Below are positions 1-64,000 of a stretch of DNA of 64,000 nucleotides, piece by piece. This DNA comes from a virus. Lineage: Duplodnaviria > Heunggongvirae > Uroviricota > Caudoviricetes. The stretch spans positions 39,743-103,742 of IMG/VR virus record IMGVR_UViG_3300048850_000064; one strand, written 5' to 3'. The translations under genes and the position numbers were made by a program. How positions within the stretch are numbered: the stretch's first letter is position 1; every line of letters begins with the position of its first letter. The notes under the pieces were generated by a model, which was given only the letters and a program-made list of their open reading frames with translations, was not told the origin of the DNA and did not search any database.

Positions 1-147
1 GGCGAGCACGCCAAGAAGCAGGAAGCTGCCGCGCGCAAGGCGGATGAGGAGAGCGCGCGTCTTGCTCGGGAAGCCGAAAGCCGCAAGTCGACTGCCGGCC
101 GCGCTTCCGAACTCGCCGACAAATATCGGGGTCTGATCGCCTCGTAA
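1..147 (+). CDS. 3' end of an upstream CDS (partial), K/E/A-rich tail
   Basis: Open frame from window edge to TAA at 145-147. Confidence 0.35.
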   Translation, partial: GEHAKKQEAAARKADEESARLAREAESRKSTAGRASELADKYRGLIAS

Positions 148-189
148 AAAAATCGTCGCTGCCTGCGACGTCCCTTGCAGAAAGTGCTA

Positions 190-235
190 TAACGAAAGAA
201 CGAAAGCACGAAAGAACGAAATTCTGACGTGCTCT
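190..235. repeat. Tandem 8-bp iterons ACGAAAG(A/C) x4
   Basis: 'gaaagaacgaaagcacgaaagaacgaaa' read directly; AAGCACGAAAG core recurs at ~49488, 52735, 55640(rc), 57580(rc). Confidence 0.55.
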
Positions 236-298
236 CGACCGCCCTCAAGGCACGAACCTGCGAACCTGCTATCTGCGAACCAAAGGATAAAGCGCAAA

Positions 299-1258
299 AT
301 GGCTCTCTCTCCCGAACTGCGTAAGCTCGTCTCCAACGCCGCGAACAAGTATTCGCGCTCGAGCGGATCGCGCATCAAGCCGAAGGAAGGTGCGAACCGC
401 TACCGTTTCTTCATTCCCGAAAAAGCTGAATGGCTCCCGGCCAACGGTCAGTTCTGGGCCGATCTCGGCGTCTACTGGATCAAGGCCGAGGAAAACGGCA
501 AGCCGCTCGCCGTCGTCGGCTCCAAGTCCGTCGTCTACCAGCAGCCCGACGAAATCGCGACCGCGATCGACCGCGCCATCCAGACGGCGATCGACGAGGA
601 TTCGAAGAAGCTCTACGAGAGCTGGCGCGCCAAGACGTCGATCCTGGTCAACGTCCTCGATCGTTCGAAGGGTTCCTCGAACCCGGATGAGCCGCAGATC
701 CTCGAGCTCTCGCCGACCACCTGGGGCAAGGTCATGGCTGTCATTCAGCAGTATGGCGACGAAGGTGAAGACGTGCTCGATCCGGTCAACGGCATCGACC
801 TCATCATCACCCGCTCCGGCAAGGGCCTCAACACCGAATATTCGGTCAACGTCGCTCCCGGCAAGTCGCAGCCCGTTCCGCCGGCCGCTCTCAAGGGCTC
901 GCACGACCTCGCCGCGCATATCGAGAAGGAGTTCTTCCGTGGTGACGAGCCGAAGGCGCTCGCTGCCATCGCGCAGATCTCCGGCGTTGCACTGCCGCGC
1001 CTGACGAGCGCAGCCGGCTCGGCCCGCACGCCGACCGCAGCTCTTTCGTCTGCCGCTGCAGCCGTCGAGGACGCTGACGAAGCCGAACTCGCCGCTGTTG
1101 CCGATCTCGACGACACGGTCGTCGAAGAGGTCGAAGAAGTGGTCGAGGAGAAGACGGCGGCTCCCACCCGCACCGCAGCGAAGGCGACCGCCAAGGCTGC
1201 TGCTGTGGAAGACGAGGACGATGTCGACGACATCCTCGCTGGTCTCGACGACCTCTAA
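299..1258 (+). CDS. Single-stranded DNA-binding protein-like (T7 gp2.5-style) with acidic C-terminal tail
   Basis: 319 aa ORF; C-terminus EDEDDVDDILAGLDDL typical of phage SSB acidic tails; first gene of early operon before exonuclease/RecA. Confidence 0.45.
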   Translation: MALSPELRKLVSNAANKYSRSSGSRIKPKEGANRYRFFIPEKAEWLPANGQFWADLGVYWIKAEENGKPLAVVGSKSVVYQQPDEIATAIDRAIQTAIDEDSKKLYESWRAKTSILVNVLDRSKGSSNPDEPQILELSPTTWGKVMAVIQQYGDEGEDVLDPVNGIDLIITRSGKGLNTEYSVNVAPGKSQPVPPAALKGSHDLAAHIEKEFFRGDEPKALAAIAQISGVALPRLTSAAGSARTPTAALSSAAAAVEDADEAELAAVADLDDTVVEEVEEVVEEKTAAPTRTAAKATAKAAAVEDEDDVDDILAGLDDL

Positions 1259-1408
1259 TCTTCAGTAGCCGACGGCGCCCCGTTTGCCGTTCTCCAGGGC
1301 GCCGTCACTTCGACCGCTTTCTCCTTCGGGCGGTCGATCAAGCGGGGCGGTGCGACAGGTATCTCGTTCGCGCCGCCCCTTGCTGTCTCAAGCACTGAGG
1401 ATTTCCGG

Positions 1409-2374
1409 ATGAATAGATATTTGCTGATCGACGGGCCGAACCTCACCCACGCCGCGCAAGGCGCGAAGAAGCTGACGGTGGGCGAGACGGAAGTCCAGGC
1501 GATCTACACCTTCCTGCGCATCATGCGCAGCCTCATGGGCACCTACGGCATGATGAAGCCGATCGTGCTCTGGGATGGCGCCTCGTGGCGCAAGATGCTG
1601 TTTCCCGAATACAAGGAAGGCCGCGAGAAGAACCACACGCCGGCCTATCAGAAGGCGCAGGCCGAAAAGGATTCTGCCAAGAAGCAGATGCCGGCGATCA
1701 AGAAGGCGCTGACGCTGATCGGCGTCGACCAGGTGCGCGCCTCGAACATGGAAGCCGACGACCTCGCTGCGATCCTCGCCGACCGTTACGTCGCCCGTGG
1801 CGACAAGGTGATGCTGATCTCCGGCGACAAGGACTGGATCCAGCTCGTCGGTCCCGGCATCTCCTGGTTCGACCCGATCAAGGATCGCAAGATCCGCAAG
1901 ATCGAGGACGTCAAGGAGCACCTCGGCTACGAGCTCGCCGATTTCAGCCAGTTCGTCGAAATGAAGGCGCTGATGGGCGATTCCGGCGACAGTGTGCCGG
2001 GTGTCGGCGGGATCGGCGACAAGGGCGCACAGGAATTCTTCCGAGCCTATACCTCGTGGGCGAACTTCTCCAACATGGCCCTCGACGGCTCCCTCGATAT
2101 CAACCTGGTCGGCCCGAAGTTTCGCAAGGCCCTGCAGTCGCTCGCCGACGACGAGGGCAAGCGCATCGCATTCGCGCGCAACATGAAGCTGGTCGACCTG
2201 CGCACCAAAGAGCGCCCCGATCCGATCAATCTGTCGATCACCAGGGGCGAGGCCGACAAGGGCCGCTTTGAGGAGTTCTGCCGGCGCCTCGTATTCCAGT
2301 CGATCCTCAAGGATCTCGACACCTGGCTTTCCGTCTTCGATGCGTTCCGGCCGCCGTGGGAGGACGCAGCATGA
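1409..2374 (+). CDS. 5'-3' exonuclease / flap endonuclease (PIN + H3TH, Pol I 5'-nuclease family)
   Basis: Motifs LIDGPNL, MEADDL, ISGDKDWIQL, GVGGIGDKGAQ characteristic of T5 D15/T4 RNaseH-type 5' nucleases. Confidence 0.8.
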   Translation: MNRYLLIDGPNLTHAAQGAKKLTVGETEVQAIYTFLRIMRSLMGTYGMMKPIVLWDGASWRKMLFPEYKEGREKNHTPAYQKAQAEKDSAKKQMPAIKKALTLIGVDQVRASNMEADDLAAILADRYVARGDKVMLISGDKDWIQLVGPGISWFDPIKDRKIRKIEDVKEHLGYELADFSQFVEMKALMGDSGDSVPGVGGIGDKGAQEFFRAYTSWANFSNMALDGSLDINLVGPKFRKALQSLADDEGKRIAFARNMKLVDLRTKERPDPINLSITRGEADKGRFEEFCRRLVFQSILKDLDTWLSVFDAFRPPWEDAA

Positions 2375-2577
2375 AGTGGTCGTTCGTCAAGTTTGAGTGG
2401 ATCGGAAGATCCGGCGCCGCAGAGGTCACGCTTCGGAAGCATCGCTGGTTCCGCAAGCCGGTTGAGCACAAGTTCCGCGGCCGCTGCACGGTCTGGCGGG
2501 ACACCGAGACCGGCCGGCGAGCGCCCCAGTATCTCGACATGTATCTGGCCGATATCTGGTCTTCGGAGGTAATATGA
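2371..2577 (+). CDS. Hypothetical small protein
   Basis: ATGA overlap with upstream stop at 2372-2374. Confidence 0.45.
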   Translation: MKWSFVKFEWIGRSGAAEVTLRKHRWFRKPVEHKFRGRCTVWRDTETGRRAPQYLDMYLADIWSSEVI

Positions 2578-3125
2578 ATCTTCACATCGAAAGACCCGAG
2601 GCGGCAGTCGAGCATCTGCGCACCTACGGCTATGCTCCCGGCGGGTATCTGTGCCGCTGCGCCGAGGAAAATTGCGAGAGCTACGACGGTATCCGGCAGC
2701 TCGACGAAACGCCCCGTCTCGGCACCTTTATCGGCGACAAGCGCGCCTGGCGCTGCCGGCCCTGCGCCGAGAAGCTGCTCGCCGAAAGCCTGGCAAGGAA
2801 GTCGGACGAGCCGGTGCGCATGCCGCAGCTCGTGCGCGACAAGATGGTGCCGCGCGAGGGCTACAACGAGACCAATCATCAGGTCTCAAGGCCGGTCGCC
2901 ATCGCGCTCCTCGTCGGCAAGCTGCACTCGGAAGTCGCCGAGCTCTCCCTCGATCTCACCAATCCGGACGAATATGGCGACGTCCTCGAGATCCTCATGT
3001 CGATCGCCAAGCTGAACGGTGTTTCCGCAAGCGCGATCGACGCGGCGCGCCAGCGCAAGACCGAAATCAAGGGCGGCTTCGAAACCGCTAATTTTTGGAC
3101 GCCAGAGGCATTCATAAATGACTGA
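2574..3125 (+). CDS. Cys-rich N-terminus + MazG-like nucleotide pyrophosphohydrolase domain protein
   Basis: C-terminal EVAEL...DEYGDVLEIL resembles MazG EExxE...D metal-binding helix pair; ATGA coupling. Confidence 0.4.
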   Translation: MNLHIERPEAAVEHLRTYGYAPGGYLCRCAEENCESYDGIRQLDETPRLGTFIGDKRAWRCRPCAEKLLAESLARKSDEPVRMPQLVRDKMVPREGYNETNHQVSRPVAIALLVGKLHSEVAELSLDLTNPDEYGDVLEILMSIAKLNGVSASAIDAARQRKTEIKGGFETANFWTPEAFIND

Positions 3126-3552
3126 TCAGACCGAAGACAGCAATCCCAAGCAGAAGATCGAGGCTGCGGTCAATCGCGCCGGCAAGTCCTTCGACACGCT
3201 GGTCAAGGAGATCGAGAAGATCGAAGGGCTTACGACCGAGCAGATCGAGCTCTCCTTCCGGCACCTGGCACATCTGCTCGAAATGGCTCGCCAGCGCGCC
3301 TTCTTCGCGCAGCAGGTCACCGGCTTCTCGCTCGACAAGCCGGTCATCTTCGACATGAGCACGATCCGGCCGGCCGTCGCACCGATCGCCTCGACCCGCC
3401 CGTCGCTCCCGCGCACCGCCGACGGCCTCATTCCCGGCGAGCGCCTGAGTGGATCCGGCCCGCGCCGGCGCCGCCCGCCGCCCATCGACAGTTTCGCCGA
3501 CGACGCCAAGGAAGCGGCGTCGAGCGACGAAGACGCATTCCTGGATGAATAG
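3118..3552 (+). CDS. Hypothetical protein
   Basis: 144 aa ORF, overlaps upstream stop by 8 nt. Confidence 0.5.
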   Translation: MTDQTEDSNPKQKIEAAVNRAGKSFDTLVKEIEKIEGLTTEQIELSFRHLAHLLEMARQRAFFAQQVTGFSLDKPVIFDMSTIRPAVAPIASTRPSLPRTADGLIPGERLSGSGPRRRRPPPIDSFADDAKEAASSDEDAFLDE

Positions 3553-3565
3553 AAGGAGATTTGAA

Positions 3566-4651
3566 ATGGCATCTGCAGAAGACATCGCCAAGGCGCTTGG
3601 CGACGTGGTTGGCGTCAGCGACGAGGAGTCGACCGTCAAGTCGTTCCTCGACACCGGCTATCCGGAGCTCAATCACGCGCTCTCGAACGGCTGGGACAGC
3701 GGCCTGCCGGTCGGGCGCTGCATCGAAATCTACGGGCCTGAATCGTCCGGCAAGACGGCCGTTGCCTCCGCCGCAATGATCGCGGCGCAGCGGCAGGGCG
3801 GTTTCGCCGGCTTCAACGACCATGAACGGTCGTTCCAGCAGTATCTCTCCGAAGGTCAGGGGCTCGATGCGCGCCCTGGTCGCTTCCTCTACAAGAAGCC
3901 CAAGACCTTCGAGGAGAGCCTCGAGATCGCCGTCAAGACGGCCGTGGTGCTGCGCGAGAAGGCGCTCATCGACGGCAATGCGCCGATCTGCTGGACCTTC
4001 GACTCCCTCGCTTCGATGGTGCCGCACTCGGCGATGTTCGACACCAAGGGTAAGGAAAAGGATCCGAGCAAGCGCTCGATGCACGACAACACCGCGCTGG
4101 CGCGTGCGACCTCGGCCCACTTCCCGGCCTTCGCCCAGCACTGCGACGATTACGGCATCTGCGCCCTGTTCCTCAACCAGATCCGCATGAATATCGGCGT
4201 CGTCTACGGTAATCCGGAGACCACGCCGGGCGGCAAGGCGCCGAAGTTCTACTTCTCGCAGCGCATCGCTTTGAAGGCGCAGAAGATCACCAAGGGCGAG
4301 GGTGACAACGCCGAGGTCATCGGCTCGCAGATCACGGCCAAGATCATCAAGAACAAGATCACCCGGCCGTTCCGCACCGCGACCTGGCGCTTCGAGTTCA
4401 AGCCCGATGGCACCGGCTATTTCAACGTCTACCGCTCGATGGTCGACTTCCTGGTCTCCGAGGGCAAGCTGAAGAAGTCCGGCGCCTATATCGAGTGGAT
4501 CGACGGCAAGAAATACTATGCCGGCCCGCTCGCTGCGAAACTCGAGGAGGAAGGTGCGATCAACGACCTCAAGGCACTGCTGCCGGCCGTCTACGAGCCC
4601 GCGGTCGTCGCCGAGCTCGATATCGAACCGACGCTCGAAGCTGCGGAGTAA
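3566..4651 (+). CDS. RecA-family recombinase (RecA/UvsX-like)
   Basis: RBS aaggag at 3553; Walker A CIEIYGPESSGKT identical to RecA core; ~360 aa. Confidence 0.8.
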   Translation: MASAEDIAKALGDVVGVSDEESTVKSFLDTGYPELNHALSNGWDSGLPVGRCIEIYGPESSGKTAVASAAMIAAQRQGGFAGFNDHERSFQQYLSEGQGLDARPGRFLYKKPKTFEESLEIAVKTAVVLREKALIDGNAPICWTFDSLASMVPHSAMFDTKGKEKDPSKRSMHDNTALARATSAHFPAFAQHCDDYGICALFLNQIRMNIGVVYGNPETTPGGKAPKFYFSQRIALKAQKITKGEGDNAEVIGSQITAKIIKNKITRPFRTATWRFEFKPDGTGYFNVYRSMVDFLVSEGKLKKSGAYIEWIDGKKYYAGPLAAKLEEEGAINDLKALLPAVYEPAVVAELDIEPTLEAAE

Positions 4652-4654
4652 GGC

Positions 4655-4870
4655 ATGAAATCCTACGACGTGCGGCTCGTCCGCACCGTCTCGCAGAAAG
4701 TCCGCACCACCGTCCCGGTTGAAGCCGGGACGGAGGCGGAAGCGATCACCAAGGCCAAGGCGAAAGCCGAAAATCATCCCGAGATCTGGTCCGTTACTTT
4801 GGGCGAGCGGGAAGTTTCCGGCGATATCGAAGTCGAGGCTGTGGAAGAAATCGTCGAGTTGGAAGAATGA
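4655..4870 (+). CDS. Hypothetical protein
   Basis: 71 aa ORF immediately after RecA-like gene. Confidence 0.45.
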   Translation: MKSYDVRLVRTVSQKVRTTVPVEAGTEAEAITKAKAKAENHPEIWSVTLGEREVSGDIEVEAVEEIVELEE

Positions 4871-4963
4871 ACGGCAAACGGCCGGGCAGGATTCACATTT
4901 TGTTCACGGGCTGCTATATGCTTTGCTATATCATTTCAACGTTTTGATACAGCGAGGCATATC

Positions 4964-5488
4964 GTGAAGGTCATCAGCATTTGGCAACCGTGGGCGTCAT
5001 TGGTCGTTCATGGCATGAAGTTCTTCGAGACCCGCACCTGGCCCGCTCCGAAATCGGTAATCGGCCAGACGCTCGGCATCGCCGCGACGAAGAGCATCAC
5101 GCCGGATCAGCGGTCGGCCTATGCCGATCCCGAGTTCCAGTTCTTCTACGAGCAGAGCGGGCTGCCGCCGCTCGAGGAGCTGCCGCGCGGCATGCTGCTT
5201 GGCACGGTGACGCTGGACTCGATCGAACAGGTTACGGAAGACTTCATCGAGGACATCACGCTCGAGGAACAGGCCTTCGGCTGGTATCAGCTCGGTGGCT
5301 ACGCCTGGCGCCTCAAGCATGCGCGTCCGTTGAAGCATCCAATCCCGATCCAGGGGAAACAGGGTATCTACGATTGGCGAGGTTTCGATGTTGGACAAGG
5401 CAAGGAAGCGTTTGAAGAAGGAAGGCTATCGGGAGGCCTTGATAAAGGTCGGCCGGCGGACCTACGGAGCAATATACACACACTCTAG
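4964..5488 (+). CDS. ASCH (PUA-like) domain protein
   Basis: N-terminus MKVISIWQPWASLVV matches ASCH signature; 3' end overlaps the next ORF by ~100 nt. Confidence 0.5.
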   Translation: MKVISIWQPWASLVVHGMKFFETRTWPAPKSVIGQTLGIAATKSITPDQRSAYADPEFQFFYEQSGLPPLEELPRGMLLGTVTLDSIEQVTEDFIEDITLEEQAFGWYQLGGYAWRLKHARPLKHPIPIQGKQGIYDWRGFDVGQGKEAFEEGRLSGGLDKGRPADLRSNIHTL

Positions 5489-5804
5489 CGGTGACAGCTT
5501 CTATCTGGCTTTCCGCCGCGCCAAGGACGTGTTCCGGGATGGCGAGTTGTCCATCTCGGACGCAGTGCGCAAGGGCAAGGCTATCTGGGCGCTCGACCAC
5601 GACACGCTTTTGAAGCTGCGCCGGCAGGGCGTCGAAAAGATCGGCATTCTCAACTACGACGACAACGAATCCTACTGGACCGACCTCGAGACCTATATGG
5701 ATTCCAAGGTCGCCCCGCCGCGCGACTATCGCCGGCGCGGTGGAGCCGTCCAGCGCTATCTCCCCTTTCATGCATTCGGCGAGCGCCGGCCTTTTCTGGC
5801 ATAG
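5388..5804 (+). CDS. Hypothetical protein (5' boundary uncertain)
   Basis: 138 aa ORF overlapping ASCH ORF in another frame. Confidence 0.35.
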   Translation: MLDKARKRLKKEGYREALIKVGRRTYGAIYTHSSGDSFYLAFRRAKDVFRDGELSISDAVRKGKAIWALDHDTLLKLRRQGVEKIGILNYDDNESYWTDLETYMDSKVAPPRDYRRRGGAVQRYLPFHAFGERRPFLA

Positions 5805-5845
5805 CGTAGTCAGTCACTAATAACTGATTGCATCCCGCTGCGCGC

Positions 5846-5883
5846 TTGCTATAACGATAATCGAAAGTCAGCAATGACTGATT
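5846..5883 (+). promoter_or_regulatory. Phage promoter/operator signature (TTGCTATAAC + AGTCAGCAATGACTGATT palindrome)
   Basis: Motif read directly; second imperfect palindrome at 5808-5829. Confidence 0.55.
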
Positions 5884-5902
5884 GGGAAGCGAGAGACACA
5901 AT

Positions 5903-6100
5903 ATGAAAACCACATTCCAGGTGCGCGCCGAGCGCACCGTCACCCTTGAAGATCTGCACATGCTGGAAGTGTTCGTCCTGCCCGAATACGAGATCGAGGC
6001 GGAGGACTGCGACGAGGCGCTCGAGGAGTTCTACTGGCACGCGCCGATCGTCGATCACTCCCACTTCACCGTCCAGATCGTCGGAGGACATGCCCGATGA
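5903..6100 (+). CDS. Hypothetical small acidic protein
   Basis: ATGA overlap with 6097 gene. Confidence 0.5.
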   Translation: MKTTFQVRAERTVTLEDLHMLEVFVLPEYEIEAEDCDEALEEFYWHAPIVDHSHFTVQIVGGHAR

Positions 6101-7182
6101 TCTACGGCATCGCCTCTGATCTGCACTGCCATGCCTGGTCGACGTTCGCGACGATCGACAGCGACGGTGTCAATTCGCGCCTGCGCATCATTCTTTCCGA
6201 GCTCGAGCGCACGGCCGCTGCCATCCAGAAGGCGGGCGGCAAGCTGCTCGTCATCGCCGGCGACATCTTCCACACCCGCGGCTCGCTCGATCCGGAAGTC
6301 CTCAATCCGACGCAGGACACCTTCCGCAAGATCCTCGATACCGGCGTCGAGATCGCCTTCATTCCCGGCAACCATGATCTGAAGGGTAAGGACGCCTCGG
6401 CGCTGACGAGCGGAGCCCAGACGCTCGGCGAGACCTTCTCGACCGAAGCGACGGTGCGACCCTTCAACGTTCCGGCGCGCTGGGACAACATCGCCTTCCT
6501 GCCGTGGCGCGAAAGCATTGACGAGCTGATCGCCTCGGCGCGCAAGCTTGCCGGCGAATGCGGTAGCCAGCTCAGCCAGACCGACCTGATCATCCACGCC
6601 GGCATCGATGGCACACTTGCGACCATGCCGCCGCGCGGACTGACGGCCGGCCGGCTCGCAGCGCTTGGCTTCCGGCGCGTCTTCGCCGGCCACTATCACC
6701 ATCACGTCGATCACGGCGGCGGGGTCTATTCGATCGGCGCGACGACGCACCAGACCTGGTCAGACGTCAATTCCAAGGCCGGCTTCCTGATCGTCAGCGA
6801 CGACAAGGTGCAGTTCCACGAAAGCCGTGCGCCGCGCTTCATCGATATTACCGGTATGGACGTCGAGGAGATGGAAGCGACCGTGCCGAACAACTATGCC
6901 CGCTTCCGCGGTGAGGGCTTTACGCCCGAGCAGCTCAAGGAGCTGAAGGAGTGGCTGTTCGAGGCCGGCGCCAAGGGCGTGTCGATCCAGGTGCCGAAGT
7001 CGACGACCATTGTCCGCACCGGCGCGACCGGCGCCAAGTCGAAGGCCGTCACCCTCGACCAGTCGGTGCTCGACTATGTCGACGCCGCAAAGGACATTCC
7101 GGCGCATATTGACCGCGATAGTATCAAGCGAGAATGCGCCGACGTCCTCTCAAGTGCCAAAGCAGTATACGAAGAAGCCTGA
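6097..7182 (+). CDS. Mre11/SbcD-like nuclease (calcineurin-like phosphoesterase; T4 gp47-like)
   Basis: DLHCH, GDIFH, IPGNHD metallophosphatase motifs; partner Rad50-like ATPase at 8909. Confidence 0.7.
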   Translation: MIYGIASDLHCHAWSTFATIDSDGVNSRLRIILSELERTAAAIQKAGGKLLVIAGDIFHTRGSLDPEVLNPTQDTFRKILDTGVEIAFIPGNHDLKGKDASALTSGAQTLGETFSTEATVRPFNVPARWDNIAFLPWRESIDELIASARKLAGECGSQLSQTDLIIHAGIDGTLATMPPRGLTAGRLAALGFRRVFAGHYHHHVDHGGGVYSIGATTHQTWSDVNSKAGFLIVSDDKVQFHESRAPRFIDITGMDVEEMEATVPNNYARFRGEGFTPEQLKELKEWLFEAGAKGVSIQVPKSTTIVRTGATGAKSKAVTLDQSVLDYVDAAKDIPAHIDRDSIKRECADVLSSAKAVYEEA

Positions 7183-7236
7183 CGCTTCCCGCAAGTGTCT
7201 ATGCTATAAAGATACTTAGAGACACAGGAGAACATA

Positions 7237-7614
7237 ATGACTCAGTTCTATACGGTTATTATCGAGAAGCGGCATGTAATCTCGAAGTTCGACGAGCGCG
7301 GCAGGAAGATCGGCGAGACCGAGACGACCGTCGAGCAGACCATCGCCGACCTGCCCTGGCAGACGGCGCAGATGTATCAGCAGAAGACGCCGTCCTGCCG
7401 GATCATCAAGCAGGACATGGCCGGCTTTGGCGACAAGCGCAATCACCGTGTCCGCTTCGGCGACACGAAAACTGGCAAGAGCCAGCGCGCCGAGCCGACC
7501 AAGCTCGACATGCCGGTCGCCAAGAAACCGACGGCCGCTCCCGGCGCTGGTCTGCGCAAGGCCGCAGAGACCGGCGATCTCGCAGCAGCCATCAACGCAG
7601 GAGAAGCAGCATGA
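7237..7614 (+). CDS. Hypothetical protein
   Basis: 125 aa; RBS-like caggag upstream. Confidence 0.5.
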   Translation: MTQFYTVIIEKRHVISKFDERGRKIGETETTVEQTIADLPWQTAQMYQQKTPSCRIIKQDMAGFGDKRNHRVRFGDTKTGKSQRAEPTKLDMPVAKKPTAAPGAGLRKAAETGDLAAAINAGEAA

Positions 7615-8051
7615 AGGCGATCGATATCGCAAAAGGCGTCCTGGAGTTGTTCCAGGACGATAAGGCGTGGCTGCAGGGCGATTTCGCCGGCTTCTACGTC
7701 GAGGAGAATGGAGAGACATACGTCGACACCTTCACGACGCCGGATAGTGACGACGCAACCTGTTACTGCCTGCAGGGTGCGGTCGACAAGGTCGCCGGCT
7801 ACTCGTTCTTCTCCAACGATCACGGCGACGACGTGATTGAGGAACAGCCCGAGATCGCCAAGGTGGCGATCACCATGATGACCGTGCTCGAGGAGCACCA
7901 CGAGGCGGTTGATCGCGAAGATGTAAAGCGCGTCTCCGACCGTTTCGAGCCAATTGTCTCCTGGAACGACCGCACTGGTCGAACGGTCGCCGAGGTGCGC
8001 GAGTTCGTCCGCGAGGTCATCGTCCGGCTCGAGAAGGAGACCGCAGAATGA
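7611..8051 (+). CDS. Hypothetical protein
   Basis: ATGA overlap at 7611-7614. Confidence 0.5.
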   Translation: MKAIDIAKGVLELFQDDKAWLQGDFAGFYVEENGETYVDTFTTPDSDDATCYCLQGAVDKVAGYSFFSNDHGDDVIEEQPEIAKVAITMMTVLEEHHEAVDREDVKRVSDRFEPIVSWNDRTGRTVAEVREFVREVIVRLEKETAE

Positions 8052-8389
8052 TGCGCGCCCCGCAGGACGAGGAATTCCTCAAGACCCGTCGTATCAGTGT
8101 CGGTCGGAAAGAGCTGACGATCCCGAAGGAAGGGATCGACGTGACGAACAATCCGGTCGTCGTCTCCTCCGGCGCCGCGCGCATGGAGATGCCCGCGACC
8201 ACATTCAAGTGGACGGTCAAGGCGGGCGACGACCTGGTGAAGGCATTGCGGCCGTATATCCACGAGCAGATCAAGGGCCTGCCGGCCAACCATTTCATCG
8301 CGATCGAGGGCGAGATTGGCTACAGCACCGCTCGCGAAGAGGTGCTCGAGGCCCTCAAGATCACGGTCATCGTTCCGGAGGCGCAGTGA
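8048..8389 (+). CDS. Hypothetical protein
   Basis: ATGA overlap. Confidence 0.5.
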   Translation: MMRAPQDEEFLKTRRISVGRKELTIPKEGIDVTNNPVVVSSGAARMEMPATTFKWTVKAGDDLVKALRPYIHEQIKGLPANHFIAIEGEIGYSTAREEVLEALKITVIVPEAQ

Positions 8390-8679
8390 TGGTGTTTCGG
8401 CTCGACGCACCGACAATCCCGCTCGACCAGATTCAGTGGGACGAGATAGGCGAGGATGGCGATCCGAAGCAGCGGCTGCTCGCCCATGTCCGGATCGGTT
8501 CGCTCGACATGCATCTGGAAGCCCGCGAGATCGACACTGACGGCGACGGTTATCAGACGACCAAGTGCTATTCGGACGATCACGACACGCTCTGCAATAT
8601 GAGCGACGTGCCAAGCTTCCAGACACTGATGATCAACGAGCGCGAATATTTCCTGTTCGCCCTGCCCTTCGGAGACTGA
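8389..8679 (+). CDS. Hypothetical protein
   Basis: TGATG coupling at 8387-8391. Confidence 0.45.
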   Translation: MVFRLDAPTIPLDQIQWDEIGEDGDPKQRLLAHVRIGSLDMHLEAREIDTDGDGYQTTKCYSDDHDTLCNMSDVPSFQTLMINEREYFLFALPFGD

Positions 8680-8681
8680 CG

Positions 8682-8912
8682 ATGGGCGACTGGGTAGCGC
8701 AGACACGCGGTAAGTATCGTGGTCGCGTCGGCGTGATTGTCGATGATGACGGACGCGGCTCGTATATCATCGTTCGCTTCGGCGCAGGCGGCCCGGAATC
8801 GGTGCTCAAGAGAACGTCCACGCGTCGCGCGACGCGGTCGGAGATTGCCGAAAAGCTCGGCTGCCGGCCGGTCGATCTTCCCTATTATCTCAAAGTGAGA
8901 CATCCCGAATGA
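8682..8912 (+). CDS. Hypothetical protein
   Basis: 76 aa ORF, ATGA overlap with 8909. Confidence 0.45.
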   Translation: MGDWVAQTRGKYRGRVGVIVDDDGRGSYIIVRFGAGGPESVLKRTSTRRATRSEIAEKLGCRPVDLPYYLKVRHPE

Positions 8913-10846
8913 AATTCACCAAGCTCCTACTCGAACAGTTTCTTGCCATCACCAAGGCCGAGATCAACCTCGCCGATCGCGGACTGATGCTCATCCAGGG
9001 CATCAACGAGGACGATTCCTCGGCCGAATCCAACGGCGCCGGCAAGTCCTCGCTCGCCGACGGGCTTTGCTGGGTGCTCTACGGCGAGACCGCCCGCGGC
9101 GTCTCCGGCGATGCCGTCATCAACGACAAGGCCGGCAAGGGCACGATGGGCCAGGTCGATATCGACGACGGCGACGACGTCTATCGCATCGCGCGCCATC
9201 GCAAGCATCCCAAGCACAAGAACAGCCTGACGGTTATGCACCTGGCGAAGGACGGCACGATCAACGAGCTGACCAAGGGCACCGACAAGCTGACGCAGGA
9301 AGTGGTCAACAGGATCGTCGGCGCATCCCTCGAGGTCTTCCGCGCGGCCGTCTATGCCGGCCAGGAGCTGATGCCGGATCTGCCGGCGATGACCGACAAG
9401 CAGCTCAAGGTGCTGATCGAAGAGGCGTCCGGCGTGACGCTGCTCGAGGAGGCTTACAGGCTGGCGCGCGACAAGCTTTCCGCAGCCAAAGCTGCACATT
9501 CAGAAGTGACTGACCAGACCGACAAGGCAGGTATGCGCAAGGACATGCTCGAGGACCAGGTCATCACGACCACGGCGCAGCGCGACGGCTGGGAGATCGA
9601 CCGCAAGACGAAGATCGCCACGCTGAAGGCCGAGGTCGGCATCCGCGTCGGCACGGTCAAGGATATCGACGCCGACATTGCCGCGATCGACGAGCCGGCG
9701 ATCGCCAAAGGACTTGCCGATTGCGATGCGAAGCTCGCGTCGCTGTCCGGCGAGCAGAAGACGCACAACGATCTCGCCCGAAAGGTGACGACCGCGCAGG
9801 GTGAAATCACCAATCATAGACGCTTCGCCGAGGCCTACAAGCGCGAGCATGAACAGATCCGCGATCAGATCGCGGCGCTCGACGCGACGGTCGGCACGCC
9901 CTGTCATGAATGCGGGCGCGAACACGACCGAGATACCATCGCCGTTCACAAGGCAGCCCTGGTCAAGAAGGCGGGTGAACTCGCCGAGCGCTTCAAGGAG
10001 TCCAAGGACAAGATGAAGCAGGCCACGGAAGACGCACAGAAGCTCGAGGGCGAGCTCCATGCGTTTGCTGCGTCGATGACTGACCCGAGCGCGATCAACG
10101 CTGAGCGAGCGTCCCTGCTCGGCCAGCAGCGCGCCTTGGACGACTTGAAGCGAAAGCGCGAAGTCGAAGCTGTGCAGGCGAAGAATCTCGCCAACCAGGC
10201 CAAGGAACTGACCGCAGCCGTCAACCCGCATCTTGCGACGCTCACCGACCTCGAGGCGAAGATCGCCAAGATCGACGCGGAGCTCGGCGTGCTTGCCGGC
10301 AAGCTGAAGGAAGAGGCCGGCAAGGTCGAGATTGCCGAGAGCGTCGTCAAGGTATTCTCGCCGGCCGGTGTCCGCGCCCACATTCTCGACGAGGTGACGC
10401 CGTTCCTGAACGCCCAGACGTCGAAATACCTGTCGATCATGTCCGACGACAATATCGAGGCGGTGTGGACGACGCTGGTGCCGAACTCCAAGGGCGAGCT
10501 TAAGGAGAAGTTCTCGATCGAGGTCACGAATGCTAAGGGTGCAAAATCCTTCGGTGGACTGTCGGGCGGCGAGAAGCGCAAGGTCCGGATCTGCACGGCG
10601 CTGGCACTCCAGGATCTCGTGGCGACCCGCGCGACGAAACCGATCGACCTCTTCATCGGCGACGAAATCGACAATGCGCTGGATCCCGCGGGTATCGAGC
10701 GGCTCACCCAGATCCTCGAGGACAAGGCGCGCGAGCGTGGCAGCGTCTTCGTGATCTCGCACAGCGATCTCAAGGATTGGGTATCTCAGGTCATCACCGT
10801 GAAGAAAAAAGACGGCGAGACCACGCTTCTCGAGGAGATCGCGTAA
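8909..10846 (+). CDS. Rad50/SbcC-like SMC ATPase (T4 gp46-like)
   Basis: Walker A NGAGKSS; long coiled-coil with CHECG zinc hook (~9901); C-terminal LSGGEKRKV signature and DEIDNALD Walker B/D-loop. Confidence 0.75.
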   Translation: MKFTKLLLEQFLAITKAEINLADRGLMLIQGINEDDSSAESNGAGKSSLADGLCWVLYGETARGVSGDAVINDKAGKGTMGQVDIDDGDDVYRIARHRKHPKHKNSLTVMHLAKDGTINELTKGTDKLTQEVVNRIVGASLEVFRAAVYAGQELMPDLPAMTDKQLKVLIEEASGVTLLEEAYRLARDKLSAAKAAHSEVTDQTDKAGMRKDMLEDQVITTTAQRDGWEIDRKTKIATLKAEVGIRVGTVKDIDADIAAIDEPAIAKGLADCDAKLASLSGEQKTHNDLARKVTTAQGEITNHRRFAEAYKREHEQIRDQIAALDATVGTPCHECGREHDRDTIAVHKAALVKKAGELAERFKESKDKMKQATEDAQKLEGELHAFAASMTDPSAINAERASLLGQQRALDDLKRKREVEAVQAKNLANQAKELTAAVNPHLATLTDLEAKIAKIDAELGVLAGKLKEEAGKVEIAESVVKVFSPAGVRAHILDEVTPFLNAQTSKYLSIMSDDNIEAVWTTLVPNSKGELKEKFSIEVTNAKGAKSFGGLSGGEKRKVRICTALALQDLVATRATKPIDLFIGDEIDNALDPAGIERLTQILEDKARERGSVFVISHSDLKDWVSQVITVKKKDGETTLLEEIA

Positions 10847-10861
10847 CCGGCAAGCAGTTTC

Positions 10862-10893
10862 TTGCTATAACGTAATCAGTAACTAATGACTGA
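10862..10893 (+). promoter_or_regulatory. Promoter/operator signature (TTGCTATAACG + TCAGTAACTAATGACTGA)
   Basis: Read directly. Confidence 0.55.
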
Positions 10894-11374
10894 TAGGGCC
10901 ATGACGAACGAAGAACTCACCATCGAGGTCGGCAAGAAGATCACGGAGCTTCTCAAGGAGTCCATCTTCGAGATCGACGGCACCCCGAAACTCACCGTGA
11001 AGCGGGAGGATGGCAATCCTCCCTATTCGAAGAAGGCCATGATCTCCGGCGCCGAGTTCATGCTGACCGACACCTATATGGGCTCGCGCGAGGGGCTGAT
11101 CCTCTGCTTCTCGCCGGTCGACGCGCAGCCGTTCACGGTCGAAATCCCGGCCAAGAAGGTCGACGACGTCTTTCAGAACTTTGGTTTTGAGCTCGCCCAG
11201 GCGCTCGAACCCGAGGCGCAGACCGTCGCCGTCGAGGACACGATGACGATCATCAACCAGATGGTCGGCCGGCTGCGCAAGCAGAAGCTCGCCGAGGCCG
11301 AGGAGGCGGAGGAGCGCGAGAAGAACCGCGTCGCCAATGCCTATGACGGCAACCCGCTTTTCGGAATGTTTTGA
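10886..11374 (+). CDS. Hypothetical protein
   Basis: 162 aa ORF (alternative start 10901). Confidence 0.5.
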   Translation: MTDRAMTNEELTIEVGKKITELLKESIFEIDGTPKLTVKREDGNPPYSKKAMISGAEFMLTDTYMGSREGLILCFSPVDAQPFTVEIPAKKVDDVFQNFGFELAQALEPEAQTVAVEDTMTIINQMVGRLRKQKLAEAEEAEEREKNRVANAYDGNPLFGMF

Positions 11375-11383
11375 GAGGTAGAA

Positions 11384-11968
11384 ATGACCAAAATCCTTAT
11401 CGCCGGCATGGACGGCAGCTTCGCCAATTTCGGCGTCGCCCGCATGATCCTCGATCTTGGGAGTAATCAGCTCCTGGTCGACGATCTGAATCTCACCAAG
11501 ACCGAGAAGAGCAAGGCGAAGACCGTGCGCGTCTCGTCCGACAACTTCCGGCGCTCGCAGGAGATCTACCAGGACGCGCTGCCCTTCCTCAACGGCTGCG
11601 TCGCCTGCTTTGCCGAAATCCCGTTCGGCGGCAAATCCTATGACGCCGTCCTTGGTTTTGGGATCACCATCGGCATCTATGCGGCACTGTCGCACGTCTG
11701 CCCGCTGATCGAGGTCTCGCCGATCGAGACGAAGAAGGCGACGGTCGGCACCCGCACCGCGTCGAAGCAGGAAATGATCGACTGGGCCTTCGAGACCTAC
11801 CCGAACGCACCATGGCTCCTGACCAAGCGGGGCGGCAAGATGGTGCCGGTGCTTGCGAACGAACATCTGGCCGACGCCTGCGCCATCGTGCATGCCGGCA
11901 TCAGGACACCGGCCTTTCAGCAGGTCAAGGCAATCCTCGCCGCGGGATCGACCGGCAAGGCAGCATAA
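11384..11968 (+). CDS. RuvC-like Holliday junction resolvase
   Basis: N-terminal ILIAGMDGS (catalytic Asp), C-terminal EHLADACAIVHAG resembles RuvC DAADALAIA motif. Confidence 0.5.
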   Translation: MTKILIAGMDGSFANFGVARMILDLGSNQLLVDDLNLTKTEKSKAKTVRVSSDNFRRSQEIYQDALPFLNGCVACFAEIPFGGKSYDAVLGFGITIGIYAALSHVCPLIEVSPIETKKATVGTRTASKQEMIDWAFETYPNAPWLLTKRGGKMVPVLANEHLADACAIVHAGIRTPAFQQVKAILAAGSTGKAA

Positions 11969-11990
11969 TTTTTATTTTGCAAGTCTGTTT

Positions 11991-12016
11991 AGTCAGTCAT
12001 TACTGACTTACTATAT
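11991..12016 (+). promoter_or_regulatory. Operator palindrome AGTCAGTCATTACTGACT + TACTATA
   Basis: Read directly. Confidence 0.5.
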
Positions 12017-12048
12017 CCGCCCCTCAAGAACGTTTGGAGCAACAAAAT

Positions 12049-14193
12049 ATGGGCATTCATCAGCCGGCTTTCGTCGGCCACAACCTCCTGCCGTCCGCAC
12101 GCGCGGCAATCGTCGAGCGGCGCACCTATCTGCGCCCTCTGAATGAGGAAGGAACCGTCTTCGAGACGCCGGAAGCAATGGTCGACCGGGTCATCGGTCA
12201 TCAGCGCTGGCTCTGGGAGAAGCAGGTCGGCCGCGCCCTCAAGCCGCATGAGGAAGCCGAGCTCGAGGAGCTGCGCGCCCTCATTGTCGAGCGCAAGCTT
12301 TCCATGTCCGGCCGCGTCAAGTGGATGGGCGGGACGGACCTGGTCAAGGAGCGCTCCTCGGCCGCCTTCAACTGCTCGTTCACCACGGTCAACACGCCGG
12401 CCGACCTGGTCGACGTCTTTTGGCTGCTGCTGCAGGGCTGCGGCGTCGGCTTCAAGCCCATTCCGGGCCTGCTCACCGGCTTCAACGAGAACCTCAAGGA
12501 GATCTCCGTCATCGGCTCGACGCGCGCCGACAAGGGCGGGGCTGAAGGCAACTCCGAGCATTACGATCCCGAGACCGGCGACTGGACGATCGTCGTCGGT
12601 GACAGCGCGAAAGCCTGGGCGAAGGCGCTCGGCAAGATCATGGCCGGCAAGTATCCGGCGAAGCGCATCGTCATCGATCTTCGGGAGCTGCGTCCGGGCG
12701 GCAAGCGCCTGAAGGGCTACGGCTGGCTCTCGTCCGGCTGGGAACCGCTGGCGAAGGCGTTGAAGCGGATCTGCCAGATCCTGATCTCGGCGGCCGGTCG
12801 CGTTCTGACCGCGCTCGAGATCGGCGACATCGTCAATTACCTCGGAACCGTGCTCTCCTCGCGCCGCTCCGCCCAGATCTGGATGCTCGATGATATCTCT
12901 TCGGAGATCGAAGGTTTCGTCGACTTCAAGGTCGATCGCTACACCTACTACCGCAAGGATGGATCGATCTGGCCGGTTCCTGCCGATTTCGACTGGTCGC
13001 ACCCGAAGGCGGACACGATTCTCGACCGGCTCGCGGCCGAAAACGGCGCCGAGAACAACGTCCAGCGCGAGCAGTCGAACAATTCCATCCTGTTCTGGTC
13101 GAAGCCGGCACGCGAGCGCATTGTCGATCTCCTGACCCGCATTCTCGCCGGCGGTGATCCGGGCTTCATCAACGCAGCGCACGCCAAGCGCCGCGCGCCC
13201 GATTTCGAAGGCGGCAATCCCTGCGCCGAGATCCTCCTGCCGTCGAAGGGCTTCTGCAACCTGGTCCAGGTCGTCTGGCACCGCTTCAACGGAAACTTCG
13301 AGGGCCTGCTCCGCGCGCAGTTTATCGCCGGTCGCGCCAACTATCGCCAGACCTGCGTGTCGATGCGTGACGGCGTGCTGCAGCTTGGCTGGAACGATAA
13401 CCAGCACCTGCTCCGGCTCTGCGGTGTCGCTCCGCTCGGCTATGTCTCCTGGGAAGGCATGGATAATGCCGACATGCTCGAGGCAGTGCGGGATGCGGCG
13501 ATAGCCGGCACGAACTCGATGGCTGACGAATTCGGCACTCCGCGGCCGCGGCGCGTCACCCAGGTCCAGCCGGGCGGCACGTCCTCGAAGCACCTCGGTC
13601 TTGAAGGTGACGAAGTTCATGAGGGCGCGCACCTGTCGCTGTCGCGCTGGATTTTCAACAACATGAACGTCACCAAGGGCGAGCCGCTGGTCGATGCGCT
13701 GCGTGCGGCCAACTACCAGATCACCGACCACCCGACCGATCCGACCGCGGTAATCGTCCGGATCCCGGTTGAGTATCCGCCGTCGCCGATGTTCACGCCG
13801 ATGACCATGACGATCAACGGCCGCGAGGAAGAGGTCGAGGTCAATATGGAGAGCGCGGTCAGCCAGCTCGAGCGCTACCGGATGCTGATGAAGCATTACG
13901 TCCAGCACAACTGCTCGATCACCATCTCCTTCGACGAGACCGAGATCGAGGCTATGGCCGACTGGTTCATGGACCACTGGGACGATTATGTCGGTGTGTC
14001 CTTCCTGCGTCGCAACGACCCGACCAAGTCGGCCGAGGATCTGGGCTTCAAATATCTGCCGCAGCAGGCCGTCTCGAAACGGATGTATGACGAATATGTC
14101 CGCACCCTTCTCCCGCTCGATCTGTCGCGCGACAACAGCCTCGACATGATCGACATGGGTGATTGTGCAACGGGGGCTTGTCCGATCAGATGA
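12049..14193 (+). CDS. nrdJ: Class II (adenosylcobalamin-dependent) ribonucleotide reductase
   Basis: GGNPCAEILLPSKGFCNL active-site motif of NrdJ; GGAG RBS 10 nt before ATG 12049 (ORF track TTG 12034). Confidence 0.7.
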   Translation: MGIHQPAFVGHNLLPSARAAIVERRTYLRPLNEEGTVFETPEAMVDRVIGHQRWLWEKQVGRALKPHEEAELEELRALIVERKLSMSGRVKWMGGTDLVKERSSAAFNCSFTTVNTPADLVDVFWLLLQGCGVGFKPIPGLLTGFNENLKEISVIGSTRADKGGAEGNSEHYDPETGDWTIVVGDSAKAWAKALGKIMAGKYPAKRIVIDLRELRPGGKRLKGYGWLSSGWEPLAKALKRICQILISAAGRVLTALEIGDIVNYLGTVLSSRRSAQIWMLDDISSEIEGFVDFKVDRYTYYRKDGSIWPVPADFDWSHPKADTILDRLAAENGAENNVQREQSNNSILFWSKPARERIVDLLTRILAGGDPGFINAAHAKRRAPDFEGGNPCAEILLPSKGFCNLVQVVWHRFNGNFEGLLRAQFIAGRANYRQTCVSMRDGVLQLGWNDNQHLLRLCGVAPLGYVSWEGMDNADMLEAVRDAAIAGTNSMADEFGTPRPRRVTQVQPGGTSSKHLGLEGDEVHEGAHLSLSRWIFNNMNVTKGEPLVDALRAANYQITDHPTDPTAVIVRIPVEYPPSPMFTPMTMTINGREEEVEVNMESAVSQLERYRMLMKHYVQHNCSITISFDETEIEAMADWFMDHWDDYVGVSFLRRNDPTKSAEDLGFKYLPQQAVSKRMYDEYVRTLLPLDLSRDNSLDMIDMGDCATGACPIR

Positions 14194-14786
14194 GTGGACT
14201 CGGCGCATCCATGGCCGGCGGAAATTCGTCCGCCGGCAGACGAAAAGACGACTTCTACGCCACGATTGACACCGACGTCACCGAGGGACTTTTGAAGCGG
14301 ATCTCGTTTGGCGATCGGAAGATCCATGAGTGCGCCGTAGGCACCGGCGAAATGGCCGAGGTTATCAAGGCCTACGGCTATGACGTCGTCGCATCCGACA
14401 TTGTCGATCGCGGCTATCCTGGAACGATGGTCATCGACTTCCGCCAGCTCGCCCAGCGGGCAGCGCCGGTCGTGATCACCAATCCGCCCTTTAACGTCGC
14501 GGCCGACTTTATCGAACACGGAATGGGTCAGCTCAAACTTGACGCAATGGCGCTGCTGTTAAAGTCGACCTTCTTCCACGCGGCCAAGCGAAAGCCGCTG
14601 TTCGTCAAGCATCCGCCCCTGTTCAAGCTCGACCTGCTCTGGCGACCGGACTTCTCCGGCGAGGGCTCTCCGACGATGGAGCTGTCCTGGTTCGTCTGGA
14701 AGCGCGGTCATCAGGGGTCGACTACCTACAATCTTATCGAAAAGCCGAGAGTCTCCCGACTGACTGAATGCTATAAAGCTAGTTAG
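14190..14786 (+). CDS. DNA N6-adenine/N4-cytosine methyltransferase
   Basis: VVITNPPF motif IV; ATGA overlap with nrdJ stop. Confidence 0.65.
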   Translation: MSGLGASMAGGNSSAGRRKDDFYATIDTDVTEGLLKRISFGDRKIHECAVGTGEMAEVIKAYGYDVVASDIVDRGYPGTMVIDFRQLAQRAAPVVITNPPFNVAADFIEHGMGQLKLDAMALLLKSTFFHAAKRKPLFVKHPPLFKLDLLWRPDFSGEGSPTMELSWFVWKRGHQGSTTYNLIEKPRVSRLTECYKAS

Positions 14787-14800
14787 TCAGTCATTACTGA
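14769..14800 (+). promoter_or_regulatory. Promoter/operator signature (TGCTATAAAG + AGTCAGTCATTACTGA)
   Basis: Read directly. Confidence 0.55.
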
Positions 14801-14816
14801 ACGAACGAAGGACACA

Positions 14817-15236
14817 ATGACGAAGACCGAAAATGAGGTGTTCGACCGCCTGCACCCGGATGACAAGCGCGCACTCAAGCGCTTCATGACCGGTCAGATC
14901 CAGAACATCCTGGCGAACGAATACGGTATCGGCGGCACCAAGACGCTGAAGGGTCAGGTCGAGCAAGCGATCGCCGAAGAGGTGCAGCGGCAGATCAATC
15001 GCCTGATGGATGGCGATCGGCTCATTGAGACGATCGCGGACAGGCTGGTCGCAACATACCATCGCCAGCGCGGAAAGGCGCAAGAGGAACTCAAGAACGC
15101 GATCCGTGAGGAGACCCGGAAAGCTATCGCGGACATCGTTGGCGAGGCTGCAGGTCGAGTTCAGATCAATCTTTCCATCGCTCAGGCTCCTACTCGGGAG
15201 CCTACCGACCAAAATCCCAACTTCGGAAGGTTTTAA
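14817..15236 (+). CDS. Hypothetical protein
   Basis: 139 aa. Confidence 0.5.
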   Translation: MTKTENEVFDRLHPDDKRALKRFMTGQIQNILANEYGIGGTKTLKGQVEQAIAEEVQRQINRLMDGDRLIETIADRLVATYHRQRGKAQEELKNAIREETRKAIADIVGEAAGRVQINLSIAQAPTREPTDQNPNFGRF

Positions 15237-16168
15237 TGTCGAAAGAACAGATGTTTGCAAAGGTCGTGCTCGCCAGCCGGCCGACCAATGGCGCTTCGCC
15301 GATCATCACCATTCACGCGCGCTACCCGCGCATCATCCACGCCGAGATCATGACGCACCGGGTCTTCTCCCGGAACGCTCGCTCCTCGCGCGCCGTGCCG
15401 GTCGCCACGATGCTCAAGGAGATCCGCGAGACGCCGTTCGTTCCGTGGCATTGGGGCAAGAACCAGAAGGGCATGCAGGCTTCGGAAGAATGCAATGCTA
15501 TGGTTGACCTTGGTGACACCATGTTTCGTGACATTGGTGATCCGCTCGTTAACGAAAGCGCCTGGAAGCTTGCTGCGAAATCGGCAGCGGACTTTGCTGA
15601 AGCCTTCTCTGACGCCGGCTATCACAAGCAGATTGCCAACCGGCTGATCGAGCCGTTCTCCTTCATCGACACGCTGATCACCTCGACGAGCTGGGCGAAC
15701 TTCCGGCACCTGCGCGAGCACAAGGACGCGGAGCCGCATTTCCAGGATCTCGCCAAGATGATTGGCAAGGCGATCGACGAGGCGGACTATCAGACGCTCG
15801 AGCCTGGCGCGTGGCACCTGCCCTATGTCACGCCGCATGAACTGGATATTCTCAAACTGGAGACTCTGCAGAAGCTCTCGGTCGCCCGCTGCGCCCGCAT
15901 CTCCTATGCGCCGTTCGACGGCGACGCGTCGATCGAGCGTGAATTGGAGCGCTACGACCTGCTCGTCGGCTCCTCGCCGCTGCACGCCTCGCCGGCCGAG
16001 CACCAGGCCACGCCTGACAAGCTGACTGGTCCGATCCGCGAGTCCTATCGCGGCGCGTCCGGCACCTACCGGACTTGGGAGAAGCCGCACCTCGCCGGCA
16101 ATCTCGGCCCCGGCTGGATCCAGTTCCGCAAGACGCTGCCTGGCGAGTATGTGGAGGACGCAGCATGA
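15236..16168 (+). CDS. thyX: Flavin-dependent thymidylate synthase (ThyX-like)
   Basis: THRVFSRNARSSRA resembles ThyX RHRx7S signature; nucleotide-metabolism neighbourhood. Confidence 0.5.
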   Translation: MSKEQMFAKVVLASRPTNGASPIITIHARYPRIIHAEIMTHRVFSRNARSSRAVPVATMLKEIRETPFVPWHWGKNQKGMQASEECNAMVDLGDTMFRDIGDPLVNESAWKLAAKSAADFAEAFSDAGYHKQIANRLIEPFSFIDTLITSTSWANFRHLREHKDAEPHFQDLAKMIGKAIDEADYQTLEPGAWHLPYVTPHELDILKLETLQKLSVARCARISYAPFDGDASIERELERYDLLVGSSPLHASPAEHQATPDKLTGPIRESYRGASGTYRTWEKPHLAGNLGPGWIQFRKTLPGEYVEDAA

Positions 16169-16422
16169 GGAAGATGCTGATCGCGGCCATGATCGCCAAC
16201 ATCATCGCGCTCGCCGCCTGTAACGATCCCCGCCCCGCCCGCACCTTCGCAGATGAGGACGAATGCGAGGACGCCGGCATGTCCGACGCCTTCTGCGACA
16301 CGCTGTTTCCCGAGGTCGAGGATTTCTTCGAGACGAAGAAAAAGAAGACCAAGCTGGCGAGCAAGCCGTCGAAATCGAAGCTCAGCTACGTCAGCCGGGC
16401 GCGCGTCTACAGTAAGAAATAG
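16165..16422 (+). CDS. Putative lipoprotein
   Basis: Signal + lipobox IALAAC; ATGA overlap. Confidence 0.45.
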   Translation: MRKMLIAAMIANIIALAACNDPRPARTFADEDECEDAGMSDAFCDTLFPEVEDFFETKKKKTKLASKPSKSKLSYVSRARVYSKK

Positions 16423-16432
16423 GATACTCGGA

Positions 16433-16684
16433 ATGAAGAAGGTTATTTTCGCGCTCGCCGCAATCACGCTCCTCGCCGGCTGTGGCGTCGATCCGCAGGA
16501 CGCCAGGCGCGCGCGCGAGGCGCAGGGCATCACCAAGGTCCAGGTTGGCGGATACGCCTGGTGGGGATGCTCGAGGGGCGACAATTTCCGCTCCGTCTTC
16601 ACCGGCATCGGTGTGAACGGCAAGCGCGTCTCCGGCGTCGTCTGCGGCGGATGGCTTAAGGGCGTGACCATTCGCTATGACTGA
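16433..16684 (+). CDS. Putative lipoprotein
   Basis: MKKVIFALAAITLLAGC lipobox. Confidence 0.5.
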   Translation: MKKVIFALAAITLLAGCGVDPQDARRAREAQGITKVQVGGYAWWGCSRGDNFRSVFTGIGVNGKRVSGVVCGGWLKGVTIRYD

Positions 16685-16871
16685 ACGGACCACCCTACCC
16701 GTCCTCATCGATGAACGTCCCGATGGCTTCTACTGGAAGATCGGCGACGATCCCGCCATCGAGTTCTTCGGTCCCTACCCCACCCAGGAGACCGCGCTCG
16801 CCGCGGTCGAAGACGCAATCGCCGGCGCCTATGCCGGCGCTCTCAATCTGTCTCTGTTCGGAGTGAAATAA
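16677..16871 (+). CDS. Hypothetical protein
   Basis: 64 aa. Confidence 0.4.
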
Positions 16872-16872
16872 T

Positions 16873-17340
16873 ATGGAAGCTTGGAACCCCCTCGCCGGCC
16901 TCGCCACAGTCAATGTTGACTGGAAGAAACTACACCCCGCGGCACAGGCGCCGGCCTACGGCTCCGACGAAGCGGCCGGCGCCGATCTCCATTCGGTGGA
17001 ATTTGCCCGCGTCCAGGCTGGCAATTCTCTGATGATCCCGACCGGCATCGCTATAGAGCTGCCAAGAGGTTTTGAGGCACAGGTGCGGCCGCGCTCCGGC
17101 CTGGCTGCCAATCACAAGATCACTGTGCTCAACACGCCCGGCACCATCGACAGCGACTATCGCGGCGAGATCAAGGTGATCCTTATGAATCACGGCCTCG
17201 AGGACTTCGACATCAAGCCCGGCGATCGAATTGCCCAGCTCGTCATCGTTCCGGTGTTCCGCGCTCGGTTCTTCGCCACGGGCGGCGTGCTCTCCGAGAC
17301 GGCGCGCGGTGCCGGCGGCTTTGGCTCGACAGGCGTCTGA
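16873..17340 (+). CDS. dut: dUTP diphosphatase
   Basis: dUTPase motifs [22 protein letters not shown]. Confidence 0.8.
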
Positions 17341-17350
17341 GGTAGCAAAC

Positions 17351-17971
17351 ATGCTCTACGGTTTCACAGGCGCTTCCCGCTCCGGCAAGACGACCACGGC
17401 GCAGGCCGTCGCCGACGATCTCGGCATTGAGTTCTATGCCACTTCGACCTCGGCCGTAGCCAAGGCGCATGGGTTTGACGCGGTCGCTCCCATGCCGCTC
17501 GCGCGTCGCCTCGAGCTGCAGCACATCCTCCTCGCCAATCACCTCGAGGAGATCGAAAAGCGGTCGCGGCCGCTGATCGTCGACCGCACGCCGCTCGACT
17601 TCCTCGCCTATGCGGCCTGCGAGTTCCACATGACCTCGCATATGCTCGCCGACCAGGAAACGACCGATCTTGCGGCGAGCTTCTACGAAATCTGCCTCGA
17701 CGCCGCGGCGAGATACTACGATTGCATTTACTACCTGTCGCAGCTCGACACCTACAAGGAGGAGCCCGACAAGCCGGCGCCGAACAAGGCGTTCCACCGG
17801 CACTACGACTTCGTCGTCCGTGGCGCGCTCGCCGAGCTTTCCGGCCGGATCAACATGGCGATCATCCACCCGAAGGATTTCGAGGATCGGCGTGAATGGA
17901 TCGGCGAGGATATTACCGAGCGCCTCGACGTCCTTGACAAGCTGCGCACTTCTTCGGTCTATCTGCACTAG
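17351..17971 (+). CDS. P-loop NTPase (nucleoside/nucleotide kinase-like)
   Basis: Walker A GASRSGKTT. Confidence 0.5.
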   Translation: MLYGFTGASRSGKTTTAQAVADDLGIEFYATSTSAVAKAHGFDAVAPMPLARRLELQHILLANHLEEIEKRSRPLIVDRTPLDFLAYAACEFHMTSHMLADQETTDLAASFYEICLDAAARYYDCIYYLSQLDTYKEEPDKPAPNKAFHRHYDFVVRGALAELSGRINMAIIHPKDFEDRREWIGEDITERLDVLDKLRTSSVYLH

Positions 17972-18060
17972 TCAGTCAGAAATGACTTGCACGCGGTAGC
18001 ATCTTCCGATAGTTACCGCGTGCACCCCTACGCGTTTTCGCTATAGTCATTAATGACTGA
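17969..18060 (+). promoter_or_regulatory. Two operator palindromes (AGTCAGTCAGAAATGACT; CGCTATAGTCATTAATGACTGA) flanking a 7-bp IR CGCGGTA...TACCGCG
   Basis: Read directly. Confidence 0.5.
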
Positions 18061-18097
18061 ACGTGAAGCGCAGACTTGAGACACAAGGGATAAACGA

Positions 18098-20467
18098 ATG
18101 CAAGTTTCCACGATTGCAGAGCTGGACACGCACGTCATCATCGGCGGTGGTGAAGCCAAAGCCTTCGGCATGGATGACTCGCCAGAGCTCTACGCCCTCC
18201 TCTCGGATAAGATCTACCGCGACAAGAAGCGCGCCGCGATGCGTGAGACGATCTGCAACGCCTGGGACGCGCATATCATGGTCGGCAAGACCGACGTGCC
18301 GGTCGAGATCACCGTCACCGATACCGAGATCGAGATCCGCGACTTCGGCCCGGGCATTCCGGACGATCTGATGCATCCGATCTATTGCGTCTATGGCAAG
18401 TCGACGAAGGTGAAGGACGCCAACCAGACGGGCGGCTTCGGCCTCGGTTCCAAAGCCCCCTTCGCCGTGACCGACCATTTCAACGTCGTCAGCCAGCACG
18501 CCGGCTTCAAGACGGTCTACGCCATCTCCCGAGGCGGTGCCACGACTGACGGAAAGCCCGACATGCGGGCAATGGTGCGCGTCCCGACCGATGCGACCGG
18601 GATCACCGTCACGATCCCGCTGCGCGACAAGAGTGCCCGCATTGACTTCGAGCAGCATATTCGCGCCGTCGTGAAGCAGGGCGGTATCCTTGCGAACCTG
18701 AATGGCATTCCGCTGGAGCGCTACGATTATGCCGAGGCGCGCAAGACCGAGTATTGCGTCCTGCCGTCGAGCAATTTCCATGAAGGTAAGGTCTACGTCC
18801 TTTACGGCACTGTCATGTATCCGCTGACGACGACGGACGAAAAGCTGCTCAAGCTCGCTAACGAGGCACTTCATTACACCGGCAGATATGCCGTCCTGGT
18901 GCTGATCGCGCCGCCCAACAGCGTCGGCGTTACACCCTCGCGCGAATCCCTCTCCTACTCCGATCTGACCGACGAGACGCTGAGGCGGCTGCTTACCAAG
19001 GCGCGCAAGCAGCTTGAAAGCGAAATTCCTGCCGCCCGCAAGCGCTATCTGGTGAAATGGATCGAAACGTATGGTCGGCAGGCGCTGAAATGCAATTTCT
19101 CCAGCGCAGGCGTCATCCCGGGAATTCTGTCGACGACGGCGATGATCGCGGACCATGCCGTCATGACGGATGTTCACTCGCACGCTCCCCTGTCCGTCGC
19201 TCGCCGGCAGTTGTGCAAGATCGCCGGCAAGATGTTCCGAGACGATCGCCGCTTCTACCGGCGCGCGATTAAGCGAAACGACACGGCCGCGGAATACAAT
19301 TTCAGGCGCACGGCCATGCCGATGATCCGCATCGCCTCGAAGATGGGCCTGCTGAAGGATCTGATGCTGTTCGATATCTATCGCTACAGCCTCGATCTTC
19401 CTGGCCCCAAGACCAAAAAGATCGGCGAGTTCTTACCCGAGGGTCACGTTTATCCGGTGCTCTGCGTGGCGCGCAACCTACGTGATCTGCGCCCGACCTT
19501 GAGCGGCATCAGGGGTAAGTTCTATGGCCGAGAGGAGAATCATTACATTCCGGGCGTCGTGTTGCGCCAGTGGACGGAGAAGAACCTGAAGACGCTGCGC
19601 GACTTGTGCGACCGCTACAAGATCGAGCTGGAAGTCTATGACTATGAGGAGGCCAAGCGAAATCGGGCGAAGCCCGTTCGGCGCGAAAAGATCGAGGAAA
19701 AGTATATTGCCCTCGAGGCCTACAATCACGGCTTCCGCAATGTTGTGCCGAGCTGCTCCGAGCCCGCTTTCTACATGATGACCTGGCAGCGGGACGATAA
19801 TCCGCGGCTCCCGTTCGATGCACATCTCGTCAAGAGTATCGCGGCGAAATACCCGAACACCGTTCTCATCACGACGAAACAGCAGGAGGAGAAGCTCAAG
19901 AAGATCGGCGTTCGCAACCTCGCAGAGGTCGCGGCTGAGCGCCTGGTCGAACTGACGAAGGTCCGCGAGGTCATCTATGGCGAAGCGATCCGGCATAGTC
20001 GGATGGTCTCGTCAAAGGATAGTATCCACTACAACAGCATCCCGGATGTGGCGCTGAAGCTGTCGAAAATGGACATGCGCCTCGCCAAGCTCCTCTTCCC
20101 GGACAGAGCGACGCCCGGTGACGCGCATAAGGAAGCAGCTCTGCTCTGGGACTTCCTGACCGGCGCCACCTCGCTTTCGGAAGAGACGCAGAAAATCGTC
20201 AACGAGGCGAGGGAAAAGCTTCGCAAGGTGAGTGCCGAAACCTTCAAGCCGGTTCGCGCGTCGGACCTCGAAAAGCGCTTCGAATACCTCGTCGTGCTGC
20301 GCGGCTCGAACATCATCGGCAGCACAAACTACAGCCCCAAAACCAAACTGGCTGACGACCTGATCGAAACGATCAAGTTTCTCCAGCGCCGTCATGCAAA
20401 GTCATTGGTGACTGATCACTCAAAGCCGGCCGTCGTGGTCGCAAACACTCTCAAGGAGGCAGCATGA
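18098..20467 (+). CDS. rIIA-like protein with N-terminal GHKL (Bergerat) ATPase domain
   Basis: N-box ETICNAWDA, G1 DFGPGI, G2 GGFGLGSKA; size ~790 aa. Confidence 0.5.
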   Translation: MQVSTIAELDTHVIIGGGEAKAFGMDDSPELYALLSDKIYRDKKRAAMRETICNAWDAHIMVGKTDVPVEITVTDTEIEIRDFGPGIPDDLMHPIYCVYGKSTKVKDANQTGGFGLGSKAPFAVTDHFNVVSQHAGFKTVYAISRGGATTDGKPDMRAMVRVPTDATGITVTIPLRDKSARIDFEQHIRAVVKQGGILANLNGIPLERYDYAEARKTEYCVLPSSNFHEGKVYVLYGTVMYPLTTTDEKLLKLANEALHYTGRYAVLVLIAPPNSVGVTPSRESLSYSDLTDETLRRLLTKARKQLESEIPAARKRYLVKWIETYGRQALKCNFSSAGVIPGILSTTAMIADHAVMTDVHSHAPLSVARRQLCKIAGKMFRDDRRFYRRAIKRNDTAAEYNFRRTAMPMIRIASKMGLLKDLMLFDIYRYSLDLPGPKTKKIGEFLPEGHVYPVLCVARNLRDLRPTLSGIRGKFYGREENHYIPGVVLRQWTEKNLKTLRDLCDRYKIELEVYDYEEAKRNRAKPVRREKIEEKYIALEAYNHGFRNVVPSCSEPAFYMMTWQRDDNPRLPFDAHLVKSIAAKYPNTVLITTKQQEEKLKKIGVRNLAEVAAERLVELTKVREVIYGEAIRHSRMVSSKDSIHYNSIPDVALKLSKMDMRLAKLLFPDRATPGDAHKEAALLWDFLTGATSLSEETQKIVNEAREKLRKVSAETFKPVRASDLEKRFEYLVVLRGSNIIGSTNYSPKTKLADDLIETIKFLQRRHAKSLVTDHSKPAVVVANTLKEAA

Positions 20468-21915
20468 GCAAGCTCCGAATTCTCGGCGCGATAACTTCGA
20501 ACTCCGGCGTCACCCTCTATCTCGAGGACGGCTCGGAGCTGAACTTGCCGAAAGACACGCAGCGCACCAAGGAAATTCTCGACGATATGGTCGAGGCGCT
20601 GAATCGAAAGGAATATGTCGAGATCGACACCTCGACCTTCTCGATCGAAAAGACGATCGAGGAAAAGACCAACGGCGTCGTGAAGTTCGTCCGCGGCAGG
20701 CTCTCGCAGCTCAAGGCGATGTTCGGCGGCAAGGCCGAAGAACCGAAGATGACGACCGTCGTGCTCGGCGTTGTGAAGCCGTCGGCTGATCCCGTCGCGC
20801 CGATCAACCACACACCGGTCGGAACGCCGGTCGCTCCGGTTGTTCAGCACCACTACGAGCCGGAAGAGTTGCACGCTGTCGTCAACGACAAGGTGATCCC
20901 CGGCGTCGAGGCCCTCACGCCCTATATGGACGCGATCAACAACGGCGAGGACGCCATCGGCTTCCAGAAGTTCATGGAGCGCATCGCGACCGTGATCGAC
21001 AAGCGTTCGCACTCGATCCAGGAGCTCCTCAACTTCATGCGCAATGGCGATCTGCCGATCGCTGATGATGGCTCAATCGTCGCTTACAAGGTGCTTCAGA
21101 GTGCACCGAACGGCTTCGTCGACTGCCACTCGAAGAAGGTGACGCAGAAGCTTGGCTCATTCGTCCAGATGGACGAGAAGCTGGTCGATCCCAATCGGCG
21201 CAACGAATGCTCGACCGGCCTGCATATCGCCCGGCGTGCCTATCTCAGCGGCTTCGGTGGCGACATCATCACACTGGTCAAGGTCGCTCCGGAGGACGTC
21301 ATCGCGGTCCCGCCCGGTGAGCCGAATAAGATGCGCGCCAAGGGCTACCATATCGTCGCCGTTCTGCCCGCAGAGGTCCACCCGACGCTTCGGCAGAACA
21401 AGCCGATGACCGGCAACGAAAAGGCGTCGAAGCTCCTGGCTGACGTCGTGAAGGGCAATCACACGCCGATCCTCGAATACGTCAACATCGGCGCAGCGAT
21501 GGGCGGGAAGGTCACCGTCACGCCGGTTGAAGGCGCGAGGAAGCTGCCGCGCGCGGCCGTTGGCACGTCCGGCGAGCTGAAGGCCCTCGATGACCGGCCG
21601 GTCTCTCCTGCCGAGGCGCCTGTCGAGGTCTCGATCAAGGAGCTGCGCAAGCGCGTCAGCGAGGCGGCCGCGACCGGCGACCTGAGTGCCGCGATCAATG
21701 CGCCGGCGGCTCCCGCCAAGTCCAAGAAGGCGTCGAAGCCGAAGGTCGAGAAGAAGGCTACTGCACCGAAGCCTGTCGCCGAAGCGTCGAAGCTGCCCGA
21801 CAACCACGTCACGGCGCTGGAGATGCGCAAGCAGGGCCTCTCCAACCGCGAGATCGAGCGCCAGCTCCACATCTGCCGCAAGACCCTGAAGAAGCTGTTC
21901 GACAAGCACGGCTGA
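20464..21915 (+). CDS. Hypothetical protein with C-terminal HTH (possible rIIB-like partner)
   Basis: ATGA-coupled to rIIA-like gene; C-terminal LSNREIERQLHICRKTL helix-turn-helix-like. Confidence 0.4.
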   Translation: MSKLRILGAITSNSGVTLYLEDGSELNLPKDTQRTKEILDDMVEALNRKEYVEIDTSTFSIEKTIEEKTNGVVKFVRGRLSQLKAMFGGKAEEPKMTTVVLGVVKPSADPVAPINHTPVGTPVAPVVQHHYEPEELHAVVNDKVIPGVEALTPYMDAINNGEDAIGFQKFMERIATVIDKRSHSIQELLNFMRNGDLPIADDGSIVAYKVLQSAPNGFVDCHSKKVTQKLGSFVQMDEKLVDPNRRNECSTGLHIARRAYLSGFGGDIITLVKVAPEDVIAVPPGEPNKMRAKGYHIVAVLPAEVHPTLRQNKPMTGNEKASKLLADVVKGNHTPILEYVNIGAAMGGKVTVTPVEGARKLPRAAVGTSGELKALDDRPVSPAEAPVEVSIKELRKRVSEAAATGDLSAAINAPAAPAKSKKASKPKVEKKATAPKPVAEASKLPDNHVTALEMRKQGLSNREIERQLHICRKTLKKLFDKHG

Positions 21916-21978
21916 TCCCACGCGAGCACGGTGGGGCGCGATAGCGCCCTACCCTCACCCACTGGAGCACAAGAACCC

Positions 21979-22680
21979 ATGAACGTCATGAACACCCTCA
22001 ACGGCGCCTCCCTCAAGATCGAGGAGCGCAAGCTCACCGATCGCCACGGTCGCCAGCGCGTCGGCAACTACATGCATTTGTCGAACGGCCGGAAATTCTT
22101 CCCGTTCGATCCGCGGCCCGACGAGGTCGACATCGAGGTCATCGCTCATCACCTGGCCTGTAACGGCCGCTGGCAGGGCGCGACGCAGCACAAGCGCTTC
22201 AAGAGCCGGATCTTCATGTCCGTCGCCGAGCATAGCGTCTATGTGGCGCGCTACGTCGCCGAGGAGCTCGGCCGGCCTGACCTCGAGCTTGAGGCGCTGC
22301 TGCACGACGGCTCCGAGGGATATATCGGCGATCTCATCCGGCCGCTCAAATACTCGCCCGAGTTCCGCGCGCCGTTCTTCGCGGTCGAGGAGATCAACGA
22401 GAAGGTGATCGGCAGTCGCTTCAACCTGATCTACCCGTTCCCGAAGGAGATCAAGCGCGCCGACGAGGCGGTGACCGAGGCTGAGCATCAGCAGATCATC
22501 TTCCGGCATCCCGAGGAAGAATGGGAAAGCGGCTTGCTGCACGAGACCAAGGTCTGCGCGCCCTACGACATCCAGATGCTGGATCCGTTCCCGGCCAAGG
22601 AGTTCTTCCTCGAAGCCTATTACCGCATCATCGCGCAGCGCGAAAAATACCGTTCGCTGCCGAGCGACTTCCGCGTCTGA
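21979..22680 (+). CDS. HD-domain phosphohydrolase (YfbR-like 5'-deoxynucleotidase)
   Basis: H...LLHDGSEGYIGDL HD motif. Confidence 0.6.
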   Translation: MNVMNTLNGASLKIEERKLTDRHGRQRVGNYMHLSNGRKFFPFDPRPDEVDIEVIAHHLACNGRWQGATQHKRFKSRIFMSVAEHSVYVARYVAEELGRPDLELEALLHDGSEGYIGDLIRPLKYSPEFRAPFFAVEEINEKVIGSRFNLIYPFPKEIKRADEAVTEAEHQQIIFRHPEEEWESGLLHETKVCAPYDIQMLDPFPAKEFFLEAYYRIIAQREKYRSLPSDFRV

Positions 22681-22683
22681 TCG

Positions 22684-22709
22684 CGCTATATAGTCAGTCA
22701 TGAGTGACG
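22684..22709 (+). promoter_or_regulatory. Promoter/operator signature (GCGCTATATAGTCAGTCATGAGTGAC)
   Basis: Read directly. Confidence 0.5.
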
Positions 22710-22957
22710 TAACGAAAGCATTAGAGAACGACGACTGGCCTGCGCTCACTGAGGAGCTTACCCGCAAGGGAGCGCAGGCCCTCGAGAAGTGGCTGGCGAA
22801 GCACGACGAGGGCAAGATCACCGACCGCGAACTCTACATCGTGGTCGACGCCCTCTGGGACACAATGTCCGGCCTTTGCGAACGAGCCTTCCTGCGCACG
22901 CTGGAAGCCATCCACCAAGAACTGAGGACGAAAAATGGAAAGCGCAAACGCTCTTAA
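22700..22957 (+). CDS. Hypothetical protein
   Basis: 85 aa. Confidence 0.5.
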   Translation: MSDVTKALENDDWPALTEELTRKGAQALEKWLAKHDEGKITDRELYIVVDALWDTMSGLCERAFLRTLEAIHQELRTKNGKRKRS

Positions 22958-23294
22958 AGTCGCCATCTATTCCGACATTGAGGCCGCGGAGAACGCTCTG
23001 AGGGAGGCGCAACGTTCCTATCTGAAGCGCTTCGGCTGGACGCAAACTTGCAACACGCCGGGTTCCTTCTGGCTCTGGATGCGCGATTTCGCCGCGGAAG
23101 ACAAACAGCGGCACGCCTGGTGGAAGAAGGCCAGCGCCGATCTCGCCGAGCTGCGCAAGAGGGGCCGCACGACACGGCGTCCGCCGAGCGAACCGAGACC
23201 CTACGGCGTGATCACGGCCGATACCGAGATGGCCGTGCAGATGACGGTTCGCACGCTCGACGACCAGTCGGAGCTCGCGGAGCGCGAGGAATGA
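22935..23294 (+). CDS. Hypothetical protein
   Basis: 119 aa. Confidence 0.5.
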   Translation: MESANALKVAIYSDIEAAENALREAQRSYLKRFGWTQTCNTPGSFWLWMRDFAAEDKQRHAWWKKASADLAELRKRGRTTRRPPSEPRPYGVITADTEMAVQMTVRTLDDQSELAEREE

Positions 23295-23860
23295 ACTTCG
23301 TCCTGCCCAGCGGCAAGTTTGACAAGGACCGGTGGATCAAGAGCGCGCTCAAGGCGAAGTATCTGATCTGCGAGGAAGACGGCACGATCTGGCGCCGGAA
23401 GTTCGCTTCCGCCGACGGAAAGCGCATGTCGGCCGAGGTCGTTCGCGTCAAGCCGCGCATTCATAAGAAGTCGGGCCGGGTCTATTTCAACATGACCTGG
23501 CTCGGCGTCACCAAGAGCGTGCTCGTCAACCGGGTGATCGCCTGGGCCTTCATTCCGAATCCGCTCAACCTGCCGCAGGTGAATCATATCGACGGCGATA
23601 AGGAGAATAACGCCTATCGGATGCCCGACGGTCGCATCCAGCTCGAATGGTCGACGGGCGGCGATAACGAGAAGCATGCCCATCGCACCGGCCTCAAGAG
23701 CGGCCGCGGCTCGCAGAACTCCAACGCCAAGCTGACGGCCAAGGATGTGCTCGAGATCCGCGCATCCGACGAAGACGACGCCACGATCGCCAAGCGCAAG
23801 GGCGTCGCCCGATCAACCATATCGAACATACGCCGAGAGAGGACGTGGACACACATATGA
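23291..23860 (+). CDS. HNH homing endonuclease
   Basis: VNHIDGDKENN HNH motif; ATGA overlap. Confidence 0.7.
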   Translation: MNFVLPSGKFDKDRWIKSALKAKYLICEEDGTIWRRKFASADGKRMSAEVVRVKPRIHKKSGRVYFNMTWLGVTKSVLVNRVIAWAFIPNPLNLPQVNHIDGDKENNAYRMPDGRIQLEWSTGGDNEKHAHRTGLKSGRGSQNSNAKLTAKDVLEIRASDEDDATIAKRKGVARSTISNIRRERTWTHI

Positions 23861-24204
23861 CCGACATTTTCGTATTTGGCTCAAACCTAGCCGGCCGTCA
23901 TGGCGCCGGTGCCGCGAAATTCGCAATGATGCGCCACGGCGCCATCTACGGCGAAGGCGTCGGCCTGCAAGGCCGCAGCTACGGCATTCCGACCAAGGAT
24001 GCCGCGATCCGCACCCTGCCGCTGCCGGCGATCGAGCAGTATGTCTGGAATTTCATCGAATTCGCCAAGGCCCGGCAGGACTTGACCTTCTACGTCACGC
24101 CGATCGGTTGCGGCCTCGCCGGCTACAAGCGCGAGCAGATCCGCCCCTTCTTCGAGAATATGCCGGCCAACTGCCGCTTCGCTGAAACTTGGGACGAGGA
24201 GTAA
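23857..24204 (+). CDS. Hypothetical protein
   Basis: ATGA overlap; conserved-looking FVFGSNLAGRHGAGAA segment of unknown family. Confidence 0.5.
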   Translation: MTDIFVFGSNLAGRHGAGAAKFAMMRHGAIYGEGVGLQGRSYGIPTKDAAIRTLPLPAIEQYVWNFIEFAKARQDLTFYVTPIGCGLAGYKREQIRPFFENMPANCRFAETWDEE

Positions 24205-24211
24205 GTCAGCA

Positions 24212-24430
24212 ATGACTGCACGTCTGGATCTAGGCCAAATGGCAGCGGAAGCCGGCGCATCCCGCTACGAGATCGTCCGTCAAAAGAAGCACATCATCGT
24301 GGACTTCCATTTTGCGGATATCGCCCCAGTCAGGGTGACGGTCTCCTCGTCCAATTCCGATCACCGTGGCTACAAGAACACGCTGGCCTGCCTCAAGCGG
24401 GCGGCCAAACAAAAGCGGGAGTTGCACTGA
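24212..24430 (+). CDS. Hypothetical protein
   Basis: Start codon lies inside palindrome AGTCAGCAATGACTG (24204-24218). Confidence 0.45.
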   Translation: MTARLDLGQMAAEAGASRYEIVRQKKHIIVDFHFADIAPVRVTVSSSNSDHRGYKNTLACLKRAAKQKRELH

Positions 24431-24714
24431 TGGCTTTTGGAGCACGGCAAGAGCAAGGCGTCTGGCGCATCTGTGAGCGCAAGGGCCGGACGATCAAGCA
24501 TATCAGCGAAAGACGGTGGCCCGATATCGAGGTGAAGTTCTCCGGTCGTGCGGCCGCGGAACGCTGCGCCCATGCGCTGAACGAAACCTGGTGGGAACAC
24601 TACGCCAGGAAGCGGCAGAAGACCGACGACGCCCATGTCGCCTGGGGCATGACCCAGATCATCCTCGAACACGGCGGCATCACGATGGATGAGTTTCAGA
24701 GGATGACGGCATGA
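24430..24714 (+). CDS. Hypothetical protein
   Basis: 94 aa. Confidence 0.45.
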   Translation: MAFGARQEQGVWRICERKGRTIKHISERRWPDIEVKFSGRAAAERCAHALNETWWEHYARKRQKTDDAHVAWGMTQIILEHGGITMDEFQRMTA

Positions 24715-24932
24715 GTTTCGAGGCAAAAATAACGGACAAGAAACTCACGTGGTTCGACGCGCTTGTCGCGCAGGGTCACACGCCGGTTCTCAACGAATGC
24801 GGCGATCTGGATGTCTTCGTCTGCAATGTCGGCCATCACAACGGTCCCGGCTGCTCGACCTGTCATTGGGACGACTGCTGGCACTGCCTCAAACCCACCG
24901 ATATTCCCAAATGCAAAGGAGAAAAGGCGTGA
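24711..24932 (+). CDS. Cys/His-rich small protein
   Basis: CGDLDVFVCNVGHHNGPGCSTCHWDDCWHC. Confidence 0.45.
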   Translation: MSFEAKITDKKLTWFDALVAQGHTPVLNECGDLDVFVCNVGHHNGPGCSTCHWDDCWHCLKPTDIPKCKGEKA

Positions 24933-25474
24933 TCATCGCCGGATTCGACACTGAAACTACCGGCCTCGAGCCAGGCGATCACCGCGTCATCGAGGTCTAT
25001 ATCGGCCTCTGGAAAGACGGCAAGCAGGTCTACGAATATGAGCGCCGCGTCGATCCGCAGCGCGCCATTGCAGCCGACGCCCAGCGCGTCCATGGCATCA
25101 GCTATGCGGACCTCGCCGGCAAGCCGACATTCGACGTGATCGCGCCGGACGTCCAGAAGGTGTTGGCGAAGGCCGACGTCTTCGTCGCCCACAATGCCAG
25201 CTTCGATATAGGCTTTCTCGATTTCGAGCTCCGCAAGGCCAAGCTGGCGCTCCCGAAGCGCACCGTCATCGACACCTTCACCGAGGCTGTCTGGTCGACG
25301 CCCGACGGCAAGAAGCCTAGCCTCAAGGAATTCTGCTTCGCCTGTGGCGTCGACTACGACGAGACCCGTGCGCACGCCGCTTCCTACGACGTGCGCGTGA
25401 TGATGGATGCGTTCCACAAAGCATTGCGGTGGGGCTATCTGTCCATTCCGACGGCCGCTGCAGTAGCCGCCTAA
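24929..25474 (+). CDS. DnaQ-like 3'-5' exonuclease (DEDDh)
   Basis: Exo I GFDTETTGL, Exo II VAHNASFDIGFL; GTGA overlap start. Confidence 0.7.
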   Translation: MIIAGFDTETTGLEPGDHRVIEVYIGLWKDGKQVYEYERRVDPQRAIAADAQRVHGISYADLAGKPTFDVIAPDVQKVLAKADVFVAHNASFDIGFLDFELRKAKLALPKRTVIDTFTEAVWSTPDGKKPSLKEFCFACGVDYDETRAHAASYDVRVMMDAFHKALRWGYLSIPTAAAVAA

Positions 25475-25574
25475 AGCCATGAGTTACCAGCCGAGTTCCA
25501 AGACTGCTTTTGCTATATCGATACTGTGAACAGCAAAGCGCAACGGCGCACGATACACGAAGGAGTGAAGTAAC

Positions 25575-26342
25575 ATGGCCGGAACTGCAGTAGCAACCAA
25601 GACGAAAACTGTCGCTGAACCGGAAGTCCTCGAGTCCATCCTCGACGACCTGGATCTCGATGATCTTCCAACCGAAATCGAGGCGCTCGACGAGGCCGTC
25701 GAGGAGGTCATCGTCGATGACGCCGAAGTCCTCGAGCATGAGGAGCTGCGCGACCTCGAGCTCGCCAGCGTCCGCGACGAGGCCTATGAGGAGCAGGAGT
25801 CGAAGGTCGACACCGCTGCTTCCGTAACCGAGACGACCGAGGCTGCCAAGAGCGCCAAGACGACGAAGGTCGTGAAGGCCAAGGCTGCCGGCGTCCCGCG
25901 CACCCCGCGCGTCGATCTCGCCTCTATGGATGCGTTCAACTTCATCCTCGAGGGCGACGCCGATTCCATGTCCGACGCGGACAAGGACGCGGCCAAGACC
26001 GCGACGCTGGCGCTGATGCCGAAGCAGAAGAAGATCGCCGAGAAGTTCGAGAACCTCTTCCAGGCGTTGAGCGCCGGCAAGCTGCCGTCGGTCTACGTGG
26101 TCCAGGCCTTCAAGCTGCTCGACAGCAAGAAGACCATGTCCTCGGCCGATCTCGTCGCCCACTTCAAAGGCTCTTACAAGCAGGGCACGGCGATGAGCCA
26201 GGCGGGGCAGATCCTCAACCTGTTCGACACGGTCAAGATTGCGACCCGGTCGAAGAACTCGCTGACATTGAATGCCGACAGCGTGCTCGCCGCGCGTATG
26301 CGCAATGCGATCGCCGCCTACGAGGCGAAGAAGGCCGCCTGA
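25575..26342 (+). CDS. Highly acidic hypothetical protein
   Basis: 255 aa, D/E-rich N-terminal half. Confidence 0.5.
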   Translation: MAGTAVATKTKTVAEPEVLESILDDLDLDDLPTEIEALDEAVEEVIVDDAEVLEHEELRDLELASVRDEAYEEQESKVDTAASVTETTEAAKSAKTTKVVKAKAAGVPRTPRVDLASMDAFNFILEGDADSMSDADKDAAKTATLALMPKQKKIAEKFENLFQALSAGKLPSVYVVQAFKLLDSKKTMSSADLVAHFKGSYKQGTAMSQAGQILNLFDTVKIATRSKNSLTLNADSVLAARMRNAIAAYEAKKAA

Positions 26343-26483
26343 TCATTCAATACTGAAACCCGCGGCGCCTCCCACCCGAGGCGTCGCATTTGAAGACCTC
26401 TGGTGAGCATTGTTTTGGTGACTTGTTTCACCTATGTTTCTGCAACCGTGCGGCGAAGGTGCCGTCATTGATGGATATTAGAA

Positions 26484-27359
26484 ATGGCTAATCGAGCGCC
26501 CACTCTTAAGGTCAAGCAGACCCTAACCAGCATCGTCGAGAACACACCGCTTTCGCAACCGCGCAAGGTAGCGGATATCGGCATCTCCGATGACGGCCGC
26601 GGCGTAAATAAGCTCTCGTTGAGCGGCGCCGACGCGTCCCTCTTCGAGATCCGCGGCAACGGCCTTTACCTGAAGGCGGGTGTGAAACTCGACTTCGAGA
26701 CGAACCCGTTCCTTGACGTCAAGATTGTGCTCGATGATCGTTCGATTGGGCGCGGCGCCGAGGCGACGAAATCGCTCAGGATCAGTGTTGCCGATCAGAT
26801 CGAGAAGTTCGGCACTGCCGGGAATGATAAGATGACCGGCACTTCCAAGGCCGATTATCTGGATGGTCGCGCGGGCAATGACGTGATCGACGCCGGCGCC
26901 GGGAACGACACGCTGATCGGTGGAACTGGTAATGACACCCTGATCGGCGGAGCTGGCGCCGACCGGCTCACCGGTGGGTCTGGCGACGACACCTTCGTCT
27001 TCAAGTCCATCACCGACTCGGCGAACGGCTGGTCAGGCTACGTGAATAATGTGGCCTATGGTCCTGCCTCTGGCGAAGGCTACCGCGACGTGATCACCGA
27101 TTTCGGTGGTAACGACCGTATCAGCCTTTCGGCGATCGACGCCAATACCAAGGTCGCCGGCGATCAGGTCTTCTCCTGGAAGGGGCTTGGCTCGTTCACG
27201 CGTAAACCCGGCGAGCTGATCTACAAGAAATTCGATGCCTCTGGCACGGCCAACGACAAGACGATCGTCTATGGCGATGTGAATGGCGACGGCCGCGCGG
27301 ATTTCCAGATCGAGCTGACCGGCTTAAAGACCCTCGATTCCGGCGACTTTTTCTTCTGA
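26484..27359 (+). CDS. RTX-type calcium-binding repeat protein
   Basis: Tandem GGxGxDxL nonapeptides (GTAGNDKMTG...GAGNDTLIGGTGNDTLIGGAGADRLTGGSGDD). Confidence 0.6.
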   Translation: MANRAPTLKVKQTLTSIVENTPLSQPRKVADIGISDDGRGVNKLSLSGADASLFEIRGNGLYLKAGVKLDFETNPFLDVKIVLDDRSIGRGAEATKSLRISVADQIEKFGTAGNDKMTGTSKADYLDGRAGNDVIDAGAGNDTLIGGTGNDTLIGGAGADRLTGGSGDDTFVFKSITDSANGWSGYVNNVAYGPASGEGYRDVITDFGGNDRISLSAIDANTKVAGDQVFSWKGLGSFTRKPGELIYKKFDASGTANDKTIVYGDVNGDGRADFQIELTGLKTLDSGDFFF

Positions 27360-27421
27360 TGTCGGAGGGAGCTATCTCCCTCCATTTTTCAACAGATACC
27401 ACCCGCTTTCCGAGCTCGCTT

Positions 27422-27457
27422 TTGCTATAACGCATATGTCAGTCAGTGATGACTGTA
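27422..27457 (+). promoter_or_regulatory. Promoter/operator signature (TTGCTATAACG + GTCAGTCAGTGATGACTGTA)
   Basis: Read directly. Confidence 0.55.
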
Positions 27458-27479
27458 TGAGACACAAGGAGATAGAGGG

Positions 27480-27854
27480 ATGGGAGCTTGCAGCTTCTAC
27501 AGCTACGTCGAGCGCAAGGGTAAGCCTGCCGGCTTTAACGAGCGTGTCGAGCGCGGCGTTAAACATCTGACTAAGCGATACGAGAACTGGCCGAATACCC
27601 AAGAGGCCTTCCGGCACGCCCGCGATGAGGCTGCGCACGAAAGCGGCCACGGCGGCTACAGCGGCACGATCGCCGAAAAGAACGACTTCACACGGATCAG
27701 CAAGGTTGCGAGCAAAGCCGAGGCCTACGAGCTGGCGAGCCGCATGATCGAGAACGACGACAGGCGCATCGCTGACAAATGGGGTCCGGCTGGGTGCATT
27801 GAGATTGCCGGCGACGAAGGTGGCTGGCTGTTCTTCGGCTTCGCATCGTCATGA
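27480..27854 (+). CDS. Hypothetical protein
   Basis: 124 aa. Confidence 0.5.
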   Translation: MGACSFYSYVERKGKPAGFNERVERGVKHLTKRYENWPNTQEAFRHARDEAAHESGHGGYSGTIAEKNDFTRISKVASKAEAYELASRMIENDDRRIADKWGPAGCIEIAGDEGGWLFFGFASS

Positions 27855-28033
27855 GCCCGGATTTCATCCAGTCGCTCACTGCACAAAGCGACAAGGCGAC
27901 GCGCGACCTGCACCGGAGCAATTCGGAGCAGGCGCTGCAGGCAATCATCGAGCTGATGCTCACCGATCATTCGACGGAAGAGGTCGTGGCGCGCTTGCGC
28001 GGCTGGGCCGACTACCTCGACGACCGGCACTAG
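27851..28033 (+). CDS. Hypothetical protein
   Basis: ATGA overlap. Confidence 0.4.
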   Translation: MSPDFIQSLTAQSDKATRDLHRSNSEQALQAIIELMLTDHSTEEVVARLRGWADYLDDRH

Positions 28034-28039
28034 GAGACC

Positions 28040-28489
28040 GTGATGACTGATTTTAAATCGCCAACGGGCGACCTGATCGTCGCCATTCTCGAAACGACGC
28101 CCTGCCGTGTGGGTATAACCAGCATCAGCGCGGATGGCCGCGAGGTTGAATACGATGGCACCGGCTCGCAGATGTTCTGGGACGACCAGAAGCCGGTCAA
28201 GCGCAATGATTCATATGTGTTCCTGGACGAGAACGGCGGGGAATGGACCTTCGATCAGCTCATTAAGGTCGAAGAAGAGGAAGAGCTTCAGACGCTGACC
28301 GTCACGGGCGCGGAGCGCGACACTATCCTCGCTGCGCTGCGCTACTGGCAGGAACGCCTCACGATCACGGACCCTCACGCCATCGAGGATGAAAGTGACC
28401 TATTGGTCGAAATTGCCACGAACGCCGGCACCCACCCTGCGCTCGATGCCGAGGCCATCGACGAACTCTGTGAGAGGATCAATGTCTAA
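28040..28489 (+). CDS. Hypothetical protein
   Basis: 149 aa. Confidence 0.5.
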   Translation: MMTDFKSPTGDLIVAILETTPCRVGITSISADGREVEYDGTGSQMFWDDQKPVKRNDSYVFLDENGGEWTFDQLIKVEEEEELQTLTVTGAERDTILAALRYWQERLTITDPHAIEDESDLLVEIATNAGTHPALDAEAIDELCERINV

Positions 28490-28775
28490 CCTGTTCCTGC
28501 TCACCGGCACTGATCCGGATGACTCCGAAAGCGACCGCACGCTCCTTGTGAGCGCCCACGACGCCGCAGAGGCCTTCCAGTTCTGGAAGACCTACTACTG
28601 GCAGGAAGATACGGATGAATTCGCCACCTATGACGGCGAGATCCTCGAGAACGATCCGGGTGGTGAGACGCTCCAGATTTGGATGGTCAAGCACGATCCG
28701 TTCCACGCAGGGCCGCTCGAATGGGACGGAACGCAATGCCGCTGTGTCGGCTACGTCAAACCTTCGGAGGTTTAG
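28482..28775 (+). CDS. Hypothetical protein
   Basis: Start MSNLFLL at 28482 overlapping upstream stop. Confidence 0.45.
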   Translation: MSNLFLLTGTDPDDSESDRTLLVSAHDAAEAFQFWKTYYWQEDTDEFATYDGEILENDPGGETLQIWMVKHDPFHAGPLEWDGTQCRCVGYVKPSEV

Positions 28776-28988
28776 ATGAACGATCTCACTGGTAAGCGTC
28801 GCTACCGCCTCGGCGGATTCTTCCGCCGCAAACTCATCCTGCAGGTCGAGTATCGCTGGCACTTCGACGTTTCGCACTACGGCGATCGCGCCTCCCGCAC
28901 AGCCTGGCGCGATGCAAAGGTCGAAGACCTCATGACGATTCAGGCCTGCCATACACCCTTCCCTATCGCGGAGCGAGACAACAAATGA
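28776..28988 (+). CDS. Hypothetical protein
   Basis: 70 aa. Confidence 0.4.
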   Translation: MNDLTGKRRYRLGGFFRRKLILQVEYRWHFDVSHYGDRASRTAWRDAKVEDLMTIQACHTPFPIAERDNK

Positions 28989-30403
28989 TCAACGGAAAGA
29001 CTCTGATCGACTGGGGCTTTCAGCCTGGTCCGCAGTTCAAGGCGATGATCGCCGAGGGTAACGAGCTGCGCAAGCGCGGCGTGGCCGACGACGAAATCAA
29101 GGAGCAGCTCAAGGATTATGTGCCGGCGCCGGTCGAGGAGATCTCGATGCGCACCAATAGGCTGCACTTCGGCGACTTCCTGAAGGACGGCATCAACCGG
29201 GCCAACGACGACGAGGTGATCAACTACTACGGTGTCGTCGGGCACATGGACGTGCTCATGCGCGTGCCGACGATCGTCCGTGGCGCGATCATGCCCGACG
29301 CCTGCCCTTCCGGCTCGGCGCCCGGCACGATCCCCGTAGGCGGCGTTGTGGCGACGGAGAACGCGATCCATCCGGGTTTCCACTCGGCCGACATCTGCTG
29401 CTCGATGGCGATCTCCGTCTTCAAGCGGCGCGAGGACGTCGGCCGCGTGCTCGATGCAGCGATGAAGGCGTCGCATTTCGGCGTTGGCAAGCGCACTGCG
29501 TCCGAGGTCCGACAGCACAAGGAGCTCGTCAACCTGGTCAACACCTTCGAGAACAACCCCTTCCTCAAGGGGCTCGAGGATTACGGCATTCACCACTTCA
29601 TGACCCAGGGCGACGGCAACCACTTCTTCTACGTCGGCGAGATCGAATCGACCGGTCAGTTGGCGATCGTCACGCATCACGGCTCACGCGGGCTGGGCGG
29701 CGGGCTCTACAAGCGCGGCAAGGCGGTCGCGCAGAAGCATACCGCTATCGTCGCACCGCGCGTCCCGCTCCACAACGCCTGGATCGATGCGGACACGCAG
29801 AACGGCCAGGACTACTGGTCGGCGTTGCAGACGGTGCGCCTGTGGACGAAGATGAACCACTTCGCCATCCACGACGCCGTTGCTAAGCGTATCGGCAATG
29901 CGGTCGTCGATCGCTGGTGGAACGAGCACAACTTCGTCTTCCAGAAGTCCGACGGCCTCTTCTATCACGCCAAGGGCGCGACGCCGTCCTATAGCGGCTT
30001 TGCGGCCGACGACAGCGGCGCCACGCTGATCCCGCTCAATATGGCGCAGCCGATCTTGATAACGCGCCATCGCAACAATGACGATGCCCTTGGCTTTGCT
30101 CCGCACGGCGCCGGCCGCAACCTGTCACGCACGGCACATATGAAGCGCCTGGCCGCGGAGTTCGGCGATCACCGGGGTCTTTCGCCGCGGGCGGTCGAGA
30201 CCATCATCGAACGCGAAACCAAGGGGCTCGACGTGCGCTTCTACACCGGCGTTGCCGACGTCTCGGAGCTGCCGAGCGCCTACAAGAACGCCGACCAGGT
30301 GCACAAGCAGATCGCCGGCCAGGGCCTCGCCCATGTCGCTGACCGGATCATGCCGCTCGGCTCGATCATGGCCGGCGAAATGAACTGGAATCGGAAGAGG
30401 TAG
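28985..30403 (+). CDS. rtcB: RtcB-family RNA 3'-phosphate/5'-OH ligase
   Basis: HHGSRGLG and HGAGRN metal-binding motifs; 472 aa typical size. Confidence 0.7.
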   Translation: MINGKTLIDWGFQPGPQFKAMIAEGNELRKRGVADDEIKEQLKDYVPAPVEEISMRTNRLHFGDFLKDGINRANDDEVINYYGVVGHMDVLMRVPTIVRGAIMPDACPSGSAPGTIPVGGVVATENAIHPGFHSADICCSMAISVFKRREDVGRVLDAAMKASHFGVGKRTASEVRQHKELVNLVNTFENNPFLKGLEDYGIHHFMTQGDGNHFFYVGEIESTGQLAIVTHHGSRGLGGGLYKRGKAVAQKHTAIVAPRVPLHNAWIDADTQNGQDYWSALQTVRLWTKMNHFAIHDAVAKRIGNAVVDRWWNEHNFVFQKSDGLFYHAKGATPSYSGFAADDSGATLIPLNMAQPILITRHRNNDDALGFAPHGAGRNLSRTAHMKRLAAEFGDHRGLSPRAVETIIERETKGLDVRFYTGVADVSELPSAYKNADQVHKQIAGQGLAHVADRIMPLGSIMAGEMNWNRKR

Positions 30404-30407
30404 AATC

Positions 30408-30803
30408 ATGTGGATCAACCTGGATGAGAAGCAGCTCGAACACGTCAAGGAGGCGATGATCGCCTTTGCGGAAGGCAACGAGCGCGACGCTAAGCTTTTC
30501 TGGACCGAGGAGCTGCGCAAGATCCGCGAGCGCCTGGAACAGGAAGCCAAGGATTATCGCATCATAGCGGATCGCGTCCAGGAGACCCTGAAGCCGGGCG
30601 CGAACGACGACGCTCTCCGCACGGCCGCTCACGAGAAGTATTCCGGTCTCGATAGCTCCCACCGCATCGATGACAACGAGCTGGATTGGGACGACGTGCC
30701 GACCGTCTCGGCCAGTGACGAAGGCGCCTACGTCATGGCCTGGCTCTGGGTCAGCAATGAGGAGGCCGGGATCGGCGAGGAGGACGACGATGACCGTGAG
30801 TGA
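30408..30803 (+). CDS. Hypothetical protein
   Basis: 131 aa. Confidence 0.5.
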   Translation: MWINLDEKQLEHVKEAMIAFAEGNERDAKLFWTEELRKIRERLEQEAKDYRIIADRVQETLKPGANDDALRTAAHEKYSGLDSSHRIDDNELDWDDVPTVSASDEGAYVMAWLWVSNEEAGIGEEDDDDRE

Positions 30804-31017
30804 AGCCTGGAACATGCGCTGCCCGAGCTGCGGCAAGGATGACGAGCTCGACGTCCAGATGAAGGTCTGGGGTCGCCTAAAATGCGACGGCACGGACTGT
30901 GATGCGTCCGTGGACGGCGATCACGAATGGTCTGACGAGTCGCTCTGCGCCTGCGGTAATTGCGGCTGGAGGGGCACTGTAGCCGAAGCCGAGATTCCGA
31001 AGGATGACGAGTCTTAG
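30790..31017 (+). CDS. Zinc-ribbon small protein
   Basis: CPSCG...CACGNCGW. Confidence 0.45.
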   Translation: MTVSEAWNMRCPSCGKDDELDVQMKVWGRLKCDGTDCDASVDGDHEWSDESLCACGNCGWRGTVAEAEIPKDDES

Positions 31018-31051
31018 GATCCACAAATAACCGAGAGCACCCCTCGTGCTT

Positions 31052-31083
31052 TCTGCTATATATCAATTCATCAATGACTGAAC
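31052..31083 (+). promoter_or_regulatory. Promoter/operator signature (TCTGCTATATATC + TCATCAATGACTGAA)
   Basis: Read directly. Confidence 0.5.
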
Positions 31084-31097
31084 AGAAGGAGTCAAGA

Positions 31098-31361
31098 ATG
31101 CATATCCAGAACGTCGCCCTTGCAGCTCAGGTTTCCGAACGCTTGACGGGCGTTCGCCGCTCGCTGATGGCGATCAAGGGACGTGAGCCGGAGTTCCGGC
31201 TGCCGGCCGGAGGCGAGCTCACGCAGGGCGCACGCGAGGCTATTCGCCACATCATTCTCGGCGACCTGGCACGCCAGGAGACCGAGCTGAGCGCCGGCCT
31301 TGAGGCCCTTGGTCTCGACACCGCGGCCGACAGCTTCATGAACGACCTGGCAGCGGCCTGA
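31098..31361 (+). CDS. Hypothetical protein
   Basis: aggag RBS at 31087; alt start 31074. Confidence 0.5.
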   Translation: MHIQNVALAAQVSERLTGVRRSLMAIKGREPEFRLPAGGELTQGAREAIRHIILGDLARQETELSAGLEALGLDTAADSFMNDLAAA

Positions 31362-31365
31362 TCCG

Positions 31366-31491
31366 ATGCCGCTTGTCGATCCGGCGTTCGAGCTCCTGGT
31401 GAGGTTCGCGATCGCCGGATCGGCGACCTTCCTGTGCGGCATAGGGCTTTCTGCCTGGCTGATCTGCCGCAGCTATCCACGGGGCAAATAG
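31366..31491 (+). CDS. Small membrane peptide (41 aa)
   Basis: Hand-translated MPLVDPAFELLVRFAIAGSATFLCGIGLSAWLICRSYPRGK; below ORF-track cutoff. Confidence 0.35.
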   Translation: MPLVDPAFELLVRFAIAGSATFLCGIGLSAWLICRSYPRGK

Positions 31492-31605
31492 ATGACAGCA
31501 CTCGCAGCAATTGGCGCGATCCTTGTGATTGCGCTGGTAATGCTCGGCGCCGACAGGGCGCTCGGGTTTTTCGACAAAAATGGCAAGAAAAGAAGGAGAT
31601 CGTAA
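31492..31605 (+). CDS. Small membrane peptide (37 aa)
   Basis: MTALAAIGAILVIALVMLGADRALGFFDKNGKKRRRS; TAGATG coupling. Confidence 0.35.
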   Translation: MTALAAIGAILVIALVMLGADRALGFFDKNGKKRRRS

Positions 31606-31606
31606 C

Positions 31607-32464
31607 TTGCAGAAATTGGTTCTTGGGGTCATCGGCGTGGCCGGACTGTTCGTCTTCCTCACGCTTTTCGGATCGTTCTACACGATCGACCAGGGCGAAC
31701 GCGGCGTCATCACGCGCAATGGCGCCGTGATTGGCTCGGCCGATCCGGGGCTGCACTTCAAGCTGCCCTTCGTCGACGCCGTGCATGAAATTTCGGTGCA
31801 GACCGCGGCCGTCGCCTTCGAAAACGAGCCGGTCTATTCCGCCGACCGTCAGTCGGCATCTGTGACCTTCTCGATCAACTATTCGGCGCTGCCGGGTGAG
31901 GTGAAGACGATCTACGCCCGCTACGGTTCACTGGAGAGCCTGGAATCGCGCGAACTTTCGCGCCAGGCCCGACAGCAGATCAAGAACGTGTTCGGCCAGT
32001 TTACCGCAGAGACGGCGATTCGCGAGCGAGGGCGGCTGAATGCCGAGGTCTACGACGCGCTCGCCAATCTCGGTGACGGGCTGATCAAGGTCGAAGGTTT
32101 GCAGATCGAGAATATCGACTTCTCCGACGCCGTCGAGACTGCCGCGGAGGATCGCGCAAAGGCCGAAATGAACGTCCAGACGAAGAAGCAGGAGCTGGAG
32201 AAGACGAAGGTCGAGGCGCAGATCACGGTGACCGAAGCCAAGGCGCGAGCCGACAGCGAAGTCGCAGCGGCCACGGCAAGAGCCGAGGCTAAGCGAATGG
32301 AAGGTGATGCCGAAGCTGCCGCTATCCGCGCGAAAGGCGATGCGCTGCGTGAGAATCCCGGTCTCGTCCAGCTCATTCAGGCAGAGCGTTGGGACGGGGT
32401 GCTGCCGACGACGATGGTGCCCGGCTCGACCGTGCCCTTCATGAACATGGCTGCGACCAACTAA
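31607..32464 (+). CDS. SPFH/band-7 (prohibitin/HflC-like) membrane protein
   Basis: N-terminal TM then SPFH-like core and long Ala/Glu-rich coiled coil; TTG 31607 after aaggag RBS (alt ATG 31580 overlaps upstream peptide). Confidence 0.55.
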   Translation: MQKLVLGVIGVAGLFVFLTLFGSFYTIDQGERGVITRNGAVIGSADPGLHFKLPFVDAVHEISVQTAAVAFENEPVYSADRQSASVTFSINYSALPGEVKTIYARYGSLESLESRELSRQARQQIKNVFGQFTAETAIRERGRLNAEVYDALANLGDGLIKVEGLQIENIDFSDAVETAAEDRAKAEMNVQTKKQELEKTKVEAQITVTEAKARADSEVAAATARAEAKRMEGDAEAAAIRAKGDALRENPGLVQLIQAERWDGVLPTTMVPGSTVPFMNMAATN

Positions 32465-32491
32465 TCGTCCTCCCAAGACGACAACTGAGGA

Positions 32492-32521
32492 AGGCGGGTT
32501 TTCGGACCCGCCTTTTCTTTT
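32492..32521 (+). terminator. Rho-independent terminator
   Basis: AGGCGGGT-tttcgg-ACCCGCCT followed by TTTTCTTTT. Confidence 0.7.
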
Positions 32522-32543
32522 GGGCGGCGCGTCCCATGGGAAT

Positions 32544-32834
32544 CTAACCCTTGTCGCGGTTCTTGAAGGCGGACACAGGGTCCGTCTCGAGGCTGCTGCC
32601 ATAGAGCTCGATAATCTGGTTGGCAGTGCCGGTGCAGGCAAAGCAGGGGCTGTCGCACTTGGCGCTGCAGAGGAGCTCGACGATCTGCCGGCGCGTTGGT
32701 TTCGCGGCGAGAGTTCGAAGCTTAAGGCCGAGAAACAGCGCCGTGTCCGGCGTCAATCGGACCTCCTTTCCGGCGTGACCGCGCGCCGTGAACAGATCGG
32801 CGAGCTCCGCCTCGGTCTTCCAGCCCCTGCCCAT
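32544..32834 (-). CDS. Hypothetical protein
   Basis: Minus-strand ORF, likely start MGRGWKTE. Confidence 0.4.
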   Translation of the reverse strand: MGRGWKTEAELADLFTARGHAGKEVRLTPDTALFLGLKLRTLAAKPTRRQIVELLCSAKCDSPCFACTGTANQIIELYGSSLETDPVSAFKNRDKG

Positions 32835-32836
32835 GG

Positions 32837-33025
32837 TCAGGCCGGAAGCGCGTTCGTGCCGTAGAGCAGCGCCTCGATGGCGAGCTGGCCGCAATCATTG
32901 CTGGCCTGGGCGAGGAAGGCCTCGCGGTCAAAGGTGAGATTGGAGCTCATGACGAAGTCCTCAATGGTCGCGAGGATGCGCTCGCGGAGTTGATCGGCGT
33001 GGTTCAGAAATTCTGTGCGCTGCAT
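32837..33025 (-). CDS. Hypothetical protein
   Basis: Minus-strand ORF abutting previous; start MQRTEFLN. Confidence 0.4.
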   Translation of the reverse strand: MQRTEFLNHADQLRERILATIEDFVMSSNLTFDREAFLAQASNDCGQLAIEALLYGTNALPA

Positions 33026-33168
33026 TTTTGTTCCCTGTTTGTTCACTAGGACCATATTCCTAGATTTCAACATGGAACGTGTCAACTCTTGCCTGCACTA
33101 CCCAGCCGAAAGCCAACAGAATTTTTGCGATAGTGCATCATCGACAACGAAATCAGCGGAGCTGAGCG

Positions 33169-33549
33169 ATGCAGATTTGGACGAAAGAGCGGGTGCAGGA
33201 GCTTCTCAAGGTCAGCGACAAGGCCGTCGCCCGCGCCATCCTCGCACTCTATTCCCGACAAACGGCCTCGGAGCAGGCCGGCGAGCAGACCGATGTCGAG
33301 AACGGCGTCGGCTTCAACAAGATCGACGCGCCGTTCCTGTCGTCGATCGCCAAGGCCCTGCCCCGCTACAACAACCACATGACCGAGCGCCAGCTCAGGA
33401 CGGCGCGCAAGATGCTGCCGAAATACTGGCGCCAGCTCTGCGAGATCGCCAATGAGCGCGAGGCGCAGAAAGAGCCCTCGGTCGACCCGGTCATCGCCGC
33501 CCAAAAGATCCAGGAAGCGCCGGCCCGGCAGTTCGGCCGCTTCTCCTGA
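33169..33549 (+). CDS. Hypothetical protein
   Basis: 126 aa. Confidence 0.5.
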   Translation: MQIWTKERVQELLKVSDKAVARAILALYSRQTASEQAGEQTDVENGVGFNKIDAPFLSSIAKALPRYNNHMTERQLRTARKMLPKYWRQLCEIANEREAQKEPSVDPVIAAQKIQEAPARQFGRFS

Positions 33550-33554
33550 TTCGC

Positions 33555-33594
33555 CAGTCATTGCTGACTGATTGGGGCGGCTACGCTATAATCG
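33555..33594 (+). promoter_or_regulatory. Operator palindrome CAGTCATTGCTGACTG + CGCTATAATCG
   Basis: Read directly. Confidence 0.5.
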
Positions 33595-33617
33595 CCGTTT
33601 TCAATCAGGAGGTAATG

Positions 33618-33746
33618 ATGAAGAAGAATCCGGTCGCCAAAGCGTTGCGTTCGCCCCATCTGCGGACGCAAGCCGTCAAGCCGAAGCGGGGCCGTGGCTC
33701 CTACAATCGGAAGAGGAAAAAGCTTGAGAGGGAGTTCACGCCATGA
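33618..33746 (+). CDS. arfA: ArfA-like alternative ribosome-rescue factor
   Basis: AGGAGG RBS; NPVAKALRSPHLRTQAVKPKRGRGSYNRKRKK parallels ArfA [28 protein letters not shown]. Confidence 0.45.
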   Translation: MKKNPVAKALRSPHLRTQAVKPKRGRGSYNRKRKKLEREFTP

Positions 33747-33815
33747 AGCCGATGCTATAACACTCGCAAAGCGCGATTCGCGCGCCGTCGAGACCTCGCG
33801 GGTGTTGGATAGAAA

Positions 33816-34061
33816 ATGCTGGATGTAATCGCCCTCTATATGACCGTGCAGATCCTCGGCGGAGCCCATCCTGAGGTGAAAATGCTGCCTGGCAATTTCA
33901 TGACCGTCGAGCAGTGCGAAAAGCTCTCGGCCATGGCGAACAAGATGGCGCCAGAGGCCAAGTTCGACAAGGGCCGGCCGGTCATCCAGGAATATGCGGA
34001 ATGCGTGCCGGTCACGGATCTCGCGCTCGAGCAGGCAAACAAGGTCATCAGTGGCAAATAG
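33816..34061 (+). CDS. Hypothetical secreted/membrane protein
   Basis: Hydrophobic N-terminus. Confidence 0.45.
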   Translation: MLDVIALYMTVQILGGAHPEVKMLPGNFMTVEQCEKLSAMANKMAPEAKFDKGRPVIQEYAECVPVTDLALEQANKVISGK

Positions 34062-34062
34062 C

Positions 34063-34092
34063 AAAAAGGCCCGCGATTACGGGCCTTTACGG
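34063..34092 (-). terminator. Hairpin terminator (strong for minus-strand gene, weak bidirectional)
   Basis: GGCCCG-cgattac-CGGGCC; on minus strand followed by TTTTTGC. Confidence 0.55.
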
Positions 34093-34094
34093 GG

Positions 34095-34328
34095 TTAGGC
34101 GGCTATGTCGAGCGCCTCCTTCTCTATCGCTTCGGGCCAACGGTTGCCGGCGTAACAGATGACCTCGCGGGCGAAAATTGTCGAATCGGTTGAAAACTGC
34201 TTGAAATAGGTAATCCAGTCGGCCCTGATACCTTCCGTCTCGAAGAACTCATCCGCCGCGGTGAGTATGTGATTCTGGAACCGTTCGACCAAATCCTCGA
34301 ACGACAGATCCTGTTGTGACGTTGCCAT
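34095..34328 (-). CDS. Hypothetical protein
   Basis: 77 aa minus-strand ORF. Confidence 0.45.
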   Translation of the reverse strand: MATSQQDLSFEDLVERFQNHILTAADEFFETEGIRADWITYFKQFSTDSTIFAREVICYAGNRWPEAIEKEALDIAA

Positions 34329-34500
34329 TTCTTTCTCGCATTACCCCGCCTAGTGGTTGAACTTTTATTTTCAAGGGAAATTGCCGGCACGGGGAAATTC
34401 ATCCTCGGGTCTCGCCGTCCGGTGCTACCGTCGATACGTAATCAGTTCGGATTAGGCAAGCGGATTTTTAGGGTTTTTAAACGATTTGCGACACCCCGCG

Positions 34501-34528
34501 AGTCAGTTGCTATAACTCTATTGTGACT
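34501..34528 (+). promoter_or_regulatory. Promoter signature AGTCAGTTGCTATAACTCTATTGTGACT
   Basis: Read directly. Confidence 0.45.
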
Positions 34529-34559
34529 TGAAAACGAATACCCGAAAAAGGAAGAAATT

Positions 34560-34877
34560 ATGAATAATGAAGCGCCGTCGTTCTTTTCACTTACACAGGG
34601 AACGCCGGCCGAGAATGTTGCCGAGCTGGGCGAGGTGACCTGTGGCGTGGTGCTCACACCCGACGGCTCCTTCCGGGTCTTTGCCAGCGGTATCGATGCC
34701 ACGGCGCTTGCCGGCGACGATCTCACCGTTGAGCAGGAAGCTCAGTTGGAGATGGGTCGTAAGCTGACAGCGCTTACATTGGCGCTTTCCAACGATCAGG
34801 TCATGGCCGTGTTACTCGATTTGGCCGGCAATCCTGATCTTGACCTGGAGAGCCTGACCGATGTCCCAGTCCACTAA
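34560..34877 (+). CDS. Hypothetical protein
   Basis: 105 aa. Confidence 0.5.
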   Translation: MNNEAPSFFSLTQGTPAENVAELGEVTCGVVLTPDGSFRVFASGIDATALAGDDLTVEQEAQLEMGRKLTALTLALSNDQVMAVLLDLAGNPDLDLESLTDVPVH

Positions 34878-35286
34878 GACCTTGCGCGAAATTCTGCTCG
34901 AAAGAGGCGGGCGCGCCCGAGCCCTCGATCCCGACGACGTCATGGAGACGATCCGCGACTTCCTGAAGGAAAGCCCTGAAGGTGTCGAGGAGCTGGCGCC
35001 GGGTATGGTGCTGAAGCCGAAGCCGCTCACCCGTGCCGCCCAGATCGGCAAGATGCACACCGCGGCGCTCGAGACGCGCCGCAAGCAGACGAAGGAGCGC
35101 TATGCCGAGCTGGTGCCGGTGGTGCAGGGCGCAATCGACGCCAATCCGAACATCACGCTGCGGCAGATCGCCGAGCTGCTCAACGACCGCGGCTTCAAGC
35201 CGGCGCGCGCGGCCGAGTGGACGCCCGGCACGGTCAGCTTTCTCATAAAGAATGCAGGAATAAAATATGAACCGCCTGAGACTTGA
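34861..35286 (+). CDS. Hypothetical DNA-binding-like protein
   Basis: C-terminal ITLRQIAELLNDRGFKPARAAEWTPGTV resembles recombinase-domain HTH. Confidence 0.4.
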   Translation: MSQSTKTLREILLERGGRARALDPDDVMETIRDFLKESPEGVEELAPGMVLKPKPLTRAAQIGKMHTAALETRRKQTKERYAELVPVVQGAIDANPNITLRQIAELLNDRGFKPARAAEWTPGTVSFLIKNAGIKYEPPET

Positions 35287-35503
35287 ATACGCCGCGGAGG
35301 CCTTCCTCGCCGGCATGAGGAAAGAATTCCTGAAACACCACCCGGGCCAGGACTGTCCGATCCGGGAATTTCGCGACTATACGCCAAGCGACCGCAGCAT
35401 CCTGATGCGCGCGGTCCTGGCGACGGCGACTGCGGTCAGCCCCGAACATGACGAGGCATTCTCCAAATGGCTCGAGCGCCGCCCGGAGAATGCGGCCGCC
35501 TGA
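35267..35503 (+). CDS. Hypothetical protein
   Basis: 78 aa. Confidence 0.4.
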   Translation: MNRLRLEYAAEAFLAGMRKEFLKHHPGQDCPIREFRDYTPSDRSILMRAVLATATAVSPEHDEAFSKWLERRPENAAA

Positions 35504-35571
35504 AATAACCGACCGACTTCCTTCTCTGTCAGCGCTATAGTCAGTCATGAATGAGTTGATAGGAGACGCGC

Positions 35572-35733
35572 ATGATTTTCCAGATGCTGTTTAACCAGGC
35601 ATTCGAGGCGGGCAGGATCCGCATCGTGCGCAAGCCCGACAGTTCCTACAGCATGCAGGTGCGCGTCTTTGGCGCCTGGTTCGGCATCGCCAACATCAAG
35701 GAATACGAGGTGAAAGAGAATGAGCGCCTATAA
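35572..35733 (+). CDS. Small hypothetical protein (53 aa)
   Basis: Hand-translated MIFQMLFNQAFEAGRIRIV...; downstream of promoter motif 35532-35555. Confidence 0.3.
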   Translation: MIFQMLFNQAFEAGRIRIVRKPDSSYSMQVRVFGAWFGIANIKEYEVKENERL

Positions 35734-35968
35734 CATCATCAAGGCGATCGAGGCCGAGGCTGTGACGCGCCGGCAGGAGGACAAGTCCGACGCCTACGAG
35801 CTGCGGATCCTCTTGCGCTGCGGCCGCGAGATTCGCTGCAGTCAGCATCGATCCGACTCCTACTTCCTCAAGGTCGAGGAGCTCGAGGATCACCTCGGCC
35901 TGCCGGTCAACCGGATCGCCTACCTGCCCTATGAGGCGATCGACAAGGTGGTGCCGAAATGGCTCTGA
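35720..35968 (+). CDS. Hypothetical protein
   Basis: 82 aa. Confidence 0.45.
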   Translation: MSAYNIIKAIEAEAVTRRQEDKSDAYELRILLRCGREIRCSQHRSDSYFLKVEELEDHLGLPVNRIAYLPYEAIDKVVPKWL

Positions 35969-36435
35969 CGGGTAAGAGTTTCAGCGGCCTGATCGTCGAC
36001 GAGTTCGACGACAAGACGGGGCTGTTCAAGCATGTCGGCGAAATCTTCGGAGCGCCACGCGGCGGGTTTACCCATTTCTGGCTCGACGAGTGGTCGAGCT
36101 TTTCCAAGGACATCTTCAAACTGGATCTGGACTGCGTCGCCACCTTCGAGGACGAGCGCGTGCCGGACGCTACGGTTAAGATCTACGAGAAGGGCTTCGA
36201 CAAGCACGATCCGCGTCATCCGAATCCGGCTGCCGGTCATCGGTCGACGAAAGCCTACACGCTCAAATGCGGCGACAGGCAGATCGGCGCGCCATTCGGC
36301 AATCTGCAGGCTGCCAAGATGAAGGCGAAGACCCTGCACGAGCGCATGGTCGAGGAGGTGCTGGCGCTGCGGCGCGAACAGGAGCTTGAAAAGCTGGCGA
36401 GCCAGGCCAGCAATCCGAAATTTGGGATGTTCTGA
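35959..36435 (+). CDS. Hypothetical protein
   Basis: 158 aa. Confidence 0.5.
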   Translation: MALTGKSFSGLIVDEFDDKTGLFKHVGEIFGAPRGGFTHFWLDEWSSFSKDIFKLDLDCVATFEDERVPDATVKIYEKGFDKHDPRHPNPAAGHRSTKAYTLKCGDRQIGAPFGNLQAAKMKAKTLHERMVEEVLALRREQELEKLASQASNPKFGMF

Positions 36436-36446
36436 GGAGTTAAAGG

Positions 36447-36751
36447 TGATCGTCGTTACCGATAAAATGACAGATGCTGCCGCCCGCGTCTTAAACAAGC
36501 GCCTGGCCGACGGAAGTGGCCTTCACGGCGTCTCCCGGGCGATGCTTGAAGCTGCTCTCGCCGTGGTCGAGGACGACCCGCCATTCGATCCTGCGACGCC
36601 GGTGCGGATCAGAAAGGGTTGCCGCTGGAAATCCGGCCCGGTGACTATTCACATGATCGACGGCCGCACCGCGCTCGTCAGCCGCACCAACTCCATTTCC
36701 CGCCAGAAATGGTGGATCAGCCTGGACAGCCTGGAAATCGCCCATGACTGA
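36447..36751 (+). CDS. Hypothetical protein
   Basis: GTG start after ggag RBS. Confidence 0.4.
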
Positions 36752-37085
36752 CGACGAGAAGAAGGCTAAGGTCCGCGAGCTCAACGACGAGCTCCGCACC
36801 AAGGGCGGGGCGCGCAACGGGAAGATCATCTTCACCGGCGCGCTCGGTCAGGATTCGGTCGAGAAGCGACTGATCGTCTATCGGGCGGCCCGTGCCTTCA
36901 ATACCTTCACCGAGCAAAACGACCCGCACGGCGAACATGACTTTGGGCGTTTCAACGTCGGCGACGAGGAGTTCATGTTCAAGTTCGACTACTTCGCCCT
37001 GGACGAAATGTTCGGTAGCGAACACCCCGAGGATCCGAATGCGACGATCCGGATAATGTCGATCTTCTACGCCTCGGACTACTGA
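36744..37085 (+). CDS. Hypothetical protein
   Basis: 113 aa. Confidence 0.5.
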   Translation: MTDDEKKAKVRELNDELRTKGGARNGKIIFTGALGQDSVEKRLIVYRAARAFNTFTEQNDPHGEHDFGRFNVGDEEFMFKFDYFALDEMFGSEHPEDPNATIRIMSIFYASDY

Positions 37086-37122
37086 GCTTCCGCTATAAAC
37101 CAGATGCTTCCCGACGAGTGAC

Positions 37123-37164
37123 GCGCTATAACGCAATTGTTCAGTCAGTCATTAATGATTGACT
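37123..37164 (+). promoter_or_regulatory. Promoter/operator signature (GCGCTATAACG + TCAGTCAGTCATTAATGATTGACT)
   Basis: Read directly; extra GCTATAAAC at 37091. Confidence 0.5.
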
Positions 37165-37322
37165 TTGTAATTGGCGAGCGATACGAAGCCTACAGAGGAG
37201 ACGGCATGACGAAGTTCTGATCGAAGCCCCGAAACACGACAGAGAAGCATACGGACTGACTTGGCACCGTGAGGCCCAGGCACCTTAGGCGAGAATTTGG
37301 ACATGGTTCTCGATCGGTCAAA

Positions 37323-37573
37323 CCAATTCGCCCGAATGGGCAACGAGCTGGGGTGTGGGATCGATAAAGGTCTCGCCGGCACAGGCCGAGATAAACGCTC
37401 TCGGTAGCTCCAAACAAGTCCCGCCGTCTCTCAGGCTAAGGCAGGGTAGTCCGGAACGCCCTTCTGGTGCCAGGAGTGGTCCGTATGAGAGCAAGTGACC
37501 AAGGCTCGCGCAAAGCCAAGGTCCGAGAGGTTCAACTCCTCGGCGGGGCTCCAAATTCGCCCGAATGGGCACG
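37323..37573. repeat. Pair of 23-bp direct repeats (CCAA(A)TTCGCCCGAATGGGCA(A/C)CG) bracketing ~200 bp in a 550-bp ORF-free region
   Basis: Copies at 37323-37345 and 37551-37573. Confidence 0.6.
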
Positions 37574-37642
37574 CCTGGCGCTGAATAGCGACGGCGACGA
37601 TCATCAGTCATAACTGACTAACCGAGAGGAGACACGGTTATC

Positions 37643-37948
37643 ATGACGAGCCGCCCTATACGTCCGGAAGAGGTCGCCGAAATGAAGGTCGACAGCTTCC
37701 CCGACGAGGTGTTCGAGATTTTCAATCTGCTGATCACCCAGCATTTCGACCATGGATGCGCCCGTATCGAGCAGAGAGACGTCCTTGCGGAGCTCGAAGT
37801 AAGACTGCCGACGCTGAGCCGTGGCGACATCTTCGCGCGCGGCTACCTGAACGTCGAGGACGTCTATCGAGCGGCCGGCTGGAAGGTTGCCTATCGCAAG
37901 CCCGATTATACCGAGACCTTCCCTGCTTACTACGAGTTCCGCAAATGA
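37643..37948 (+). CDS. Hypothetical protein
   Basis: 101 aa. Confidence 0.5.
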   Translation: MTSRPIRPEEVAEMKVDSFPDEVFEIFNLLITQHFDHGCARIEQRDVLAELEVRLPTLSRGDIFARGYLNVEDVYRAAGWKVAYRKPDYTETFPAYYEFRK

Positions 37949-38148
37949 CCGGTCTCGAGATTGTCGGCGCCTCGGCGATCTACATCGTGTGCCTGATCTT
38001 GGCCGGCTATGCCGCGGCTGCCGTCAGCGCTTACCTCAACCGCAGAGGCGGTCTGGAGTCGATCATCTGGGTCGTTCTTCCGGCTTTCATCATCTGGTTC
38101 GCCGGCGCCGTCGTCGGCCTGGTTCTGTTCGGGAGGATGCTGACATGA
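37945..38148 (+). CDS. Small membrane protein (two TM)
   Basis: ATGA overlap; hydrophobic. Confidence 0.5.
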   Translation: MTGLEIVGASAIYIVCLILAGYAAAAVSAYLNRRGGLESIIWVVLPAFIIWFAGAVVGLVLFGRMLT

Positions 38149-38294
38149 AGATCCGTTGCGACAACTGCAACTGGACTGGCCGAGACGGTGATCTCACCGA
38201 GGCCGAATGCTGCCCGCGATGCTTCGAGAAAACCTATTTGCGCCTGCACTGCTCGCCGGCGCCGCTTCCCGCTCATCCGCCGCTAAGTGCCTGA
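38145..38294 (+). CDS. Zinc-ribbon peptide
   Basis: CDNCNW...CCPRC; ATGA overlap. Confidence 0.45.
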   Translation: MKIRCDNCNWTGRDGDLTEAECCPRCFEKTYLRLHCSPAPLPAHPPLSA

Positions 38295-38473
38295 TATTGC
38301 CAGCCGAATACCAATTCTGAACGCGCTAAATTGAATTATCGAAAGCGCGAAAAGGAGACACACATGCAATGGATCGCAAAGCTGCTGCCTGATGGCTACT
38401 GGTGGAACGGCATCGAAGTCAAAGGCACCTGGCGTCCCTATTACCGCGTCGGCCGTGCCGGCAACTGCCTGCG

Positions 38474-38671
38474 GTTCTAGCCATGCTCGCCTATTACGTC
38501 AGCAAGGCGAAGAAGGGCGTCTGGGTCATCACCCAGGTTCAGCCCGGCTGGATCAATCCGCTGCCGAACAGCTATCCGTCGCGCGACGCCGCGGCGACAG
38601 CCGCAAACGAGCTCGCCGGCCCGGATGGGTCGGTGACGATCGTCAAACCGAAAAAGAAGGAACTGCACTGA
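38474..38671 (+). CDS. Hypothetical protein
   Basis: 65 aa. Confidence 0.4.
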   Translation, partial: VLAMLAYYVSKAKKGVWVITQVQPGWINPLPNSYPSRDAAATAANELAGPDGSVTIVKPKKKELH

Positions 38672-38922
38672 TGAGCGGCTGGACCGACGAGCAGAAGCAG
38701 CGCCGCATGGCACGCGACGCAGCGATGATCCTACACCCGGATCGTTGGCCCCTTCCCTTCCTGTTCGTCAAGTCGCAGCCCTGGGTGACAGAGGCTGCCG
38801 GCGGCCGGATGCGCTCCGGTCGGCTCGAGCGAGAGGATCTCCTCACCGTTCACACTGAGGACGGCACCGTCGAGATCTTCGGCTCGATCGAGCAGTTGGT
38901 CGAAATGTGGAGTGTCGATTGA
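38671..38922 (+). CDS. Hypothetical protein
   Basis: TGATG coupling. Confidence 0.45.
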   Translation: MSGWTDEQKQRRMARDAAMILHPDRWPLPFLFVKSQPWVTEAAGGRMRSGRLEREDLLTVHTEDGTVEIFGSIEQLVEMWSVD

Positions 38923-39155
38923 TGGCTGTCGCAAGCGATCCGAAGATCATGGCGCGGGAGATCTTCCTCGCCTACGCCGACCTGGCTCGCTACGGCGACA
39001 AGGCGCGGCATGTAATCGACGGCATTAACGCCGGCGATATGGACGACATGCCGATGCTGCAGATTGCGGCGCTGGCGATCGAGACGGAGCGGAAACGGGC
39101 GGCCGGCACGGTCGACCCGCTGGCCGCCTTTATGCGCGAAGCGGGGTTGGAATGA
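38922..39155 (+). CDS. Hypothetical protein
   Basis: TGATG coupling. Confidence 0.45.
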   Translation: MAVASDPKIMAREIFLAYADLARYGDKARHVIDGINAGDMDDMPMLQIAALAIETERKRAAGTVDPLAAFMREAGLE

Positions 39156-39508
39156 AGATCGTTAACCGTAAGACCTTTCTGACTCTGCCGGCAGGCACGG
39201 TCTATCTGCAGGCGTTTGAGCCCTGGGTCTGGGAAGACATCAAGGTGAAGGGCGATACGCTGCACACCGAAGGCGCCGGCGATTGGGTCGAGCTCGACCT
39301 TACCTATTTCGAGAACGACGGCTCGACCCAGTATTTCGATCGCCTGGACGAGATGAAGGATAGCGGCGCCTCCTACCCGCTCGACCTCGAAACCACGGGT
39401 CGCGACGGCATGTTCGAGATGCGCTCCCTGTTCATGATCTACGAGCGCACCGACGTCGAGAAATTGCGCGACCTGTTCGCCAGCCTGGTCGAGAGGGCGC
39501 CAGCATGA
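39152..39508 (+). CDS. Hypothetical protein
   Basis: ATGA overlap. Confidence 0.5.
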   Translation: MKIVNRKTFLTLPAGTVYLQAFEPWVWEDIKVKGDTLHTEGAGDWVELDLTYFENDGSTQYFDRLDEMKDSGASYPLDLETTGRDGMFEMRSLFMIYERTDVEKLRDLFASLVERAPA

Positions 39509-39756
39509 GGTGCGACCAGTGCAGATTCTGGACTGCTAAGGAGAATATCGAGGATACCGATGCGCAGCTCGTCGGCGTGCGAAGGTGCACCAGGGTTCTC
39601 GAGCTCTGGCAGGCGACCGAGTGGGACGACGATTGCGAGCGCGTTCTGAAACCCGGCTTCGAGGAGCAGAAAATGTTCGTGATGGACGGATCTTGCTACG
39701 CGGCGCACCTCTACACGCGGCCGGAGTTCTTCTGTGCTCATTTCGAGGTGATCTGA
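39505..39756 (+). CDS. Cys-rich hypothetical protein
   Basis: ATGA overlap. Confidence 0.45.
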   Translation: MRCDQCRFWTAKENIEDTDAQLVGVRRCTRVLELWQATEWDDDCERVLKPGFEEQKMFVMDGSCYAAHLYTRPEFFCAHFEVI

Positions 39757-40148
39757 TGCCCCAGGGTGGACGTTACATCCTTTGCGATCGCTGCAAGGTC
39801 AGCACCTTTTCGCTCAATCTGCCGTGGCCTCACGACGGAACGACGATGCAGGCGGCGCAAGAGGCCGGTTGGAAGGCCGACGGGAACTATGACCTATGTC
39901 CGTCGTGCCTCGAGCCCTACGCCGAGTTCGACGACTGTGTCTGGACCGGACCTTATTGCAGCAGCAAGAAGGCAATGGACGAAATGCGCAGGCTCGCCGG
40001 AGAGCACGACCTTGGCTTCCTCTACAATCCCGGTGGTGGACAGTTCACCCGGCGAGGGGATCGCTTCAATTGTCAGATTACGACCTGCGACGACGTGCTG
40101 GATCTCAACACGCTGCGCAGGGCGCTGGAAAACGCGGGGAGAAAGTGA
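39756..40148 (+). CDS. Cys-rich hypothetical protein
   Basis: CDRC...CPSC pairs. Confidence 0.45.
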   Translation: MPQGGRYILCDRCKVSTFSLNLPWPHDGTTMQAAQEAGWKADGNYDLCPSCLEPYAEFDDCVWTGPYCSSKKAMDEMRRLAGEHDLGFLYNPGGGQFTRRGDRFNCQITTCDDVLDLNTLRRALENAGRK

Positions 40149-40357
40149 TGGGTGTCTGGCGATATTGCGACAAGTGCGGTGCAGGCCAGGACCAGATCAC
40201 CCTCGAGGAGCTCGAGGCGATTTCCTACAGCGAAACCGCCAAGGTCGAGTGCACGCATTGTCACGCCGACCGCGGCGATGATACGCCGGAGCTGCGGTTC
40301 AACCTGCTTTTGATCGAGGTGATCGGGTTGCGAAAGGAGGTCGAGGCGCTGAAATAG
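40148..40357 (+). CDS. Zinc-ribbon small protein
   Basis: CDKCG...CTHCH. Confidence 0.45.
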   Translation: MGVWRYCDKCGAGQDQITLEELEAISYSETAKVECTHCHADRGDDTPELRFNLLLIEVIGLRKEVEALK

Positions 40358-40392
40358 AGATGCCTGGCACTCAACGAGGAGGTCTGTAACGC

Positions 40393-40800
40393 ATGAAATC
40401 GCCAAAAGAGATCGACACCATCATCGGCCGAAACCTTCGCCGGATGCGAGAGCTTCGCGGCTTGAATCAGATCGACCTCGGAAAGGCGCTCGGTATCGGC
40501 TTTGCGCAGGTTCAGAAATACGAAGCGGCACGAAGCGAGCTGACGGTCAGCAAGATCGTCATCCTCGCGGGCATCCTCGACTGCGCCATCGATGACTTCT
40601 TCGCCGGCGTCGAAGATGGTGACCGAAGCGCCAGGATTCTAGCCCGGGCGAGCATGCAAGCGGTGAGGGTTGCGACGAATTTCGACAAGATCGCCGCGGC
40701 TGACCAACGTAACGCGTTGGCGATCTTGGTCGCCCGTATGGCGAAGGAACAACCAGATATGCCGGAGCAAGTCGCCGCTCCTGAAGGTGAAAGGGTATAG
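40393..40800 (+). CDS. XRE-family HTH transcriptional regulator (Cro/CI-like)
   Basis: LRRMRELRGLNQIDLGKALGIGFAQVQKYEAA HTH_3 pattern. Confidence 0.6.
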   Translation: MKSPKEIDTIIGRNLRRMRELRGLNQIDLGKALGIGFAQVQKYEAARSELTVSKIVILAGILDCAIDDFFAGVEDGDRSARILARASMQAVRVATNFDKIAAADQRNALAILVARMAKEQPDMPEQVAAPEGERV

Positions 40801-40827
40801 CTATCGATACTGGACAGTTATCGATAG
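40801..40827. promoter_or_regulatory. Inverted-repeat operator CTATCGATA-N9-TATCGATAG
   Basis: Perfect 9-bp arms right at stop of XRE regulator. Confidence 0.55.
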
Positions 40828-40934
40828 TGAGACCGCGGCGCCGGATCCCATGGCAGTGACGGAAGCGGAGATTCCCTTTGCTTCCGTTAAGGATTTGTTA
40901 ACCAATGTTTTCAACCACTTGTTAAGGAGCGGAA

Positions 40935-41444
40935 ATGACCGAGAAGATCCTGCGCGAGGCGCTGCTTGCGGTCCAGACCTGGGCCGAACAGCGCTGCCCT
41001 TGCAAGAACGAGCAGCCGAACCCCTGCCCGCTCTGCGGCGCCGACGCCAACAAGCCGAGCGACGTCTGCCTGTCGGCGGAAAACACATTGCCGCGGCATC
41101 TGCGCGTGGCGATCAACCAGGCTCTTGCAGCTACCCGCTCATCCGCTATCGGTGAAGGGAGCCGCGTGGAGGGGCTTCCCACATCGGGAGACATCATCTC
41201 TAGAAAATTCCAAGCGTTCGATCTGTATTGCGACGAGCACCCAGAATTTACCGGTGAGTGGCAAGACCTCTCCACCGAAACGCAAGATCATTACCTTTCC
41301 GCCCTCCGCTCCCCACCAGAGCCCCGCGGATGGTTCGTCAAAGACTTCGCGGACGGCTGGATATATTTCGACAATGAGGCCGACGCGAAGCGACAGGTCG
41401 ACGCGACCGGCGCTATAATGCTTGCCGGTTACCTCCCGAGGTAA
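40935..41444 (+). CDS. Hypothetical protein
   Basis: 169 aa. Confidence 0.5.
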   Translation: MTEKILREALLAVQTWAEQRCPCKNEQPNPCPLCGADANKPSDVCLSAENTLPRHLRVAINQALAATRSSAIGEGSRVEGLPTSGDIISRKFQAFDLYCDEHPEFTGEWQDLSTETQDHYLSALRSPPEPRGWFVKDFADGWIYFDNEADAKRQVDATGAIMLAGYLPR

Positions 41445-41561
41445 CGGCCATCGGAACAAACTGGGTCTTAACGCCTTTCACGTAAAATTTGTTGAGTTCC
41501 TACTGTGAATGTGTGCATATAGCTCACATCTATTGCCCGAGACGGGCACACGGAGTTGATC

Positions 41562-41717
41562 ATGATTATGCGCCAGCGCGTCACCACGCGCACGCCCCGC
41601 CAGAAGCCGGAAGTCAAGTTCGAGGCACGCCCGAAAAAGCGGCCGACGGACTATGCTGCCGTGGCGAAGGATCTGATCAAGCGCTACCCGCAGGTGATGG
41701 CGCATCTTGCCAAATGA
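41562..41717 (+). CDS. Putative antitoxin of Doc (Phd-like role, 51 aa)
   Basis: Hand-translated MIMRQRVTTRTPRQKPEVKFEARPKKRPTDYAAVAKDLIKRYPQVMAHLAK; ggag RBS; overlaps doc start by 11 nt. Confidence 0.35.
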   Translation: MIMRQRVTTRTPRQKPEVKFEARPKKRPTDYAAVAKDLIKRYPQVMAHLAK

Positions 41718-42117
41718 GCCTATCTGGCTGCCCAGGCAAGCCGTAATAGACATCAACCGTGAAGTTGTCGAGGCGACAGGGGAGAATCACGCTCTCCTGT
41801 TTCCCGACAAGCTTGAGAGCGCCCTCGCCCGGCCCATCAACGCCTATTTCTACGAAGAGACCTATGACGTGGTCTCCCTTACGGTGAACCTCATGGTCGC
41901 GATCGGCCAGGCGCACGCCTTCGAGCAAGGCAACAAGCGCACCGCGTTCATCTCCGGCCTCGCCTTCCTCGGCGACAACGGCTACGCCTTCGTCCACCCC
42001 GACACCACCCCGTTCGCCATGGATATTGAGGCGGTCATCACCAGGGAAATGTCACCTGGCGAGTTCGAGGAATATTTCGCTCACTGGGTCGTGCCGCTTC
42101 CCGAGGACGAAGACTGA
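41707..42117 (+). CDS. doc: Doc (death-on-curing) family toxin, Fic fold
   Basis: HAFEQGNKRTAF matches Doc/Fic H-x-F-x-D/N-G-N-K-R motif; TTG start. Confidence 0.7.
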   Translation: MPNEPIWLPRQAVIDINREVVEATGENHALLFPDKLESALARPINAYFYEETYDVVSLTVNLMVAIGQAHAFEQGNKRTAFISGLAFLGDNGYAFVHPDTTPFAMDIEAVITREMSPGEFEEYFAHWVVPLPEDED

Positions 42118-42193
42118 GGCTCTTGACGGCGCCGGATCCCGCGGCATCTCATGCTGTATGGCAAAGGCGCGATCGCAGCCACCTATAGATCCC

Positions 42194-43123
42194 ATGCCGC
42201 TCCGGATCGAGCCGTGCGTTCCGCTTCTTGCCAAGGAGGCGCCACGGGGCGACCGCTGGATCCACGAAATCAAATGGGATGGTTATCGGGTGATGGTGCA
42301 TATCCAGCCCGACCGCGTCCGCATCCTTTCCCGCAACGGCAACGACTGGACGAAGCGCTTTCCCTCGATCGTCGCGGCCGCGGAGAGCCTGCGCCCTGCG
42401 ACCATGATCCTCGACGGCGAGGCCGTGGTGCTCGACGAGCAGGGCAGATCGGATTTCGGGCTGCTGCAGCACGCGCTGGGCGGCCAGGGCGGCAAACGCA
42501 ATGCCGGCGCTGCTCTCCTCTACGCCTTCGACCTGCTTTATCTGAACGGGCACGATCTGCGGCCGCGCCGGCTGCGGGATCGCCGAATAATGCTCGAGGA
42601 GGTTTTGCACGACCAGCAAGGCGCCATCCTTCTCTCCCAGGCTACCGCCGGCGATGGCCCTGCCCTCTTCGAGGCGGCCTGTGACCATGGGCTCGAGGGC
42701 ATCGTCAGCAAGGATGTAACCAAGCCCTATCACTCCGGTCGTTCAAACGACTGGCTCAAGATCAAATGCGTCCAGCGCGACAAGTTCCTGATCATCGGCT
42801 ACGAGCCATCCGCGGCGCTACCGACGGCGATCGGCCGGCTGCTCCTGGCCGCCCGGAAAGGCGACCAGCTCGTCTATGTGGGCAGCGTCGGGACGGGATG
42901 GAGCAATCGCATGTCCTTCGAGCTGAAACAGCTCCTAGACCTCATCCACGCCGATGAGAAACCGGTCGCGCATCGGCGCAAGGGTGCGATTTTCACCCAG
43001 CCGCTGCTCGTGGCCGAAATCGAATACCGCGCCTGGACCAAGGACAACAAGCTGCGCCACCCCTCATTCAAGGGCGTCGACCAGGCGACGGAAGAGGTCG
43101 AGATCTACAGCCTCGGCGAATGA
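42194..43123 (+). CDS. ATP-dependent DNA ligase (LigD/LigC ligase-domain type)
   Basis: Motif I EIKWDGYR, III LDGEAVV, IV EGIVSK, V WLKIK. Confidence 0.75.
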   Translation: MPLRIEPCVPLLAKEAPRGDRWIHEIKWDGYRVMVHIQPDRVRILSRNGNDWTKRFPSIVAAAESLRPATMILDGEAVVLDEQGRSDFGLLQHALGGQGGKRNAGAALLYAFDLLYLNGHDLRPRRLRDRRIMLEEVLHDQQGAILLSQATAGDGPALFEAACDHGLEGIVSKDVTKPYHSGRSNDWLKIKCVQRDKFLIIGYEPSAALPTAIGRLLLAARKGDQLVYVGSVGTGWSNRMSFELKQLLDLIHADEKPVAHRRKGAIFTQPLLVAEIEYRAWTKDNKLRHPSFKGVDQATEEVEIYSLGE

Positions 43124-43143
43124 CTATCCGCACGATGCCAGCC

Positions 43144-43169
43144 GCACGCCACGTCAGCCTGTGAGATTG
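43144..43169 (+). promoter_or_regulatory. Class-2 promoter-like motif GCACGCCACGTCAGCCTGTGAGATTG
   Basis: Family members at 44638, 47076, 48248, 48637. Confidence 0.4.
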
Positions 43170-43574
43170 TAAATCATCAACAGAGCGAACGAACGAGAGC
43201 GAGCGCAGCGACAAATGACCTGGAATTACTGACGCGGGTGGCTCCCGCCGAACTAACAGCCCGGCCCGGATAAAGCCGTCATCCCACATACGGTAGGCGT
43301 AGCTGATACAGAGGCAGGCGATGGAGCCGGAAGCCTCGGCACGCTGATCCCGATTGTCGCCCACTCACTTAGAGATCCGGGGTGAAATTTCTGCCTGTAT
43401 GCCTCACAGGGTCCGGCTAGACCGGCCGTAGGTGTTGTCACAGTGAATGCCGCTTGAGTGCTCACGATCCACTCCTAGATCCGTATCCCGCTGCCTTTTG
43501 ATGCCGACGCAAGCACGAAGGAGTGATGACGGTGCGGAGTGTGATCAATGAACACTCGGTAAGGAGAGACGCCG

Positions 43575-43865
43575 ATGACCAATTATCTCCGCAAAATGCT
43601 GAACGCCGCTTCCGGCGAGGGCTTCAAGTTCGAGGTTCAAGGAGGCGGTGACGAGGCCGACTATATCGGCCATCACCCCGCCGGCGCCGAGGAGGCTCTC
43701 GTTGCCGTGGAAGAGGCCGAGCTGATCCTCTTCGATGCCGAGGGCAAGAAGGTGGCATGGGCCTTGATCCTGCCCGGCCTGGCACCCGACGAGGTCGTCG
43801 CCGATTGCGGCGCCGGTGACTGGATCGATAAATGGTGGAGCCGGAACGCCGTAGCCGCGGCTTAA
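43575..43865 (+). CDS. Hypothetical protein
   Basis: 96 aa, ggagag RBS. Confidence 0.5.
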   Translation: MTNYLRKMLNAASGEGFKFEVQGGGDEADYIGHHPAGAEEALVAVEEAELILFDAEGKKVAWALILPGLAPDEVVADCGAGDWIDKWWSRNAVAAA

Positions 43866-44113
43866 CCCGGCCTGGTAGCAAAAGGCGTGGAACTTTACCT
43901 CTATTACGTGCGTTCCACCGCTGCCGGCAAAACCCCTTGAGCCGGCGCGACGGCATGTCTCTTGCCTGTCGACAGCCGGGAGCGAATGCGCTGACCTCGC
44001 CTGCTGCTCCCGGCACCCGCCGCTCTCAATCCTTCAGTTACCGACCGATCTCCAATCGAGCCATTGCTATAACGCAATCATCGAAAGTAAAGCGCACTGC
44101 GCAGGAGAGATAG

Positions 44114-44359
44114 ATGGAAAACCTGGTGAACGAAGCGGTTATCGAACCGGAAGACGGTTTCTCGTTCGACGCATACGAATTCTCAGACAACCTTGAGCCC
44201 CTCACCAAACGCGCCAGTGACGAAGGCGAGCACTTTCCGGCCATCTTCTTCCGAAATCGCTCTACCGGAATGCTCTACGTCGCCAAGCGCATGACGCTGG
44301 TCAAGGGTGACCAGTCGGACGGCTCAAGCAATTGGGAAATCGTCGTCGATATCGAGTGA
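44114..44359 (+). CDS. Hypothetical protein
   Basis: 81 aa; GCTATAACG motif at 44064. Confidence 0.5.
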   Translation: MENLVNEAVIEPEDGFSFDAYEFSDNLEPLTKRASDEGEHFPAIFFRNRSTGMLYVAKRMTLVKGDQSDGSSNWEIVVDIE

Positions 44360-44637
44360 CCGCTTCGGCCTCGAGGCGAAATCGGCTATCCAGGCTCGAA
44401 CGCTGAGAAGGGCCTGACAACGCGCAGCCGGCGGTCGTGTTGGTCATAAACAACACCGGCAGTCAGGGGCACCTGGGTCGTTTCTGCCCAAACGCTGACC
44501 TGGCCCGAGGGGAGTGGGAGGGTGTTGCCGCACCCTCCCCTCGGTTCCCTATAGAGAGCCATGGCGCGGCAATGCCACAATCTTCCACGGATAAATTGTG
44601 CCATCCGTGCCCTGCAGTTACCAACCGAACGCCGTTG

Positions 44638-44653
44638 CAGCCTGTGCGATAAG
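44638..44653 (+). promoter_or_regulatory. Class-2 promoter-like motif CAGCCTGTGCGATAAG
   Basis: Read directly. Confidence 0.4.
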
Positions 44654-44688
44654 AGAGCATCAGCAACGCGAGAGCACCGAGAACAGCG

Positions 44689-45009
44689 ATGACCGCACGC
44701 ACCTACGAACTCTACATCAGCCGCGACGCCGACTCGCACACGACCGACCACGACATCTTCTGCCTGCTCTCCGAGTTCCTGGCGCAGCCAATCCTGGCGA
44801 CAGGCTCGGGCACCGGATGCGGCACGCGCGATCTTGATTTTCGCCTCGAGGCCGATCTGACCGAGGTCCAGGTCGTGGATCTGCAGTGCCGGATCCGCAA
44901 CCGCTGCGAAGACGAGACCATCGACGTCATTTACGAGGAATGGCCTGAAGGCAGTGGTCATGACGAGCCGATCATTGCCTATTACGGCGACGGAGCGCTG
45001 ATCGCATGA
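44689..45009 (+). CDS. Hypothetical protein
   Basis: 106 aa. Confidence 0.5.
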   Translation: MTARTYELYISRDADSHTTDHDIFCLLSEFLAQPILATGSGTGCGTRDLDFRLEADLTEVQVVDLQCRIRNRCEDETIDVIYEEWPEGSGHDEPIIAYYGDGALIA

Positions 45010-45215
45010 CCGGCTTCACCTGCCGCGGCTGCGAGAAATCCGACAGACTCTATGAAGACAGCCACGGCGTCTTCTGTGGGCGCTGCGGCCCCTCGGTCGG
45101 CGTCAAGAACAGCGCCTTCAAGATAATCTGGTATGCCGGCTTGACCGTCGACCAGGAAGGTAAGATCACTCACTACGGGCCGGACGGCGCCGGCGGACTG
45201 AGGAAGAAGATATGA
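45006..45215 (+). CDS. Zinc-finger small protein
   Basis: CRGC...CGRCG. Confidence 0.45.
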   Translation: MTGFTCRGCEKSDRLYEDSHGVFCGRCGPSVGVKNSAFKIIWYAGLTVDQEGKITHYGPDGAGGLRKKI

Positions 45216-45454
45216 CCAGACAGAAGGTAGCGCCGGTCGAAATCTACAAGGTGCTGAAACGCGCCCTGGACAACGGCACACTCGATCGCGACCATCTCTC
45301 GAGCCTAGCCAGGGAGATCTCCGACCTGCCACTCTCCACAGTGGAGGACGAGGAAGCCACAATGGCCGTCGTCGCTGCGGAGATGAAGGATATTGCCAAC
45401 GAGCTCGACCTCAAGGTCGTGATCAACGGCCGCATCTACCCGGAGACACCATGA
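45212..45454 (+). CDS. Hypothetical protein
   Basis: ATGA overlap. Confidence 0.45.
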   Translation: MTRQKVAPVEIYKVLKRALDNGTLDRDHLSSLAREISDLPLSTVEDEEATMAVVAAEMKDIANELDLKVVINGRIYPETP

Positions 45455-45663
45455 CCATCTACACCATCCACGCCGACGGCGACGCCAACTTCTACACCAT
45501 CCTCAAGGACAAGAACTGGTTCGCCCGGATTCAGTTCAACGGCGAGCTCATGGTCGAGCGCCAGGAGGAAATTGCCAAGCTCATCGCCAACGTCTTAACT
45601 GACCAGGAGACCGAGACCATGCTGCGCGAGCGCGGCTTTGCACTACCAAAGGAGAGACTATGA
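45451..45663 (+). CDS. Hypothetical protein
   Basis: ATGA overlap. Confidence 0.45.
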   Translation: MTIYTIHADGDANFYTILKDKNWFARIQFNGELMVERQEEIAKLIANVLTDQETETMLRERGFALPKERL

Positions 45664-45875
45664 CCCAATACCGCGTAAGCCTCGAGATCACCGTCGAGGC
45701 CGAGGATCCGCAACAGGCCGCCCTCGAAGCCTACAAGCAACTGGCGACCGAGGAGCTGCCGCTCACCTACTCGGTCAAGGATCCGGCCTCGAGCGCCACG
45801 GACGTCACGCTCAAGAGAGACGAGGCAGACGAATACGCCGGCATCGATATGCCGCCCTTAGGCTTCATGGGCTAA
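45660..45875 (+). CDS. Hypothetical protein
   Basis: ATGA overlap. Confidence 0.45.
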   Translation: MTQYRVSLEITVEAEDPQQAALEAYKQLATEELPLTYSVKDPASSATDVTLKRDEADEYAGIDMPPLGFMG

Positions 45876-46845
45876 GCCAGCACCTCTGCCGTGGCGTCTA
45901 CAACAGGTCCACTTCCGGTCAGGCCAGAAAGACCATAGTTTACGCCACGGACAACAGATTTTATCAAGCCACTTGAACCATCAAGTGAATAACCAGCACC
46001 AAGGTTTTCCGCGGGTTTACCTCCCAACACCCGCAAAATCATTTCAGCAAGCGTCAACCCGTCTGACCCTGCAATCAAAACAGCGCTCATTTCGGCCAGG
46101 GAAGCTCCAGGGCTCGATCCGACACTCTCCGACGTAGAACGACGCAGAAAACTCGCAAACGCTCACCAGCGCGCTCCCTAGAGAGAAAACACGAAAGCAA
46201 TAAGGAACGAAGGCCAGTAAGGGCGAATAGATATCCAGAGAGCACCGGACCTATAGAGCCCGACAGCAGCAAGCGCATAAGGGAGCACCACGGTCATAGA
46301 GAGCAACAGAGAGCCCATGGACCTATAGAGCCACGGTTATAACCAATCCGCGAGAAAGGTAATAACGAGAGAGGGGATATGTCAGAGAGGTGTGTCTGCG
46401 CGGGAGGTTCCGCGCCACGCCTCACCCACATCCCGACCCCTCGCCCCTGTCCACCCCTTCCCTCGCCTGACCACGGACACCCTGAAGCTCCCGCCCTTCG
46501 CCTGTTTCATCCCATCGCGAACAAAGCTATACAGAGCATGAGACGAGCGCTTGTGTCCGAAGCAGCTCTTTCCGGCCGATGTCATTGTCCAGCCGGAACT
46601 CTTGGAAGCGTTGCAACCATCCAGGCGGACAATGGGTGCACCTTGGCCGGGCTCCTCGACAGAGGATGCTCGGCTTCTTTTTGGCGATTCCAGGAACCAA
46701 GGCGTATAGAGCCCCAGCGATCGGCCCATGGGTTGAGCCCGTGCCGGACCATGGTCGACCGAGGTGAACCGTGGTCTTTCTGATCGACCGCGGCTGACCA
46801 TGGAGTGCCGGAGATCGTTACGCCTGCGAAACGAAAATCCGGGAG

Positions 46846-46897
46846 CGTTTTCGTATAATACTATCTACTATCTAGGTATCTAACATCTATACGAAAC
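46846..46897. repeat. IR-flanked AT-rich element (CGTTTTCGTATA-N30-TATACGAAAC)
   Basis: Second copy at 61617-61671. Confidence 0.6.
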
Positions 46898-47075
46898 CAA
46901 GGCGAAAAAGAGTCTGGATTAAGACAGGCTCGCCACATTCTCCCTGGCTCATTCTCCGGCACTGACCACCCTTCCCGGCCCTATAGAGAGCCCATGGTTC
47001 ACCATGGCGTGCCGGCCGCGGCTCCCAGCCGTGCCTCGCCTTGCCGGAGCTCCGATTTGCCTGCCCTTGCCGTTC

Positions 47076-47126
47076 GCACGCCACGACAGCCTGTGCGATA
47101 CAGATCATGTCAGCAATGACTGACAG
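47076..47126 (+). promoter_or_regulatory. Class-2 motif GCACGCCACGACAGCCTGTGCGATACA followed by operator palindrome TGTCAGCAATGACTGACA
   Basis: Read directly. Confidence 0.45.
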
Positions 47127-47147
47127 CAACGCTCACGAAGGAGAGAC

Positions 47148-48008
47148 ATGATGAGCAAGCGCAAGATCAAGACCATCGAGCACGCCGTCGAAGTGATCGA
47201 ACAAGACACCGCCCCGGTTCTCGAGGGCGACAGCACCTATCTGACGCTCGAGGACCACAAGGCGATCATGGCCGACTACGAAGAGTTGGCAGCCGCCGAC
47301 GTTGCGACCGTCGCCGCCCTCGAGGCAATCGAAGAGGCTGTTGCCGAGCAGTCCGAGGAAGCGCCGGCCGGTGAGCCGGATCATCAGCCGAGCCTGCTCG
47401 AGCTCGTCGCCTCGGTCGAGCAGGATCCGGAGGATCTCGACACCGCCCGCAAGCAGGTCGCTGCCGCCTTCGACACCCGGGCAGACTTCGAGCGCAAGAA
47501 GAACCCGGACAACGAGTCGATCCAGACGAGCCTGAAGAAGAGCCGGGCGAAGCTGACCCAGGGGCGCTCGGTGGCGATCCTGATGTCGGCGGGTGCCGCA
47601 CCCGACTTCATCACCCGGTCGACGAATGAAGGCTCCGCCTACAACGTCTACGCGGCCGACAAGGTCGCCGACCTCGTCAACGCCTTGAACTCCGGCGTGA
47701 TCGGCAACGCCATCAACAACGCCGTCTGCCGCTCGCTCTTCAGGTTCCGGGCCGCGGGCGAGGCCTTCACCGGCGAGATGGCGCGTGCCGCAGCGTCCGA
47801 CAAGCTGCGTGTCCAGGGCACGATCGCCAAGCTGCTCGTCCGGCACACGGTGTCGCCGTCGACCGCACCGACCCAGGCGTCGTCGACGATGCAGGCACTG
47901 CAGACGCTCGGCATCGTCAAGAACACCGGCACGACGCGCGCCCCGGTCTATGCACTGACCGACAGCCCGGCAGCAAAGCGGCTCGAAGCCGTCGTGATGG
48001 CCGCATAA
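47148..48008 (+). CDS. Hypothetical protein (286 aa)
   Basis: gaaggagag RBS. Confidence 0.55.
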   Translation: MMSKRKIKTIEHAVEVIEQDTAPVLEGDSTYLTLEDHKAIMADYEELAAADVATVAALEAIEEAVAEQSEEAPAGEPDHQPSLLELVASVEQDPEDLDTARKQVAAAFDTRADFERKKNPDNESIQTSLKKSRAKLTQGRSVAILMSAGAAPDFITRSTNEGSAYNVYAADKVADLVNALNSGVIGNAINNAVCRSLFRFRAAGEAFTGEMARAAASDKLRVQGTIAKLLVRHTVSPSTAPTQASSTMQALQTLGIVKNTGTTRAPVYALTDSPAAKRLEAVVMAA

Positions 48009-48294
48009 CAAGAGGAGGATGAAGAAAGAGGCTCGCTTAGGCGGGCCTTTTTCGTGTCTGGCACGGGACCATGGCTTGCCCTGGCGCGGTTGCTAGGAAC
48101 CTTGGGCTTCCGTGGGCTCCGCCGACTGGAACCACGGGCGAGGAACCAAGACAGGCCCACCATAGAAAGCCGGTCCAGGCAGCCCGAGGCGGACCATGGC
48201 TCGCCGGGGCGTCGGGGAAGCCTCGAGATGCCAGCCGAGTGCCGTTCGAGCCTGTGCGACAGTTCTCATGCGTCAAGTGACGAGGAGACGAGAC

Positions 48295-48513
48295 ATGCGC
48301 CTGCCCGAATACGTCCACGAAGCCAACGTCGCCGGCCTCGAGCAGGCCAATGCCAAGCCGGTGAAGAAGACGCCGCGGCCCGACAACTGCCCGGAGCCCG
48401 CCTGGATCGCCCAACGCATCCGCGAGCTCGACGGCAATCTCAGCGCCCAGGAAGCCCTGTTCTACGCCCTGCCGCTCGAGGTGCAGGACGAGGTCTGGAA
48501 GCACCTGGCCTGA
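48295..48513 (+). CDS. Hypothetical protein
   Basis: gaggagacgagac RBS; class-2 motif at 48248. Confidence 0.45.
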   Translation: MRLPEYVHEANVAGLEQANAKPVKKTPRPDNCPEPAWIAQRIRELDGNLSAQEALFYALPLEVQDEVWKHLA

Positions 48514-48684
48514 CCCAGGAACCAGGCGTGCTCCGGCGCTCCTGGTTGCTCTTCCGGGCGACAGCGACCGTGGCAGACCATGGCGGGCCGCGGCTCCCGC
48601 CTGAAGCGTTGCCTCGAGATGCCACCCGACTGCCTCTGAAGCGCGTGCGATGACAGTGATGCAACGTAAACAAGAGAGAACGAC

Positions 48685-48840
48685 ATGACCTACGAAGTAG
48701 TCGAATACAAGAACGGCCAGCGCAAGGTGCACCTGTCGACAGACGACCGGTTCGAAGCGCGCGACGAGTTCAGGTGGCTCGAGGACCGCAAAGAGCAGCA
48801 CGACGCGACCATGGGCACGATCAAGATCGAGACGAAGTGA
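48685..48840 (+). CDS. Small hypothetical protein (51 aa) MTYEVVEYKNG...
   Basis: Hand-translated; class-2 motif at 48637. Confidence 0.35.
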   Translation: MTYEVVEYKNGQRKVHLSTDDRFEARDEFRWLEDRKEQHDATMGTIKIETK

Positions 48841-48847
48841 GGTGAAG

Positions 48848-49192
48848 ATGACCTACGAAGAAGCAGCCGCGGTCAAGACGCTGACCAGAGAAGAGATCGG
48901 ACAGCTCTGGTCCGCCTACTATGGCATCATACCGAACACCGAGGTAGATGACGGCATCGCTACTCCTTGGCGTCGCACCATGCTCGAGGCACTGATTAAG
49001 ACGGCGCCTCTGAGTTACAGGCGTGCGCTGGTGAACGTCGAAGGTAACGAGTTCACAGGCTTCTTTCCGTGGAAAGACGAACGCGACAACGACCGGCTCG
49101 TGCAGATCGCGATCGCCGACAACGACGAGACCTGTATGTGCGACGCAGAGGTCTCTGACTGGTCCTGGTATCTCTCGTCGAAAATCGACTGA
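48848..49192 (+). CDS. Hypothetical protein (MTYEEAAAV...)
   Basis: Shares MTYE start with upstream small gene. Confidence 0.45.
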   Translation: MTYEEAAAVKTLTREEIGQLWSAYYGIIPNTEVDDGIATPWRRTMLEALIKTAPLSYRRALVNVEGNEFTGFFPWKDERDNDRLVQIAIADNDETCMCDAEVSDWSWYLSSKID

Positions 49193-49527
49193 AGCAAGGC
49201 GAGCTCCGGCTCGCCTTTCGCATGACCGGAATCAGCCATGGTCCGGTCTGGTCCCGGCCAGGCCAGGCGGTCCCGTGGCAGCCAGGCCAGGAACCAAGCG
49301 CGTGCGACCACGGTCTTTCGGCACCCAGGCACCCCGCGGCCCTACCATGGCGCGCCCTCCCCTACCCTCAACCTCGGCAACCCATGGCTCGGCGGCTCCC
49401 GCCGGAGGCTCAGCCTGCGGCCGTAACGCGCCGTCACTTGCCGACCGAGCGCCTGATTTCAGCGTGCAATAGTGTTTTCGTGCTTAGACGAAAGCACGAA
49501 AGCAACGCTAATCAGGAGACAACGAAA

Positions 49528-49803
49528 ATGCTCAAGACCTCGACCCGCTTCTCGCCCTCGATCGTTCGCGCCGCTGAAGAGCTCGAAGCAGCCTGCGCGC
49601 TCTTCCAGATCTCGCCGAACTCGAAGCATGCCGAGTATCAGCCGACTCACAGCGACATGCTCAGGCACTGCTTCCGGCACGCTGCCGGCTTCGTCTCGCC
49701 CCTCGGCGAGAAGTCGATGGCACTCGTCGGCGAATGCATGCAGGCGCTCAGAGACGAACGCGTGCGCTCATTCGCCATGAAGCGCGCAGCACTCGCTGCC
49801 TGA
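49528..49803 (+). CDS. Hypothetical protein
   Basis: caggagac RBS; preceded by IR TTTTCGTGCTT-agacg-AAAGCACGAAAG. Confidence 0.45.
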   Translation: MLKTSTRFSPSIVRAAEELEAACALFQISPNSKHAEYQPTHSDMLRHCFRHAAGFVSPLGEKSMALVGECMQALRDERVRSFAMKRAALAA

Positions 49804-49820
49804 CGCGCCGGAGAGATCAG

Positions 49821-50000
49821 ATGAACCAGATCTTCGTTCCGGCAATCGACTTCAGCTCAGCGCGCGAAAGGCGCGCTGCAGCCGAGCGTGCGGCCAAGGT
49901 CAAGCGCCGGCAGTTCATCAAAGAGGTCGTAATCGACATCGTCGGCCTTGGCTGTCTCGCCTGGTGCGCCTACGTCGCGATCGACCTCGCCCTCTTCTAG
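49821..50000 (+). CDS. Small membrane protein
   Basis: ggagag RBS; C-terminal TM. Confidence 0.4.
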   Translation: MNQIFVPAIDFSSARERRAAAERAAKVKRRQFIKEVVIDIVGLGCLAWCAYVAIDLALF

Positions 50001-50167
50001 TCGACCAGGAGCTCGCCGGGGCTAGGAACCGGTGGGCTCCAAGGGAGCCGCCGGGCGGCCGGCAACGCCAGGAACCGACCGCGGCATTTCCAGGAACCGG
50101 CACATCCACGGCTCACCATGGCTCCTACCGCGGCTCCCGCGCCACGCGCGGGCCGCGCGCCTCGCTC

Positions 50168-50212
50168 GTAGTTACGCTTCGCGTGCTCGTCTGCGCTTCA
50201 AAGCGTAACTAC
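50168..50212. repeat. 12-bp inverted repeat GTAGTTACGCTT-N21-AAGCGTAACTAC at left edge of low-GC island
   Basis: Read directly. Confidence 0.6.
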
Positions 50213-50614
50213 ATCTCTAGCGCTCAATACGCGCGCAACATGCGAACGACGTCTATTTCGTCTCGCTTATAAACACGCGCTGTATAGCGCATATTACGAT
50301 TGTCTAAATAAGCAGCGATTTGTGCTTTCGCTTGCTTGCGCGCGCGCTCACGTTCACGCTTGCGTCTGACAGTTTCTGTCACGTCGATCGATGATTTAGA
50401 CATTGCTAAATCTTTCGCGCTGACGTCTGTAATAAGCGCTCATGCGCTTGCGCTTGTCGCGCTCACGCAATGCGCGTCGAAGATCGTTGTTTGCTTTGCG
50501 CGTGTTAAGCAGCGCTGCTTTCAATCTCAGATATATTAGCATGTTCTTGAATCTCGCTTTCGAGTGAAACGAAAGAATGACGCGCTGCAGAGCGCGTCAT
50601 TCATAAGTGACTGA

Positions 50615-51205
50615 TTATTGAGCGTAACGTTCAAGAATCGCTTGTGTCAGTTTCGAGTCTGTATTGAGCGCGTAAACGTCTTTCGTCGACGTTTCGCGCA
50701 AGATATCGAGTGCACACAATGCTTTCAAAGACATCGATGCTTGACGTTTTGCAGCGCTCACGATTGTTTCGCGACGTGAGATATACTTTTCTCTTTCTTT
50801 CGCGACTTCAATCGCTTTGTCTTTCTTGCTTGTGCACGACGCGTAAGCATCGTTGCGCGTCATCGTGAGACTATCACGATGCAGATTGATTGCAGTTTCA
50901 AGCACAGTTCTTGCATTGTCTGTCTTGATATTAGCAACTGCTTTGAAAGCGAACTGCAGATAATCTGCAGTTCTAGCAATCGCTTTCATGCAAAACTTCG
51001 AATTTACATTCTCGTAAGCGTTGATGAATGCAGAGCTCATGTCTTGCTGCGCAAGCAGCGCGACGAATTGTGTGCTCGCATAGACTTGCTTTGCTTTCTT
51101 CAACAGAGCAATTGATGCATCGCATGCAGTTGCTTTCTCTTGCGTCTCGAAAGCGATACGAGTTTCGATAGCAGCGACGAAAGAGTTTACAGTTTCGTTT
51201 GTCAT
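50615..51205 (-). CDS. Hypothetical alpha-helical protein encoded in low-GC island
   Basis: 196 aa minus-strand ORF; local GC ~45% vs ~62% elsewhere. Confidence 0.5.
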   Translation of the reverse strand: MTNETVNSFVAAIETRIAFETQEKATACDASIALLKKAKQVYASTQFVALLAQQDMSSAFINAYENVNSKFCMKAIARTADYLQFAFKAVANIKTDNARTVLETAINLHRDSLTMTRNDAYASCTSKKDKAIEVAKEREKYISRRETIVSAAKRQASMSLKALCALDILRETSTKDVYALNTDSKLTQAILERYAQ

Positions 51206-51783
51206 TGTCTTGTCTCTCTTGTTTAACGTTGACTGTTTTATTGTTGTTTCATTCTGTCATGTCGCGCAAAGCGCAAAGCGCTTGCGTCGAAGATGATCTA
51301 TTCAGTTGTCAAAGAGCGCTGCATTTCTGCAGTGACTCTTTCTTCGCATGTTTCTGTGTGAGTCGTCAAGTGACTTTATGCGCTTGTGACTTAAAATATG
51401 TGCTTTTCTGCGATAGCGTTTAGTTCGCTCATAGAGACGCATAGACGCGCGTTCTTGCTTGTGTGTCGCGAGATACTCACTTGTGCGTCTATCGCGCTCT
51501 ACGCGCTTGTGTGTGCGATTGTGCGTCTATCGCGTCTGTCACTGTCATTGCACGTTGCTTGCTTGTCATCGTCGCGCTGATCGTCGCGCGCTCGACATGA
51601 TCGACGCCCGATCCCTCCTAGAGAATTAGCGAAGTCTTAGAAAATGCGACGTGACGTGATCCGGATGCCGCCTGTCACCCTCGTCTCCCCGGTTCCTATC
51701 CACCTCTGTCTGTGGGCTGCCCAGGAAGGTCCGGATCTTTGCGGTGGATCGACGGATGGTTGGTTGCTTGGTGGTTGATGGTG

Positions 51784-51804
51784 ATCAGTCACTATTGACT
51801 GACT
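51784..51804 (+). promoter_or_regulatory. Operator palindrome ATCAGTCACTATTGACTGACT
   Basis: Read directly. Confidence 0.45.
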
Positions 51805-52016
51805 ACGGTCGCGCCGGCTACATTGGGCGAAATCGTTCTTGCACGAATGGACGAAGGCCCGATGCTCTACTTTACGATCCTGATGTTCTGCCTGCTCGGT
51901 CAGGCGCTGCTCTGCTTCGCTCCGCCCTTCCCTGTCTGCCACTGCCGCTCCTGGCGTGATCTCGTCGACCTCGAACGGATCCGCCGGCTGTTGCGTCGCT
52001 AACCCCTGAGGATCCG

Positions 52017-52253
52017 ATGGCGGAAAATCTGAAACCACCCATGACGGCCGAAGCCTTCGACGAGGCGGCCAACAAGGCTTGCGACGAGATCATCGCGGCG
52101 ATTGCCGCGGCCAAGGCCCGGTTCCAGGAGTTGCTCGAGCCGTTGCTTGACGAGGCCGAGCAGGCAGGCGTCCCGCCGCATCTCATCGCCTCCTCGCTGA
52201 TGGCCGTAGCGCGGCGCCTCAATGAGGCCGGTGAAGTGCTGCAGGCCGGCTGA
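52017..52253 (+). CDS. Hypothetical protein
   Basis: 78 aa. Confidence 0.45.
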   Translation: MAENLKPPMTAEAFDEAANKACDEIIAAIAAAKARFQELLEPLLDEAEQAGVPPHLIASSLMAVARRLNEAGEVLQAG

Positions 52254-52810
52254 TGACCACGATCTGTTTTCGCGCCGGGGTGATGGCGACCGACAGCCGC
52301 GCCTATTCCGGCGACAAGATGCCGATCGGCGAGAAGAAGAAGCTGCACCGGCTGTCGAACGGCGCCCTGGTCGGCTCGAGTTCGCGGATCGTCGGCAATA
52401 CCGATTCCTTTGCCGCCTGGTGCCAGGCTGCGATCGACGACGGCCAGGATCTGCCGCGCATTGCCTCGGGCACCGATTACGGCGTCCAGGCGCTCTTGGT
52501 CTGGACCGATGGCACGGTGCACTACTGGAACGACGGCACCACCTGGACCGGGCCGCTCGAGGCGGATTTCTTCGCCATCGGTTCCGGCGAACAGTTCGCC
52601 TTCGGCGCCATGAAGGCCGGTGCGACAGCCGAGGAAGCCGTCAGGATCGCCTCGGAATGCGATCCCTGGACGGGCGGCCGGATCCAGACGGTTACTTTCG
52701 AGCCTTCGTTAAAGCCCGAACGCAAGAAAGCACGAAAGAGAGCCGGGCAGGGGCCGAGCTTCCATCCGCGTTCGCCTATGGGTGCCGAGTTTGAGGAGTT
52801 CGAGGAATGA
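52253..52810 (+). CDS. HslV/proteasome-beta-like Ntn-hydrolase peptidase
   Basis: N-terminal MTTI, ATDSRA and FFAIGSGEQFAFGA parallel HslV MTTIV, AGDGQAT, IAIGSGGPYA. Confidence 0.5.
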   Translation: MTTICFRAGVMATDSRAYSGDKMPIGEKKKLHRLSNGALVGSSSRIVGNTDSFAAWCQAAIDDGQDLPRIASGTDYGVQALLVWTDGTVHYWNDGTTWTGPLEADFFAIGSGEQFAFGAMKAGATAEEAVRIASECDPWTGGRIQTVTFEPSLKPERKKARKRAGQGPSFHPRSPMGAEFEEFEE

Positions 52811-53004
52811 GCCAGGCTGCGATCCATCTCGAGCGCCGGCTGTTCCTGTCCGAGGACGGCGATGTCTTCCCGATCACCAATCTCTACGACGCCGAGGGCG
52901 ATGAGACCGACGATATCGGCGAGGCTGTCGCGGCCGTCGCCGGCACGGAAGGTCGCTGGTTCGCCTTCCGACTCGATGATTTCGAAACCACGCCCGTCAA
53001 CTGA
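52807..53004 (+). CDS. Hypothetical protein
   Basis: ATGA overlap. Confidence 0.4.
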   Translation: MSQAAIHLERRLFLSEDGDVFPITNLYDAEGDETDDIGEAVAAVAGTEGRWFAFRLDDFETTPVN

Positions 53005-53012
53005 GGTTCGCG

Positions 53013-53183
53013 ATGCTCGAAATACTCCGCCTGATTCTGCTCGTCATTCTCGAAGCGCCATTGCTGGTGCTCCTGTTCGCGCTGCTGGTGCTGATGTGCG
53101 CCTGCGTCGCCGTCATCATGCTCGTCGGCTGGCTCTTGGGCTTCGTGAAGCCGAAAAAGTGGAGCATTCCTTTCGCGAGATAG
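53013..53183 (+). CDS. Small hydrophobic membrane protein (56 aa)
   Basis: Hand-translated MLEILRLILLVILEAPLLVLLFALLVLMCAC... Confidence 0.35.
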   Translation: MLEILRLILLVILEAPLLVLLFALLVLMCACVAVIMLVGWLLGFVKPKKWSIPFAR

Positions 53184-53192
53184 CGAAAGCGC

Positions 53193-53381
53193 TCAGTCGT
53201 TCTTTCTGGCTTTCTCGTTCAGTCTGCGCGCCCATGCCTGGGCTTGCGGCAGGGAAAGCTTCCAAAGGAGCATGAAGCGACCTTCCACCTCGACTTCGGC
53301 CGGCCCGCCGGTTCTGGCATCGATCACATGCCATGATCCGTCTTCGTGCTGGCTCAAGCTGTATCGCGAAAGATCGCTCAT
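53193..53381 (-). CDS. Small protein, paralog-tail of ParG-like gene
   Basis: Ends ...NEKARKND like the 53394 gene. Confidence 0.4.
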   Translation of the reverse strand: MSDLSRYSLSQHEDGSWHVIDARTGGPAEVEVEGRFMLLWKLSLPQAQAWARRLNEKARKND

Positions 53382-53393
53382 GCCCGAATTCCG

Positions 53394-53648
53394 TCAATCG
53401 TTCTTTCTGGCTTTCTCGCGCTTCCACGCCTCGAAGGCTTGCTCGAGCAGGCCTTTCAGCTTCAGGCCGTTGACCGCGGCCGTCACCTTCATTTCGTGGG
53501 CGAGCTCCGGCGATACCTTGAAATTCAGGTCGACGTATTTCTTCTCGCGGATGTTGTCGGGTGCTGCAGCCGGCTGAATGGTCGGGATTTCGCCCAAGCC
53601 CGTCGCAAAGCCGGCACGGGCGCGAGGTCTGACGGGTGCCTTGGTCAT
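53394..53648 (-). CDS. ParG-like small partition DNA-binding protein
   Basis: 84 aa immediately downstream of parA, overlapping by 4 nt. Confidence 0.45.
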   Translation of the reverse strand: MTKAPVRPRARAGFATGLGEIPTIQPAAAPDNIREKKYVDLNFKVSPELAHEMKVTAAVNGLKLKGLLEQAFEAWKREKARKND

Positions 53649-54301
53649 GCGGGTGTTGCCTCCTGGTCTTCCAGTTCATTTGCGCGGGTGACGATCTCGG
53701 TTGCGAGCGTCTCGGCGCGTTCGTTGAGCGACGGGTGATCGGTCTCGGAGACCGCGGCGCCGATACCCTGAGCGTTGTGATAGCTGGTCTTTACCGGCAG
53801 ATCCGTCTCGGCATAGCGAAAACCGGCCGCGGTGATGAAGTCCTGGGCGTTTCTGAGCGCCGGCGCCGAGCCGATCGTCTGGTTGATGACGAAGAGCAGC
53901 CGGTCGCGCTTGACGCCCTTGGCGACGAGCTCGTTGGCAAACATCACTTGCGGCCGCAGGTCGTCGACCGAGACGCCGGTCGGAATGACGTTGAGGAGCG
54001 CCACCCGGGCCGCTTCCAGCGAGGTCGTGTCGGAATCGGGCTTGCCATCGACGACGATCAGGTCGTGGCTTTCCCGGGCAAGCGCCTTGACCGAGGAGAA
54101 CGGCTCGGCCGCGATCTGCGGCTCGAGGCTGTTGACCATCCGCAGCGCCACCCAGTCGACCGAGGTTTTCTGCTTGGTGTTGAAGTCGGCGATCTTCACC
54201 GACCAGCCGGCAGACGCATAGGTCCGGGCAATGAGCCGGGCGATCGTCGATTTGCCGACGCCGCCCTTTTGCGAGAGACAGGTGATGATGAGCGCGGCCA
54301 T
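53645..54301 (-). CDS. parA: ParA-family partition ATPase
   Basis: Deviant Walker A SQKGGVGKST; ~218 aa type-Ib size. Confidence 0.7.
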   Translation of the reverse strand: MAALIITCLSQKGGVGKSTIARLIARTYASAGWSVKIADFNTKQKTSVDWVALRMVNSLEPQIAAEPFSSVKALARESHDLIVVDGKPDSDTTSLEAARVALLNVIPTGVSVDDLRPQVMFANELVAKGVKRDRLLFVINQTIGSAPALRNAQDFITAAGFRYAETDLPVKTSYHNAQGIGAAVSETDHPSLNERAETLATEIVTRANELEDQEATPA

Positions 54302-54370
54302 AATTCGTTCTTTCGCTAGTTCGTGCGAGCCATATTTCGGGCAAGAACGTAAACGATTCGTTTAGGCAGC

Positions 54371-54398
54371 GCAAAAAAAGAGCCCGTCAGGCGGGCTC
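54371..54398 (-). terminator. Rho-independent terminator (minus strand)
   Basis: GAGCCCG-cctga-CGGGCTC followed by U7 on minus strand. Confidence 0.65.
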
Positions 54399-54950
54399 GA
54401 AACCCTCGAGGTCGAAGAGCATTTCGTATTCGTCGAGGCTGACCTTGATCGTCTTCCAGGTGAAGATGATCGCGTCGTTACGATGGTCGTCCGTCCGCTC
54501 AAAGTCCGGCGAGACGTTGTTCCTGGTGCAGAAGTCGGCGATCCTGCGGAACTCGTCGCCTGACGATTTGAGCTCGAATTTGCTCAGTTCCGCCCTGCGG
54601 ATGAAGGCGGGGCGCATGATCCCGTAATCGTCGCGGATCTCGACCGCTCCTCCGCGCCGGCGGGTCTGACAGTCGAGATAGCCGACCATGCGCTTCTCGA
54701 CCCAGACCTGAACACGCTCTCTCGTGAAGATGTCGATAGGGTAGGGGTCCAGGGGATCGGGCTCCGGCGCGTGCAGAGCTTCGATAGCGTCCTCGAGCAT
54801 CTCCCTGGTAAGGGTGGAACCGCCGATCCTGTCTGCGGTGATGGAGTTGGCAATCATCTTCTCGGCCGAGATTGCCGTCGGCCGCAACATGCCGACGCCG
54901 TGATGCCAGGTCGTGCTCGTCAAGGCACCGAAGGGGTCCGGCTTCGTCAC
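54387..54950 (-). CDS. Hypothetical protein
   Basis: GTGA overlap with upstream gene at 54947-54950. Confidence 0.45.
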   Translation of the reverse strand: MTKPDPFGALTSTTWHHGVGMLRPTAISAEKMIANSITADRIGGSTLTREMLEDAIEALHAPEPDPLDPYPIDIFTRERVQVWVEKRMVGYLDCQTRRRGGAVEIRDDYGIMRPAFIRRAELSKFELKSSGDEFRRIADFCTRNNVSPDFERTDDHRNDAIIFTWKTIKVSLDEYEMLFDLEGFEPA

Positions 54951-55537
54951 AGCGCGATCTCCGTATGATTGCCGATCACCGCGATCAGCTTGTCGGCCAG
55001 GTCGCGCCGGGCCTCTTCCTTCGACAGGCCGCGCGCCAGGCCGTCGTTCTGGATCCGCGCCTGGCAATAGGCGTTGTTGTAGGCGTCGAAGGGATAGATC
55101 GAAGGCGGGGCGAGGGGATTGACGATCTCGATGACGAGCGCGCCGCGGTCGCGCCAGTATTTGCCCTGCTCACGACGCACCGAGCCAAAGACGGAATAGC
55201 TGCCCTTCGGCCGGGCATGATGGCTCATCATCGGGATGACCTCGCCACCGAACTTGTCCTCGAAGGCATTGCCGATCTCACCGAGGATCTCGCGGACCTG
55301 CCACTTGCGGCCGTTGATCTCGACATATTCGAGCTTGCCTTCCTGGGTGAAGACCTGGTGCGCGGTGAGGCCGAGATAGTCCATGGCGATCTTGCGCAGC
55401 GGCAGGCCGTCGTCGGCGAGCTCGTGACCGTAGATCTCGTTGATGATCTCTGCAGCCGTCGACTTGCCGGAGGTCGGATTGCCGCAGAGCGCGATGATCT
55501 TCGGCAGGGTGACGAGCGGGAAGGGGGATGCGTTCAA
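54947..55537 (-). CDS. P-loop dNMP-kinase-like protein
   Basis: Walker A CGNPTSGKST. Confidence 0.5.
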   Translation of the reverse strand: MNASPFPLVTLPKIIALCGNPTSGKSTAAEIINEIYGHELADDGLPLRKIAMDYLGLTAHQVFTQEGKLEYVEINGRKWQVREILGEIGNAFEDKFGGEVIPMMSHHARPKGSYSVFGSVRREQGKYWRDRGALVIEIVNPLAPPSIYPFDAYNNAYCQARIQNDGLARGLSKEEARRDLADKLIAVIGNHTEIAL

Positions 55538-55557
55538 GGGAGCGTCTCCTGTGAGAA

Positions 55558-55584
55558 AGTCAGTAATGACTGACTATATAGCGG
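55558..55584 (-). promoter_or_regulatory. Promoter/operator signature on minus strand (rc CCGCTATATAGTCAGTCATTACTGACT)
   Basis: Read directly. Confidence 0.55.
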
Positions 55585-55612
55585 GCGACGCGAAGTTCGT
55601 CGGGGCAGGGCG

Positions 55613-55822
55613 CTAATTCGCCTTTTCGGGCGATCTTTCTTTCGTGCTTTCGTCCATGACTGCGCGCAGCCGGGTGACTGTCGCCTTCAGCCGGCGCTTG
55701 AGCTCGCGGTTTTCCATGGTCAGCCGATCGACCTCGGCTGCCAGGTGGTCGTTGCTGAGCACGGACTTGCCGCGCGCGTCGAAGAAGTGGACCGGGTCGC
55801 GAAGTCTACTGAAGTGCTTCAA
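55613..55822 (-). CDS. Hypothetical coiled-coil protein
   Basis: 69 aa ORF. Confidence 0.35.
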   Translation of the reverse strand: MKHFSRLRDPVHFFDARGKSVLSNDHLAAEVDRLTMENRELKRRLKATVTRLRAVMDESTKERSPEKAN

Positions 55823-55979
55823 CGGTGACGCCTCGCTCCTTGAGGATCGACTGGACGAGTGCCGCCTGGCGCCGATGCTGCTTGGCCCACTGCGGGTCGT
55901 CGGTGGTCGCGGCCGCCCAGTTCAGCCGGTGGAACTGATGCTTGAGCTCGGTCGTGCTCATCTTGCGGTAACTGCTCAT
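55806..55979 (-). CDS. Small hypothetical protein (57 aa)
   Basis: Hand-translated MSSYRKMSTTELKHQFHRLNWAAATTDDPQW...; ATGA overlap with helicase stop. Confidence 0.35.
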   Translation of the reverse strand: MSSYRKMSTTELKHQFHRLNWAAATTDDPQWAKQHRRQAALVQSILKERGVTVEALQ

Positions 55980-57562
55980 GCTGCTTTCCTTTTCTCGAAG
56001 ATCGACCAGTCGAGCTTGGTGACGATGCCCTCGGCAAAGCCGGGCGTCTGCTCGACGATCAGCCGGCGCGCCTTTGCGTGCTCGGCCAGTTTGACGTTCA
56101 TGTTCACGGAATAATCGATGCAGAAGGAGACGTTCGGCCCGACCTTCTTGGCGCGCAGCACGCGGCCGATGCGCTGGCGGGTCGCGACCTCGGCCTTTCC
56201 ACCGCCGAGCTGCTGCAGGAGCCCGATCGCCGGCACGTCGACGCCGACGTCGAGGATTGAGGTGCCGATGACGACGTCATATTCGCCGGCCGCAAGCTGC
56301 CTAAGCACCTTCTTGCGCTCGTCGTTGTCGTTCTCGCCCTTGAGGAAGATCGCCCGAAGCCCGGCCTTCCTGTAGGCAGCCTCGACCGCGGCGCCGTGCT
56401 CCTTGAGGCGGAGGAGGGCGAGCACCGGCAGCCCGTATTTCTTCGCCATCAGTGCATCGCCGATCGCGTCGGCCAGCATGAACTCGTTCTGCTTGTAGCC
56501 GAGCTCATAGGCGCGCTCCCACGGCGAGGTGCGGTAGAGCTTCGGATGCGGCTTGCAGTCCCGGAACAGGAAATAGGGCTTTGCCAGGATGCCGCGGTCG
56601 ATCAGCATCTTCTCGGAGATCTTGATCAGCACCGGGCCGAAGGCGGCCATCAGCCGCATATTGTCCTCGGCCGAGTCGCGCATGAACGGCGTTGCGGTGA
56701 GCGCGACCCGGATCGTCGCGTTCTTGCAGTGCTTGAGGATCCGGAAGTAGCTGTCGCCACCGGCCTCGTGCGCCTCCTCGCCGATGACGATCTCGATCAT
56801 CTCCAGCACCTTGAGGATCTGGTTTCGCTTTTTCGTCTTTTCGTCGAATCGTTCTTTCGCGATTGCCCGAATCTCGTCCCAGGTGAGATCGGCGCTCTTT
56901 TTCTTGGAGCGATGGATCGACTTGACGACGGCGCGATGCTCGGCCTCGAGGTCCGGCTCCTCGAGGGCTGCGACCAGCGTCTGCACCATGCCGAGATTGA
57001 CGCCCTTCGTCACCTTGAACTCGCCGTCACCGATGATGCCGGTATTGAGCCGCAGCTCGTCGAGCTGATCCTTCATCTGATAGAGCAGCACGCCGCGGGT
57101 GGTCAGAAACAGCGTCATGCGCCGGTAGCGCGCCATCACCAGCTTGGCGATCTTCGACTTTCCGCCACCCGTTGCGACCTGGATGATGCCGCGGCCGTGC
57201 TTTTCGACCTGGCGCAGCGCCCGGACCTGGTAGTCGTAGCGCGGATCGTCGTTGCCGAATTCGTCGACGATCGGGTTTTCCGGCCCGAGCGGGGTTACGT
57301 GCGGCTTGCGGATGAGCTGGACCTGATGGCCGCGGCGCGTCAGCTCCGAATGCACCAGGAAGACGAAGCCGGCCGGAAACGAATGAGTGCGGAACTCGTA
57401 GAAGGACGAGCGGCCGTCCCAGGAGCCGGTGTTGAATGCAAACGAGCGATCGGCGCCGTCGACCATGTAGGAGAGCAGCTCGGAGACGAGGTTCGCGATC
57501 TCCTTGGGCGGATCCATCAGTCTTGCTACGACTGCATTGTGGGCGAGTTTTACCAGTGCCAT
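55976..57562 (-). CDS. Superfamily-2 DEAD/DEAH-box helicase
   Basis: Motif I ATGGGKS, II GEEAHE, helicase C-terminal GRVLR. Confidence 0.65.
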   Translation of the reverse strand: MALVKLAHNAVVARLMDPPKEIANLVSELLSYMVDGADRSFAFNTGSWDGRSSFYEFRTHSFPAGFVFLVHSELTRRGHQVQLIRKPHVTPLGPENPIVDEFGNDDPRYDYQVRALRQVEKHGRGIIQVATGGGKSKIAKLVMARYRRMTLFLTTRGVLLYQMKDQLDELRLNTGIIGDGEFKVTKGVNLGMVQTLVAALEEPDLEAEHRAVVKSIHRSKKKSADLTWDEIRAIAKERFDEKTKKRNQILKVLEMIEIVIGEEAHEAGGDSYFRILKHCKNATIRVALTATPFMRDSAEDNMRLMAAFGPVLIKISEKMLIDRGILAKPYFLFRDCKPHPKLYRTSPWERAYELGYKQNEFMLADAIGDALMAKKYGLPVLALLRLKEHGAAVEAAYRKAGLRAIFLKGENDNDERKKVLRQLAAGEYDVVIGTSILDVGVDVPAIGLLQQLGGGKAEVATRQRIGRVLRAKKVGPNVSFCIDYSVNMNVKLAEHAKARRLIVEQTPGFAEGIVTKLDWSIFEKRKAA

Positions 57563-57616
57563 CGTCTATTCTTGCTTTCGTGCTTTATTGCGGGCCTTGC
57601 CTAGTGCTTCATACGT

Positions 57617-57648
57617 GATATATAGTCAGTCATCAATGACTGACTGAG
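57617..57648. promoter_or_regulatory. Divergent promoter region with palindrome TATATAGTCAGTCATCAATGACTGACTGA
   Basis: Between minus helicase gene and plus 57657 gene. Confidence 0.55.
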
Positions 57649-57656
57649 GATTTACC

Positions 57657-58394
57657 TTGTCGTATCCGAAATACGCGATAGTCGACTCAGGCGAGCTGAC
57701 CCCGCCGCCCTCCAATCCCAACATCATGACGCCCGAGAACGAGGCCAAGCTCGAGGCGTCGATCAAACGCTTCGGCTTCTTCCGCCCGGTGATCGTGCGC
57801 GAGCTGGAGGACAAGCTCGAGATCGTCGGTGGCGAGCATCGCTGGGAGATCGCCCGGCGCCACGGCATGAAGGTGCCGATCATGAATCTCGGGCCGATCT
57901 CCGACCAGGAAGCGCGCGAGATTCTCTTGGCAGACAATGCCCGTTACGGCGTCGACGACACACTGTCGCTCGCCGAATTCCTCAAGGAGATGGGGGATGT
58001 TGCCGTCGACGATCTGCAAGACTTCCTGCCCTATACTGAAACCGATCTCACTGAAATTTTCTCGTCAGTAGATATAGCGCTCGACGATCTGGATATCGCG
58101 GAAAGCTTTGAAAAAGACGAGGAAAAAGACGCCGAACCGCCGGCCGTCAAGGCACCGAAGACCCATACGATCATGCGCTTCAAGGTTGCGCTCGCCGATG
58201 CCGAGCGGCTGACCGAGGTGATCGCCAAGACCCAGAAGCATCACGGCTACACCACGGCCGACGAACTGACCAATGCCGGCGACGCGCTGGTGCACCTGGT
58301 CTTCGGCTCGACCGCCCGGATTGAGCCCGCGGAAGAGCCCGCCTTCGAGCTCGACGACATCGACGAAATCGACCTCGAGGATCTGGGCGAATGA
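57657..58394 (+). CDS. ParB-like nuclease domain protein
   Basis: IVGGEHRWEIARRHG ParB/Srx motif. Confidence 0.55.
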   Translation: MSYPKYAIVDSGELTPPPSNPNIMTPENEAKLEASIKRFGFFRPVIVRELEDKLEIVGGEHRWEIARRHGMKVPIMNLGPISDQEAREILLADNARYGVDDTLSLAEFLKEMGDVAVDDLQDFLPYTETDLTEIFSSVDIALDDLDIAESFEKDEEKDAEPPAVKAPKTHTIMRFKVALADAERLTEVIAKTQKHHGYTTADELTNAGDALVHLVFGSTARIEPAEEPAFELDDIDEIDLEDLGE

Positions 58395-58570
58395 AGCCGA
58401 AATTCGAGGAATGCACCGACTGCCGCTACTTCATCGCCCGAGGCAAGGTCGCCAATCCGGCCTGCGGCGAGTGCGGTAGCGGGCAGTTCTTCGAGGAGCG
58501 CGTTCGCGAGCGCCGGCCCTCCAATGACGAACTCATGACCATTTTTGGGAGAATGCACGATGACGACTGA
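58391..58570 (+). CDS. Zinc-ribbon small protein
   Basis: CTDCRY...CGECG. Confidence 0.4.
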   Translation: MKPKFEECTDCRYFIARGKVANPACGECGSGQFFEERVRERRPSNDELMTIFGRMHDDD

Positions 58571-59231
58571 GGCTCTGCCGGTCGAGCTGTGGGAAACCGA
58601 CCGCCTCGTTCCATACGAGAAGAACGCCAAGAAGCATCCGGAAGAGCAGATCGAGAAGCTGGCGAAAGCCATCGAGCGCTTCGGGTGGGATCAGCCGATC
58701 GTCGTCGACAAGGACGGCGTCATCATCAAGGGCCACGGCCGGCGCCTGGCTGCGCTGAAGCTTGGTCGCAAGAAGGTGCCGGTGGTCATCCGCCGCGACC
58801 TGTCGCCGGCCGAATGCGATGCGCTGCGGCTTTCCGACAACCGCGTCGTGTCGACCGACTACGACATGGATCTCGTCAATGAGGAGCTCGCCCGGTTTGC
58901 CGACGACACCGACCTGATCGGCGCCATCGGCTTCGATGCCCGCGAGCTTGAATTCGCGATCGGCGACATCGCCGCGATGGACGAGACGATCTTCGTCGAC
59001 GACATCGCCACGGCCGTCGAGGAGCAGAAGACCGAGACCGACCGCAAGGCCGGCGAGGCCGACGACATCGCCGCACCCGTCGCCGACGCCTTCGGCTTCA
59101 AGCGCGTCACCATCGCCCAGTCGCGCGAGATCCGCGGCTACATGTCGAAGATCGAGGCCACGACCGGCAAGCAGGGCGTCGATGCCCTGCTGCACTTCTT
59201 CGGCGACGCCGCTTCCGTTCTGGGGATTTAG
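58560..59231 (+). CDS. ParB-like nuclease domain protein (second copy)
   Basis: IIKGHGRRLAALKLG, DNR. Confidence 0.55.
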   Translation: MTTEALPVELWETDRLVPYEKNAKKHPEEQIEKLAKAIERFGWDQPIVVDKDGVIIKGHGRRLAALKLGRKKVPVVIRRDLSPAECDALRLSDNRVVSTDYDMDLVNEELARFADDTDLIGAIGFDARELEFAIGDIAAMDETIFVDDIATAVEEQKTETDRKAGEADDIAAPVADAFGFKRVTIAQSREIRGYMSKIEATTGKQGVDALLHFFGDAASVLGI

Positions 59232-59237
59232 TAAGTC

Positions 59238-59639
59238 ATGAATGACATACCGGACAATGTCATCGCCCTGCGCTCGAAGAAGTCGCTCGCCGAAACAGAG
59301 GCGGCCGAGCTCGAGGCGATCGAGAAATCCAACCAGGCGGAGATCGCCACAAACCTCGCCTGGTTCGACAAGATCCGCGAGAACATTGCGGCCGGCCATT
59401 TCACCATGCCTTTCGTCATCGCCTATGCGCCGGACGCCGGGCTGTTTCTCTGCGACTTCGTAGCGCCGGAGTCCGGTATCTCCGCCTCGCTGGCGCGCGA
59501 ATACATGGCCCAGCTCGAACTGGCGAAGCTCTCGATGGCCGAAATAGCCTCGATGGGACCGGTGCTGCAGGTCGACGGCAGCATTCTCGACCAGACGGCC
59601 GCGGCCGAAGCCGAGCCGGAAGGGGAGGGCGACGAATGA
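59238..59639 (+). CDS. Hypothetical protein
   Basis: Start inside palindrome TAAGTCATGAATGACATA. Confidence 0.45.
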   Translation: MNDIPDNVIALRSKKSLAETEAAELEAIEKSNQAEIATNLAWFDKIRENIAAGHFTMPFVIAYAPDAGLFLCDFVAPESGISASLAREYMAQLELAKLSMAEIASMGPVLQVDGSILDQTAAAEAEPEGEGDE

Positions 59640-60277
59640 CCGAATACGTCATCGACCGCGCCTTCACCTCCTCGGTCGCGCGCACCGAGCGCGTGCTCGA
59701 GGTCGCCGAGGCCTTCGGTCTTGGTCTCTCGGAGAAGAAGTTCGTCATCTACGACAAGCTGGCGCTGACCATCAACCAGGGCGACGTCGTCTACATCACT
59801 GGTCAGTCGGGCTCGGGCAAGTCGCTGCTCCTGAAAGACCTGATGGCGCAGATGAAGACCGATCTCAAGGTCGCCGACCTCAATGAGATCGCGCTCGATC
59901 CGGACCTGCCGGTGATCGACCAGCTCGGCAGGAACACCGTGCATGCGACGGAGCTTCTGGCGAAGGCCGGCATCTCGGACGCCTGGATCTACATCCGCAA
60001 GCCCGGCGAGCTCTCCGACGGCCAGCGCTACCGGCTGAAGCTCGCGAAGATCATGGAGCAGGACGCCGACGTCTGGGTCGCCGACGAGTTCGGCGCCGTG
60101 CTCGACCGCGTCACAGCAAAGGTGGTGGCGTTTAACGTCCAGAAGGTCGCCCGGACACTGGGTAAGACGCTGATGGTCGCCACGACCCACACCGACCTGG
60201 TCGAGGAGCTCGGCCCGGATCTCACCATCACCAAGCGCTTCCGCGAGCGCGTCGATATCGAGGAGAAGGCGGTATGA
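59636..60277 (+). CDS. Stand-alone ABC-type ATPase
   Basis: Walker A GQSGSGKS, signature LSDGQRYR, Walker B VWVADEF. Confidence 0.6.
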   Translation: MTEYVIDRAFTSSVARTERVLEVAEAFGLGLSEKKFVIYDKLALTINQGDVVYITGQSGSGKSLLLKDLMAQMKTDLKVADLNEIALDPDLPVIDQLGRNTVHATELLAKAGISDAWIYIRKPGELSDGQRYRLKLAKIMEQDADVWVADEFGAVLDRVTAKVVAFNVQKVARTLGKTLMVATTHTDLVEELGPDLTITKRFRERVDIEEKAV

Positions 60278-60471
60278 CCATCGCCTGGCTTGGCGCCGTC
60301 CTGGTCGCGCTGGTCTATGTGCTGGCGACATTTCTCGTCCTCGCCCTCGTCGGCTGGGCGGTCTTTCTGTTCGTTTCGTTTCTGCTGCGCGACATGCACG
60401 CTCATCTGAGCGAGCTTTTCGTCAAAGACGATGCAGGATCGATCAGGGATGAGCGAGGGCTGCGTCCGTGA
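60274..60471 (+). CDS. Small membrane protein
   Basis: Two hydrophobic helices; ATGA overlap. Confidence 0.45.
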   Translation: MTIAWLGAVLVALVYVLATFLVLALVGWAVFLFVSFLLRDMHAHLSELFVKDDAGSIRDERGLRP

Positions 60472-61358
60472 GCATTTCTGATACCGAGACACTCGTCGAA
60501 CGAAACGCGAGCCCACGGGCTCGTTTTTCGCTTGCGGACGAAATGATCGTCGAGCGCGGCACCAAGGCCGACTGGGATCTGCTGCACGATCTCCACTACA
60601 AGGCGGAGAAGCTGCCGCTCGGCCCGCGCTTCTGGCGCCTGTCGCTGCATGGCGAGACGATCGGCGTGCTCGTCACCGGTTGTCCGAAGGGGATGCTGCG
60701 CGAGCGCCACATGATCTTTCCGCGGCTGAAGCCCCAGGGCGGCGAGACCAGGCTCGTCAACACCACCCGCTACCGCTTCATCAACGACAATTTCCGGGTG
60801 ATCAGCCGCTTCGTCATCGACACGATGTATCGCGGCATCGGCGCCGGCTACCGGATGATGAATCTGGTCTCCAGGATCGAGGGTAACACCTACATGGAGA
60901 TCCAGTCGTCGATGTCGAAGTTCAATCTGTTCGGCCAGAAGGCCGGCTTTCGCTTCGCGCCGCCGATGAGCGCCAACAAGTTCGACGCCGGCATGAAGTT
61001 CTTCCGCTCGCACTTTGCGGCCAATCCGCAGGACTACATGGCGCTGGTCGCCGAGATCGAGGCGACGCCCGAGCCCGGCCGCACCAGGCTGATCGACGCC
61101 TGCAGAACCTTCTACCTGAAGAACTCGGCGCTCGAGAACACGGGTGCAACCCGCGACCGGGCCGAGGGCAGGGTGGCAGCGATGACCCCGACCGAGGTGA
61201 TCAAGGGTATCCAGCAGATGGCGCTCGCCTCGCCGATGTATGGCATCTGGAAGTGCCCGGATTTGAAGGGCAGCGTGCCTGAGCGCCTGCCGCTGACCGC
61301 GTTCGACTGGCAGGGCGCCAGCGAGCCGCTGAAACTGCCGGAAGGGTTCGTGTCGTGA
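60468..61358 (+). CDS. Hypothetical protein (296 aa)
   Basis: GTGA/ATGA-coupled to ABC ATPase operon. Confidence 0.5.
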   Translation: MSISDTETLVERNASPRARFSLADEMIVERGTKADWDLLHDLHYKAEKLPLGPRFWRLSLHGETIGVLVTGCPKGMLRERHMIFPRLKPQGGETRLVNTTRYRFINDNFRVISRFVIDTMYRGIGAGYRMMNLVSRIEGNTYMEIQSSMSKFNLFGQKAGFRFAPPMSANKFDAGMKFFRSHFAANPQDYMALVAEIEATPEPGRTRLIDACRTFYLKNSALENTGATRDRAEGRVAAMTPTEVIKGIQQMALASPMYGIWKCPDLKGSVPERLPLTAFDWQGASEPLKLPEGFVS

Positions 61359-61606
61359 ACGCCAGGCTGACCCGGAAACAGCGTGCCATCCTCGAATGCG
61401 TGTTGAAGGCGGCCGACGCCGGCAACTTCTACAACATCCGCGAGCTGCACGCGACGCTGCCCTACGAGAACCACTACGGTTCGTTCCGGTGCAGCATCAA
61501 GTTTCTGGAGAAGCACAGGCTGATCGAAAAGGAACCGGCCGGAAGAAGTTCGCTGATCAAGCCTACTTCTCTTGCCTATGTGTGGCTGAGACGTGCCGGA
61601 GCATGA
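61355..61606 (+). CDS. Hypothetical protein
   Basis: 83 aa. Confidence 0.45.
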   Translation: MNARLTRKQRAILECVLKAADAGNFYNIRELHATLPYENHYGSFRCSIKFLEKHRLIEKEPAGRSSLIKPTSLAYVWLRRAGA

Positions 61607-61616
61607 GATCCGGATC

Positions 61617-61671
61617 CGTTTTTCGTATAGATATTAGATTCTAACTAATAACTATATTTATACGAAAACGC
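61617..61671. repeat. IR-flanked AT-rich element (CCGTTTTTCGTATA-N28-TATACGAAAACG)
   Basis: Paralog of 46846-46897; upstream of terminase genes. Confidence 0.6.
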
Positions 61672-61755
61672 TTCCGGATTTTAGTTCAACCTTGAACATT
61701 CTCCGGCACGAAAAGGCTGCGAGGGTTGAGAATAGGACTTATCCGGTTTAGGATG

Positions 61756-61776
61756 TTAAGTCATTACTGACTGACT
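61756..61776 (+). promoter_or_regulatory. Operator palindrome TTAAGTCATTACTGACTGACT
   Basis: Read directly. Confidence 0.5.
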
Positions 61777-61788
61777 AGAGTTGAAAAC

Positions 61789-62496
61789 ATGAGCGATGAA
61801 ACACTCTCCGGCCCGATTGAAGACGAGGAGCTCGCGGCTCTCGACGACGATGCCGTTGCCGAGGACGACGCCGCCGATCCGGCGCATGAGGCGAAGAAGG
61901 ACAAGCGTCTGACCGAGGCGGAGAAGGCCGAGATTCGCGAACTGTTCGAACTCGGCAAGATGCGCATGGGCGAGCTGGCGACCAAATACGGCGTCACCCG
62001 CCAGGCGCTGTTCAAGTGGTTCAAGAAGGACGGCATCGTCTATGGCTCGCGCGCTCACGAGATCGCCGCGGCCATATCGTCCGGGCTGAAGAAGGCCGAG
62101 GCGACCCATGCCGAGCGCTACGCCGAAAAGCGCATGGAGTGGATCGAGGAGAGTCGCGTCCAGGGCTACAAGGATCTCAAGCAGGCGATCATGATCGTCA
62201 AGAAGACGCTCGCCGACGCGGTAGTCTCCAAGGCGCCGCTGGGCTCGATCGACGACGACCTGAAGGCGCTGACGCGCTATCACCGGATGCTCGAGAACAA
62301 CGCGGCCGCCCGGCTGAAGCTGCTCGATGCCGACAACGTCGTCGACGAAAAGGATCTGCCGAAGCTGCAGATCGAGGATCTGACCGTCGACAAGATCGTC
62401 GAGTTCCACAAGAACAACGGCATCACCGACGAGGAGGAGCTCGACGCGATCATCAATCGGTTCGCCAATCCGCTCGGAGAGGCGCCGGAAGAATGA
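61789..62496 (+). CDS. Terminase small subunit (HTH-containing)
   Basis: Immediately upstream of terL with ATGA overlap; MGELATKYGVTRQALFKWF HTH. Confidence 0.5.
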   Translation: MSDETLSGPIEDEELAALDDDAVAEDDAADPAHEAKKDKRLTEAEKAEIRELFELGKMRMGELATKYGVTRQALFKWFKKDGIVYGSRAHEIAAAISSGLKKAEATHAERYAEKRMEWIEESRVQGYKDLKQAIMIVKKTLADAVVSKAPLGSIDDDLKALTRYHRMLENNAAARLKLLDADNVVDEKDLPKLQIEDLTVDKIVEFHKNNGITDEEELDAIINRFANPLGEAPEE

Positions 62497-63749
62497 CGCT
62501 TTTCCTGCATCCCGGTCAGAAGATGGTGATCCGCGATCCGCGGCGCTTCCGCGTCGTGGTCGCCGGCCGGCGCTGGGGCAAGACCCAGGTGTCGAAGGCC
62601 GCGCTGATCAGGGCTGCCGTCGAGAAGAACAACCAGCTCGTCTGGTATGTGGCGCCGACCTACCAGATGGCCCGCGGCATTCTCTGGGACGACCTGAAGA
62701 ATTCGATCCCGCGCGCCTTCGTCAAGTCGATCCACGAGACGCGCCTGTCCATCCGGCTGATCAACGGCTCGAAGATCGAGCTGAAGGGCGCCGACAAGCC
62801 CGATACGCTGCGCGGCGTCGGTATTCACTTTCTGGTCATCGACGAGGCCCAGGACATCAAGGAAGAGACCTGGACGCTGGTCCTGCGCCCGACGCTGTCG
62901 ACGACGGCCGGCCGGGTGGTCTTCATCGGCACGCCGAAGTCGTTCAACTGGCTCTACGACCGCTATGTCGACGGCCAGCGCGGCGACACCTATCTCGACG
63001 ACAAGGGCAAGCTGCAGGTCAATCCCTGGAAGAGCTGGCAGTTCCCGACCGTCACCTCGCCGTTCATCCCGCCGTCGGAAATCCACCAGGCGCGCCGCGA
63101 CCTCGACCCGAAATCCTTCAAACAGGAATACGAGGCCTCCTTCGAGACGATGGCCGGCCGCGTCTATTACGGCTTCGACCGGCGCACCCATGTCGGCGAC
63201 TATCCGTTCAACCCGCACCTGCCGATCAAGATCGGCATGGACTTCAACATCAACCCGATGTCGGCCGTGGTCATGCAGGAGCAGGCCAATGGCGAGATCT
63301 GGGCGGTCGACGAGATCATCCTGCAGGGCTCGAACACCCAGGAGACGGCCGACGAGATTTCGCGCCGCTACTGGCGCCATATGAACCAGATCACCATCTA
63401 CCCCGACCCGGCCGGCAACAACCGCAACCACGACCGCGGCGAGAGCTCGCTGCAGATCCTGCGCGAGGCCGGCTTCAAGAGGCTGATGTTCCGGCGCAAG
63501 CATCCGGCCGTCGCCGACCGCGTCAACTCGGTCAACCGGCTGCTGATCGACGCCGAGGGCACCATTCGCTTCAAGGTCAACCGGATCTGCAAGCATACGA
63601 TCGAGGCGCTGGAGCAGACGATCTACAAGGAAGGCTCGCGCGAGGTCGACAAGAAGGCCGGCGTCGAACACCCGGCCGACGCGCTCGGCTATTTCGCAGA
63701 ATACGAGCATCCGGTGATCTTGCGGCAGATCGCAGGGGTCTCCATTTAG
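62493..63749 (+). CDS. Terminase large subunit
   Basis: Walker A VVAGRRWGKT, Walker B LVIDEAQD, C-terminal nuclease-like region. Confidence 0.75.
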   Translation: MTLFLHPGQKMVIRDPRRFRVVVAGRRWGKTQVSKAALIRAAVEKNNQLVWYVAPTYQMARGILWDDLKNSIPRAFVKSIHETRLSIRLINGSKIELKGADKPDTLRGVGIHFLVIDEAQDIKEETWTLVLRPTLSTTAGRVVFIGTPKSFNWLYDRYVDGQRGDTYLDDKGKLQVNPWKSWQFPTVTSPFIPPSEIHQARRDLDPKSFKQEYEASFETMAGRVYYGFDRRTHVGDYPFNPHLPIKIGMDFNINPMSAVVMQEQANGEIWAVDEIILQGSNTQETADEISRRYWRHMNQITIYPDPAGNNRNHDRGESSLQILREAGFKRLMFRRKHPAVADRVNSVNRLLIDAEGTIRFKVNRICKHTIEALEQTIYKEGSREVDKKAGVEHPADALGYFAEYEHPVILRQIAGVSI

Positions 63750-63780
63750 TCTTGCTAGTCAGTCAGTAATGACTTAATAT
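63750..63780 (+). promoter_or_regulatory. Promoter/operator signature CTTGCTAGTCAGTCAGTAATGACTTAATAT
   Basis: Read directly. Confidence 0.5.
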
Positions 63781-63795
63781 CAAGCTTCATTTGGG

Positions 63796-64000
63796 AAGAA
63801 GAACGTGTCGGCTGCTGTCAAAAACAAGGACATTCTCAGGGACTTCTACGATCGGCGCCATCCTGGTTTTCATGCCAAGGTGGGTCATTGGACGTTCCTG
63901 AAGCAGACCTACCAGGGCGGCCGCGAGTGGTTCGCCTCGAACGTCTTCAAGTTCCACAAGGAAGGTAAGGACGAGTTCGCCGACCGCGTCGCGCGCGCCT
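63796..64000 (+). CDS. 5' part of next CDS (possibly portal; partial)
   Basis: GTG start, open to window end; position after terL. Confidence 0.35.

Follow-up and report, generated by a model that had tools for sequence, protein, structure and literature searches.

The window analysed here, a 64,000-nt stretch of the Caudoviricetes record IMGVR_UViG_3300048850_000064, starts at genes for a gp32-like SSB and RecA (299-4651) and contains, at 43-49 kb, a block of small genes that is also rich in further repeats, namely CCATGG spacers and palindromes. In its intergenic gaps the window has 12 or more copies, without exception on the + strand, of a 41-nt strand-specific bipartite element of fixed spacing, CC(-39/-38) N2 CCG(-35..-33) N4 CC(-28/-27) N12 TGC(G/T)A(T/C)A, hereafter the box promoter (Table 1). 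Its upstream half, CC-N2-CCG-N4-CC, covers 13 bp from about -39 to -27 and is followed at a strictly constant distance by an extended -10-like half, TGC(G/T)A(T/C)A. The element lies 32-57 nt before start codons, and the genes downstream, small ORFans without a family match, have Shine-Dalgarno sequences.

Table 1. Box promoters and neighbouring features in the window
Feature	Coordinates	Strand	Remarks
Box promoter, copy 1 (CCGCACGATGCCAGCCGCACGCCACGTCAGCCTGTGAGATT)	43128..43168	+	Directly after the ligase stop codon (43123); predicted to drive the non-coding element, no protein gene
Conserved structured non-coding element, candidate RNA of ~390 nt	43172..43560	+	Invariant AATCATC(A/G)A start; long-helix end CTTGAGTGCTCACGATCCACTCC...GGAGTGTGATCAATGAACACTCGG
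Box promoter, GCTATAA -10	44031..44071	+	In register with the five copies; gene 44114-44359 downstream
Box promoter, copy 2	44611..44651	+	Five-gene small-ORF operon 44689-45875 downstream
Box promoter, copy 3	47060..47100	+	Sole window copy with T at -35 (TCG, not CCG); downstream gene 47148-48008
Imperfect palindrome TGTCAGCAATGACTGACA	47108..47125		Just 3' of the -10 of the 47060 promoter; AGTCAGTCATnnATGACTGACT family
Intrinsic-terminator-like hairpin AGGCTCGC-TTAG-GCGGGCCT, then TTTTT	48029..48052	+	Predicted end of the 47148-48008 transcription unit; read from sequence
Box promoter, copy 4	48221..48261	+	Downstream gene 48295-48513
Box promoter, copy 5	48612..48652	+	Degenerate -10 region GCGATG; downstream genes 48685-48840, 48842-49192
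Additional box promoter, -10 GTGCAATAG	49431..49471	+	Downstream gene 49528-49803
Box promoter, GCTATAT -10	25477..25517	+	Downstream gene 25575-26342
Box promoter, GCTATAA -10	27389..27429	+	Palindrome downstream; gene 27480-27854
Box promoter, GCGATAG -10	33092..33132	+	Downstream gene 33169-33549
Box promoter, GCTATAG -10	35499..35539	+	Palindrome downstream; gene 35572-35733
Box promoter, GCTAAAT -10	38290..38330	+	Downstream ATG 38364

Five of these copies had been described in the first-pass annotation as a promoter-like motif, and all are present: 43144 (GCACGCCACGTCAGCCTGTGAGATT), 44638 (CAGCCTGTGCGATAA), 47076 (GCACGCCACGACAGCCTGTGCGATAC), 48248 (GAGCCTGTGCGACA) and 48637 (TGAAGCGCGTGCGATGA). 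They align in one ungapped 41-nt register and are joined in it by the 'GCTATAA' promoter at 44031 (repeat search, family D1). Their recurrence is far above chance. The full 24-mer at up to three mismatches matches only twice, at 43145 and 47077 (0.00 expected), while four copies match the 13-mer core AGCCTGTGCGATA with 0, 0, 1 and 2 mismatches and the fifth (48640) with 3. At up to two mismatches this core gives 5 matches against 1.43 expected; the fifth copy is not significant alone because the three-mismatch level gives 30 against 16, and we accept it because its upstream half validates it. An upstream segment said to be shared by two copies is indeed there, 1-2 nt from where it had been placed: the window has CCTCGAGATGCCANCCGANTGCC at 48221 and 48612 and nowhere else (0 expected). 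The distance to a start codon, given as 35-50 bp for all five, is corrected to 37, 47, 33 and 32 nt from the last A of GCGATA for 44638, 47076, 48248 and 48637, and there is no such distance for 43144, where the ATG at 43216 opens a 5-codon ORF only and the next real gene starts at 43575.

A weight matrix trained on six sites (the five copies and 44031) retrieved five more at a threshold of 12 bits, 25477, 27389, 33092, 35499 and 38290, and nothing else; a sixth further site, 49431, joined the list later. The skeleton CCNNCCGNNNNCC-N12-GCNA has 10 matches in the window, all on the + strand, against 0.42 expected, a comparison that is partly circular, the skeleton having been taken from the same sites. 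Nowhere does the upstream box stand without a -10 half at the set distance, and no box promoters were found in structural-gene regions (the window beyond 49.5 kb and positions 1-35 kb of RHEph10). The suggestion that the five copies form a class apart from the GCTATAA/palindrome promoters does not hold in that form, as the GCTATAA promoters at 44031, 25477, 27389 and 35499 share the upstream box and the register of the five copies. The palindrome, which could be an RNA hairpin instead of a DNA operator, does not divide the classes either: the box promoters at 27389, 35499 and 47076, the last being the best of the five copies, carry it too. The window alone has the AGCCTGTG signature and the longer shared segments, and the extra shared letters CACGCCACG, AGCC and CCTCGAGATG are missing from relatives. 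The AGCCTGTG, CACGCCACG and CCTCGAGATG signatures look like local promoter duplication, with no separate recognition code.

In the best reading, the five motifs are copies of a single bipartite promoter specific to the phage, here a Rhizobium phage-plasmid; their promoter-like character is supported by where they lie, a strict strand bias, two halves at a fixed spacing, a host-fitting -10 half, a putative terminator on one unit and conservation in distant relatives. In the -10 half, A at -11 and G at -14 occur in 11/11 sites and C at -13 in 10/11, TG stands at -15/-14 in 9-11 of 11, and at -12 the GCTATA copies have T and the five copies described first have G. This half fits the host-type -10 (TATNNT or GCTANAWC, with A at -11). 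No host-type -35 (CTTGAC or TTGAC, some 16-18 nt and at most 23 nt farther upstream) accompanies it, and a CTTGCC-like hexamer farther upstream would require a 25-nt spacer. Instead, 10/12 window sites have CCG as the triplet that corresponds to TTG, with C at -34 and G at -33 in 11/11. The box promoter has no internal complementarity. Within the box, two nnCC(A/G) units (-41..-37 and -30..-26) lie 11 bp apart on one helical face, as in TTACCA...TTCCAA and TGCCG...TTCCG, with a third CCG between them. Two other promoter types were rejected: sigma-54 (TGGCAC-N5-TTGC; GG at -24 and GC at -12, 10 nt apart), since TGC is kept at -15..-13 but the columns lying 11-12 nt before it vary, and ECF (GGAAC-N16-17-CGT), since both the AAC-type -35 and the CGT-type -10 are absent, relatives having CCGCAAT and not GGAAC.

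The element recurs on the gene strand in phage-plasmids of the RHEph10/pLM21S1 type, which have ParA/ParB functions. We scanned 62 related loci (~900 kb) with a matrix trained on window sites only and obtained 51 unique gene-strand matches against 4 on the opposite strand, with 2 in a locally shuffled control. The -35 triplet of the relatives is CCG in 43/55 matches, and those with CCG-type matches infect different genera. The box promoter thus combines a non-host consensus, a set spacing and conservation within the phage family. TTG-type -35 elements also exist in the same phages, at the ParB promoter (57563-57656) and at the promoter of an operon described below.

Copy 43144 is predicted to drive not a protein gene but the conserved, covarying non-coding element of ~390 nt. 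No ORF of at least 50 aa was found on the + strand of this element. Rfam gave no match at gathering thresholds for the whole window and none at E<=10 for 43100-43620, and searches for tRNA and tmRNA found none. Conservation of the element extends over 10 phage records and 17 IMG/VR contigs, and covariation is seen in it. In 13 relatives, an orthologous box promoter lies directly upstream of the point where its conservation begins; this is the pattern that a transcription start would give and counts for the promoter reading.

RHEph10 and its relatives encode a divergent sigma-70-family protein (Pfam Sigma70_r2, E = 1.4e-8) with a conserved C-terminal helical domain. In a structural comparison, all top matches were sigma factors, with ~250 columns aligned, from a model of moderate confidence (pLDDT 67.5). 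All annotated relatives have the gene, within a CobT-CobS-sigma-DNA polymerase operon that in RHEph10 is followed by the SSB and RecA genes. The window itself has no sigma gene; based on this synteny at the window start, the present phage probably has one upstream of SSB/RecA. Box promoter, RNA element and sigma homologues were found together in exactly the same 10 phage records, a co-occurrence that is confounded by shared ancestry. Across eight sigma-operon lineages, which span sigma identities of 33-100%, positions -35..-33 of the CobT-CobS-sigma promoter read TTG in six and TCG in two, and CCG in 0/8. A palindrome follows this promoter in 7/8 lineages, none having been identified in L160, while the promoter after the DNA polymerase gene always has CCG and no palindrome. 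The flanking CC pairs are retained in the TTG-type sigma-operon promoter, so they may be read by something common to both types.

The earlier idea that a different sigma factor or activator acts at these promoters is plausible, and it is strengthened by the phage sigma gene of the relatives and by the TTG/TCG versus CCG split. Given a -35 position with CCG in place of TTG, flanked by invariant CC pairs beside a host-like -10, RNA polymerase would need a phage-supplied specificity factor at box promoters, with transcription predicted to start 6-10 nt downstream of the -10 half, for instance within 43172-43179. The most likely factor would be the sigma-70-family protein of the CobT-CobS-sigma-DNA polymerase operon, just upstream of the window start. 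That operon would be expressed from a variant box promoter with T at -35 (TTG/TCG), followed by the palindrome. Because of this T, host SigA could read the operon, and we infer that its promoter is host-readable. The host polymerase would make sigma first, and sigma would then activate promoters of the CCG type, those of the small-gene block as well as those of the non-coding RNA and of several nucleotide-metabolism operons, and this would make the CCG-type set delayed-early or middle. That box promoters form such a set, read by RNA polymerase with the phage sigma, has in our estimate somewhat less than an even chance; phage sigmas often serve late genes, and the analysis identified no late promoters of this family, which counts against a middle-class sigma. 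We advance more tentatively the wider proposal that the CCG-box marks the regulon of a divergent phage sigma whose -35 specificity may have moved from TTG to CCG plus CC pairs while a host-like -10 was kept, giving a two-tier switch in which host-read palindrome promoters are followed by sigma-read ones, with a previously undescribed, family-wide structured RNA of ~390 nt in the regulon.

Host SigA might instead read the box promoters alone, as early promoters with a phage-specific extended consensus in which TG and GC(T/G)ATA are recognised and the CCG and CC letters adjust promoter strength or the shape of the DNA. In favour of this, the -10 half agrees with the housekeeping -10 of alphaproteobacteria, the TG at -15/-14 is nearly constant, CCG occupies the exact position of TTG in the TTG variants with an 18-nt spacer, and small ORFans without a family match are typical of early host-takeover genes. 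R. etli SigA also tolerates deviant promoters and long spacers (PMC4943231), so that the host polymerase might make do with a CCG -35 next to an extended -10 whose TG is invariant. However, selection for strength should favour TTG, yet C-34 and G-33 are fixed in the window and CCG predominates in the relatives. The same phages use TTG-type -35 elements at other promoters, and a CCG versus TTG/TCG split that is conserved at orthologous positions speaks for a difference in function. Overall, reading by SigA alone seems rather unlikely to us.

It is less probable still, and we consider it doubtful, that SigA reads the -10 half while a phage or host activator on the box replaces -35 recognition. 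The two nnCC(A/G) units on one helical face, with CCG between them, would suit such a protein, and the fact that they persist at the sigma operon's TTG-type promoter agrees with a factor other than the one that reads the -35 triplet, but no candidate protein was identified, the CenR motif TGA-N8-TGA does not match the box, and an invariable distance to the -10 half is more usual where a single protein reads both halves. Finally, the element might not be a promoter at all but a 5'-UTR RNA signal, or a site for a replication, partition or packaging protein that is incidentally upstream of genes, as could be imagined in a repeat-rich block of a phage-plasmid with ParA/ParB functions. We regard this as very improbable given the strict gene orientation and the lack of internal complementarity, a -10-like half with invariant A at -11 at a promoter-like distance from start codons, an upstream box that is never alone, and RNA-locus conservation that begins just downstream of the box and not inside it.

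For phage-plasmids of the RHEph10/pLM21S1 type, from Rhizobium and related genera, full-text literature searches on transcription returned genome descriptions only. The box promoter taken alone as a promoter motif is ordinary in kind. With a defined consensus and a sigma-cascade model, the genomes of this family, roughly 115 kb each, could be parsed into transcription units and regulatory tiers, and the consensus would point to ORFan genes and a non-coding RNA expressed in concert. The promoter/sigma pair would supply orthogonal parts for Rhizobium engineering, and the conserved structured RNA offers a concrete new object of study.

Housekeeping SigA/sigma-73 consensi are CTTGAC-N16-23-TATNNT in R. 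etli, CTTGAC-N17-CTATAT in S. meliloti and TTGACGS-N10-14-GCTANAWC in C. crescentus (PMC4943231, Table 3). The box promoter -10, GC(T/G)A(T/C)A(A/T)C, overlays GCTANAWC, CCG sits at the TTG position with an 18-nt spacer, and the start-codon distance is typical; in contrast to these promoters, it has an invariant CCG for TTG, two extra invariant CC dinucleotides, no spacing variation and, in the five copies described first, G for T at -12. For reading by SigA alone, a parallel exists in T4 early promoters, which have conserved positions beyond the E. coli consensus, and for an activator in MotA/AsiA of T4 or in OmpR/PhoB-type regulators at tandem direct repeats. Promoter classes read by phage sigmas include those of Bacillus phage SPO1 (gp28 middle, gp33/34 late), phiEco32 (gp36) and T4 (gp55 late). 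Shared with these are a sigma-70-family protein of the phage's own, a non-host consensus conserved in the phage family and a sigma gene behind a putatively host-readable promoter, which is cascade logic; unlike them, the box -10 is host-like and not novel, the box sequence resembles none of theirs and the sigma-motif link is putative. T4 middle promoters join a MotA box at -30 to a sigma-70 -10, with AsiA remodelling sigma region 4. There too, a host-type -10 is kept and a phage-specific box at a fixed distance takes the place of the -35, and delayed-early/middle genes are scattered among small ORFs, as predicted here; the sequence and extent of the box (13 bp, -39 to -27) differ. In P1, C1 operators are dispersed over the genome, and late promoters consist of a -10 and an inverted repeat and need Lpa. 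Like P1, the present element is a phage-plasmid that has ParA/ParB, a palindrome dispersed over many promoters and a second tier of promoters that lack it. It differs from P1 in that its palindrome may be an RNA hairpin, in having no similarity of sequence and in a second tier that is non-structural, not late.

Five promoter-like repeats, which the first-pass annotation had assigned to a motif class of their own, were read directly in the sequence at 43144, 44638, 47076, 48248 and 48637; the observation is real, with some corrections. The long consensus proposed for them was overstated: a 24-mer (up to three mismatches) occurs only at 43145 and 47077, and the remaining three copies have in common only the 3' 13-mer AGCCTGTGCGATA, with 0, 1 and 3 mismatches. 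The upstream segment attributed to two copies is CCTCGAGATGCCAnCCGAnTGCC, with exactly two occurrences in the window. Four of the five copies do lie upstream of genes, 32–47 nt before a start codon with a Shine-Dalgarno sequence; copy 43144 does not, as the ATG at 43216 that follows it opens a 5-codon ORF only, and no credible gene was found in 43124–43574. The proteins encoded downstream of the five copies matched no family in Pfam or PHROGs (ORFans). A search of IMG/VR with the exact 14-mer CAGCCTGTGCGATA returned at least 120 single chance matches and no multi-copy contig, and was uninformative.

A repeat search aligned the five copies without gaps over 41 nt, and the GCTATAA promoter at 44031 falls into the same register (family D1). 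This bipartite element, hereafter the box promoter, consists of an upstream box, CC-N2-CCG-N4-CC, and a -10 half, TGC(G/T)A(T/C)A. A weight matrix built from the six sequences detected five unseen sites, with one more added later, and no other match of at least 12 bits, the threshold used in the window, on either strand of the 64 kb. All box promoters are located on the + strand, in an intergenic gap directly upstream of a gene. The column table has C -48, CC -39/-38, CG -34/-33, CC -28/-27, G -14 and A -11 as invariant, and C -35, G -20, T -15, C -13, T -10 and A -9 as near-invariant. The upstream half never occurs in the window without the -10 half at the exact distance, and the skeleton CCNNCCGNNNNCC-N12-GCNA has 10 matches, all on the + strand, against 0.42 expected, a comparison that is post hoc and partly circular. 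Sequence logic and comparative evidence give good support to the reading of the five copies as putative promoters.

The proposed separation from the GCTATAA/palindrome class did not hold, given that the sites at 44031, 25477, 27389 and 35499 carry a GCTATA(A/T/G) -10 behind the same box. The five copies are better described as part of a family-wide CCG-box promoter class. Extra similarity within the window comes pairwise: 43128 and 47060 have CGCACGCCACGnCAGCCTGTG in common, 48221 and 48612 have CCTCGAGATGCCA together with the upstream GACCATGG segments, and 44031 and 44611 have CCTnCAGTTACCnACCGA. We read these signatures as probable traces of promoter-cassette duplication or recombination inside the 43–49.5-kb block, carrying no recognition code.

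Coordinates of promoter elements, palindromes and other non-coding features in the window
Feature	Position	Strand	Remark
Box promoters of the five copies (starts)	43128, 44611, 47060, 48221, 48612	+	copies 43144, 44638, 47076, 48248, 48637
Box promoter with GCTATAA	44031	+	same register
Box promoters detected with the matrix	25477, 27389, 33092, 35499, 38290	+	
Box promoter added later	49431	+	
Terminator-like clear hairpin with T-run	48029–48052		closes gene 47148–48008; sequence reading
Weaker hairpin	after 49192		
Palindrome AGTCAGTCATnnATGACTGACT	5808, 11991, 37143, 55554, 57624, 63757		
Degenerate palindromes	near 18046, 22692, 27437, 35539, 47108, 51784, 61764		
Degenerate/host-like -35 promoters	5848, 10864, 18040, 22685, 31055, 37125, 55582(-), 57617		carry the palindrome, as do most such promoters
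Conserved non-coding element	43172–43560	+	behind copy 43144
(C/T)ATAGAG(A)GCC(C)ATGG units	44549, 46251, 46295, 46323, 46705, 46981, 48161		often around CCATGG
AT-rich element, two copies	46840–46900; 61615–61675		long non-coding stretch; upstream of terminase region

The window comes from a large phage-plasmid of siphophage type. Its distant relatives include Rhizobium phage RHEph10, the RHph_N1_10/Y2_11/X66 phages, B1VFA and V1VFA-S (terminase ~65% identical), as well as ~115–120-kb plasmids of Pararhizobium, Rhizobium, Sinorhizobium (pLM21S1), Methylobacterium and Shinella (PMC4447125). Genes are on the + strand up to ~50 kb, and the gene content is that of RHEph10-type relatives, with a gp32-like SSB, RecA, a metallophosphoesterase, an SbcC-like exonuclease, rIIA/rIIB-sized genes, RtcB, an ATP-dependent ligase, ParA-like and ParB-like proteins and the large terminase. 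Megablast against phage and plasmid collections found no close relative of the small-gene block, the sole matches being a 216-nt conserved non-coding segment and plasmid-borne helicase, ParA and Doc genes. The region 41602–41986 has 82% nucleotide identity to Sinorhizobium medicae plasmids, where it is annotated as a type II toxin-antitoxin Doc-family toxin; it is a predicted plasmid-style addiction module adjoining the phage ligase gene.

Using the matrix trained on window sites only, we searched 62 related loci (~900 kb) gathered via homologues of a 286-aa protein, the phage sigma and the RNA element described below. There were 51 unique matches on the gene strand and 4 on the other, against 2 in a locally shuffled control. 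The core CC-N2-(C/G)CG-N4-CC-N11/12-GC(G/T)A is kept even at 30–50% marker-protein identity, and the records point to hosts such as Rhizobium, Faunimonas and Methylocystis. As their -10 half, these relatives usually have (G)TGCGA(C/T)A or GCTAT(A/T); positions -24 to -16 are unconserved in them and AGCC is absent. No box promoter was found in the structural regions of the window or of RHEph10. In RHEph10, CCG-type promoters precede rIIA and the gene that follows the one for the polymerase, among others.

The most novel item of our findings is the ~390-nt element behind copy 43144, which that copy would drive. Nothing else in the 8-kb block resembles known phages at the nucleotide level. All ten Rhizobium phage records contain the element, nearly always in an unannotated gap, and 17 IMG/VR contigs also have it. 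Conservation begins at an invariant AATCATC(A/G)A, directly 3' of the box promoter in each genome, and its indels are not multiples of three. In an alignment of 15 sequences, 45 pairs forming 7 helices are supported: paired cells make up 94.1%, vs 86.2% in shuffles (0/500) and ~38% with partners slid, and both-side changes occur in 54 cells vs 18.4 in shuffles. Conserved G-U pairs favour the + strand. Folded as a single sequence, the element does not exceed shuffles in stability (z = +0.87); the structural support is strong and comes only from covariation. Rfam and ARAGORN gave no match, nor did a plasmid search with the element. Given that some relatives have a second box promoter 3' of it, the element is an independent unit and not merely a leader, and we regard it as a candidate new structured RNA family.

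The palindrome has 6 matches in the window vs 0.01 expected, and its half-site 36 vs 9. On both strands, its copies either closely follow a -10 element or closely precede a start codon. Among box promoters, it follows the -10 at 27389 and 35499, and an imperfect version, TGTCAGCAATGACTGACA, occupies 47108–47125 at the best of the five copies, 47076. Its presence in only 3 of 12 box promoters contrasts with its frequency in degenerate or host-like -35 promoters; this difference is real but suggestive only, the site list having been assembled by eye. The RHEph10 orthologue, AGTCAATCAATATTGATTGACT, is found in most structural-gene spacers. The palindrome could be a dispersed repressor operator, like that of P1 C1, or a 5' UTR RNA hairpin; since it stands directly before late-gene start codons, it may be the hairpin and not an operator. 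A separate 9-bp hairpin, TTCGTGCTT-AGACG-AAGCACGAA, lies in the 5' UTR 49471–49527 after the 49431 promoter, before the Shine-Dalgarno of gene 49528–49803.

RHEph10 gp045 is a 211-aa sigma-70-family protein, with Sigma70_r2 by Pfam and a weak match to the ECF superfamily model. Its C-terminal helical domain is conserved, with the invariant stretch ITT..VF.LM.A.R.ERTKI. The AlphaFold model (pLDDT 67.5) gave Foldseek matches that were all sigma factors, over ~250 columns; the PDB sequence search gave a marginal RpoS match only. Homologues are present in exactly the ten phage records that have the 286-aa protein, the RNA element and the box promoter, and in 24 IMG/VR contigs. In relatives, the gene belongs to a CobT-CobS-sigma-DNA polymerase operon, which by synteny would be located just upstream of the window. 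The promoter of this operon is a variant of the box element with T at -35 (T-type; TTTGTA/TTTGAA in six lineages and TTCGCA/GTCG in two), and this holds across sigma identities of 33–100%. A palindrome lies 3' of it in seven of eight lineages, with none identified in L160. In every lineage, the next promoter, after the polymerase gene, has CCG at -35 (CCG-type) and no palindrome. TTG or TCG occurs in only 6 of 55 matches across relatives, and 47060 is the sole window box promoter with T at -35; the palindrome is also there.

We propose that the host polymerase would read T-type promoters, including that of the sigma operon, and that the phage sigma would then read the CCG-type promoters, from which the small-gene block, the RNA and several further non-structural operons would be transcribed. 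Of the readings considered, dependence of CCG-type promoters on the phage sigma has the best support, but we infer it: R. etli SigA is lax (PMC4943231), the flanking CC pairs are retained in T-type promoters and an activator reading the 11-bp-spaced nnCC(A/G) units is possible. The sigma model would agree with the different sigma factor or activator suggested in the first-pass annotation, with the dividing line placed elsewhere. Upstream of the sigma operon in relatives is a divergent region (L187 (RHph_X66) 1170–4223; RHEph10 33311–35987) with RepC, a CopG-like protein and a small gene on one strand, an XRE-family HTH gene on the other and palindromes between. This region, just outside the window, is likely a lysis/plasmid-maintenance switch.

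The small-gene block contains other repeats. Fifteen of the 27 CCATGG sites in the window are inside the 5.8-kb block 44360–50200, in GC-rich intergenic spacers upstream of box promoters and in no fixed register with them; AGGAACC and GCGGCTCCCGC repeats lie beside them. Such repeats are dense in 45876–47059 (1.2 kb), where no credible ORF was seen and phage records gave no match. The AT-rich element has inverted-repeat arms, CGTTTT(T)CGTATA...TATACGAAA(A), separated by ~33 AT-rich bases. An AT-rich island at 50200–51700 (GC 0.52 vs 0.61 elsewhere, with reversed AT skew) looks like a foreign insertion or regulatory region; its minus-strand ORF 50615–51205 (196 aa) had no Pfam match.

Among known promoters, the -10 half, GC(T/G)A(T/C)A(A/T)C, can be superimposed on the alphaproteobacterial housekeeping -10 (Caulobacter GCTANAWC, S. 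meliloti cTATat, R. etli TATNNT; PMC4943231 Table 3), preceded by an extended -10 TG. By-eye comparison with the column table showed no fit to sigma-54 and ECF consensi. A displaced -35 (CTTGCC/GTTACC at -43..-38) was rejected, given a spacer of 25 nt vs the lax 16–23 nt of R. etli and a T not conserved in relatives, as was an OmpR-family response-regulator site, the CenR motif TGA-N8-TGA having no match. A generic sigma-70 scan recovered none of the sites because their -35 is non-canonical, and a literature search found no publication on the CCG-box class. The CCG triplet occupies the exact place of TTG in CTTGAC/TTGAC, with an 18-nt spacer (PMC4943231 Table 3). Given this position and the host-like -10 half, the box element is, as judged from its sequence, a putative sigma-70-type promoter with a replaced -35, and CCG-box promoters fall within the well-known category of phage-specific promoters.

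Follow-up and report, generated by a model that had tools for sequence, protein, structure and literature searches.

The gene-free stretches found in the window, i.e., the whole 64-kb stretch of viral DNA that was analysed, are real and conserved control regions of a phage able to live as a plasmid. The element, an alphaproteobacterial phage-plasmid of 116 kb, belongs to the RHEph10/pLM21S1 group, a family that carries repC, parA, and parB (PMC4447125, PMC12509600), and the premise of a phage early region, on which the preliminary description was based, needs qualifying in this respect. The short words recurring in the spacers are parts of one cassette, present at least five times, with the order terminator, one to three AGGAACC boxes, CCNNGG palindromes 10 bp apart, and a promoter-like unit with leader and RBS (Table 1). 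The one-turn spacing of the CCATGG-type palindromes is the pattern expected of a protein that coats a single helix face. The spacers are tentatively regarded as cooperative protein-binding arrays of the operator/centromere type, with a ParG-like protein as the favoured binder.

Table 1. Coordinates of the features in and around the array-bearing block (positions in the window)
Feature	Position	Strand	Details
Promoter units, three further	43128–43168, 44031–44071, 44611–44651	+	outside the interval first described
CTATAGAGAGCCATGG	44549	+	inside the stretch 43128–44688
Conserved non-coding module, 1.27 kb	45895–47147	+	directly upstream of winged-helix gene
CCAAGG-N4-CCGCGG pair	45999–46026	+	overlaps two GGTTT(T/A)CC repeats 11 bp apart
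T-poor, purine-rich tract	46130–46380	+	(C)ATAGAG(A/G)G four times
Candidate sRNA, ~145 nt	46528–46685	+	promoter-like GCTATACAGAGCATGAGA at 46528; transcript ~46540–46685
Intrinsic terminator hairpin of candidate sRNA	46645–46675	+	followed by UUCUUUUU
AGGAACC box, then phased array	46692–46803	+	box 46692; CCATGG 46726; CCATGG-N4-CCGAGG-N4-CCGTGG 46749–46774; CCGCGG-N4-CCATGG 46788–46803
AT-rich island	46840–46900		36% GC; perfect TATAAT; four ATCTA repeats
Array segment	46981–47030	+	CTATAGAGAG; CCATGG-N4-CCATGG; CCGCGG overlapping mini-hairpin GGCT-CCC-AGCC
Promoter-like unit, leader, and RBS of winged-helix gene	47060–47147	+	unit ..TTGCC..CCGA..GCC..GCCTGTGCGATA; leader CAGCAACGC
Winged-helix gene	47148–48008	+	286-aa protein, C-terminal winged-helix DNA-binding domain
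Cassette B	48009–48294	+	terminator 48024–48053; CCATGG/CCCTGG 48069; CCTTGG/CCGTGG 48100; AGGAACC 48095, 48141; CCGAGG-CCATGG-CCGGGG 48184–48209; promoter unit 48221–48261
Cassette C	48514–48684	+	AGGAACC within hairpin 48520–48547; CCGTGG-CCATGG-CCGCGG 48568–48593, running into GCGGCTCCCGC; promoter unit 48612–48652
Cassette D	49193–49527	+	terminator 49194–49221; CCATGG 49236; AGGAACC 49289; CCCAGG-CCGCGG-CCATGG 49324–49350; CCTCGG-N4-CCATGG 49372–49387; GGCGGCTCCCGCC 49390; promoter-like unit 49431–49471; leader hairpin
Cassette E, truncated	50001–50160	+	AGGAACC 50024, 50070, 50092; hairpin GGCTCC-AAG-GGAGCC; CCACGG-N4-CCATGG 50106–50121; GCGGCTCCCGCG 50130
ParG-like ribbon-helix-helix protein, 84 aa	53394–53648	−	candidate array binder
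ParA-type ATPase	53645–54301	−	Pfam CbiA/MipZ/ParA

The genes called in the 42–50 kb region show GC1/GC2/GC3 values of ~0.6/0.4/0.71–0.90. ORFs within the five spacers have a flat GC of 0.55–0.75 at each codon position, without the GC3 signal, and six-frame translations of 43.0–52.5 kb, compared with 17 related loci, gave no sign of conserved coding in the spacers (E < 1e-4). The spacers are thus non-coding, in agreement with the lack of convincing ORFs described at first. All inspected relatives with annotated or called genes have a gene-free gap of 1.2–1.8 kb upstream of the winged-helix gene. The true gene starts in the block are 47148, 48295, 48685, 48848, 49528, and 49821. A GC content of about 65–70% had been given; the four short spacers have 62–66%, but the 1.27-kb region, at 56.7%, lies below the window mean of 60.6%. 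Likewise, 50000–50330 is not a single gene-free interval: 50001–50160 is array (75% GC), whereas 50161–50330 is the start of a minus-strand cassette (49% GC) and includes coding sequence (50224–50403). Cassette E has no promoter unit and abuts this low-GC cassette.

CCATGG occurs 27 times in the window, compared with 12.9 ± 3.5 in shuffles, none of 100 of which reached 27, and 14 of the copies lie within 46315–50121, where at least 12 had been counted. AGGAACC is present 14 times (5.3 ± 2.5 in shuffles); between 46692 and 50098 there are eight copies on the plus strand and none on the minus strand, in agreement with the at least eight reported for the GGAACC-type word. The four reported copies of GCGGCTCCC were found, far above chance, at 47018, 48590, 49392, and 50130, the third being 7 nt away from its earlier position (49385); the copy at 47018 runs on to ...AGCC, not ...GC. 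In contrast, CTATAGAG was said to occur five times, but exact copies number three (46251, 46323, and 46981), or four with the one at 44549 just outside the interval, and CATAGAGAG at 46293 and CTAGAGAG at 46177 are variants. Chance or composition as the source of the words was excluded by the shuffle and Markov statistics.

Recurrence across several spacers might also be expected of decayed mobile mini-elements (MITE/REP-like), which had been suggested. However, the spacers have neither terminal inverted repeats nor target duplications, the asymmetric words are strictly in one strand orientation, and the copies, whose longest common unit is 41 nt with 66–76% identity, cannot be aligned outside the motifs. 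The architecture also occupies orthologous positions across a family whose winged-helix protein is just ~40–76% identical. Such an origin, like a chance or compositional effect, is effectively refuted and scarcely credible, and the earlier statement that these are not random spacers holds.

In total, 14 pairs of CCNNGG are spaced at exactly 10 bp in the window, of which 13 fall within 1,460 bp belonging to the five spacers, where 0.14 are expected under a first-order Markov model (maximum 4 in 2,000 trials); the remaining pair is in the 1.27-kb region. This phasing is absent from the preliminary description. The centre is usually CCATGG, with GGCTCCC as right flank. Autocorrelation at lag 10 reaches 2.2–4.4-fold for CC, GG, GCC, and GGC in the spacers and is absent from coding controls. 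Among 16 related loci and the window, the distances between neighbouring CCATGG sites peak at 10 (25 cases), 20 (11), and ~31, and peaks at 10 (16) and 20 (8) recur in 27 metagenome loci that form an independent set. Clustering of arrays is restricted to this block in the window, and likewise in 114 kb of N1_15. The ~10-bp periodicity of GCC continues from the arrays into the promoter itself. The promoter-like unit constitutes a repeat family, D1, with six copies, each ending 33–48 nt before an ATG.

In L026, the sole close relative, the motif segments are identical, whereas the intervening spacers and the number of units vary: the segment 48150–48180 of cassette B is not conserved, and the 46692–46803 array differs in unit number. 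Distant relatives show no spacer similarity by BLASTN although the architecture is kept. Together, these comparisons point to selection on the motifs. The array architecture around the winged-helix gene is common to most relatives examined, some lineages using CCTAGG or CCAAGG instead of CCATGG. GGCTCCCAGCC of the 46981–47030 segment is kept in L023 and pLM21S1, and 50025–50053 is 90% identical to RHEph10 (L001, 7378–7406). The 10-bp phasing, strict orientation, placement, and conservation lend good support to transcription-factor or nucleoid-protein binding arrays, one of the possibilities raised at first.

Similarity of the 1.27-kb module to L026 starts abruptly near 45895 and amounts to 76% overall, with blocks of 90–94%. 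At the position of 45999–46026, relatives carry arrays of GTTGAC/ATGTTTCC. The plus-strand purine bias described for 46130–46380 is confirmed (65% purine, only 10% T), and a C-rich, G-poor tract follows (46381–46520). The T-poor tract and its (C)ATAGAG(A/G)G motif, restricted to this region genome-wide, also occur in N1_15, pLM21S1, L010, L023, and B1VFA. All five likewise have equivalents of the AT island, the best-conserved non-coding block: 46862–46925 is ~100% identical to L026, and synonymous sites are just 77% identical.

The module contains one candidate for the structured small RNAs that the spacers had been proposed to encode. Its promoter-like unit can be aligned to those of the shared promoter family, its block is 84–94% identical to L026, and its terminator hairpin (−23.4 kcal/mol, z −3.3) keeps its pairing there by two-sided changes (TCCTC/GAGGA versus CTCTC/GAGAG). 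The T-poor tract, in which AUAGAGAG recurs, might be a protein-sponge-like RNA. However, the whole candidate fold has a z of only −2.2, no consensus structure with distant relatives was found, and Rfam gave no family at the gathering threshold, with chance-level matches only at E ≤ 5. Moreover, the arrays are placed after strong terminators and before promoter-like units and hence would act at the DNA rather than the RNA level, and 10-bp phased palindromes with variable spacers are a property of duplex DNA. As an account of the spacers, small RNAs are therefore improbable.

The presence of a terminator and a promoter-like unit in each spacer also recalls the PeSL cassettes of T4-type phages, repeated modules that flank small variable genes (PMC2839356, PMC4122927). 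Composite cassettes serving chiefly as recombination points for shuffling such genes would agree with the abrupt start of the L026 similarity at a module edge and with the small genes between the cassettes, of which four out of five have no homologue in 17 related loci, although the cassette architecture is conserved. Yet, the 41 nt shared by the copies would serve homologous recombination poorly, and 150–250 bp of phased palindromes, which PeSLs do not have, are left unexplained. This role, which is compatible with protein binding and no true alternative to it, is considered unlikely as the main explanation.

In T5/T7-type phages, repeat-rich terminal regions have been proposed to function in packaging, end formation, and staged DNA entry. 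The block might similarly be, or border, the direct terminal repeat of virion DNA: it spans 3.5–4.3 kb with sharp edges at 45895 and 50160 and is made of small genes that have promoter-like units of their own, and the ends of the relative B1VFA are fixed, with a terminal repeat of 3.6 kb (V1VFA-S, ~3.9 kb; PMC12509600). Nevertheless, the position of the B1VFA repeat is neither given nor annotated, the contig ends of relatives do not match the block, and plasmid-resident copies keep the arrays too, which makes a terminal repeat a poor prospect.

The adjacent winged-helix protein is a possible, if rather doubtful, binder of the arrays. It might be an autoregulator and activator at phased upstream sites, like OmpR/PhoB-type proteins, or a replication initiator; in the latter case, DNA unwinding would take place at the AT island, and the arrays flanking it and farther downstream would bind the initiator and control copy number, as in incC-repA-incA of the P1 plasmid. 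Arrays lie on both sides of its gene in the loci examined, the AT island lies between arrays, the domain assignment is confident, and no other gene of the block is present in all related loci. The non-coding module and this gene also move jointly into contigs that are not phage, where they adjoin repA-repB, repC is absent within 7 kb, and CCATGG sites are retained (6 in 1.45 kb), and a Shinella plasmid record begins exactly at the gene. However, arrays precede four unrelated small genes as well. Pfam, PDB, and fold searches gave no similarity to Rep families or RepC, and neither a DnaA box within one mismatch nor a CtrA site was found. The 6-bp palindromes at 10 bp are unlike direct iterons of 17–22 bp, and replication of the plasmid pLM21S1 has been assigned to a 2.8-kb repC fragment elsewhere (PMC4447125). 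The sequence of the AT island is conserved almost perfectly, which is better in keeping with a promoter or a specific site than with simple unwinding.

From sequence comparison, the ParG-like protein, encoded with ParA 3.2 kb away, is slightly favoured over the winged-helix protein. A profile of seven homologues of this 84-aa protein matched ParG (1p94, E 9.7e-5) and omega (1irq, E 0.29); a single-sequence AlphaFold2 model gave no informative structure. ParA with a ParG-like partner needs a centromere of arrayed short repeats, and no repeat array adjoins the par operon, which favours this binder. Among loci with CCATGG in the arrays and with both the gene of this protein and the arrays readable, all 17 distinct related loci and the window have D(L/M)(N/S)F(K/R)x as the strand predicted to contact DNA, and the CCAAGG/CCTAGG lineage (pLM21S1, B1VFA) has GMTFNM. 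The winged-helix recognition helix remains identical (TQASSTMQ) in one CCTAGG-using lineage and varies among CCATGG users, again favouring the ribbon-helix-helix protein. The co-variation of contact strand and array motif, however, represents one independent motif switch, and the winged-helix protein is also altered in the pLM21S1/B1VFA lineage (TQKSSTMT). Against the ParG-like protein, L010 has a divergent contact strand (SFGFRV) with arrays that are still CCRYGG, the arrays lie 3.2–7 kb from parA with none at the par promoter, and the CCATGG sites in the non-phage contigs persist with no ParA/ParG-like gene within 7 kb.

The analysis establishes the anatomy, phasing, conservation, and non-coding status of the spacers, as well as the folds or family assignments of both candidate proteins; from these we infer protein binding, the identity of the binder, and the sign of regulation. 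Each spacer would be a single copy of a directional regulatory cassette, on which dimers of an element-encoded DNA-binding protein may occupy successive major grooves of the same helix face cooperatively, so that a nucleoprotein complex would form immediately upstream of every promoter. Since the arrays stop 60–90 bp upstream of the −10-like element, simple promoter occlusion is not obvious. With the ParG-like protein as binder, the arrays might be dispersed centromere-plus-operator sites through which segregation of the plasmid-prophage is coupled to regulation of the winged-helix gene and of the small variable genes after it. The proposed arrays would thus resemble the omega/ParG sites of type Ib partition systems. 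In pSM19035, four or more contiguous repeats are required (PMC9499535); the contiguous runs in the window are shorter, with no more than three units, although those in relatives have five or six.

From its PHROG matches (rIIA/rIIB, an SbcC-like nuclease, ribonucleotide reductase, RtcB, ligase, helicase, and terminase), the window appears to be part of a large tailed phage. The nearest deposited relatives are the Rhizobium phages RHEph10 and RHph_N1_10/N1_15/N2_6, with 65% identity in rIIA. The 286-aa winged-helix protein encoded in the region has a 100% identical counterpart among JGI proteins, on a contig of 115,768 bp, and homologues of it are found on 115-119-kb plasmids of Shinella, Methylobacterium, Sinorhizobium (pLM21S1), Rhizobium, and Pararhizobium. 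Since the group has been reported as plasmid-like prophages or phage-plasmids with repC, parA, and parB (PMC4447125, PMC7969092, PMC12509600), the "phage early region" of the preliminary description is better called the variable early/maintenance block of a phage-plasmid. Base 1 of the circular plasmid record NZ_CP132310.1 (Shinella zoogloeoides; L021 1-777) is the first base of the winged-helix gene, a start point that looks like the choice of a start-gene rotation tool. The annotated translation of RHEph10 gp103 (L001 6476-7363) aligns with no other family member, though its DNA is homologous, so that the deposited reading frame is probably wrong; the gp104 annotation (L001 5856-6419) falls in sequence that is non-coding in all relatives. 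A terminal repeat of 3.6-3.9 kb has been reported for B1VFA and V1VFA-S (PMC12509600); no position for it was found in the B1VFA record.

Genes were called by ORFs, ribosome-binding sites, and GC content per codon position. The six plus-strand genes of the block have GC3 values of 0.73-0.90 and GC2 values of 0.31-0.49. The five spacers, i.e., the gene-free stretches of the block, contain no ORF with this coding signature, and no conserved translation was found in them among 17 related loci compared, which bears out the earlier statement that they lack convincing ORFs. The recurrent words reported for them are also genuine: CCATGG occurs 27 times in the window against 12.9 ± 3.5 expected, with 14 copies within 46315-50121, and AGGAACC 14 times against 5.3 ± 2.5 expected, with eight plus-strand copies within 46692-50098. 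The purine bias noticed in the T-poor tract was confirmed (65% purine, 10% T). The proposed GC content of 65-70% holds roughly for the short spacers only (62-66%); the 1.27-kb region upstream of the winged-helix gene has 56.7% GC. Likewise, only half of the last interval thought to be gene-free is an array; the other half belongs to a foreign-looking, low-GC, minus-strand cassette (about 49-52% GC) abutting it. The two genes listed for this cassette have GC3 values of 0.46-0.47 versus 0.71-0.90 in every neighbor gene, and its 196-aa protein, without Pfam or PHROG family, occupies the same position in seven related loci. The cassette might have arrived by horizontal transfer, or be an immunity-like unit.

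Features of the array block and its surroundings (window positions)
Feature	Position	Strand	Details
Genes	47148-48008 (winged-helix), 48295-48513, 48685-48840, 48848-49192, 49528-49803, 49821-50000	+	
1.27-kb region	45895-47147		
T-poor tract	46130-46380		
Small RNA candidate	46540-46685		
AT island	46840-46900		36% GC
Intrinsic terminators of preceding genes	46645-46675, 48024-48053, 49194-49221		-19 to -23 kcal/mol, z -3.3 to -4.6
CCNNGG cluster, example	48184		CCGAGG-cgga-CCATGG-ctcg-CCGGGG
CCNNGG cluster, example	48568		CCGTGG-caga-CCATGG-cggg-CCGCGG
Promoter-like unit, 41 nt	43128, 44031, 44611 (repeat search); before 49528, 46528 (by eye)		..(T/A)T(G/A)CC..CCGA..GCC..GCCTGTGCGATA; then common leader (CAGCAACGC) and RBS
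GCGGCTCCC	47018, 48590, 49392, 50130		
CTATAGAG	46251, 46323, 46981, 44549		
Last array	50001-50160		
Low-GC cassette	50161-52000	-	genes 50224-50403 and 50615-51205; hairpin with 12-bp stem, 50171-50213
TGTCAG..CTGACA inverted repeat	47108-47126		leader of winged-helix gene
AGTCAGTCAT/ATGACTGACT palindromes	57619-57654, 55542-55591		promoter regions of minus-strand helicase-parA operon
Proteo-phage-1 RNA, sub-threshold Rfam match	44385-44464	+	spacer before 44689 gene; 28.2 bits (gathering score 42), E 0.077
ParG-like gene	53394-53648	-	84 aa
ParA gene	53645-54301	-	

The recurring words are parts of one directional cassette, which consists of a terminator of the preceding gene, one to three AGGAACC boxes, on the plus strand in every case, an array of CCNNGG hexamers clustered at exact 10-bp spacing, and a promoter-like unit. 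GCGGCTCCCGC, a word singled out in the preliminary description, is the right flank of a CCNNGG cluster, and AGGAACC itself overlaps a CCNNGG unit (GGAA-CCAAGG, GGAA-CCTTGG, and GGAA-CCACGG). The promoter-like unit ends 33-48 nt upstream of the ATG. Six copies were recovered by repeat search, three of them upstream of the interval first described, and a seventh and an eighth were recognized by eye, the latter without an ORF behind it. The alphaproteobacterial -10 consensus is CTATAT, which the putative -10 of this unit resembles; its -35 is weak. Because the unit does not qualify as a canonical sigma-70 promoter and its -35 is weak, a dependence on an activator or on the group's sigma-70-family protein is suggested. 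Such a protein of ECF size is encoded after cobS in RHph_N1_15 (EVB78_082; L033 1494-2129), and its homologue lies outside the window; this protein may be the reader of the shared unit. In relatives, the AGGAAC box reaches approximately 20 nt, ATTT-AGGAAC(C/G)G(G/C)T(A/G)GGG, and may be the site of a second protein. Its interpretation as the -35 of an ECF-type promoter was rejected, though the family encodes an ECF-sized sigma factor, because no -10 is conserved at the distance of 16-18 nt and the bases right after the box are conserved. A generic promoter/terminator scan returned chance-level matches only and missed the real features. The inverted repeat in the winged-helix leader is related to the AGTCAGTCAT/ATGACTGACT palindromes, and together they could be operators of yet another regulator.

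Helical phasing is the key new fact. The window contains 409 CCNNGG sites, and 14 pairs of them are separated by exactly 10 bp; 13 of these pairs are concentrated in 1,460 bp belonging to the five spacers, and the other one lies at 45999 in the 1.27-kb region. Every other distance from 6 to 40 bp is represented by at most six pairs, and first-order Markov resampling of the spacers gave an expectation of 0.14 pairs at 10 bp (maximum of 4 in 2,000 trials). Lag-10 autocorrelation of CC, GG, GCC, and GGC is 2.2-4.4-fold in the spacers, weaker at 20-21, and absent in coding controls, and the approximately 10-bp GCC periodicity continues into the promoter-like unit. These counts and spacing statistics exclude a chance origin of the words and their phasing.

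The spacers gave no BLASTN alignment with relatives, distant matches being limited to coding sequence of the 286-aa gene, and no megablast match among phages and plasmids; no relative above about 57% protein identity was found in genome, viral, and metagenome collections, except L026, the only close relative (76%), which was retrieved by protein-cluster look-up. Although the spacers cannot be aligned by BLASTN, their layout is common to most relatives examined. Every annotated or gene-called relative inspected has a 1.2-1.8-kb gene-free gap upstream of the 286-aa homologue. Its contents are an array of short repeats, a T-poor stretch bearing ATAGAG(A/G)G repeats, and C-rich sequence, followed in several relatives by a terminator ending in TTTTTGG; after these come, in order, the AGGAAC box, arrays of CCATGG, an AT-rich island, and a hairpin of the form GGCTCCC(A/G)GCC. 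CCATGG clusters lie on both sides of the 286-aa gene and continue through a few of the spacers that follow, reaching 28 copies per 10 kb at most. In 16 related loci plus the window, distances between neighboring CCATGG sites peak at 10 (25 cases), 20 (11), and approximately 31 bp, and the flanks show CC..GG every 10 bp; 27 independent metagenome loci give peaks at 10 (16) and 20 (8). In RHph_N1_15 (114 kb), CCATGG clustering is confined to the array block and absent near repC/parA. The non-coding module of L026 is 76% identical overall, compared with 77% at synonymous sites, and the identity is blocky: motif-bearing segments, terminators, promoter units, and the AT island are conserved, and spacers and unit number vary. 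The pairing of the 46645 terminator stem is kept via changes on both sides. The AT island is the top conserved block (about 100% over 46862-46925); an exact 25-mer of it had no match elsewhere.

The core itself differs among lineages. CCATGG is absent from pLM21S1 (L017), which has a CCAAGG core with AGGAACGG boxes; B1VFA (L031) has CCTAGG and CCAAGG, and a bog-metagenome lineage (L050/L053/L054/L060) has CCTAGG in 13-19 copies per 3-4 kb. Across these lineages, the invariant is CC-N2-GG at 10-bp pitch, with the central dinucleotide as a lineage-specific "specificity" position. Guilt by association gave no help outside the family, because the CCATGG triples at 10-bp pitch inspected in IMG/VR were perfect 10-mer tandem repeats, and the CCTAGG-triple contigs encode neither candidate protein (23 IMG/VR contigs carry such triples, above chance by a rough estimate of collection size). 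The tandem 10-mers, e.g., (CCATGGgcat)x9, on unrelated contigs (L087 6172-6257, L085 5893-5928, and L088 3798-3823) are simple repeats, unlike the variable-spacer arrays of the window.

Collectively, the 10-bp phasing, the placement between terminator and promoter, and the layout kept in relatives support the earlier suggestion of transcription-factor or nucleoid-protein binding arrays, and the spacers are probably protein-binding arrays. Each array would be a cooperative one-face platform between terminator and promoter-like unit, and the closest parallel is the operator-centromere arrays of omega/ParG type (PMC9499535). Such platforms would govern the winged-helix gene and the small variable genes during the carrier state and may double as a partition site. 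Decayed mobile mini-elements, also suggested earlier, are not borne out: MITE/REP-like elements are excluded, as the copies share motif-level similarity only, cannot be aligned further, and have no terminal inverted repeats. An evolutionary role like that of PeSL cassettes, which are repeated terminator/promoter modules by small lineage-specific genes of T4-type phages (PMC2839356, PMC4122927), is compatible with protein-binding arrays. As with PeSLs, a composite of terminator and promoter-like unit lies here between small variable genes. In the comparison with the one close relative, L026, one module boundary, at 45895, coincides with the cassette edge. However, PeSLs are short and without binding arrays, the unit here is not a canonical sigma-70 early promoter, and the cassette copies seem too divergent (66-76% over 41 nt) from one another to recombine efficiently.

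Two proteins encoded beside the arrays are candidate binders. The small Walker-type ParA (Pfam CbiA, 7.6e-7; MipZ; ParA) and the 84-aa protein, a ParG-like ribbon-helix-helix protein, are predicted to make up a type Ib partition pair. When seven homologues of the 84-aa protein were combined in a profile, it matched ParG of TP228 (1p94, E 9.7e-5) and, weakly, omega of pSM19035 (E 0.29); the single-sequence AlphaFold2 model of the protein was poor and uninformative. No repeat array adjoins the par operon (52.7-58.0 kb), the nearest one lying 3.2 kb beyond its 3' end. In the ParG-like protein, the strand predicted to contact DNA reads D(L/M)(N/S)F(K/R)x in the window and in all 17 distinct related loci that are readable and have CCATGG in their arrays, and GMTFNM in the CCAAGG/CCTAGG lineage (pLM21S1 and B1VFA). 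The recognition helix of the winged-helix protein also changes in that lineage (TQKSSTMT); the bog lineage with CCTAGG, by contrast, retains TQASSTMQ, and CCATGG users differ among themselves. This co-variation is suggestive of the ParG-like protein; it comes down to one independent switch of the core, with L010 as a partial exception. The ParG-like protein is thus tentatively, at somewhat less than even odds, predicted as the binder; the winged-helix protein is the less likely candidate, and otherwise another protein or a host factor would bind.

In favor of the winged-helix protein, its gene (63-73% identical) and the non-coding module occur together in non-phage contigs (L023 5240-7699, L027 5400-7723, and also L024 and L025) with repA-repB, Flp/Tad pilus, Wzy, and MucR genes, no repC within 7 kb, and no ParA/ParG-like gene within 7 kb of the module. 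This copy keeps the CCATGG sites, lacks the terminator/small RNA part, and has an extra 60-aa ORF. Such portability keeps alive a variant in which the arrays belong to an origin, with the AT island, which lies between arrays and contains a perfect TATAAT, as unwinding element. P1 oriR is an iteron replicon (incC-repA-incA) with 19-bp direct iterons. It shares with the present region a DNA-binding-protein gene between arrays of presumed sites, an upstream AT-rich island, and a phage-plasmid carrier. Here, however, searches of Pfam, PDB sequences, and folds with the 286-aa protein gave nothing beyond a generic winged helix and no Rep homology, no DnaA box within one mismatch was found in the region, tandem direct repeats of approximately 17-22 bp as in iteron origins were not found, the units being 6-bp palindromes at 10-bp pitch, and the family already has a RepC replicon (PMC4447125). 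Host initiator or cell-cycle sites were rejected because CtrA sites, like DnaA boxes, are absent, and a DNA methylation reader because pLM21S1 has no identifiable methyltransferase (PMC5537653). The T-poor tract of the 1.27-kb region bears ATAGAGAG, and a separate C-rich tract is also present; ATAGAGAG was rejected as a genome-wide promoter since it is limited to this region.

Structured non-coding RNAs, the other earlier suggestion, would explain at most the candidate listed in the table. Its terminator stem covaries with L026; a conserved structure of the RNA body was not demonstrable, and no RNAalifold consensus over ten relatives was found because the sequences are unalignable. Rfam gave no match at gathering threshold in the whole window (best sub-threshold E 0.03-0.08; chance-level only at E ≤ 5), and the window has no tRNA genes. 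It is improbable, if conceivable, that the 1.27-kb region and the winged-helix gene together are a maintenance module of an undescribed kind, portable and complete in itself, which would serve as an alternative replicon or as an immunity unit. Its components would be a small RNA, the AT-rich core with its strict conservation, and initiator/regulator sites of the form CCWWGG, and it would move between phage-plasmids and ordinary repAB replicons of Hyphomicrobiales; the downstream arrays would then be copy-control/silencing (handcuffing-like) sites or nucleators of a one-face coat silencing the block in the plasmid state.

To date, all that is known of the phage-plasmids of Rhizobium, Sinorhizobium, Mesorhizobium, Shinella, and Methylobacterium comes from genome announcements and one replication test. 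Cis-elements that are dense, conserved, and helically phased occur nowhere else in the roughly 116 kb than in the array block, and, with two candidate DNA-binding proteins beside it, this block is therefore the obvious entry point to the lytic-versus-plasmid choice and to segregation. CCATGG, CCTAGG, and CCAAGG offer a natural series for studying the DNA specificity of such proteins. Should the ParG-like protein be the binder, the range of omega-type centromere-operators would extend to a Gram-negative phage-plasmid, with sites dispersed from the par operon. The predictions on binder identity, the role of helical phase, and plasmid stabilization versus promoter silencing are open to direct test.

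Helically phased short-repeat arrays bound by small dimeric proteins are of an already known kind. New, as far as the searchable literature shows, are CCWWGG palindromes at 10-bp pitch in at least five spacers of a phage-plasmid, with lineage-specific cores and an attached 1.27-kb conserved non-coding module also present on repAB replicons. KorB operators of RK2 and SopB sites of the phage-plasmid N15 are palindromes scattered upstream of several operons, some distant from the promoter, and tie segregation to global regulation. The sites here are likewise palindromic and scattered upstream of several genes, but those of KorB and SopB are single 13-16-bp palindromes for HTH ParB proteins rather than phased 6-mer arrays. 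The parC of R1 has ten 11-bp repeats flanking the promoter and bound by ParR, and that of pSK41 has 10-bp half-repeats. One ribbon-helix-helix dimer per helical turn and arrays beside a promoter would be common to ParR-parC and the present system, in which they are predicted; parC differs in being type II (actin-like ParM), with direct repeats at a single locus, whereas the present system has palindromic units, spread over five or more loci, and a ParA ATPase. ParG sites of TP228 are ACTC tetramers. The ParR/parC class has been reviewed (PMC5016525). In pSM19035, omega binds arrays of short repeats cooperatively upstream of several promoters, which serve as both operators and centromeres, and repeat orientation is tolerated, whereas contiguity matters (PMC9499535). 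Both omega/delta of pSM19035 and ParG-ParF of TP228 resemble the present system in the pairing of a small Walker-type ParA with a ParG-like ribbon-helix-helix protein and in short-repeat arrays upstream of several promoters. Yet, in place of the contiguous 7-bp heptads of omega, there are 6-bp palindromes at 10-bp pitch with variable 4-bp spacers. A distance of 3-7 kb also separates the arrays from the par operon, and 60-90 bp from the promoter core downstream of them. Four or more contiguous short repeats are the rule in type Ib arrays; contiguous 10-bp units number at most three per cluster in the window and five or six in relatives. As a further difference, the host of this predicted binding is an alphaproteobacterial phage-plasmid.

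What the first reader, a model, noticed from the sequence alone, without database searches (positions are those of the whole stretch)
46846..46897. Two paralogous IR-flanked AT-rich elements (GTTTTCGTATA ... TATACGAAAAC): candidate origin, pac or centromere sites
At 46846-46897 and again at 61617-61671 an 11-12 bp inverted repeat (CGTTTTCGTATA / TATACGAAA(A)C) brackets a 28-30 bp, more than 80% AT core. The two cores are different: the first contains TATCTA iterons, the second TAACTAATAACTATA. Both sit in otherwise 62% GC DNA. The second copy lies just upstream of the terminase small and large subunit genes, where pac or cos sites often reside. The first lies in the large non-coding tract. Such architecture is typical of replication origins, packaging sites or plasmid partition sites.
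Basis: seen in the sequence. Interest (0 to 1): 0.6.

Follow-up and report, generated by a model that had tools for sequence, protein, structure and literature searches.

The report
Conserved palindromes marking phage-plasmid module boundaries
The two sites are real, related copies of an AT-centred palindrome that a large family of phage-plasmids (including Yersinia pestis pMT1) keeps just upstream of its DNA-packaging genes and at other gene-module borders; its job is still unproven and appears to be undescribed.

Summary
TTTCGTATA/TATACGAAA occurs four times, only at these two sites (0.06 expected). Site 2 is larger than described: 22-nt arms around a 29-nt, 83% AT core, enclosed by a second stem (GTGCCGGAG/CTCCGGCAC). 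Site 1 is an inverted, partly degenerate copy (core 70% AT) in a 1.2 kb non-coding tract.

The window is a RHEph10/SSU5-type siphophage-plasmid. Every relative examined keeps such a palindrome in the same slot, between an ~85-aa winged-helix gene and the terS-like gene, from Rhizobium to Yersinia pMT1, about 800 enterobacterial plasmids and Pseudomonas phage nickie. Arm symmetry is conserved, but arm sequence has diverged to random between lineages.

Complete relatives carry three copies sharing that genome's arm: the non-coding tract (site 1), upstream of terS (site 2), and the end of the virion/lysis module.

Plasmid origin and centromere are disfavoured, because the element ignores replicon and par type. 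A pac/cos role is unsupported, because B1VFA's published termini lie elsewhere. It is not a canonical terminator and matches no Rfam family.

My best reading (about 0.3) is a DNA-level boundary or control site gating the late operon. Lytic origin, terminase recognition site and RNA hairpin remain live rivals.

The parts
61608..61679 (.). Site 2 main palindrome. Left arm ATCCGGAtcCGTTTTTCGTATA (61608-61629), 29-nt 83% AT core (61630-61658), right arm TATACGAAAACGctTCCGGAT (61659-61679). The arms carry a 2x2 internal mismatch and a 1-nt bulge.
61593..61709 (.). Full site 2 unit. The closing stem GTGCCGGAG (61593-61601) / CTCCGGCAC (61701-61709) encloses the main palindrome and a small side hairpin GTTCAACCTTGAAC (61684-61697).
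46836..46897 (.). Site 1, an inverted and partly degenerate paralog. Full arm AATCCGGGAGCGTTTTCGTATA (46836-46857) matches the reverse complement of site 2's right arm. The 30-nt core is 70% AT with 3 x TATCTA (46858-46887). On the right only the inner stem TATACGAAAC survives (46888-46897).
46804..46963 (.). Full site 1 unit. A perfect 11-bp closing stem AGTGCCGGAGA (46804-46814) / TCTCCGGCACT (46953-46963) has the same sequence as the site 2 closing stem.
45976..47147 (.). Conserved non-coding tract that holds site 1. It carries CTATAGAG-type repeats and CCATGG..GTGCCGG repeats. Homologous tracts exist in Y2_11, p5, B1VFA, pLM21S1 and nickie, with lineage-specific iterons at the 5' end.
61355..61606 (+). 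83-aa winged-helix protein gene (PHROG 900). It is orthologous in all lineages and always lies immediately upstream of site 2.
61726..61776 (+). Sigma-70-like promoter candidate (TTGAGA-17-TAGGAT, 61726-61754) followed by a copy of the dispersed palindrome AGTCAnnnnTGACT (61758-61776). Both lie between site 2 and terS.
61789..62496 (+). terS-like HTH protein gene (PHROG 867). It is the first gene of the packaging/late module.
62493..63749 (+). Terminase large subunit gene (Terminase_6N/6C).
47060..48008 (+). Downstream of site 1: a copy of the 41-nt promoter-like repeat (47060-47100), a dispersed-palindrome copy (47108-47121) and a conserved 286-aa gene (47148-48008).

Best explanation
Sites 1 and 2 are two copies of a conserved AT-centred palindrome that marks the borders between gene modules in RHEph10/SSU5-type siphophage-plasmids. 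Complete relatives carry three copies.

Site 2 is the master copy. It lies between the stop codon of a conserved small winged-helix gene and the promoter of the terS-terL-head-tail-lysis module. Site 1 is a partial copy in a conserved non-coding tract about 15 kb upstream. The third copy, outside this window, closes the late module.

Proposed mechanism: these are DNA-level boundary or control sites. The two GC-rich arms form a symmetric target, either for a dimeric factor or as an extruded cruciform. They flank an easily bent or melted AT-rich centre, which in most lineages contains the genome's general operator-like palindrome. When occupied, the site insulates one module from read-through out of the previous one and gates firing of the next promoter, above all entry into the late packaging operon.

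Shown: the anatomy, the positional conservation, the symmetry with sequence turnover, the three-site layout, and the sharing of arms within a genome. Inferred: that the sites act on DNA rather than RNA, that a protein binds them, and that the output is transcriptional gating.
For: 1. The slot is conserved. A palindrome with an AT centre lies between the winged-helix gene and the terS-like gene in the window; in Rhizobium phages of three groups; in Pararhizobium, Sinorhizobium, Shinella and Methylobacterium plasmids; in pMT1 and an E. coli plasmid; in about 800 enterobacterial plasmids; and in Pseudomonas phage nickie.
2. Survey: 43 of 113 loci have a strict gapless AT-centred palindrome in the 1.1 kb slot upstream of terL, against 0.007 per 1.1 kb elsewhere in the same loci. 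No locus with TerL below about 50% identity has one.
3. In 17 lineages the left arm and the reverse complement of the right arm agree at a median of 17-18 of 20 positions. Arm similarity between lineages is 0.39, against 0.36 for shuffled arms.
4. Transition mismatches show no strand bias: 28 G.T against 22 A.C. This fits selection on symmetric DNA rather than on one RNA strand.
5. Y2_11, B1VFA and an E. coli SSU5-like plasmid each have three copies: in the non-coding tract, upstream of terS, and at the end of the virion/lysis module. All share that genome's arm, with exact runs of 12-20 nt.
6. Arms at sites 1 and 2 are unchanged between diverged genome pairs (Y2_11/p5, B1VFA/pLM21S1) while the cores differ.
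7. The centre carries the dispersed operator-like palindrome in group C and pLM21S1, Shinella, L016/L019/L060 and the enterics.
8. A sigma-70-like promoter plus a dispersed palindrome lie between site 2 and terS.
9. The adjacent protein gives weak winged-helix matches (BlaI, LexA and MarR types).
Against: - No binding protein is identified.
- The winged-helix recognition helix is nearly constant (R-x-S-I-K-F-L) although the arms have randomised. That protein can therefore read at most the more conserved outer stem, TTCCnGTCC.
- Core length varies from 21 to more than 45 bp between lineages, which is awkward for a single dimer bridging both arms.
- Multi-tier stems with asymmetric spacers and side hairpins look more like folded single strands.
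- Several copies are followed by T-runs: E. coli sites 1 and 3, and window site 2.
- The folds are somewhat more stable on the + strand in 19 of 26 elements.
- An AT centre flanked by inverted sites fits an origin or a cosB-type site equally well.
Confidence: 0.3

Rival explanations
1. RNA-level element. The palindromes are transcribed within long co-directional operons and act as hairpins. They could be processing or stability sites (RNase III type, like the T7 R-sites at gene borders), factor-dependent terminators or attenuators ahead of the late operon, or partners in antisense pairing between copies (as in P1/P7 c4 or P4 CI).
For: Very stable folds: z = -9.4 for site 2, -6.6 for Y2_11 and -3.9 for the site 1 unit. 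Stems of 20-25 bp carry internal loops, closing stems and side hairpins. The sites lie at operon borders in genomes whose genes almost all lie on one strand. The + strand fold is more stable in 19 of 26 elements. T-runs follow E. coli sites 1 and 3 and window site 2. Complete arm turnover with kept pairing is what structure-only selection predicts. Because site 2 holds both arm senses, a single arm at sites 1 or 3 can always pair with it.
Against: There is no G.U over A.C excess: 28 against 22. Most lineages have no U-tract, although the same genomes use canonical terminators elsewhere. Window site 1 is inverted relative to site 2. In groups C and E, sites 1 and 3 keep one exact arm but only a weak hairpin. 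There is no Rfam match. A 30-45 nt, strongly AT-rich centre is unusual for a hairpin loop.
Confidence: 0.22
2. Lytic replication origins. Inverted initiator-binding arms flank an AT-rich unwinding element, in several paralogous copies per genome. The architecture resembles herpes simplex oriS/oriL or lambda ori (iterons, AT tract, palindrome). It could alternatively work as a T4-style promoter-plus-unwinding-element origin.
For: The AT-rich centre is conserved in composition but not in sequence inside 58-63% GC genomes, and is flanked by inverted arms. Multiple paralogs share arms. The element follows the conserved phage replication core, not the plasmid replicon. Site 1 lies in a non-coding tract with lineage-specific iterons: ATGTTGACAG x6 in Y2_11 and CCTTTACA x6 in B1VFA. 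The third copy lies just before the DnaB/primase module. The genomes encode UvsW-like, RecA-like and SSB proteins.
Against: No initiator is identified. The iterons lie about 800 bp from site 1. The constant placement between the winged-helix gene and terS has no replication rationale. Cumulative skew is uninformative. A conserved initiator could not follow randomised arms.
Confidence: 0.18
3. Terminase recognition site (pac, or cosB-like). Inverted TerS-binding elements flank a bendable AT spacer immediately upstream of terS, as in lambda cosB R3-I1-R2. The extra copies would be secondary or synapsis sites.
For: Site 2 lies directly upstream of the terS-like HTH gene in every lineage. The architecture matches the lambda cosB and P1 pac layouts (my own knowledge, not tested here). 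Lineage-specific arms would fit packaging specificity.
Against: B1VFA is reported to have fixed ends and a 3,605-bp terminal repeat at the record ends, 40-54 kb from its copies, and V1VFA-S is similar (PMC12509600). No arm copy occurs near those ends. Conserved half-copies at two other module borders are not expected for pac. The centre carries an operator-like palindrome. Caveat: the reported repeat boundary falls inside a gene, and I could not re-check it.
Confidence: 0.15
4. Plasmid maintenance site: a centromere (parS/parC) or the vegetative plasmid origin of the prophage-plasmid.
For: The family encodes ParA, ParB-like proteins and RepC and exists as plasmids (PMC12509600; PMC4447125). 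The IHF-type architecture of P1 parS looks similar (my own knowledge, not tested here).
Against: The same element in the same slot occurs with RepC plus a short ParA (Rhizobiales), with RepA/IncFIB (pMT1, E. coli), and in phage nickie, whose fetched regions (27.8 of 112 kb) list no rep or par gene. None of the copies is adjacent to parA or repC.
Confidence: 0.03
5. Selfish or neutral repeat (a MITE, REP or ERIC-like palindromic element), or a chance inverted repeat.
For: The copies are short palindromic repeats in intergenic DNA that share arms within a genome.
Against: The position is orthologous from Pseudomonas and Yersinia to Rhizobium, with in-place turnover of sequence. There are only 2-3 copies per genome. 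Enrichment is about 50-fold over the rest of the loci. Chance expectation is 0.06.
Confidence: 0.02

Closest known systems
Lambda cosB (R3-I1-R2) and related terminase recognition sites (P1 pac, SPP1 pacL/pacR)
   Same: Inverted recognition elements flank an AT-rich, bendable spacer and lie immediately upstream of the small-terminase gene. Specificity differs between related phages.
   Different: Here the arms are 18-25 bp and have fully randomised between lineages. Two further copies sit at other module borders. The centre holds an operator-like palindrome. The only published ends for a relative map elsewhere. No binding has been tested.
AT-centred palindromic origins (herpes simplex oriS/oriL; lambda ori with iterons, AT tract and palindrome)
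   Same: An AT-rich centre is flanked by inverted arms. There are several paralogous copies per genome. One copy lies in an iteron-bearing non-coding tract.
   Different: No initiator is known. The iterons are about 800 bp away. There is no replication evidence. The placement before terS is strictly conserved.
T7 RNase III processing sites (R0.3 to R18.5)
   Same: Paralogous hairpins with internal loops lie at gene or module borders of long co-directional transcription units. Position is conserved while sequence drifts.
   Different: There is no G.U strand bias. The centres are long and AT-rich. One window copy is inverted. Some copies keep a single arm only. No RNA data exist.
Late-operon activator sites and gene order (RinA/LtrC/ArpU upstream of terS; Mu C and P2 Ogr dyad sites)
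   Same: A small DNA-binding protein gene lies directly upstream of terS, with a dyad-symmetric site and the late promoter between them. A few copies per genome sit at operon heads.
   Different: Known sites are 15-30 bp with fixed spacing to the promoter. Here the sites span 70-115 bp at variable distance (about 50-190 nt) from terS. The protein is unrelated to those families.
P1 parS and REP-IHF-REP (RIP/BIME) elements
   Same: Inverted motifs flank an AT-rich IHF-type centre.
   Different: The element is independent of the par system, there is no IHF consensus in the core, and it is not dispersed in host genomes.

Membership tests
pac/cos packaging site | Virion DNA ends, or the start of the headful series, map at or next to the site | not testable with these tools
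   No reads are available here. PMC12509600 reports B1VFA ends far from its copies. The boundary of that repeat falls inside a gene, so the report needs checking.
pac/cos packaging site | Located in or next to the small-terminase gene | tested here: met
   Site 2 lies about 110 nt upstream of the terS-like gene. The slot is the same in all relatives.
pac/cos packaging site | Bound by the small terminase | not testable with these tools
   Needs EMSA or footprinting with the 235-aa terS-like protein.
Replication origin (iteron or unwinding-element type) | AT-rich unwinding element next to repeated initiator sites | tested here: inconclusive
   An AT core flanked by inverted arms is present. The iterons of the tract are about 800 bp away and are clear only in relatives.
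Replication origin (iteron or unwinding-element type) | Linked to an initiator gene or replicon type | tested here: not met
   RepC and RepA genes lie elsewhere, and the element is kept across replicon types. A phage lytic initiator is not excluded.
Replication origin (iteron or unwinding-element type) | Strand-composition switch at the site | tested here: inconclusive
   Cumulative GC skew is monotonic in Y2_11 and B1VFA and is dominated by transcription direction.
Plasmid centromere (parS/parC) | Co-occurs and co-varies with a given ParA/ParB system, usually next to it | tested here: not met
   The element is present with a short ParA (Rhizobiales), in IncFIB enterobacterial plasmids, and in phage nickie. 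It is never adjacent to parA.
Intrinsic (Rho-independent) terminator | GC-rich hairpin with a short loop followed directly by a U-tract | tested here: not met
   The loop or centre is 21-45 nt or longer. A T-run follows only window site 2, E. coli sites 1 and 3, and L058. Most lineages have none, and the same genomes have canonical terminators elsewhere.
Any described RNA family (Rfam 15) | Match to a covariance model | tested here: not met
   No hit at gathering score in the window. There is no relevant hit at E <= 5 around either site.
MITE / REP / ERIC-type repeat | Many dispersed, non-syntenic copies | tested here: not met
   There are 2 copies in the window, and 3 arm-bearing sites in Y2_11, B1VFA and one E. 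coli plasmid (which has one further 15-nt half-site), always at syntenic positions.
Protein-bound dyad operator | Symmetric half-sites conserved together with a cognate DNA-binding protein | tested here: inconclusive
   Symmetry is strongly conserved. However, the adjacent winged-helix protein's recognition helix barely changes while the arms randomise.

The most novel reading that the evidence does not exclude
The three palindromes form one nucleic-acid-addressed switch. Site 2 contains both senses of a lineage-specific arm of about 20 nt, while sites 1 and 3 keep at least one exact arm. Transcripts or extruded strands from one site could therefore pair with another across 15-70 kb. That pairing would couple the state of the maintenance, late and replication modules. 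It would explain why the arms can randomise between lineages yet stay identical within a genome without any protein having to change specificity. This would be a long-range, genome-wide analogue of the P1/P7 c4 and P4 CI antisense immunity systems, present in hundreds of clinical phage-plasmids (pMT1, pHCM2-type and Klebsiella pKpn-type).
Probability: 0.08. Interest if true: 0.85.

Novelty: new variant of a known kind. Interest (0 to 1): 0.55.

Why it matters
The SSU5 supergroup is the largest known set of phage-plasmids. It includes Y. pestis pMT1, S. Typhi pHCM2-type plasmids and many Klebsiella and E. coli plasmids that carry cargo genes. How these elements keep about 30 kb of virion genes silent as plasmids, start lytic replication and choose DNA for packaging is essentially unknown.

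A cis element kept at the head of the packaging operon and at the other module borders, with arms specific to each lineage, is an obvious handle on those questions. It gives defined sites to delete, swap or probe. It may also be the specificity determinant that keeps co-resident relatives from interfering with one another.

If it turns out to be only a regulator site or a terminase site, it is a useful but ordinary annotation.

Tried and rejected
- Rfam at gathering score on the whole window, and at E <= 5 around both sites: nothing relevant.
- MAFFT plus RNAalifold on 14 site 2 sequences: the arms are too diverged to align, and no consensus came out. I used per-element symmetry statistics instead.
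- Cumulative GC/AT skew of the complete Y2_11 and B1VFA genomes: monotonic and uninformative for origins.
- Exact-pattern scans for the window's own arms (TTTCGTATA N24-36 TATACGAAA) in viral and metagenome contigs: 40 and at least 120 hits, but none encodes a relative, so these are chance matches. No close relative of the window lineage (TerL above 75%) was found in any collection.
- The search for related loci with the terS-like protein alone in viral contigs: no relatives.
- PDB sequence searches with the winged-helix and terS-like proteins: only weak winged-helix hits. Pfam gave sub-threshold BlaI/LexA/MarR-type hits.
- Search for paralogs of the winged-helix gene next to sites 1 or 3: none.
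- Literature searches for SSU5 or RHEph10 termini, inverted repeats or packaging: nothing describes this element.
- Idea that sites 1 and 2 are the borders of a T5-like long terminal repeat of about 15 kb: dropped, because the published repeat is 3.6 kb and lies elsewhere, and a third copy exists.
- Idea that the sites flank an invertible segment: dropped, because the segment has the same orientation in all genomes examined.

Full report
**1. What is in the window**

TTTCGTATA and its complement occur exactly four times in 64 kb. They form two inverted repeats, at 46849-46896 and 61621-61667. Chance expectation is 0.06, and 0 of 100 shuffles reached four.

It reads ATCCGGAtcCGTTTTTCGTATA, then a 29-nt core of 83% AT, then TATACGAAAACGctTCCGGAT, spanning 61608-61679. 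A second stem, GTGCCGGAG (61593-61601) with CTCCGGCAC (61701-61709), encloses this palindrome together with a small side hairpin. As a single strand, the 136-nt unit folds at -58.3 kcal/mol against -26 for shuffles, z = -9.4.

Site 1 is an inverted, partial copy. Its left arm (46836-46857) equals the reverse complement of site 2's right arm with one mismatch in 21. Its 30-nt core is only 70% AT and holds three TATCTA repeats. On the right, only the inner stem survives. It has the same closing stem as site 2, a perfect 11 bp at 46804-46814 and 46953-46963. The 171-nt unit folds with z = -3.9.

**2. Genomic setting**

Site 2 lies between the stop codon of an 83-aa gene (61355-61606) and a terS-like HTH gene (61789-62496), which is followed by terL (62493-63749; Terminase_6N/6C). 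Between site 2 and terS there is a sigma-70-like promoter candidate at 61726-61754 and a copy of a dispersed palindrome. Site 1 lies in an ORF-poor tract (about 45976-47147) upstream of a conserved 286-aa gene.

**3. What the window is**

The nearest relatives are the 115-122 kb Rhizobium siphophages RHEph10, RHph_Y2_11, N1_10, X66, B1VFA and V1VFA-S, at about 75-79% nucleotide identity over parts of the region. Also related are 115-119 kb plasmids of Pararhizobium, Sinorhizobium (pLM21S1), Shinella, Methylobacterium and R. beringeri. The published descriptions treat these as phage-plasmids carrying parA, parB and repC (PMC12509600; PMC4447125). The terS-like and terL proteins link the group to the enterobacterial SSU5 supergroup (pMT1 and others) and to Pseudomonas phage nickie. 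No close relative of the window's own lineage was found in any collection.

**4. Conservation of site 2**

Every relative examined has an inverted repeat with an AT-rich centre in the same slot, between the small gene and terS. The arms are completely different from lineage to lineage. Examples:

- TTCCGGTCCGTCTCCCTTC in Y2_11, N1_10, RHEph10 and Pararhizobium p5.
- ATTCCCGTCCATTCACTGTC in X66, B1VFA, V1VFA-S and pLM21S1.
- Other arms again in Shinella, Methylobacterium, Ancylobacter, Faunimonas, Methylocystis, Paracoccus, Acinetobacter and a betaproteobacterium.
- GAGAGCCTGCTTCCGTATATAT in Kluyvera, Yersinia pMT1 and E. coli, and in about 800 enterobacterial plasmid records.
- A weaker version in phage nickie.

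In a strict gapless survey, 43 of 113 loci carry such a palindrome in the 1.1 kb slot upstream of terL. The rate elsewhere in the same loci is 0.007 per 1.1 kb (5 hits in 798 kb). No locus with TerL below about 50% identity has one. Several known positives with bulges are missed, so 43 is a lower bound.

In 17 independent lineages the two arms agree at a median of 17-18 of 20 positions. Arm similarity between lineages is 0.39, indistinguishable from the shuffled control at 0.36. Symmetry is therefore under selection, while arm sequence is not conserved between lineages.

**5. More than two copies**

In the complete Y2_11 genome, the two longest AT islands flanked by inverted repeats are the counterparts of sites 1 and 2. 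An arm search then finds a third copy at record position 52,008-52,082. It lies right after the lysis genes, and its right arm overlaps the start of the 'A1' gene.

B1VFA has the same three copies. One is in the non-coding tract (record about 40,060), one upstream of terS (54,300), and one after the late module (84,120-84,194). The last of these carries an exact 20 of 20 arm copy.

An E. coli SSU5-type plasmid also has three, all close to full palindromes. They lie after the dam methylase gene, upstream of terS, and before the DnaB/primase module.

Pararhizobium p5, pLM21S1 and the Methylobacterium plasmid have site 1 counterparts with exact arm runs of 12-17 nt. pMT1 shows no second copy within 20 kb either side.

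The three copies divide the genome into arcs:

- about 14-15 kb holding tRNAs, peptidase genes, parA, a helicase, two ParB-like genes and the winged-helix gene;
- about 29-30 kb running from terS to lysis;
- about 72 kb of replication and nucleotide-metabolism genes.

In the Rhizobiales only site 2 is a full palindrome. Sites 1 and 3 keep one exact arm, an AT core and a degenerate second arm. The exact arm lies to the left of the core in some groups and to the right in others.

Arms are unchanged between diverged genome pairs (Y2_11 and p5; B1VFA and pLM21S1) while the cores differ. They are, however, only one of several conserved blocks in the site 1 tract.

The window should hold only sites 1 and 2, because the third copy would lie beyond its end.

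**6. What the evidence excludes or weakens**

- **Plasmid origin and centromere.** The element keeps its slot in lineages with RepC and a short ParA, in lineages with RepA/IncFIB, and in phage nickie. It is never adjacent to parA or rep genes.
- **Canonical terminator.** The centre is 21-45 nt or longer. Most lineages lack a U-tract, although the same genomes use textbook terminators elsewhere. A few copies do have T-runs.
- **Described RNA families.** There is no Rfam match.
- **One-strand RNA selection.** Transition mismatches are 28 G.T against 22 A.C, so there is no bias. Even so, the + strand fold is somewhat more stable in 19 of 26 elements.
- **pac/cos.** The position upstream of terS and the cosB-like layout fit. 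The only published end-mapping, however, puts B1VFA's fixed ends and its 3.6 kb terminal repeat at the record ends, 40-54 kb from its copies. No arm copy lies near those ends. That report cannot be verified here, and the repeat boundary falls inside a gene.
- **Mobile or neutral repeat.** Syntenic conservation across bacterial orders and only 2-3 copies per genome argue against it.

**7. Candidate partners**

The small upstream gene is orthologous in all lineages. It gives weak winged-helix matches of the BlaI, LexA and MarR types. Its putative recognition helix is almost invariant (R-x-S-I-K-F-L), while the arms have randomised. It could therefore read at most the more conserved outer stem, TTCCnGTCC in the Rhizobiales.

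In most lineages the AT centre contains the genome's dispersed operator-like palindrome. This is TAAGTAAG-n4-CTTACTTA in group C, and TAAGTACTTA in the enterics, where the site centres read TAAGTnACTTA. In the window that dispersed palindrome (AGTCA-n4-TGACT, about 22 places against 0.15 expected) is not inside the cores. Instead it follows each site, at 47108 and 61759.

A further motif, CT(C/T)CCGG(C)AC, follows each site in groups A, B and C.

**8. Interpretation**

The facts that need explaining are these:

- strict symmetry with free arm sequence;
- an AT-rich centre;
- three copies at module borders that share arms within a genome;
- a constant slot between a DNA-binding gene and terS;
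- independence from the plasmid functions.

I rank the readings as follows.

- **DNA-level boundary or control site that gates the late operon: about 0.30.** It accounts for the module-border positions, the nested operator-like centre, the absence of strand bias and the gene order. That order resembles late activators encoded just upstream of terS in other phages (my own knowledge, not tested here).
- **RNA hairpin for processing, attenuation or antisense pairing: about 0.22.**
- **Lytic origins: about 0.18.**
- **Terminase recognition site: about 0.15.**

None of these is excluded by computation. The step from anatomy to function is inference throughout.

**9. Novelty**

I found no description of this element in the searchable literature. 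In architecture it resembles known cis elements such as cosB, AT-centred origins, dyad operators and RNase III sites. The combination is not matched by any system I know: three syntenic copies at module borders, arms that randomise between lineages but stay identical within a genome, and conservation across the whole SSU5 supergroup. I therefore class it as a new variant of a known kind, of moderate interest, and directly testable.

Noticed in passing
window, about 22 places, e.g. 5866, 11995, 14785, 17974, 18045, 24204, 27441, 33556, 37147, 37606, 47108, 51787, 55558, 57628, 61759, 63761: A dispersed palindrome AGTCA-n4-TGACT gives 32 strand-matches against 0.15 expected. The copies I placed (47108, 55558, 57628, 61759, 63761) lie just upstream of gene starts or at gene ends. 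Relatives have lineage-specific versions: TCAATCAATATTGATTGA in Y2_11 and p5, TAAGTAAG-n4-CTTACTTA in B1VFA and pLM21S1, and TAAGTACTTA in the enterics. It looks like the operator set of a global regulator, comparable to the dispersed C1 operators of P1.
   Followed up: partly
window 44031-44071, 44611-44651, 47060-47100, 48221-48261, 48612-48652: Five copies of a 41-nt repeat ending in GCCTGTGCGATA (68-100% identity). The 47060 copy lies just upstream of a + strand gene (47148). They look like a family of similar promoters in the region around site 1.
   Followed up: no
window 45976-47147; L001 6907-8140; L009 18842-20334; L071 393-1486: A conserved 1.1-1.5 kb non-coding tract carries (C)ATAGAG repeats and a repeated 6-bp palindrome that changes with lineage: CCATGG in the window and Y2_11, CCTAGG in B1VFA, CCGCGG in nickie. 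Lineage-specific iterons sit at its 5' end: ATGTTGACAG x6 in Y2_11 and CCTTTACA x6 in B1VFA. Its function is unknown. It could be an origin, a regulatory hub or a non-coding RNA.
   Followed up: partly
window 46950-46962 and 61697-61709; relatives L009 about 20105 and 34345, L073 about 14200: The motif CT(C/T)CCGG(C)AC follows each palindrome copy 10-55 nt downstream in groups A, B and C. Unlike the arms, its sequence is conserved between lineages. In the window it also forms the closing stem.
   Followed up: partly
window 50000-52000: GC content drops to 52% (against 61% for the window) and the AT skew reverses. The region holds a minus-strand ORF (50615-51205) and AT-rich repeats (50880-50969). 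It may be a foreign insertion or a divergent regulatory region.
   Followed up: no
L014 1-3605 and L072 (B1VFA record ends): A 3,605-bp terminal repeat placed at either end of the B1VFA record, as published, would have its inner boundary inside an annotated gene: the rIIB-like gene at 2913-4475, or the small gene at 118653-118871. The published termini may need re-examination.
   Followed up: partly
L075 40664-40678 (E. coli plasmid p1919D62-2): A 15-nt copy of the palindrome arm with 1 mismatch lies inside a cobT-like coding sequence. I estimate the chance expectation at about 0.01. It may be a fourth half-site in the enterobacterial lineage.
   Followed up: no
L001 8075-8115; L009 20270-20310; L011 about 4415-4445: A conserved 5'-leader hairpin, TCGAAAG-n9-10-CTTTCGA, lies in front of the gene downstream of site 1 in groups B and C. 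It is absent from the window.
   Followed up: no
window 53600-61400 and all relatives: A conserved operon lies upstream of site 2: a divergently transcribed UvsW-like helicase, two ParB/Srx-domain proteins, two ABC-ATPase-like proteins, small ORFs and the winged-helix gene. It is kept from Pseudomonas and Yersinia to Rhizobium. It is the most conserved DNA in the region (75-79% nucleotide identity), and its function is unknown.
   Followed up: no
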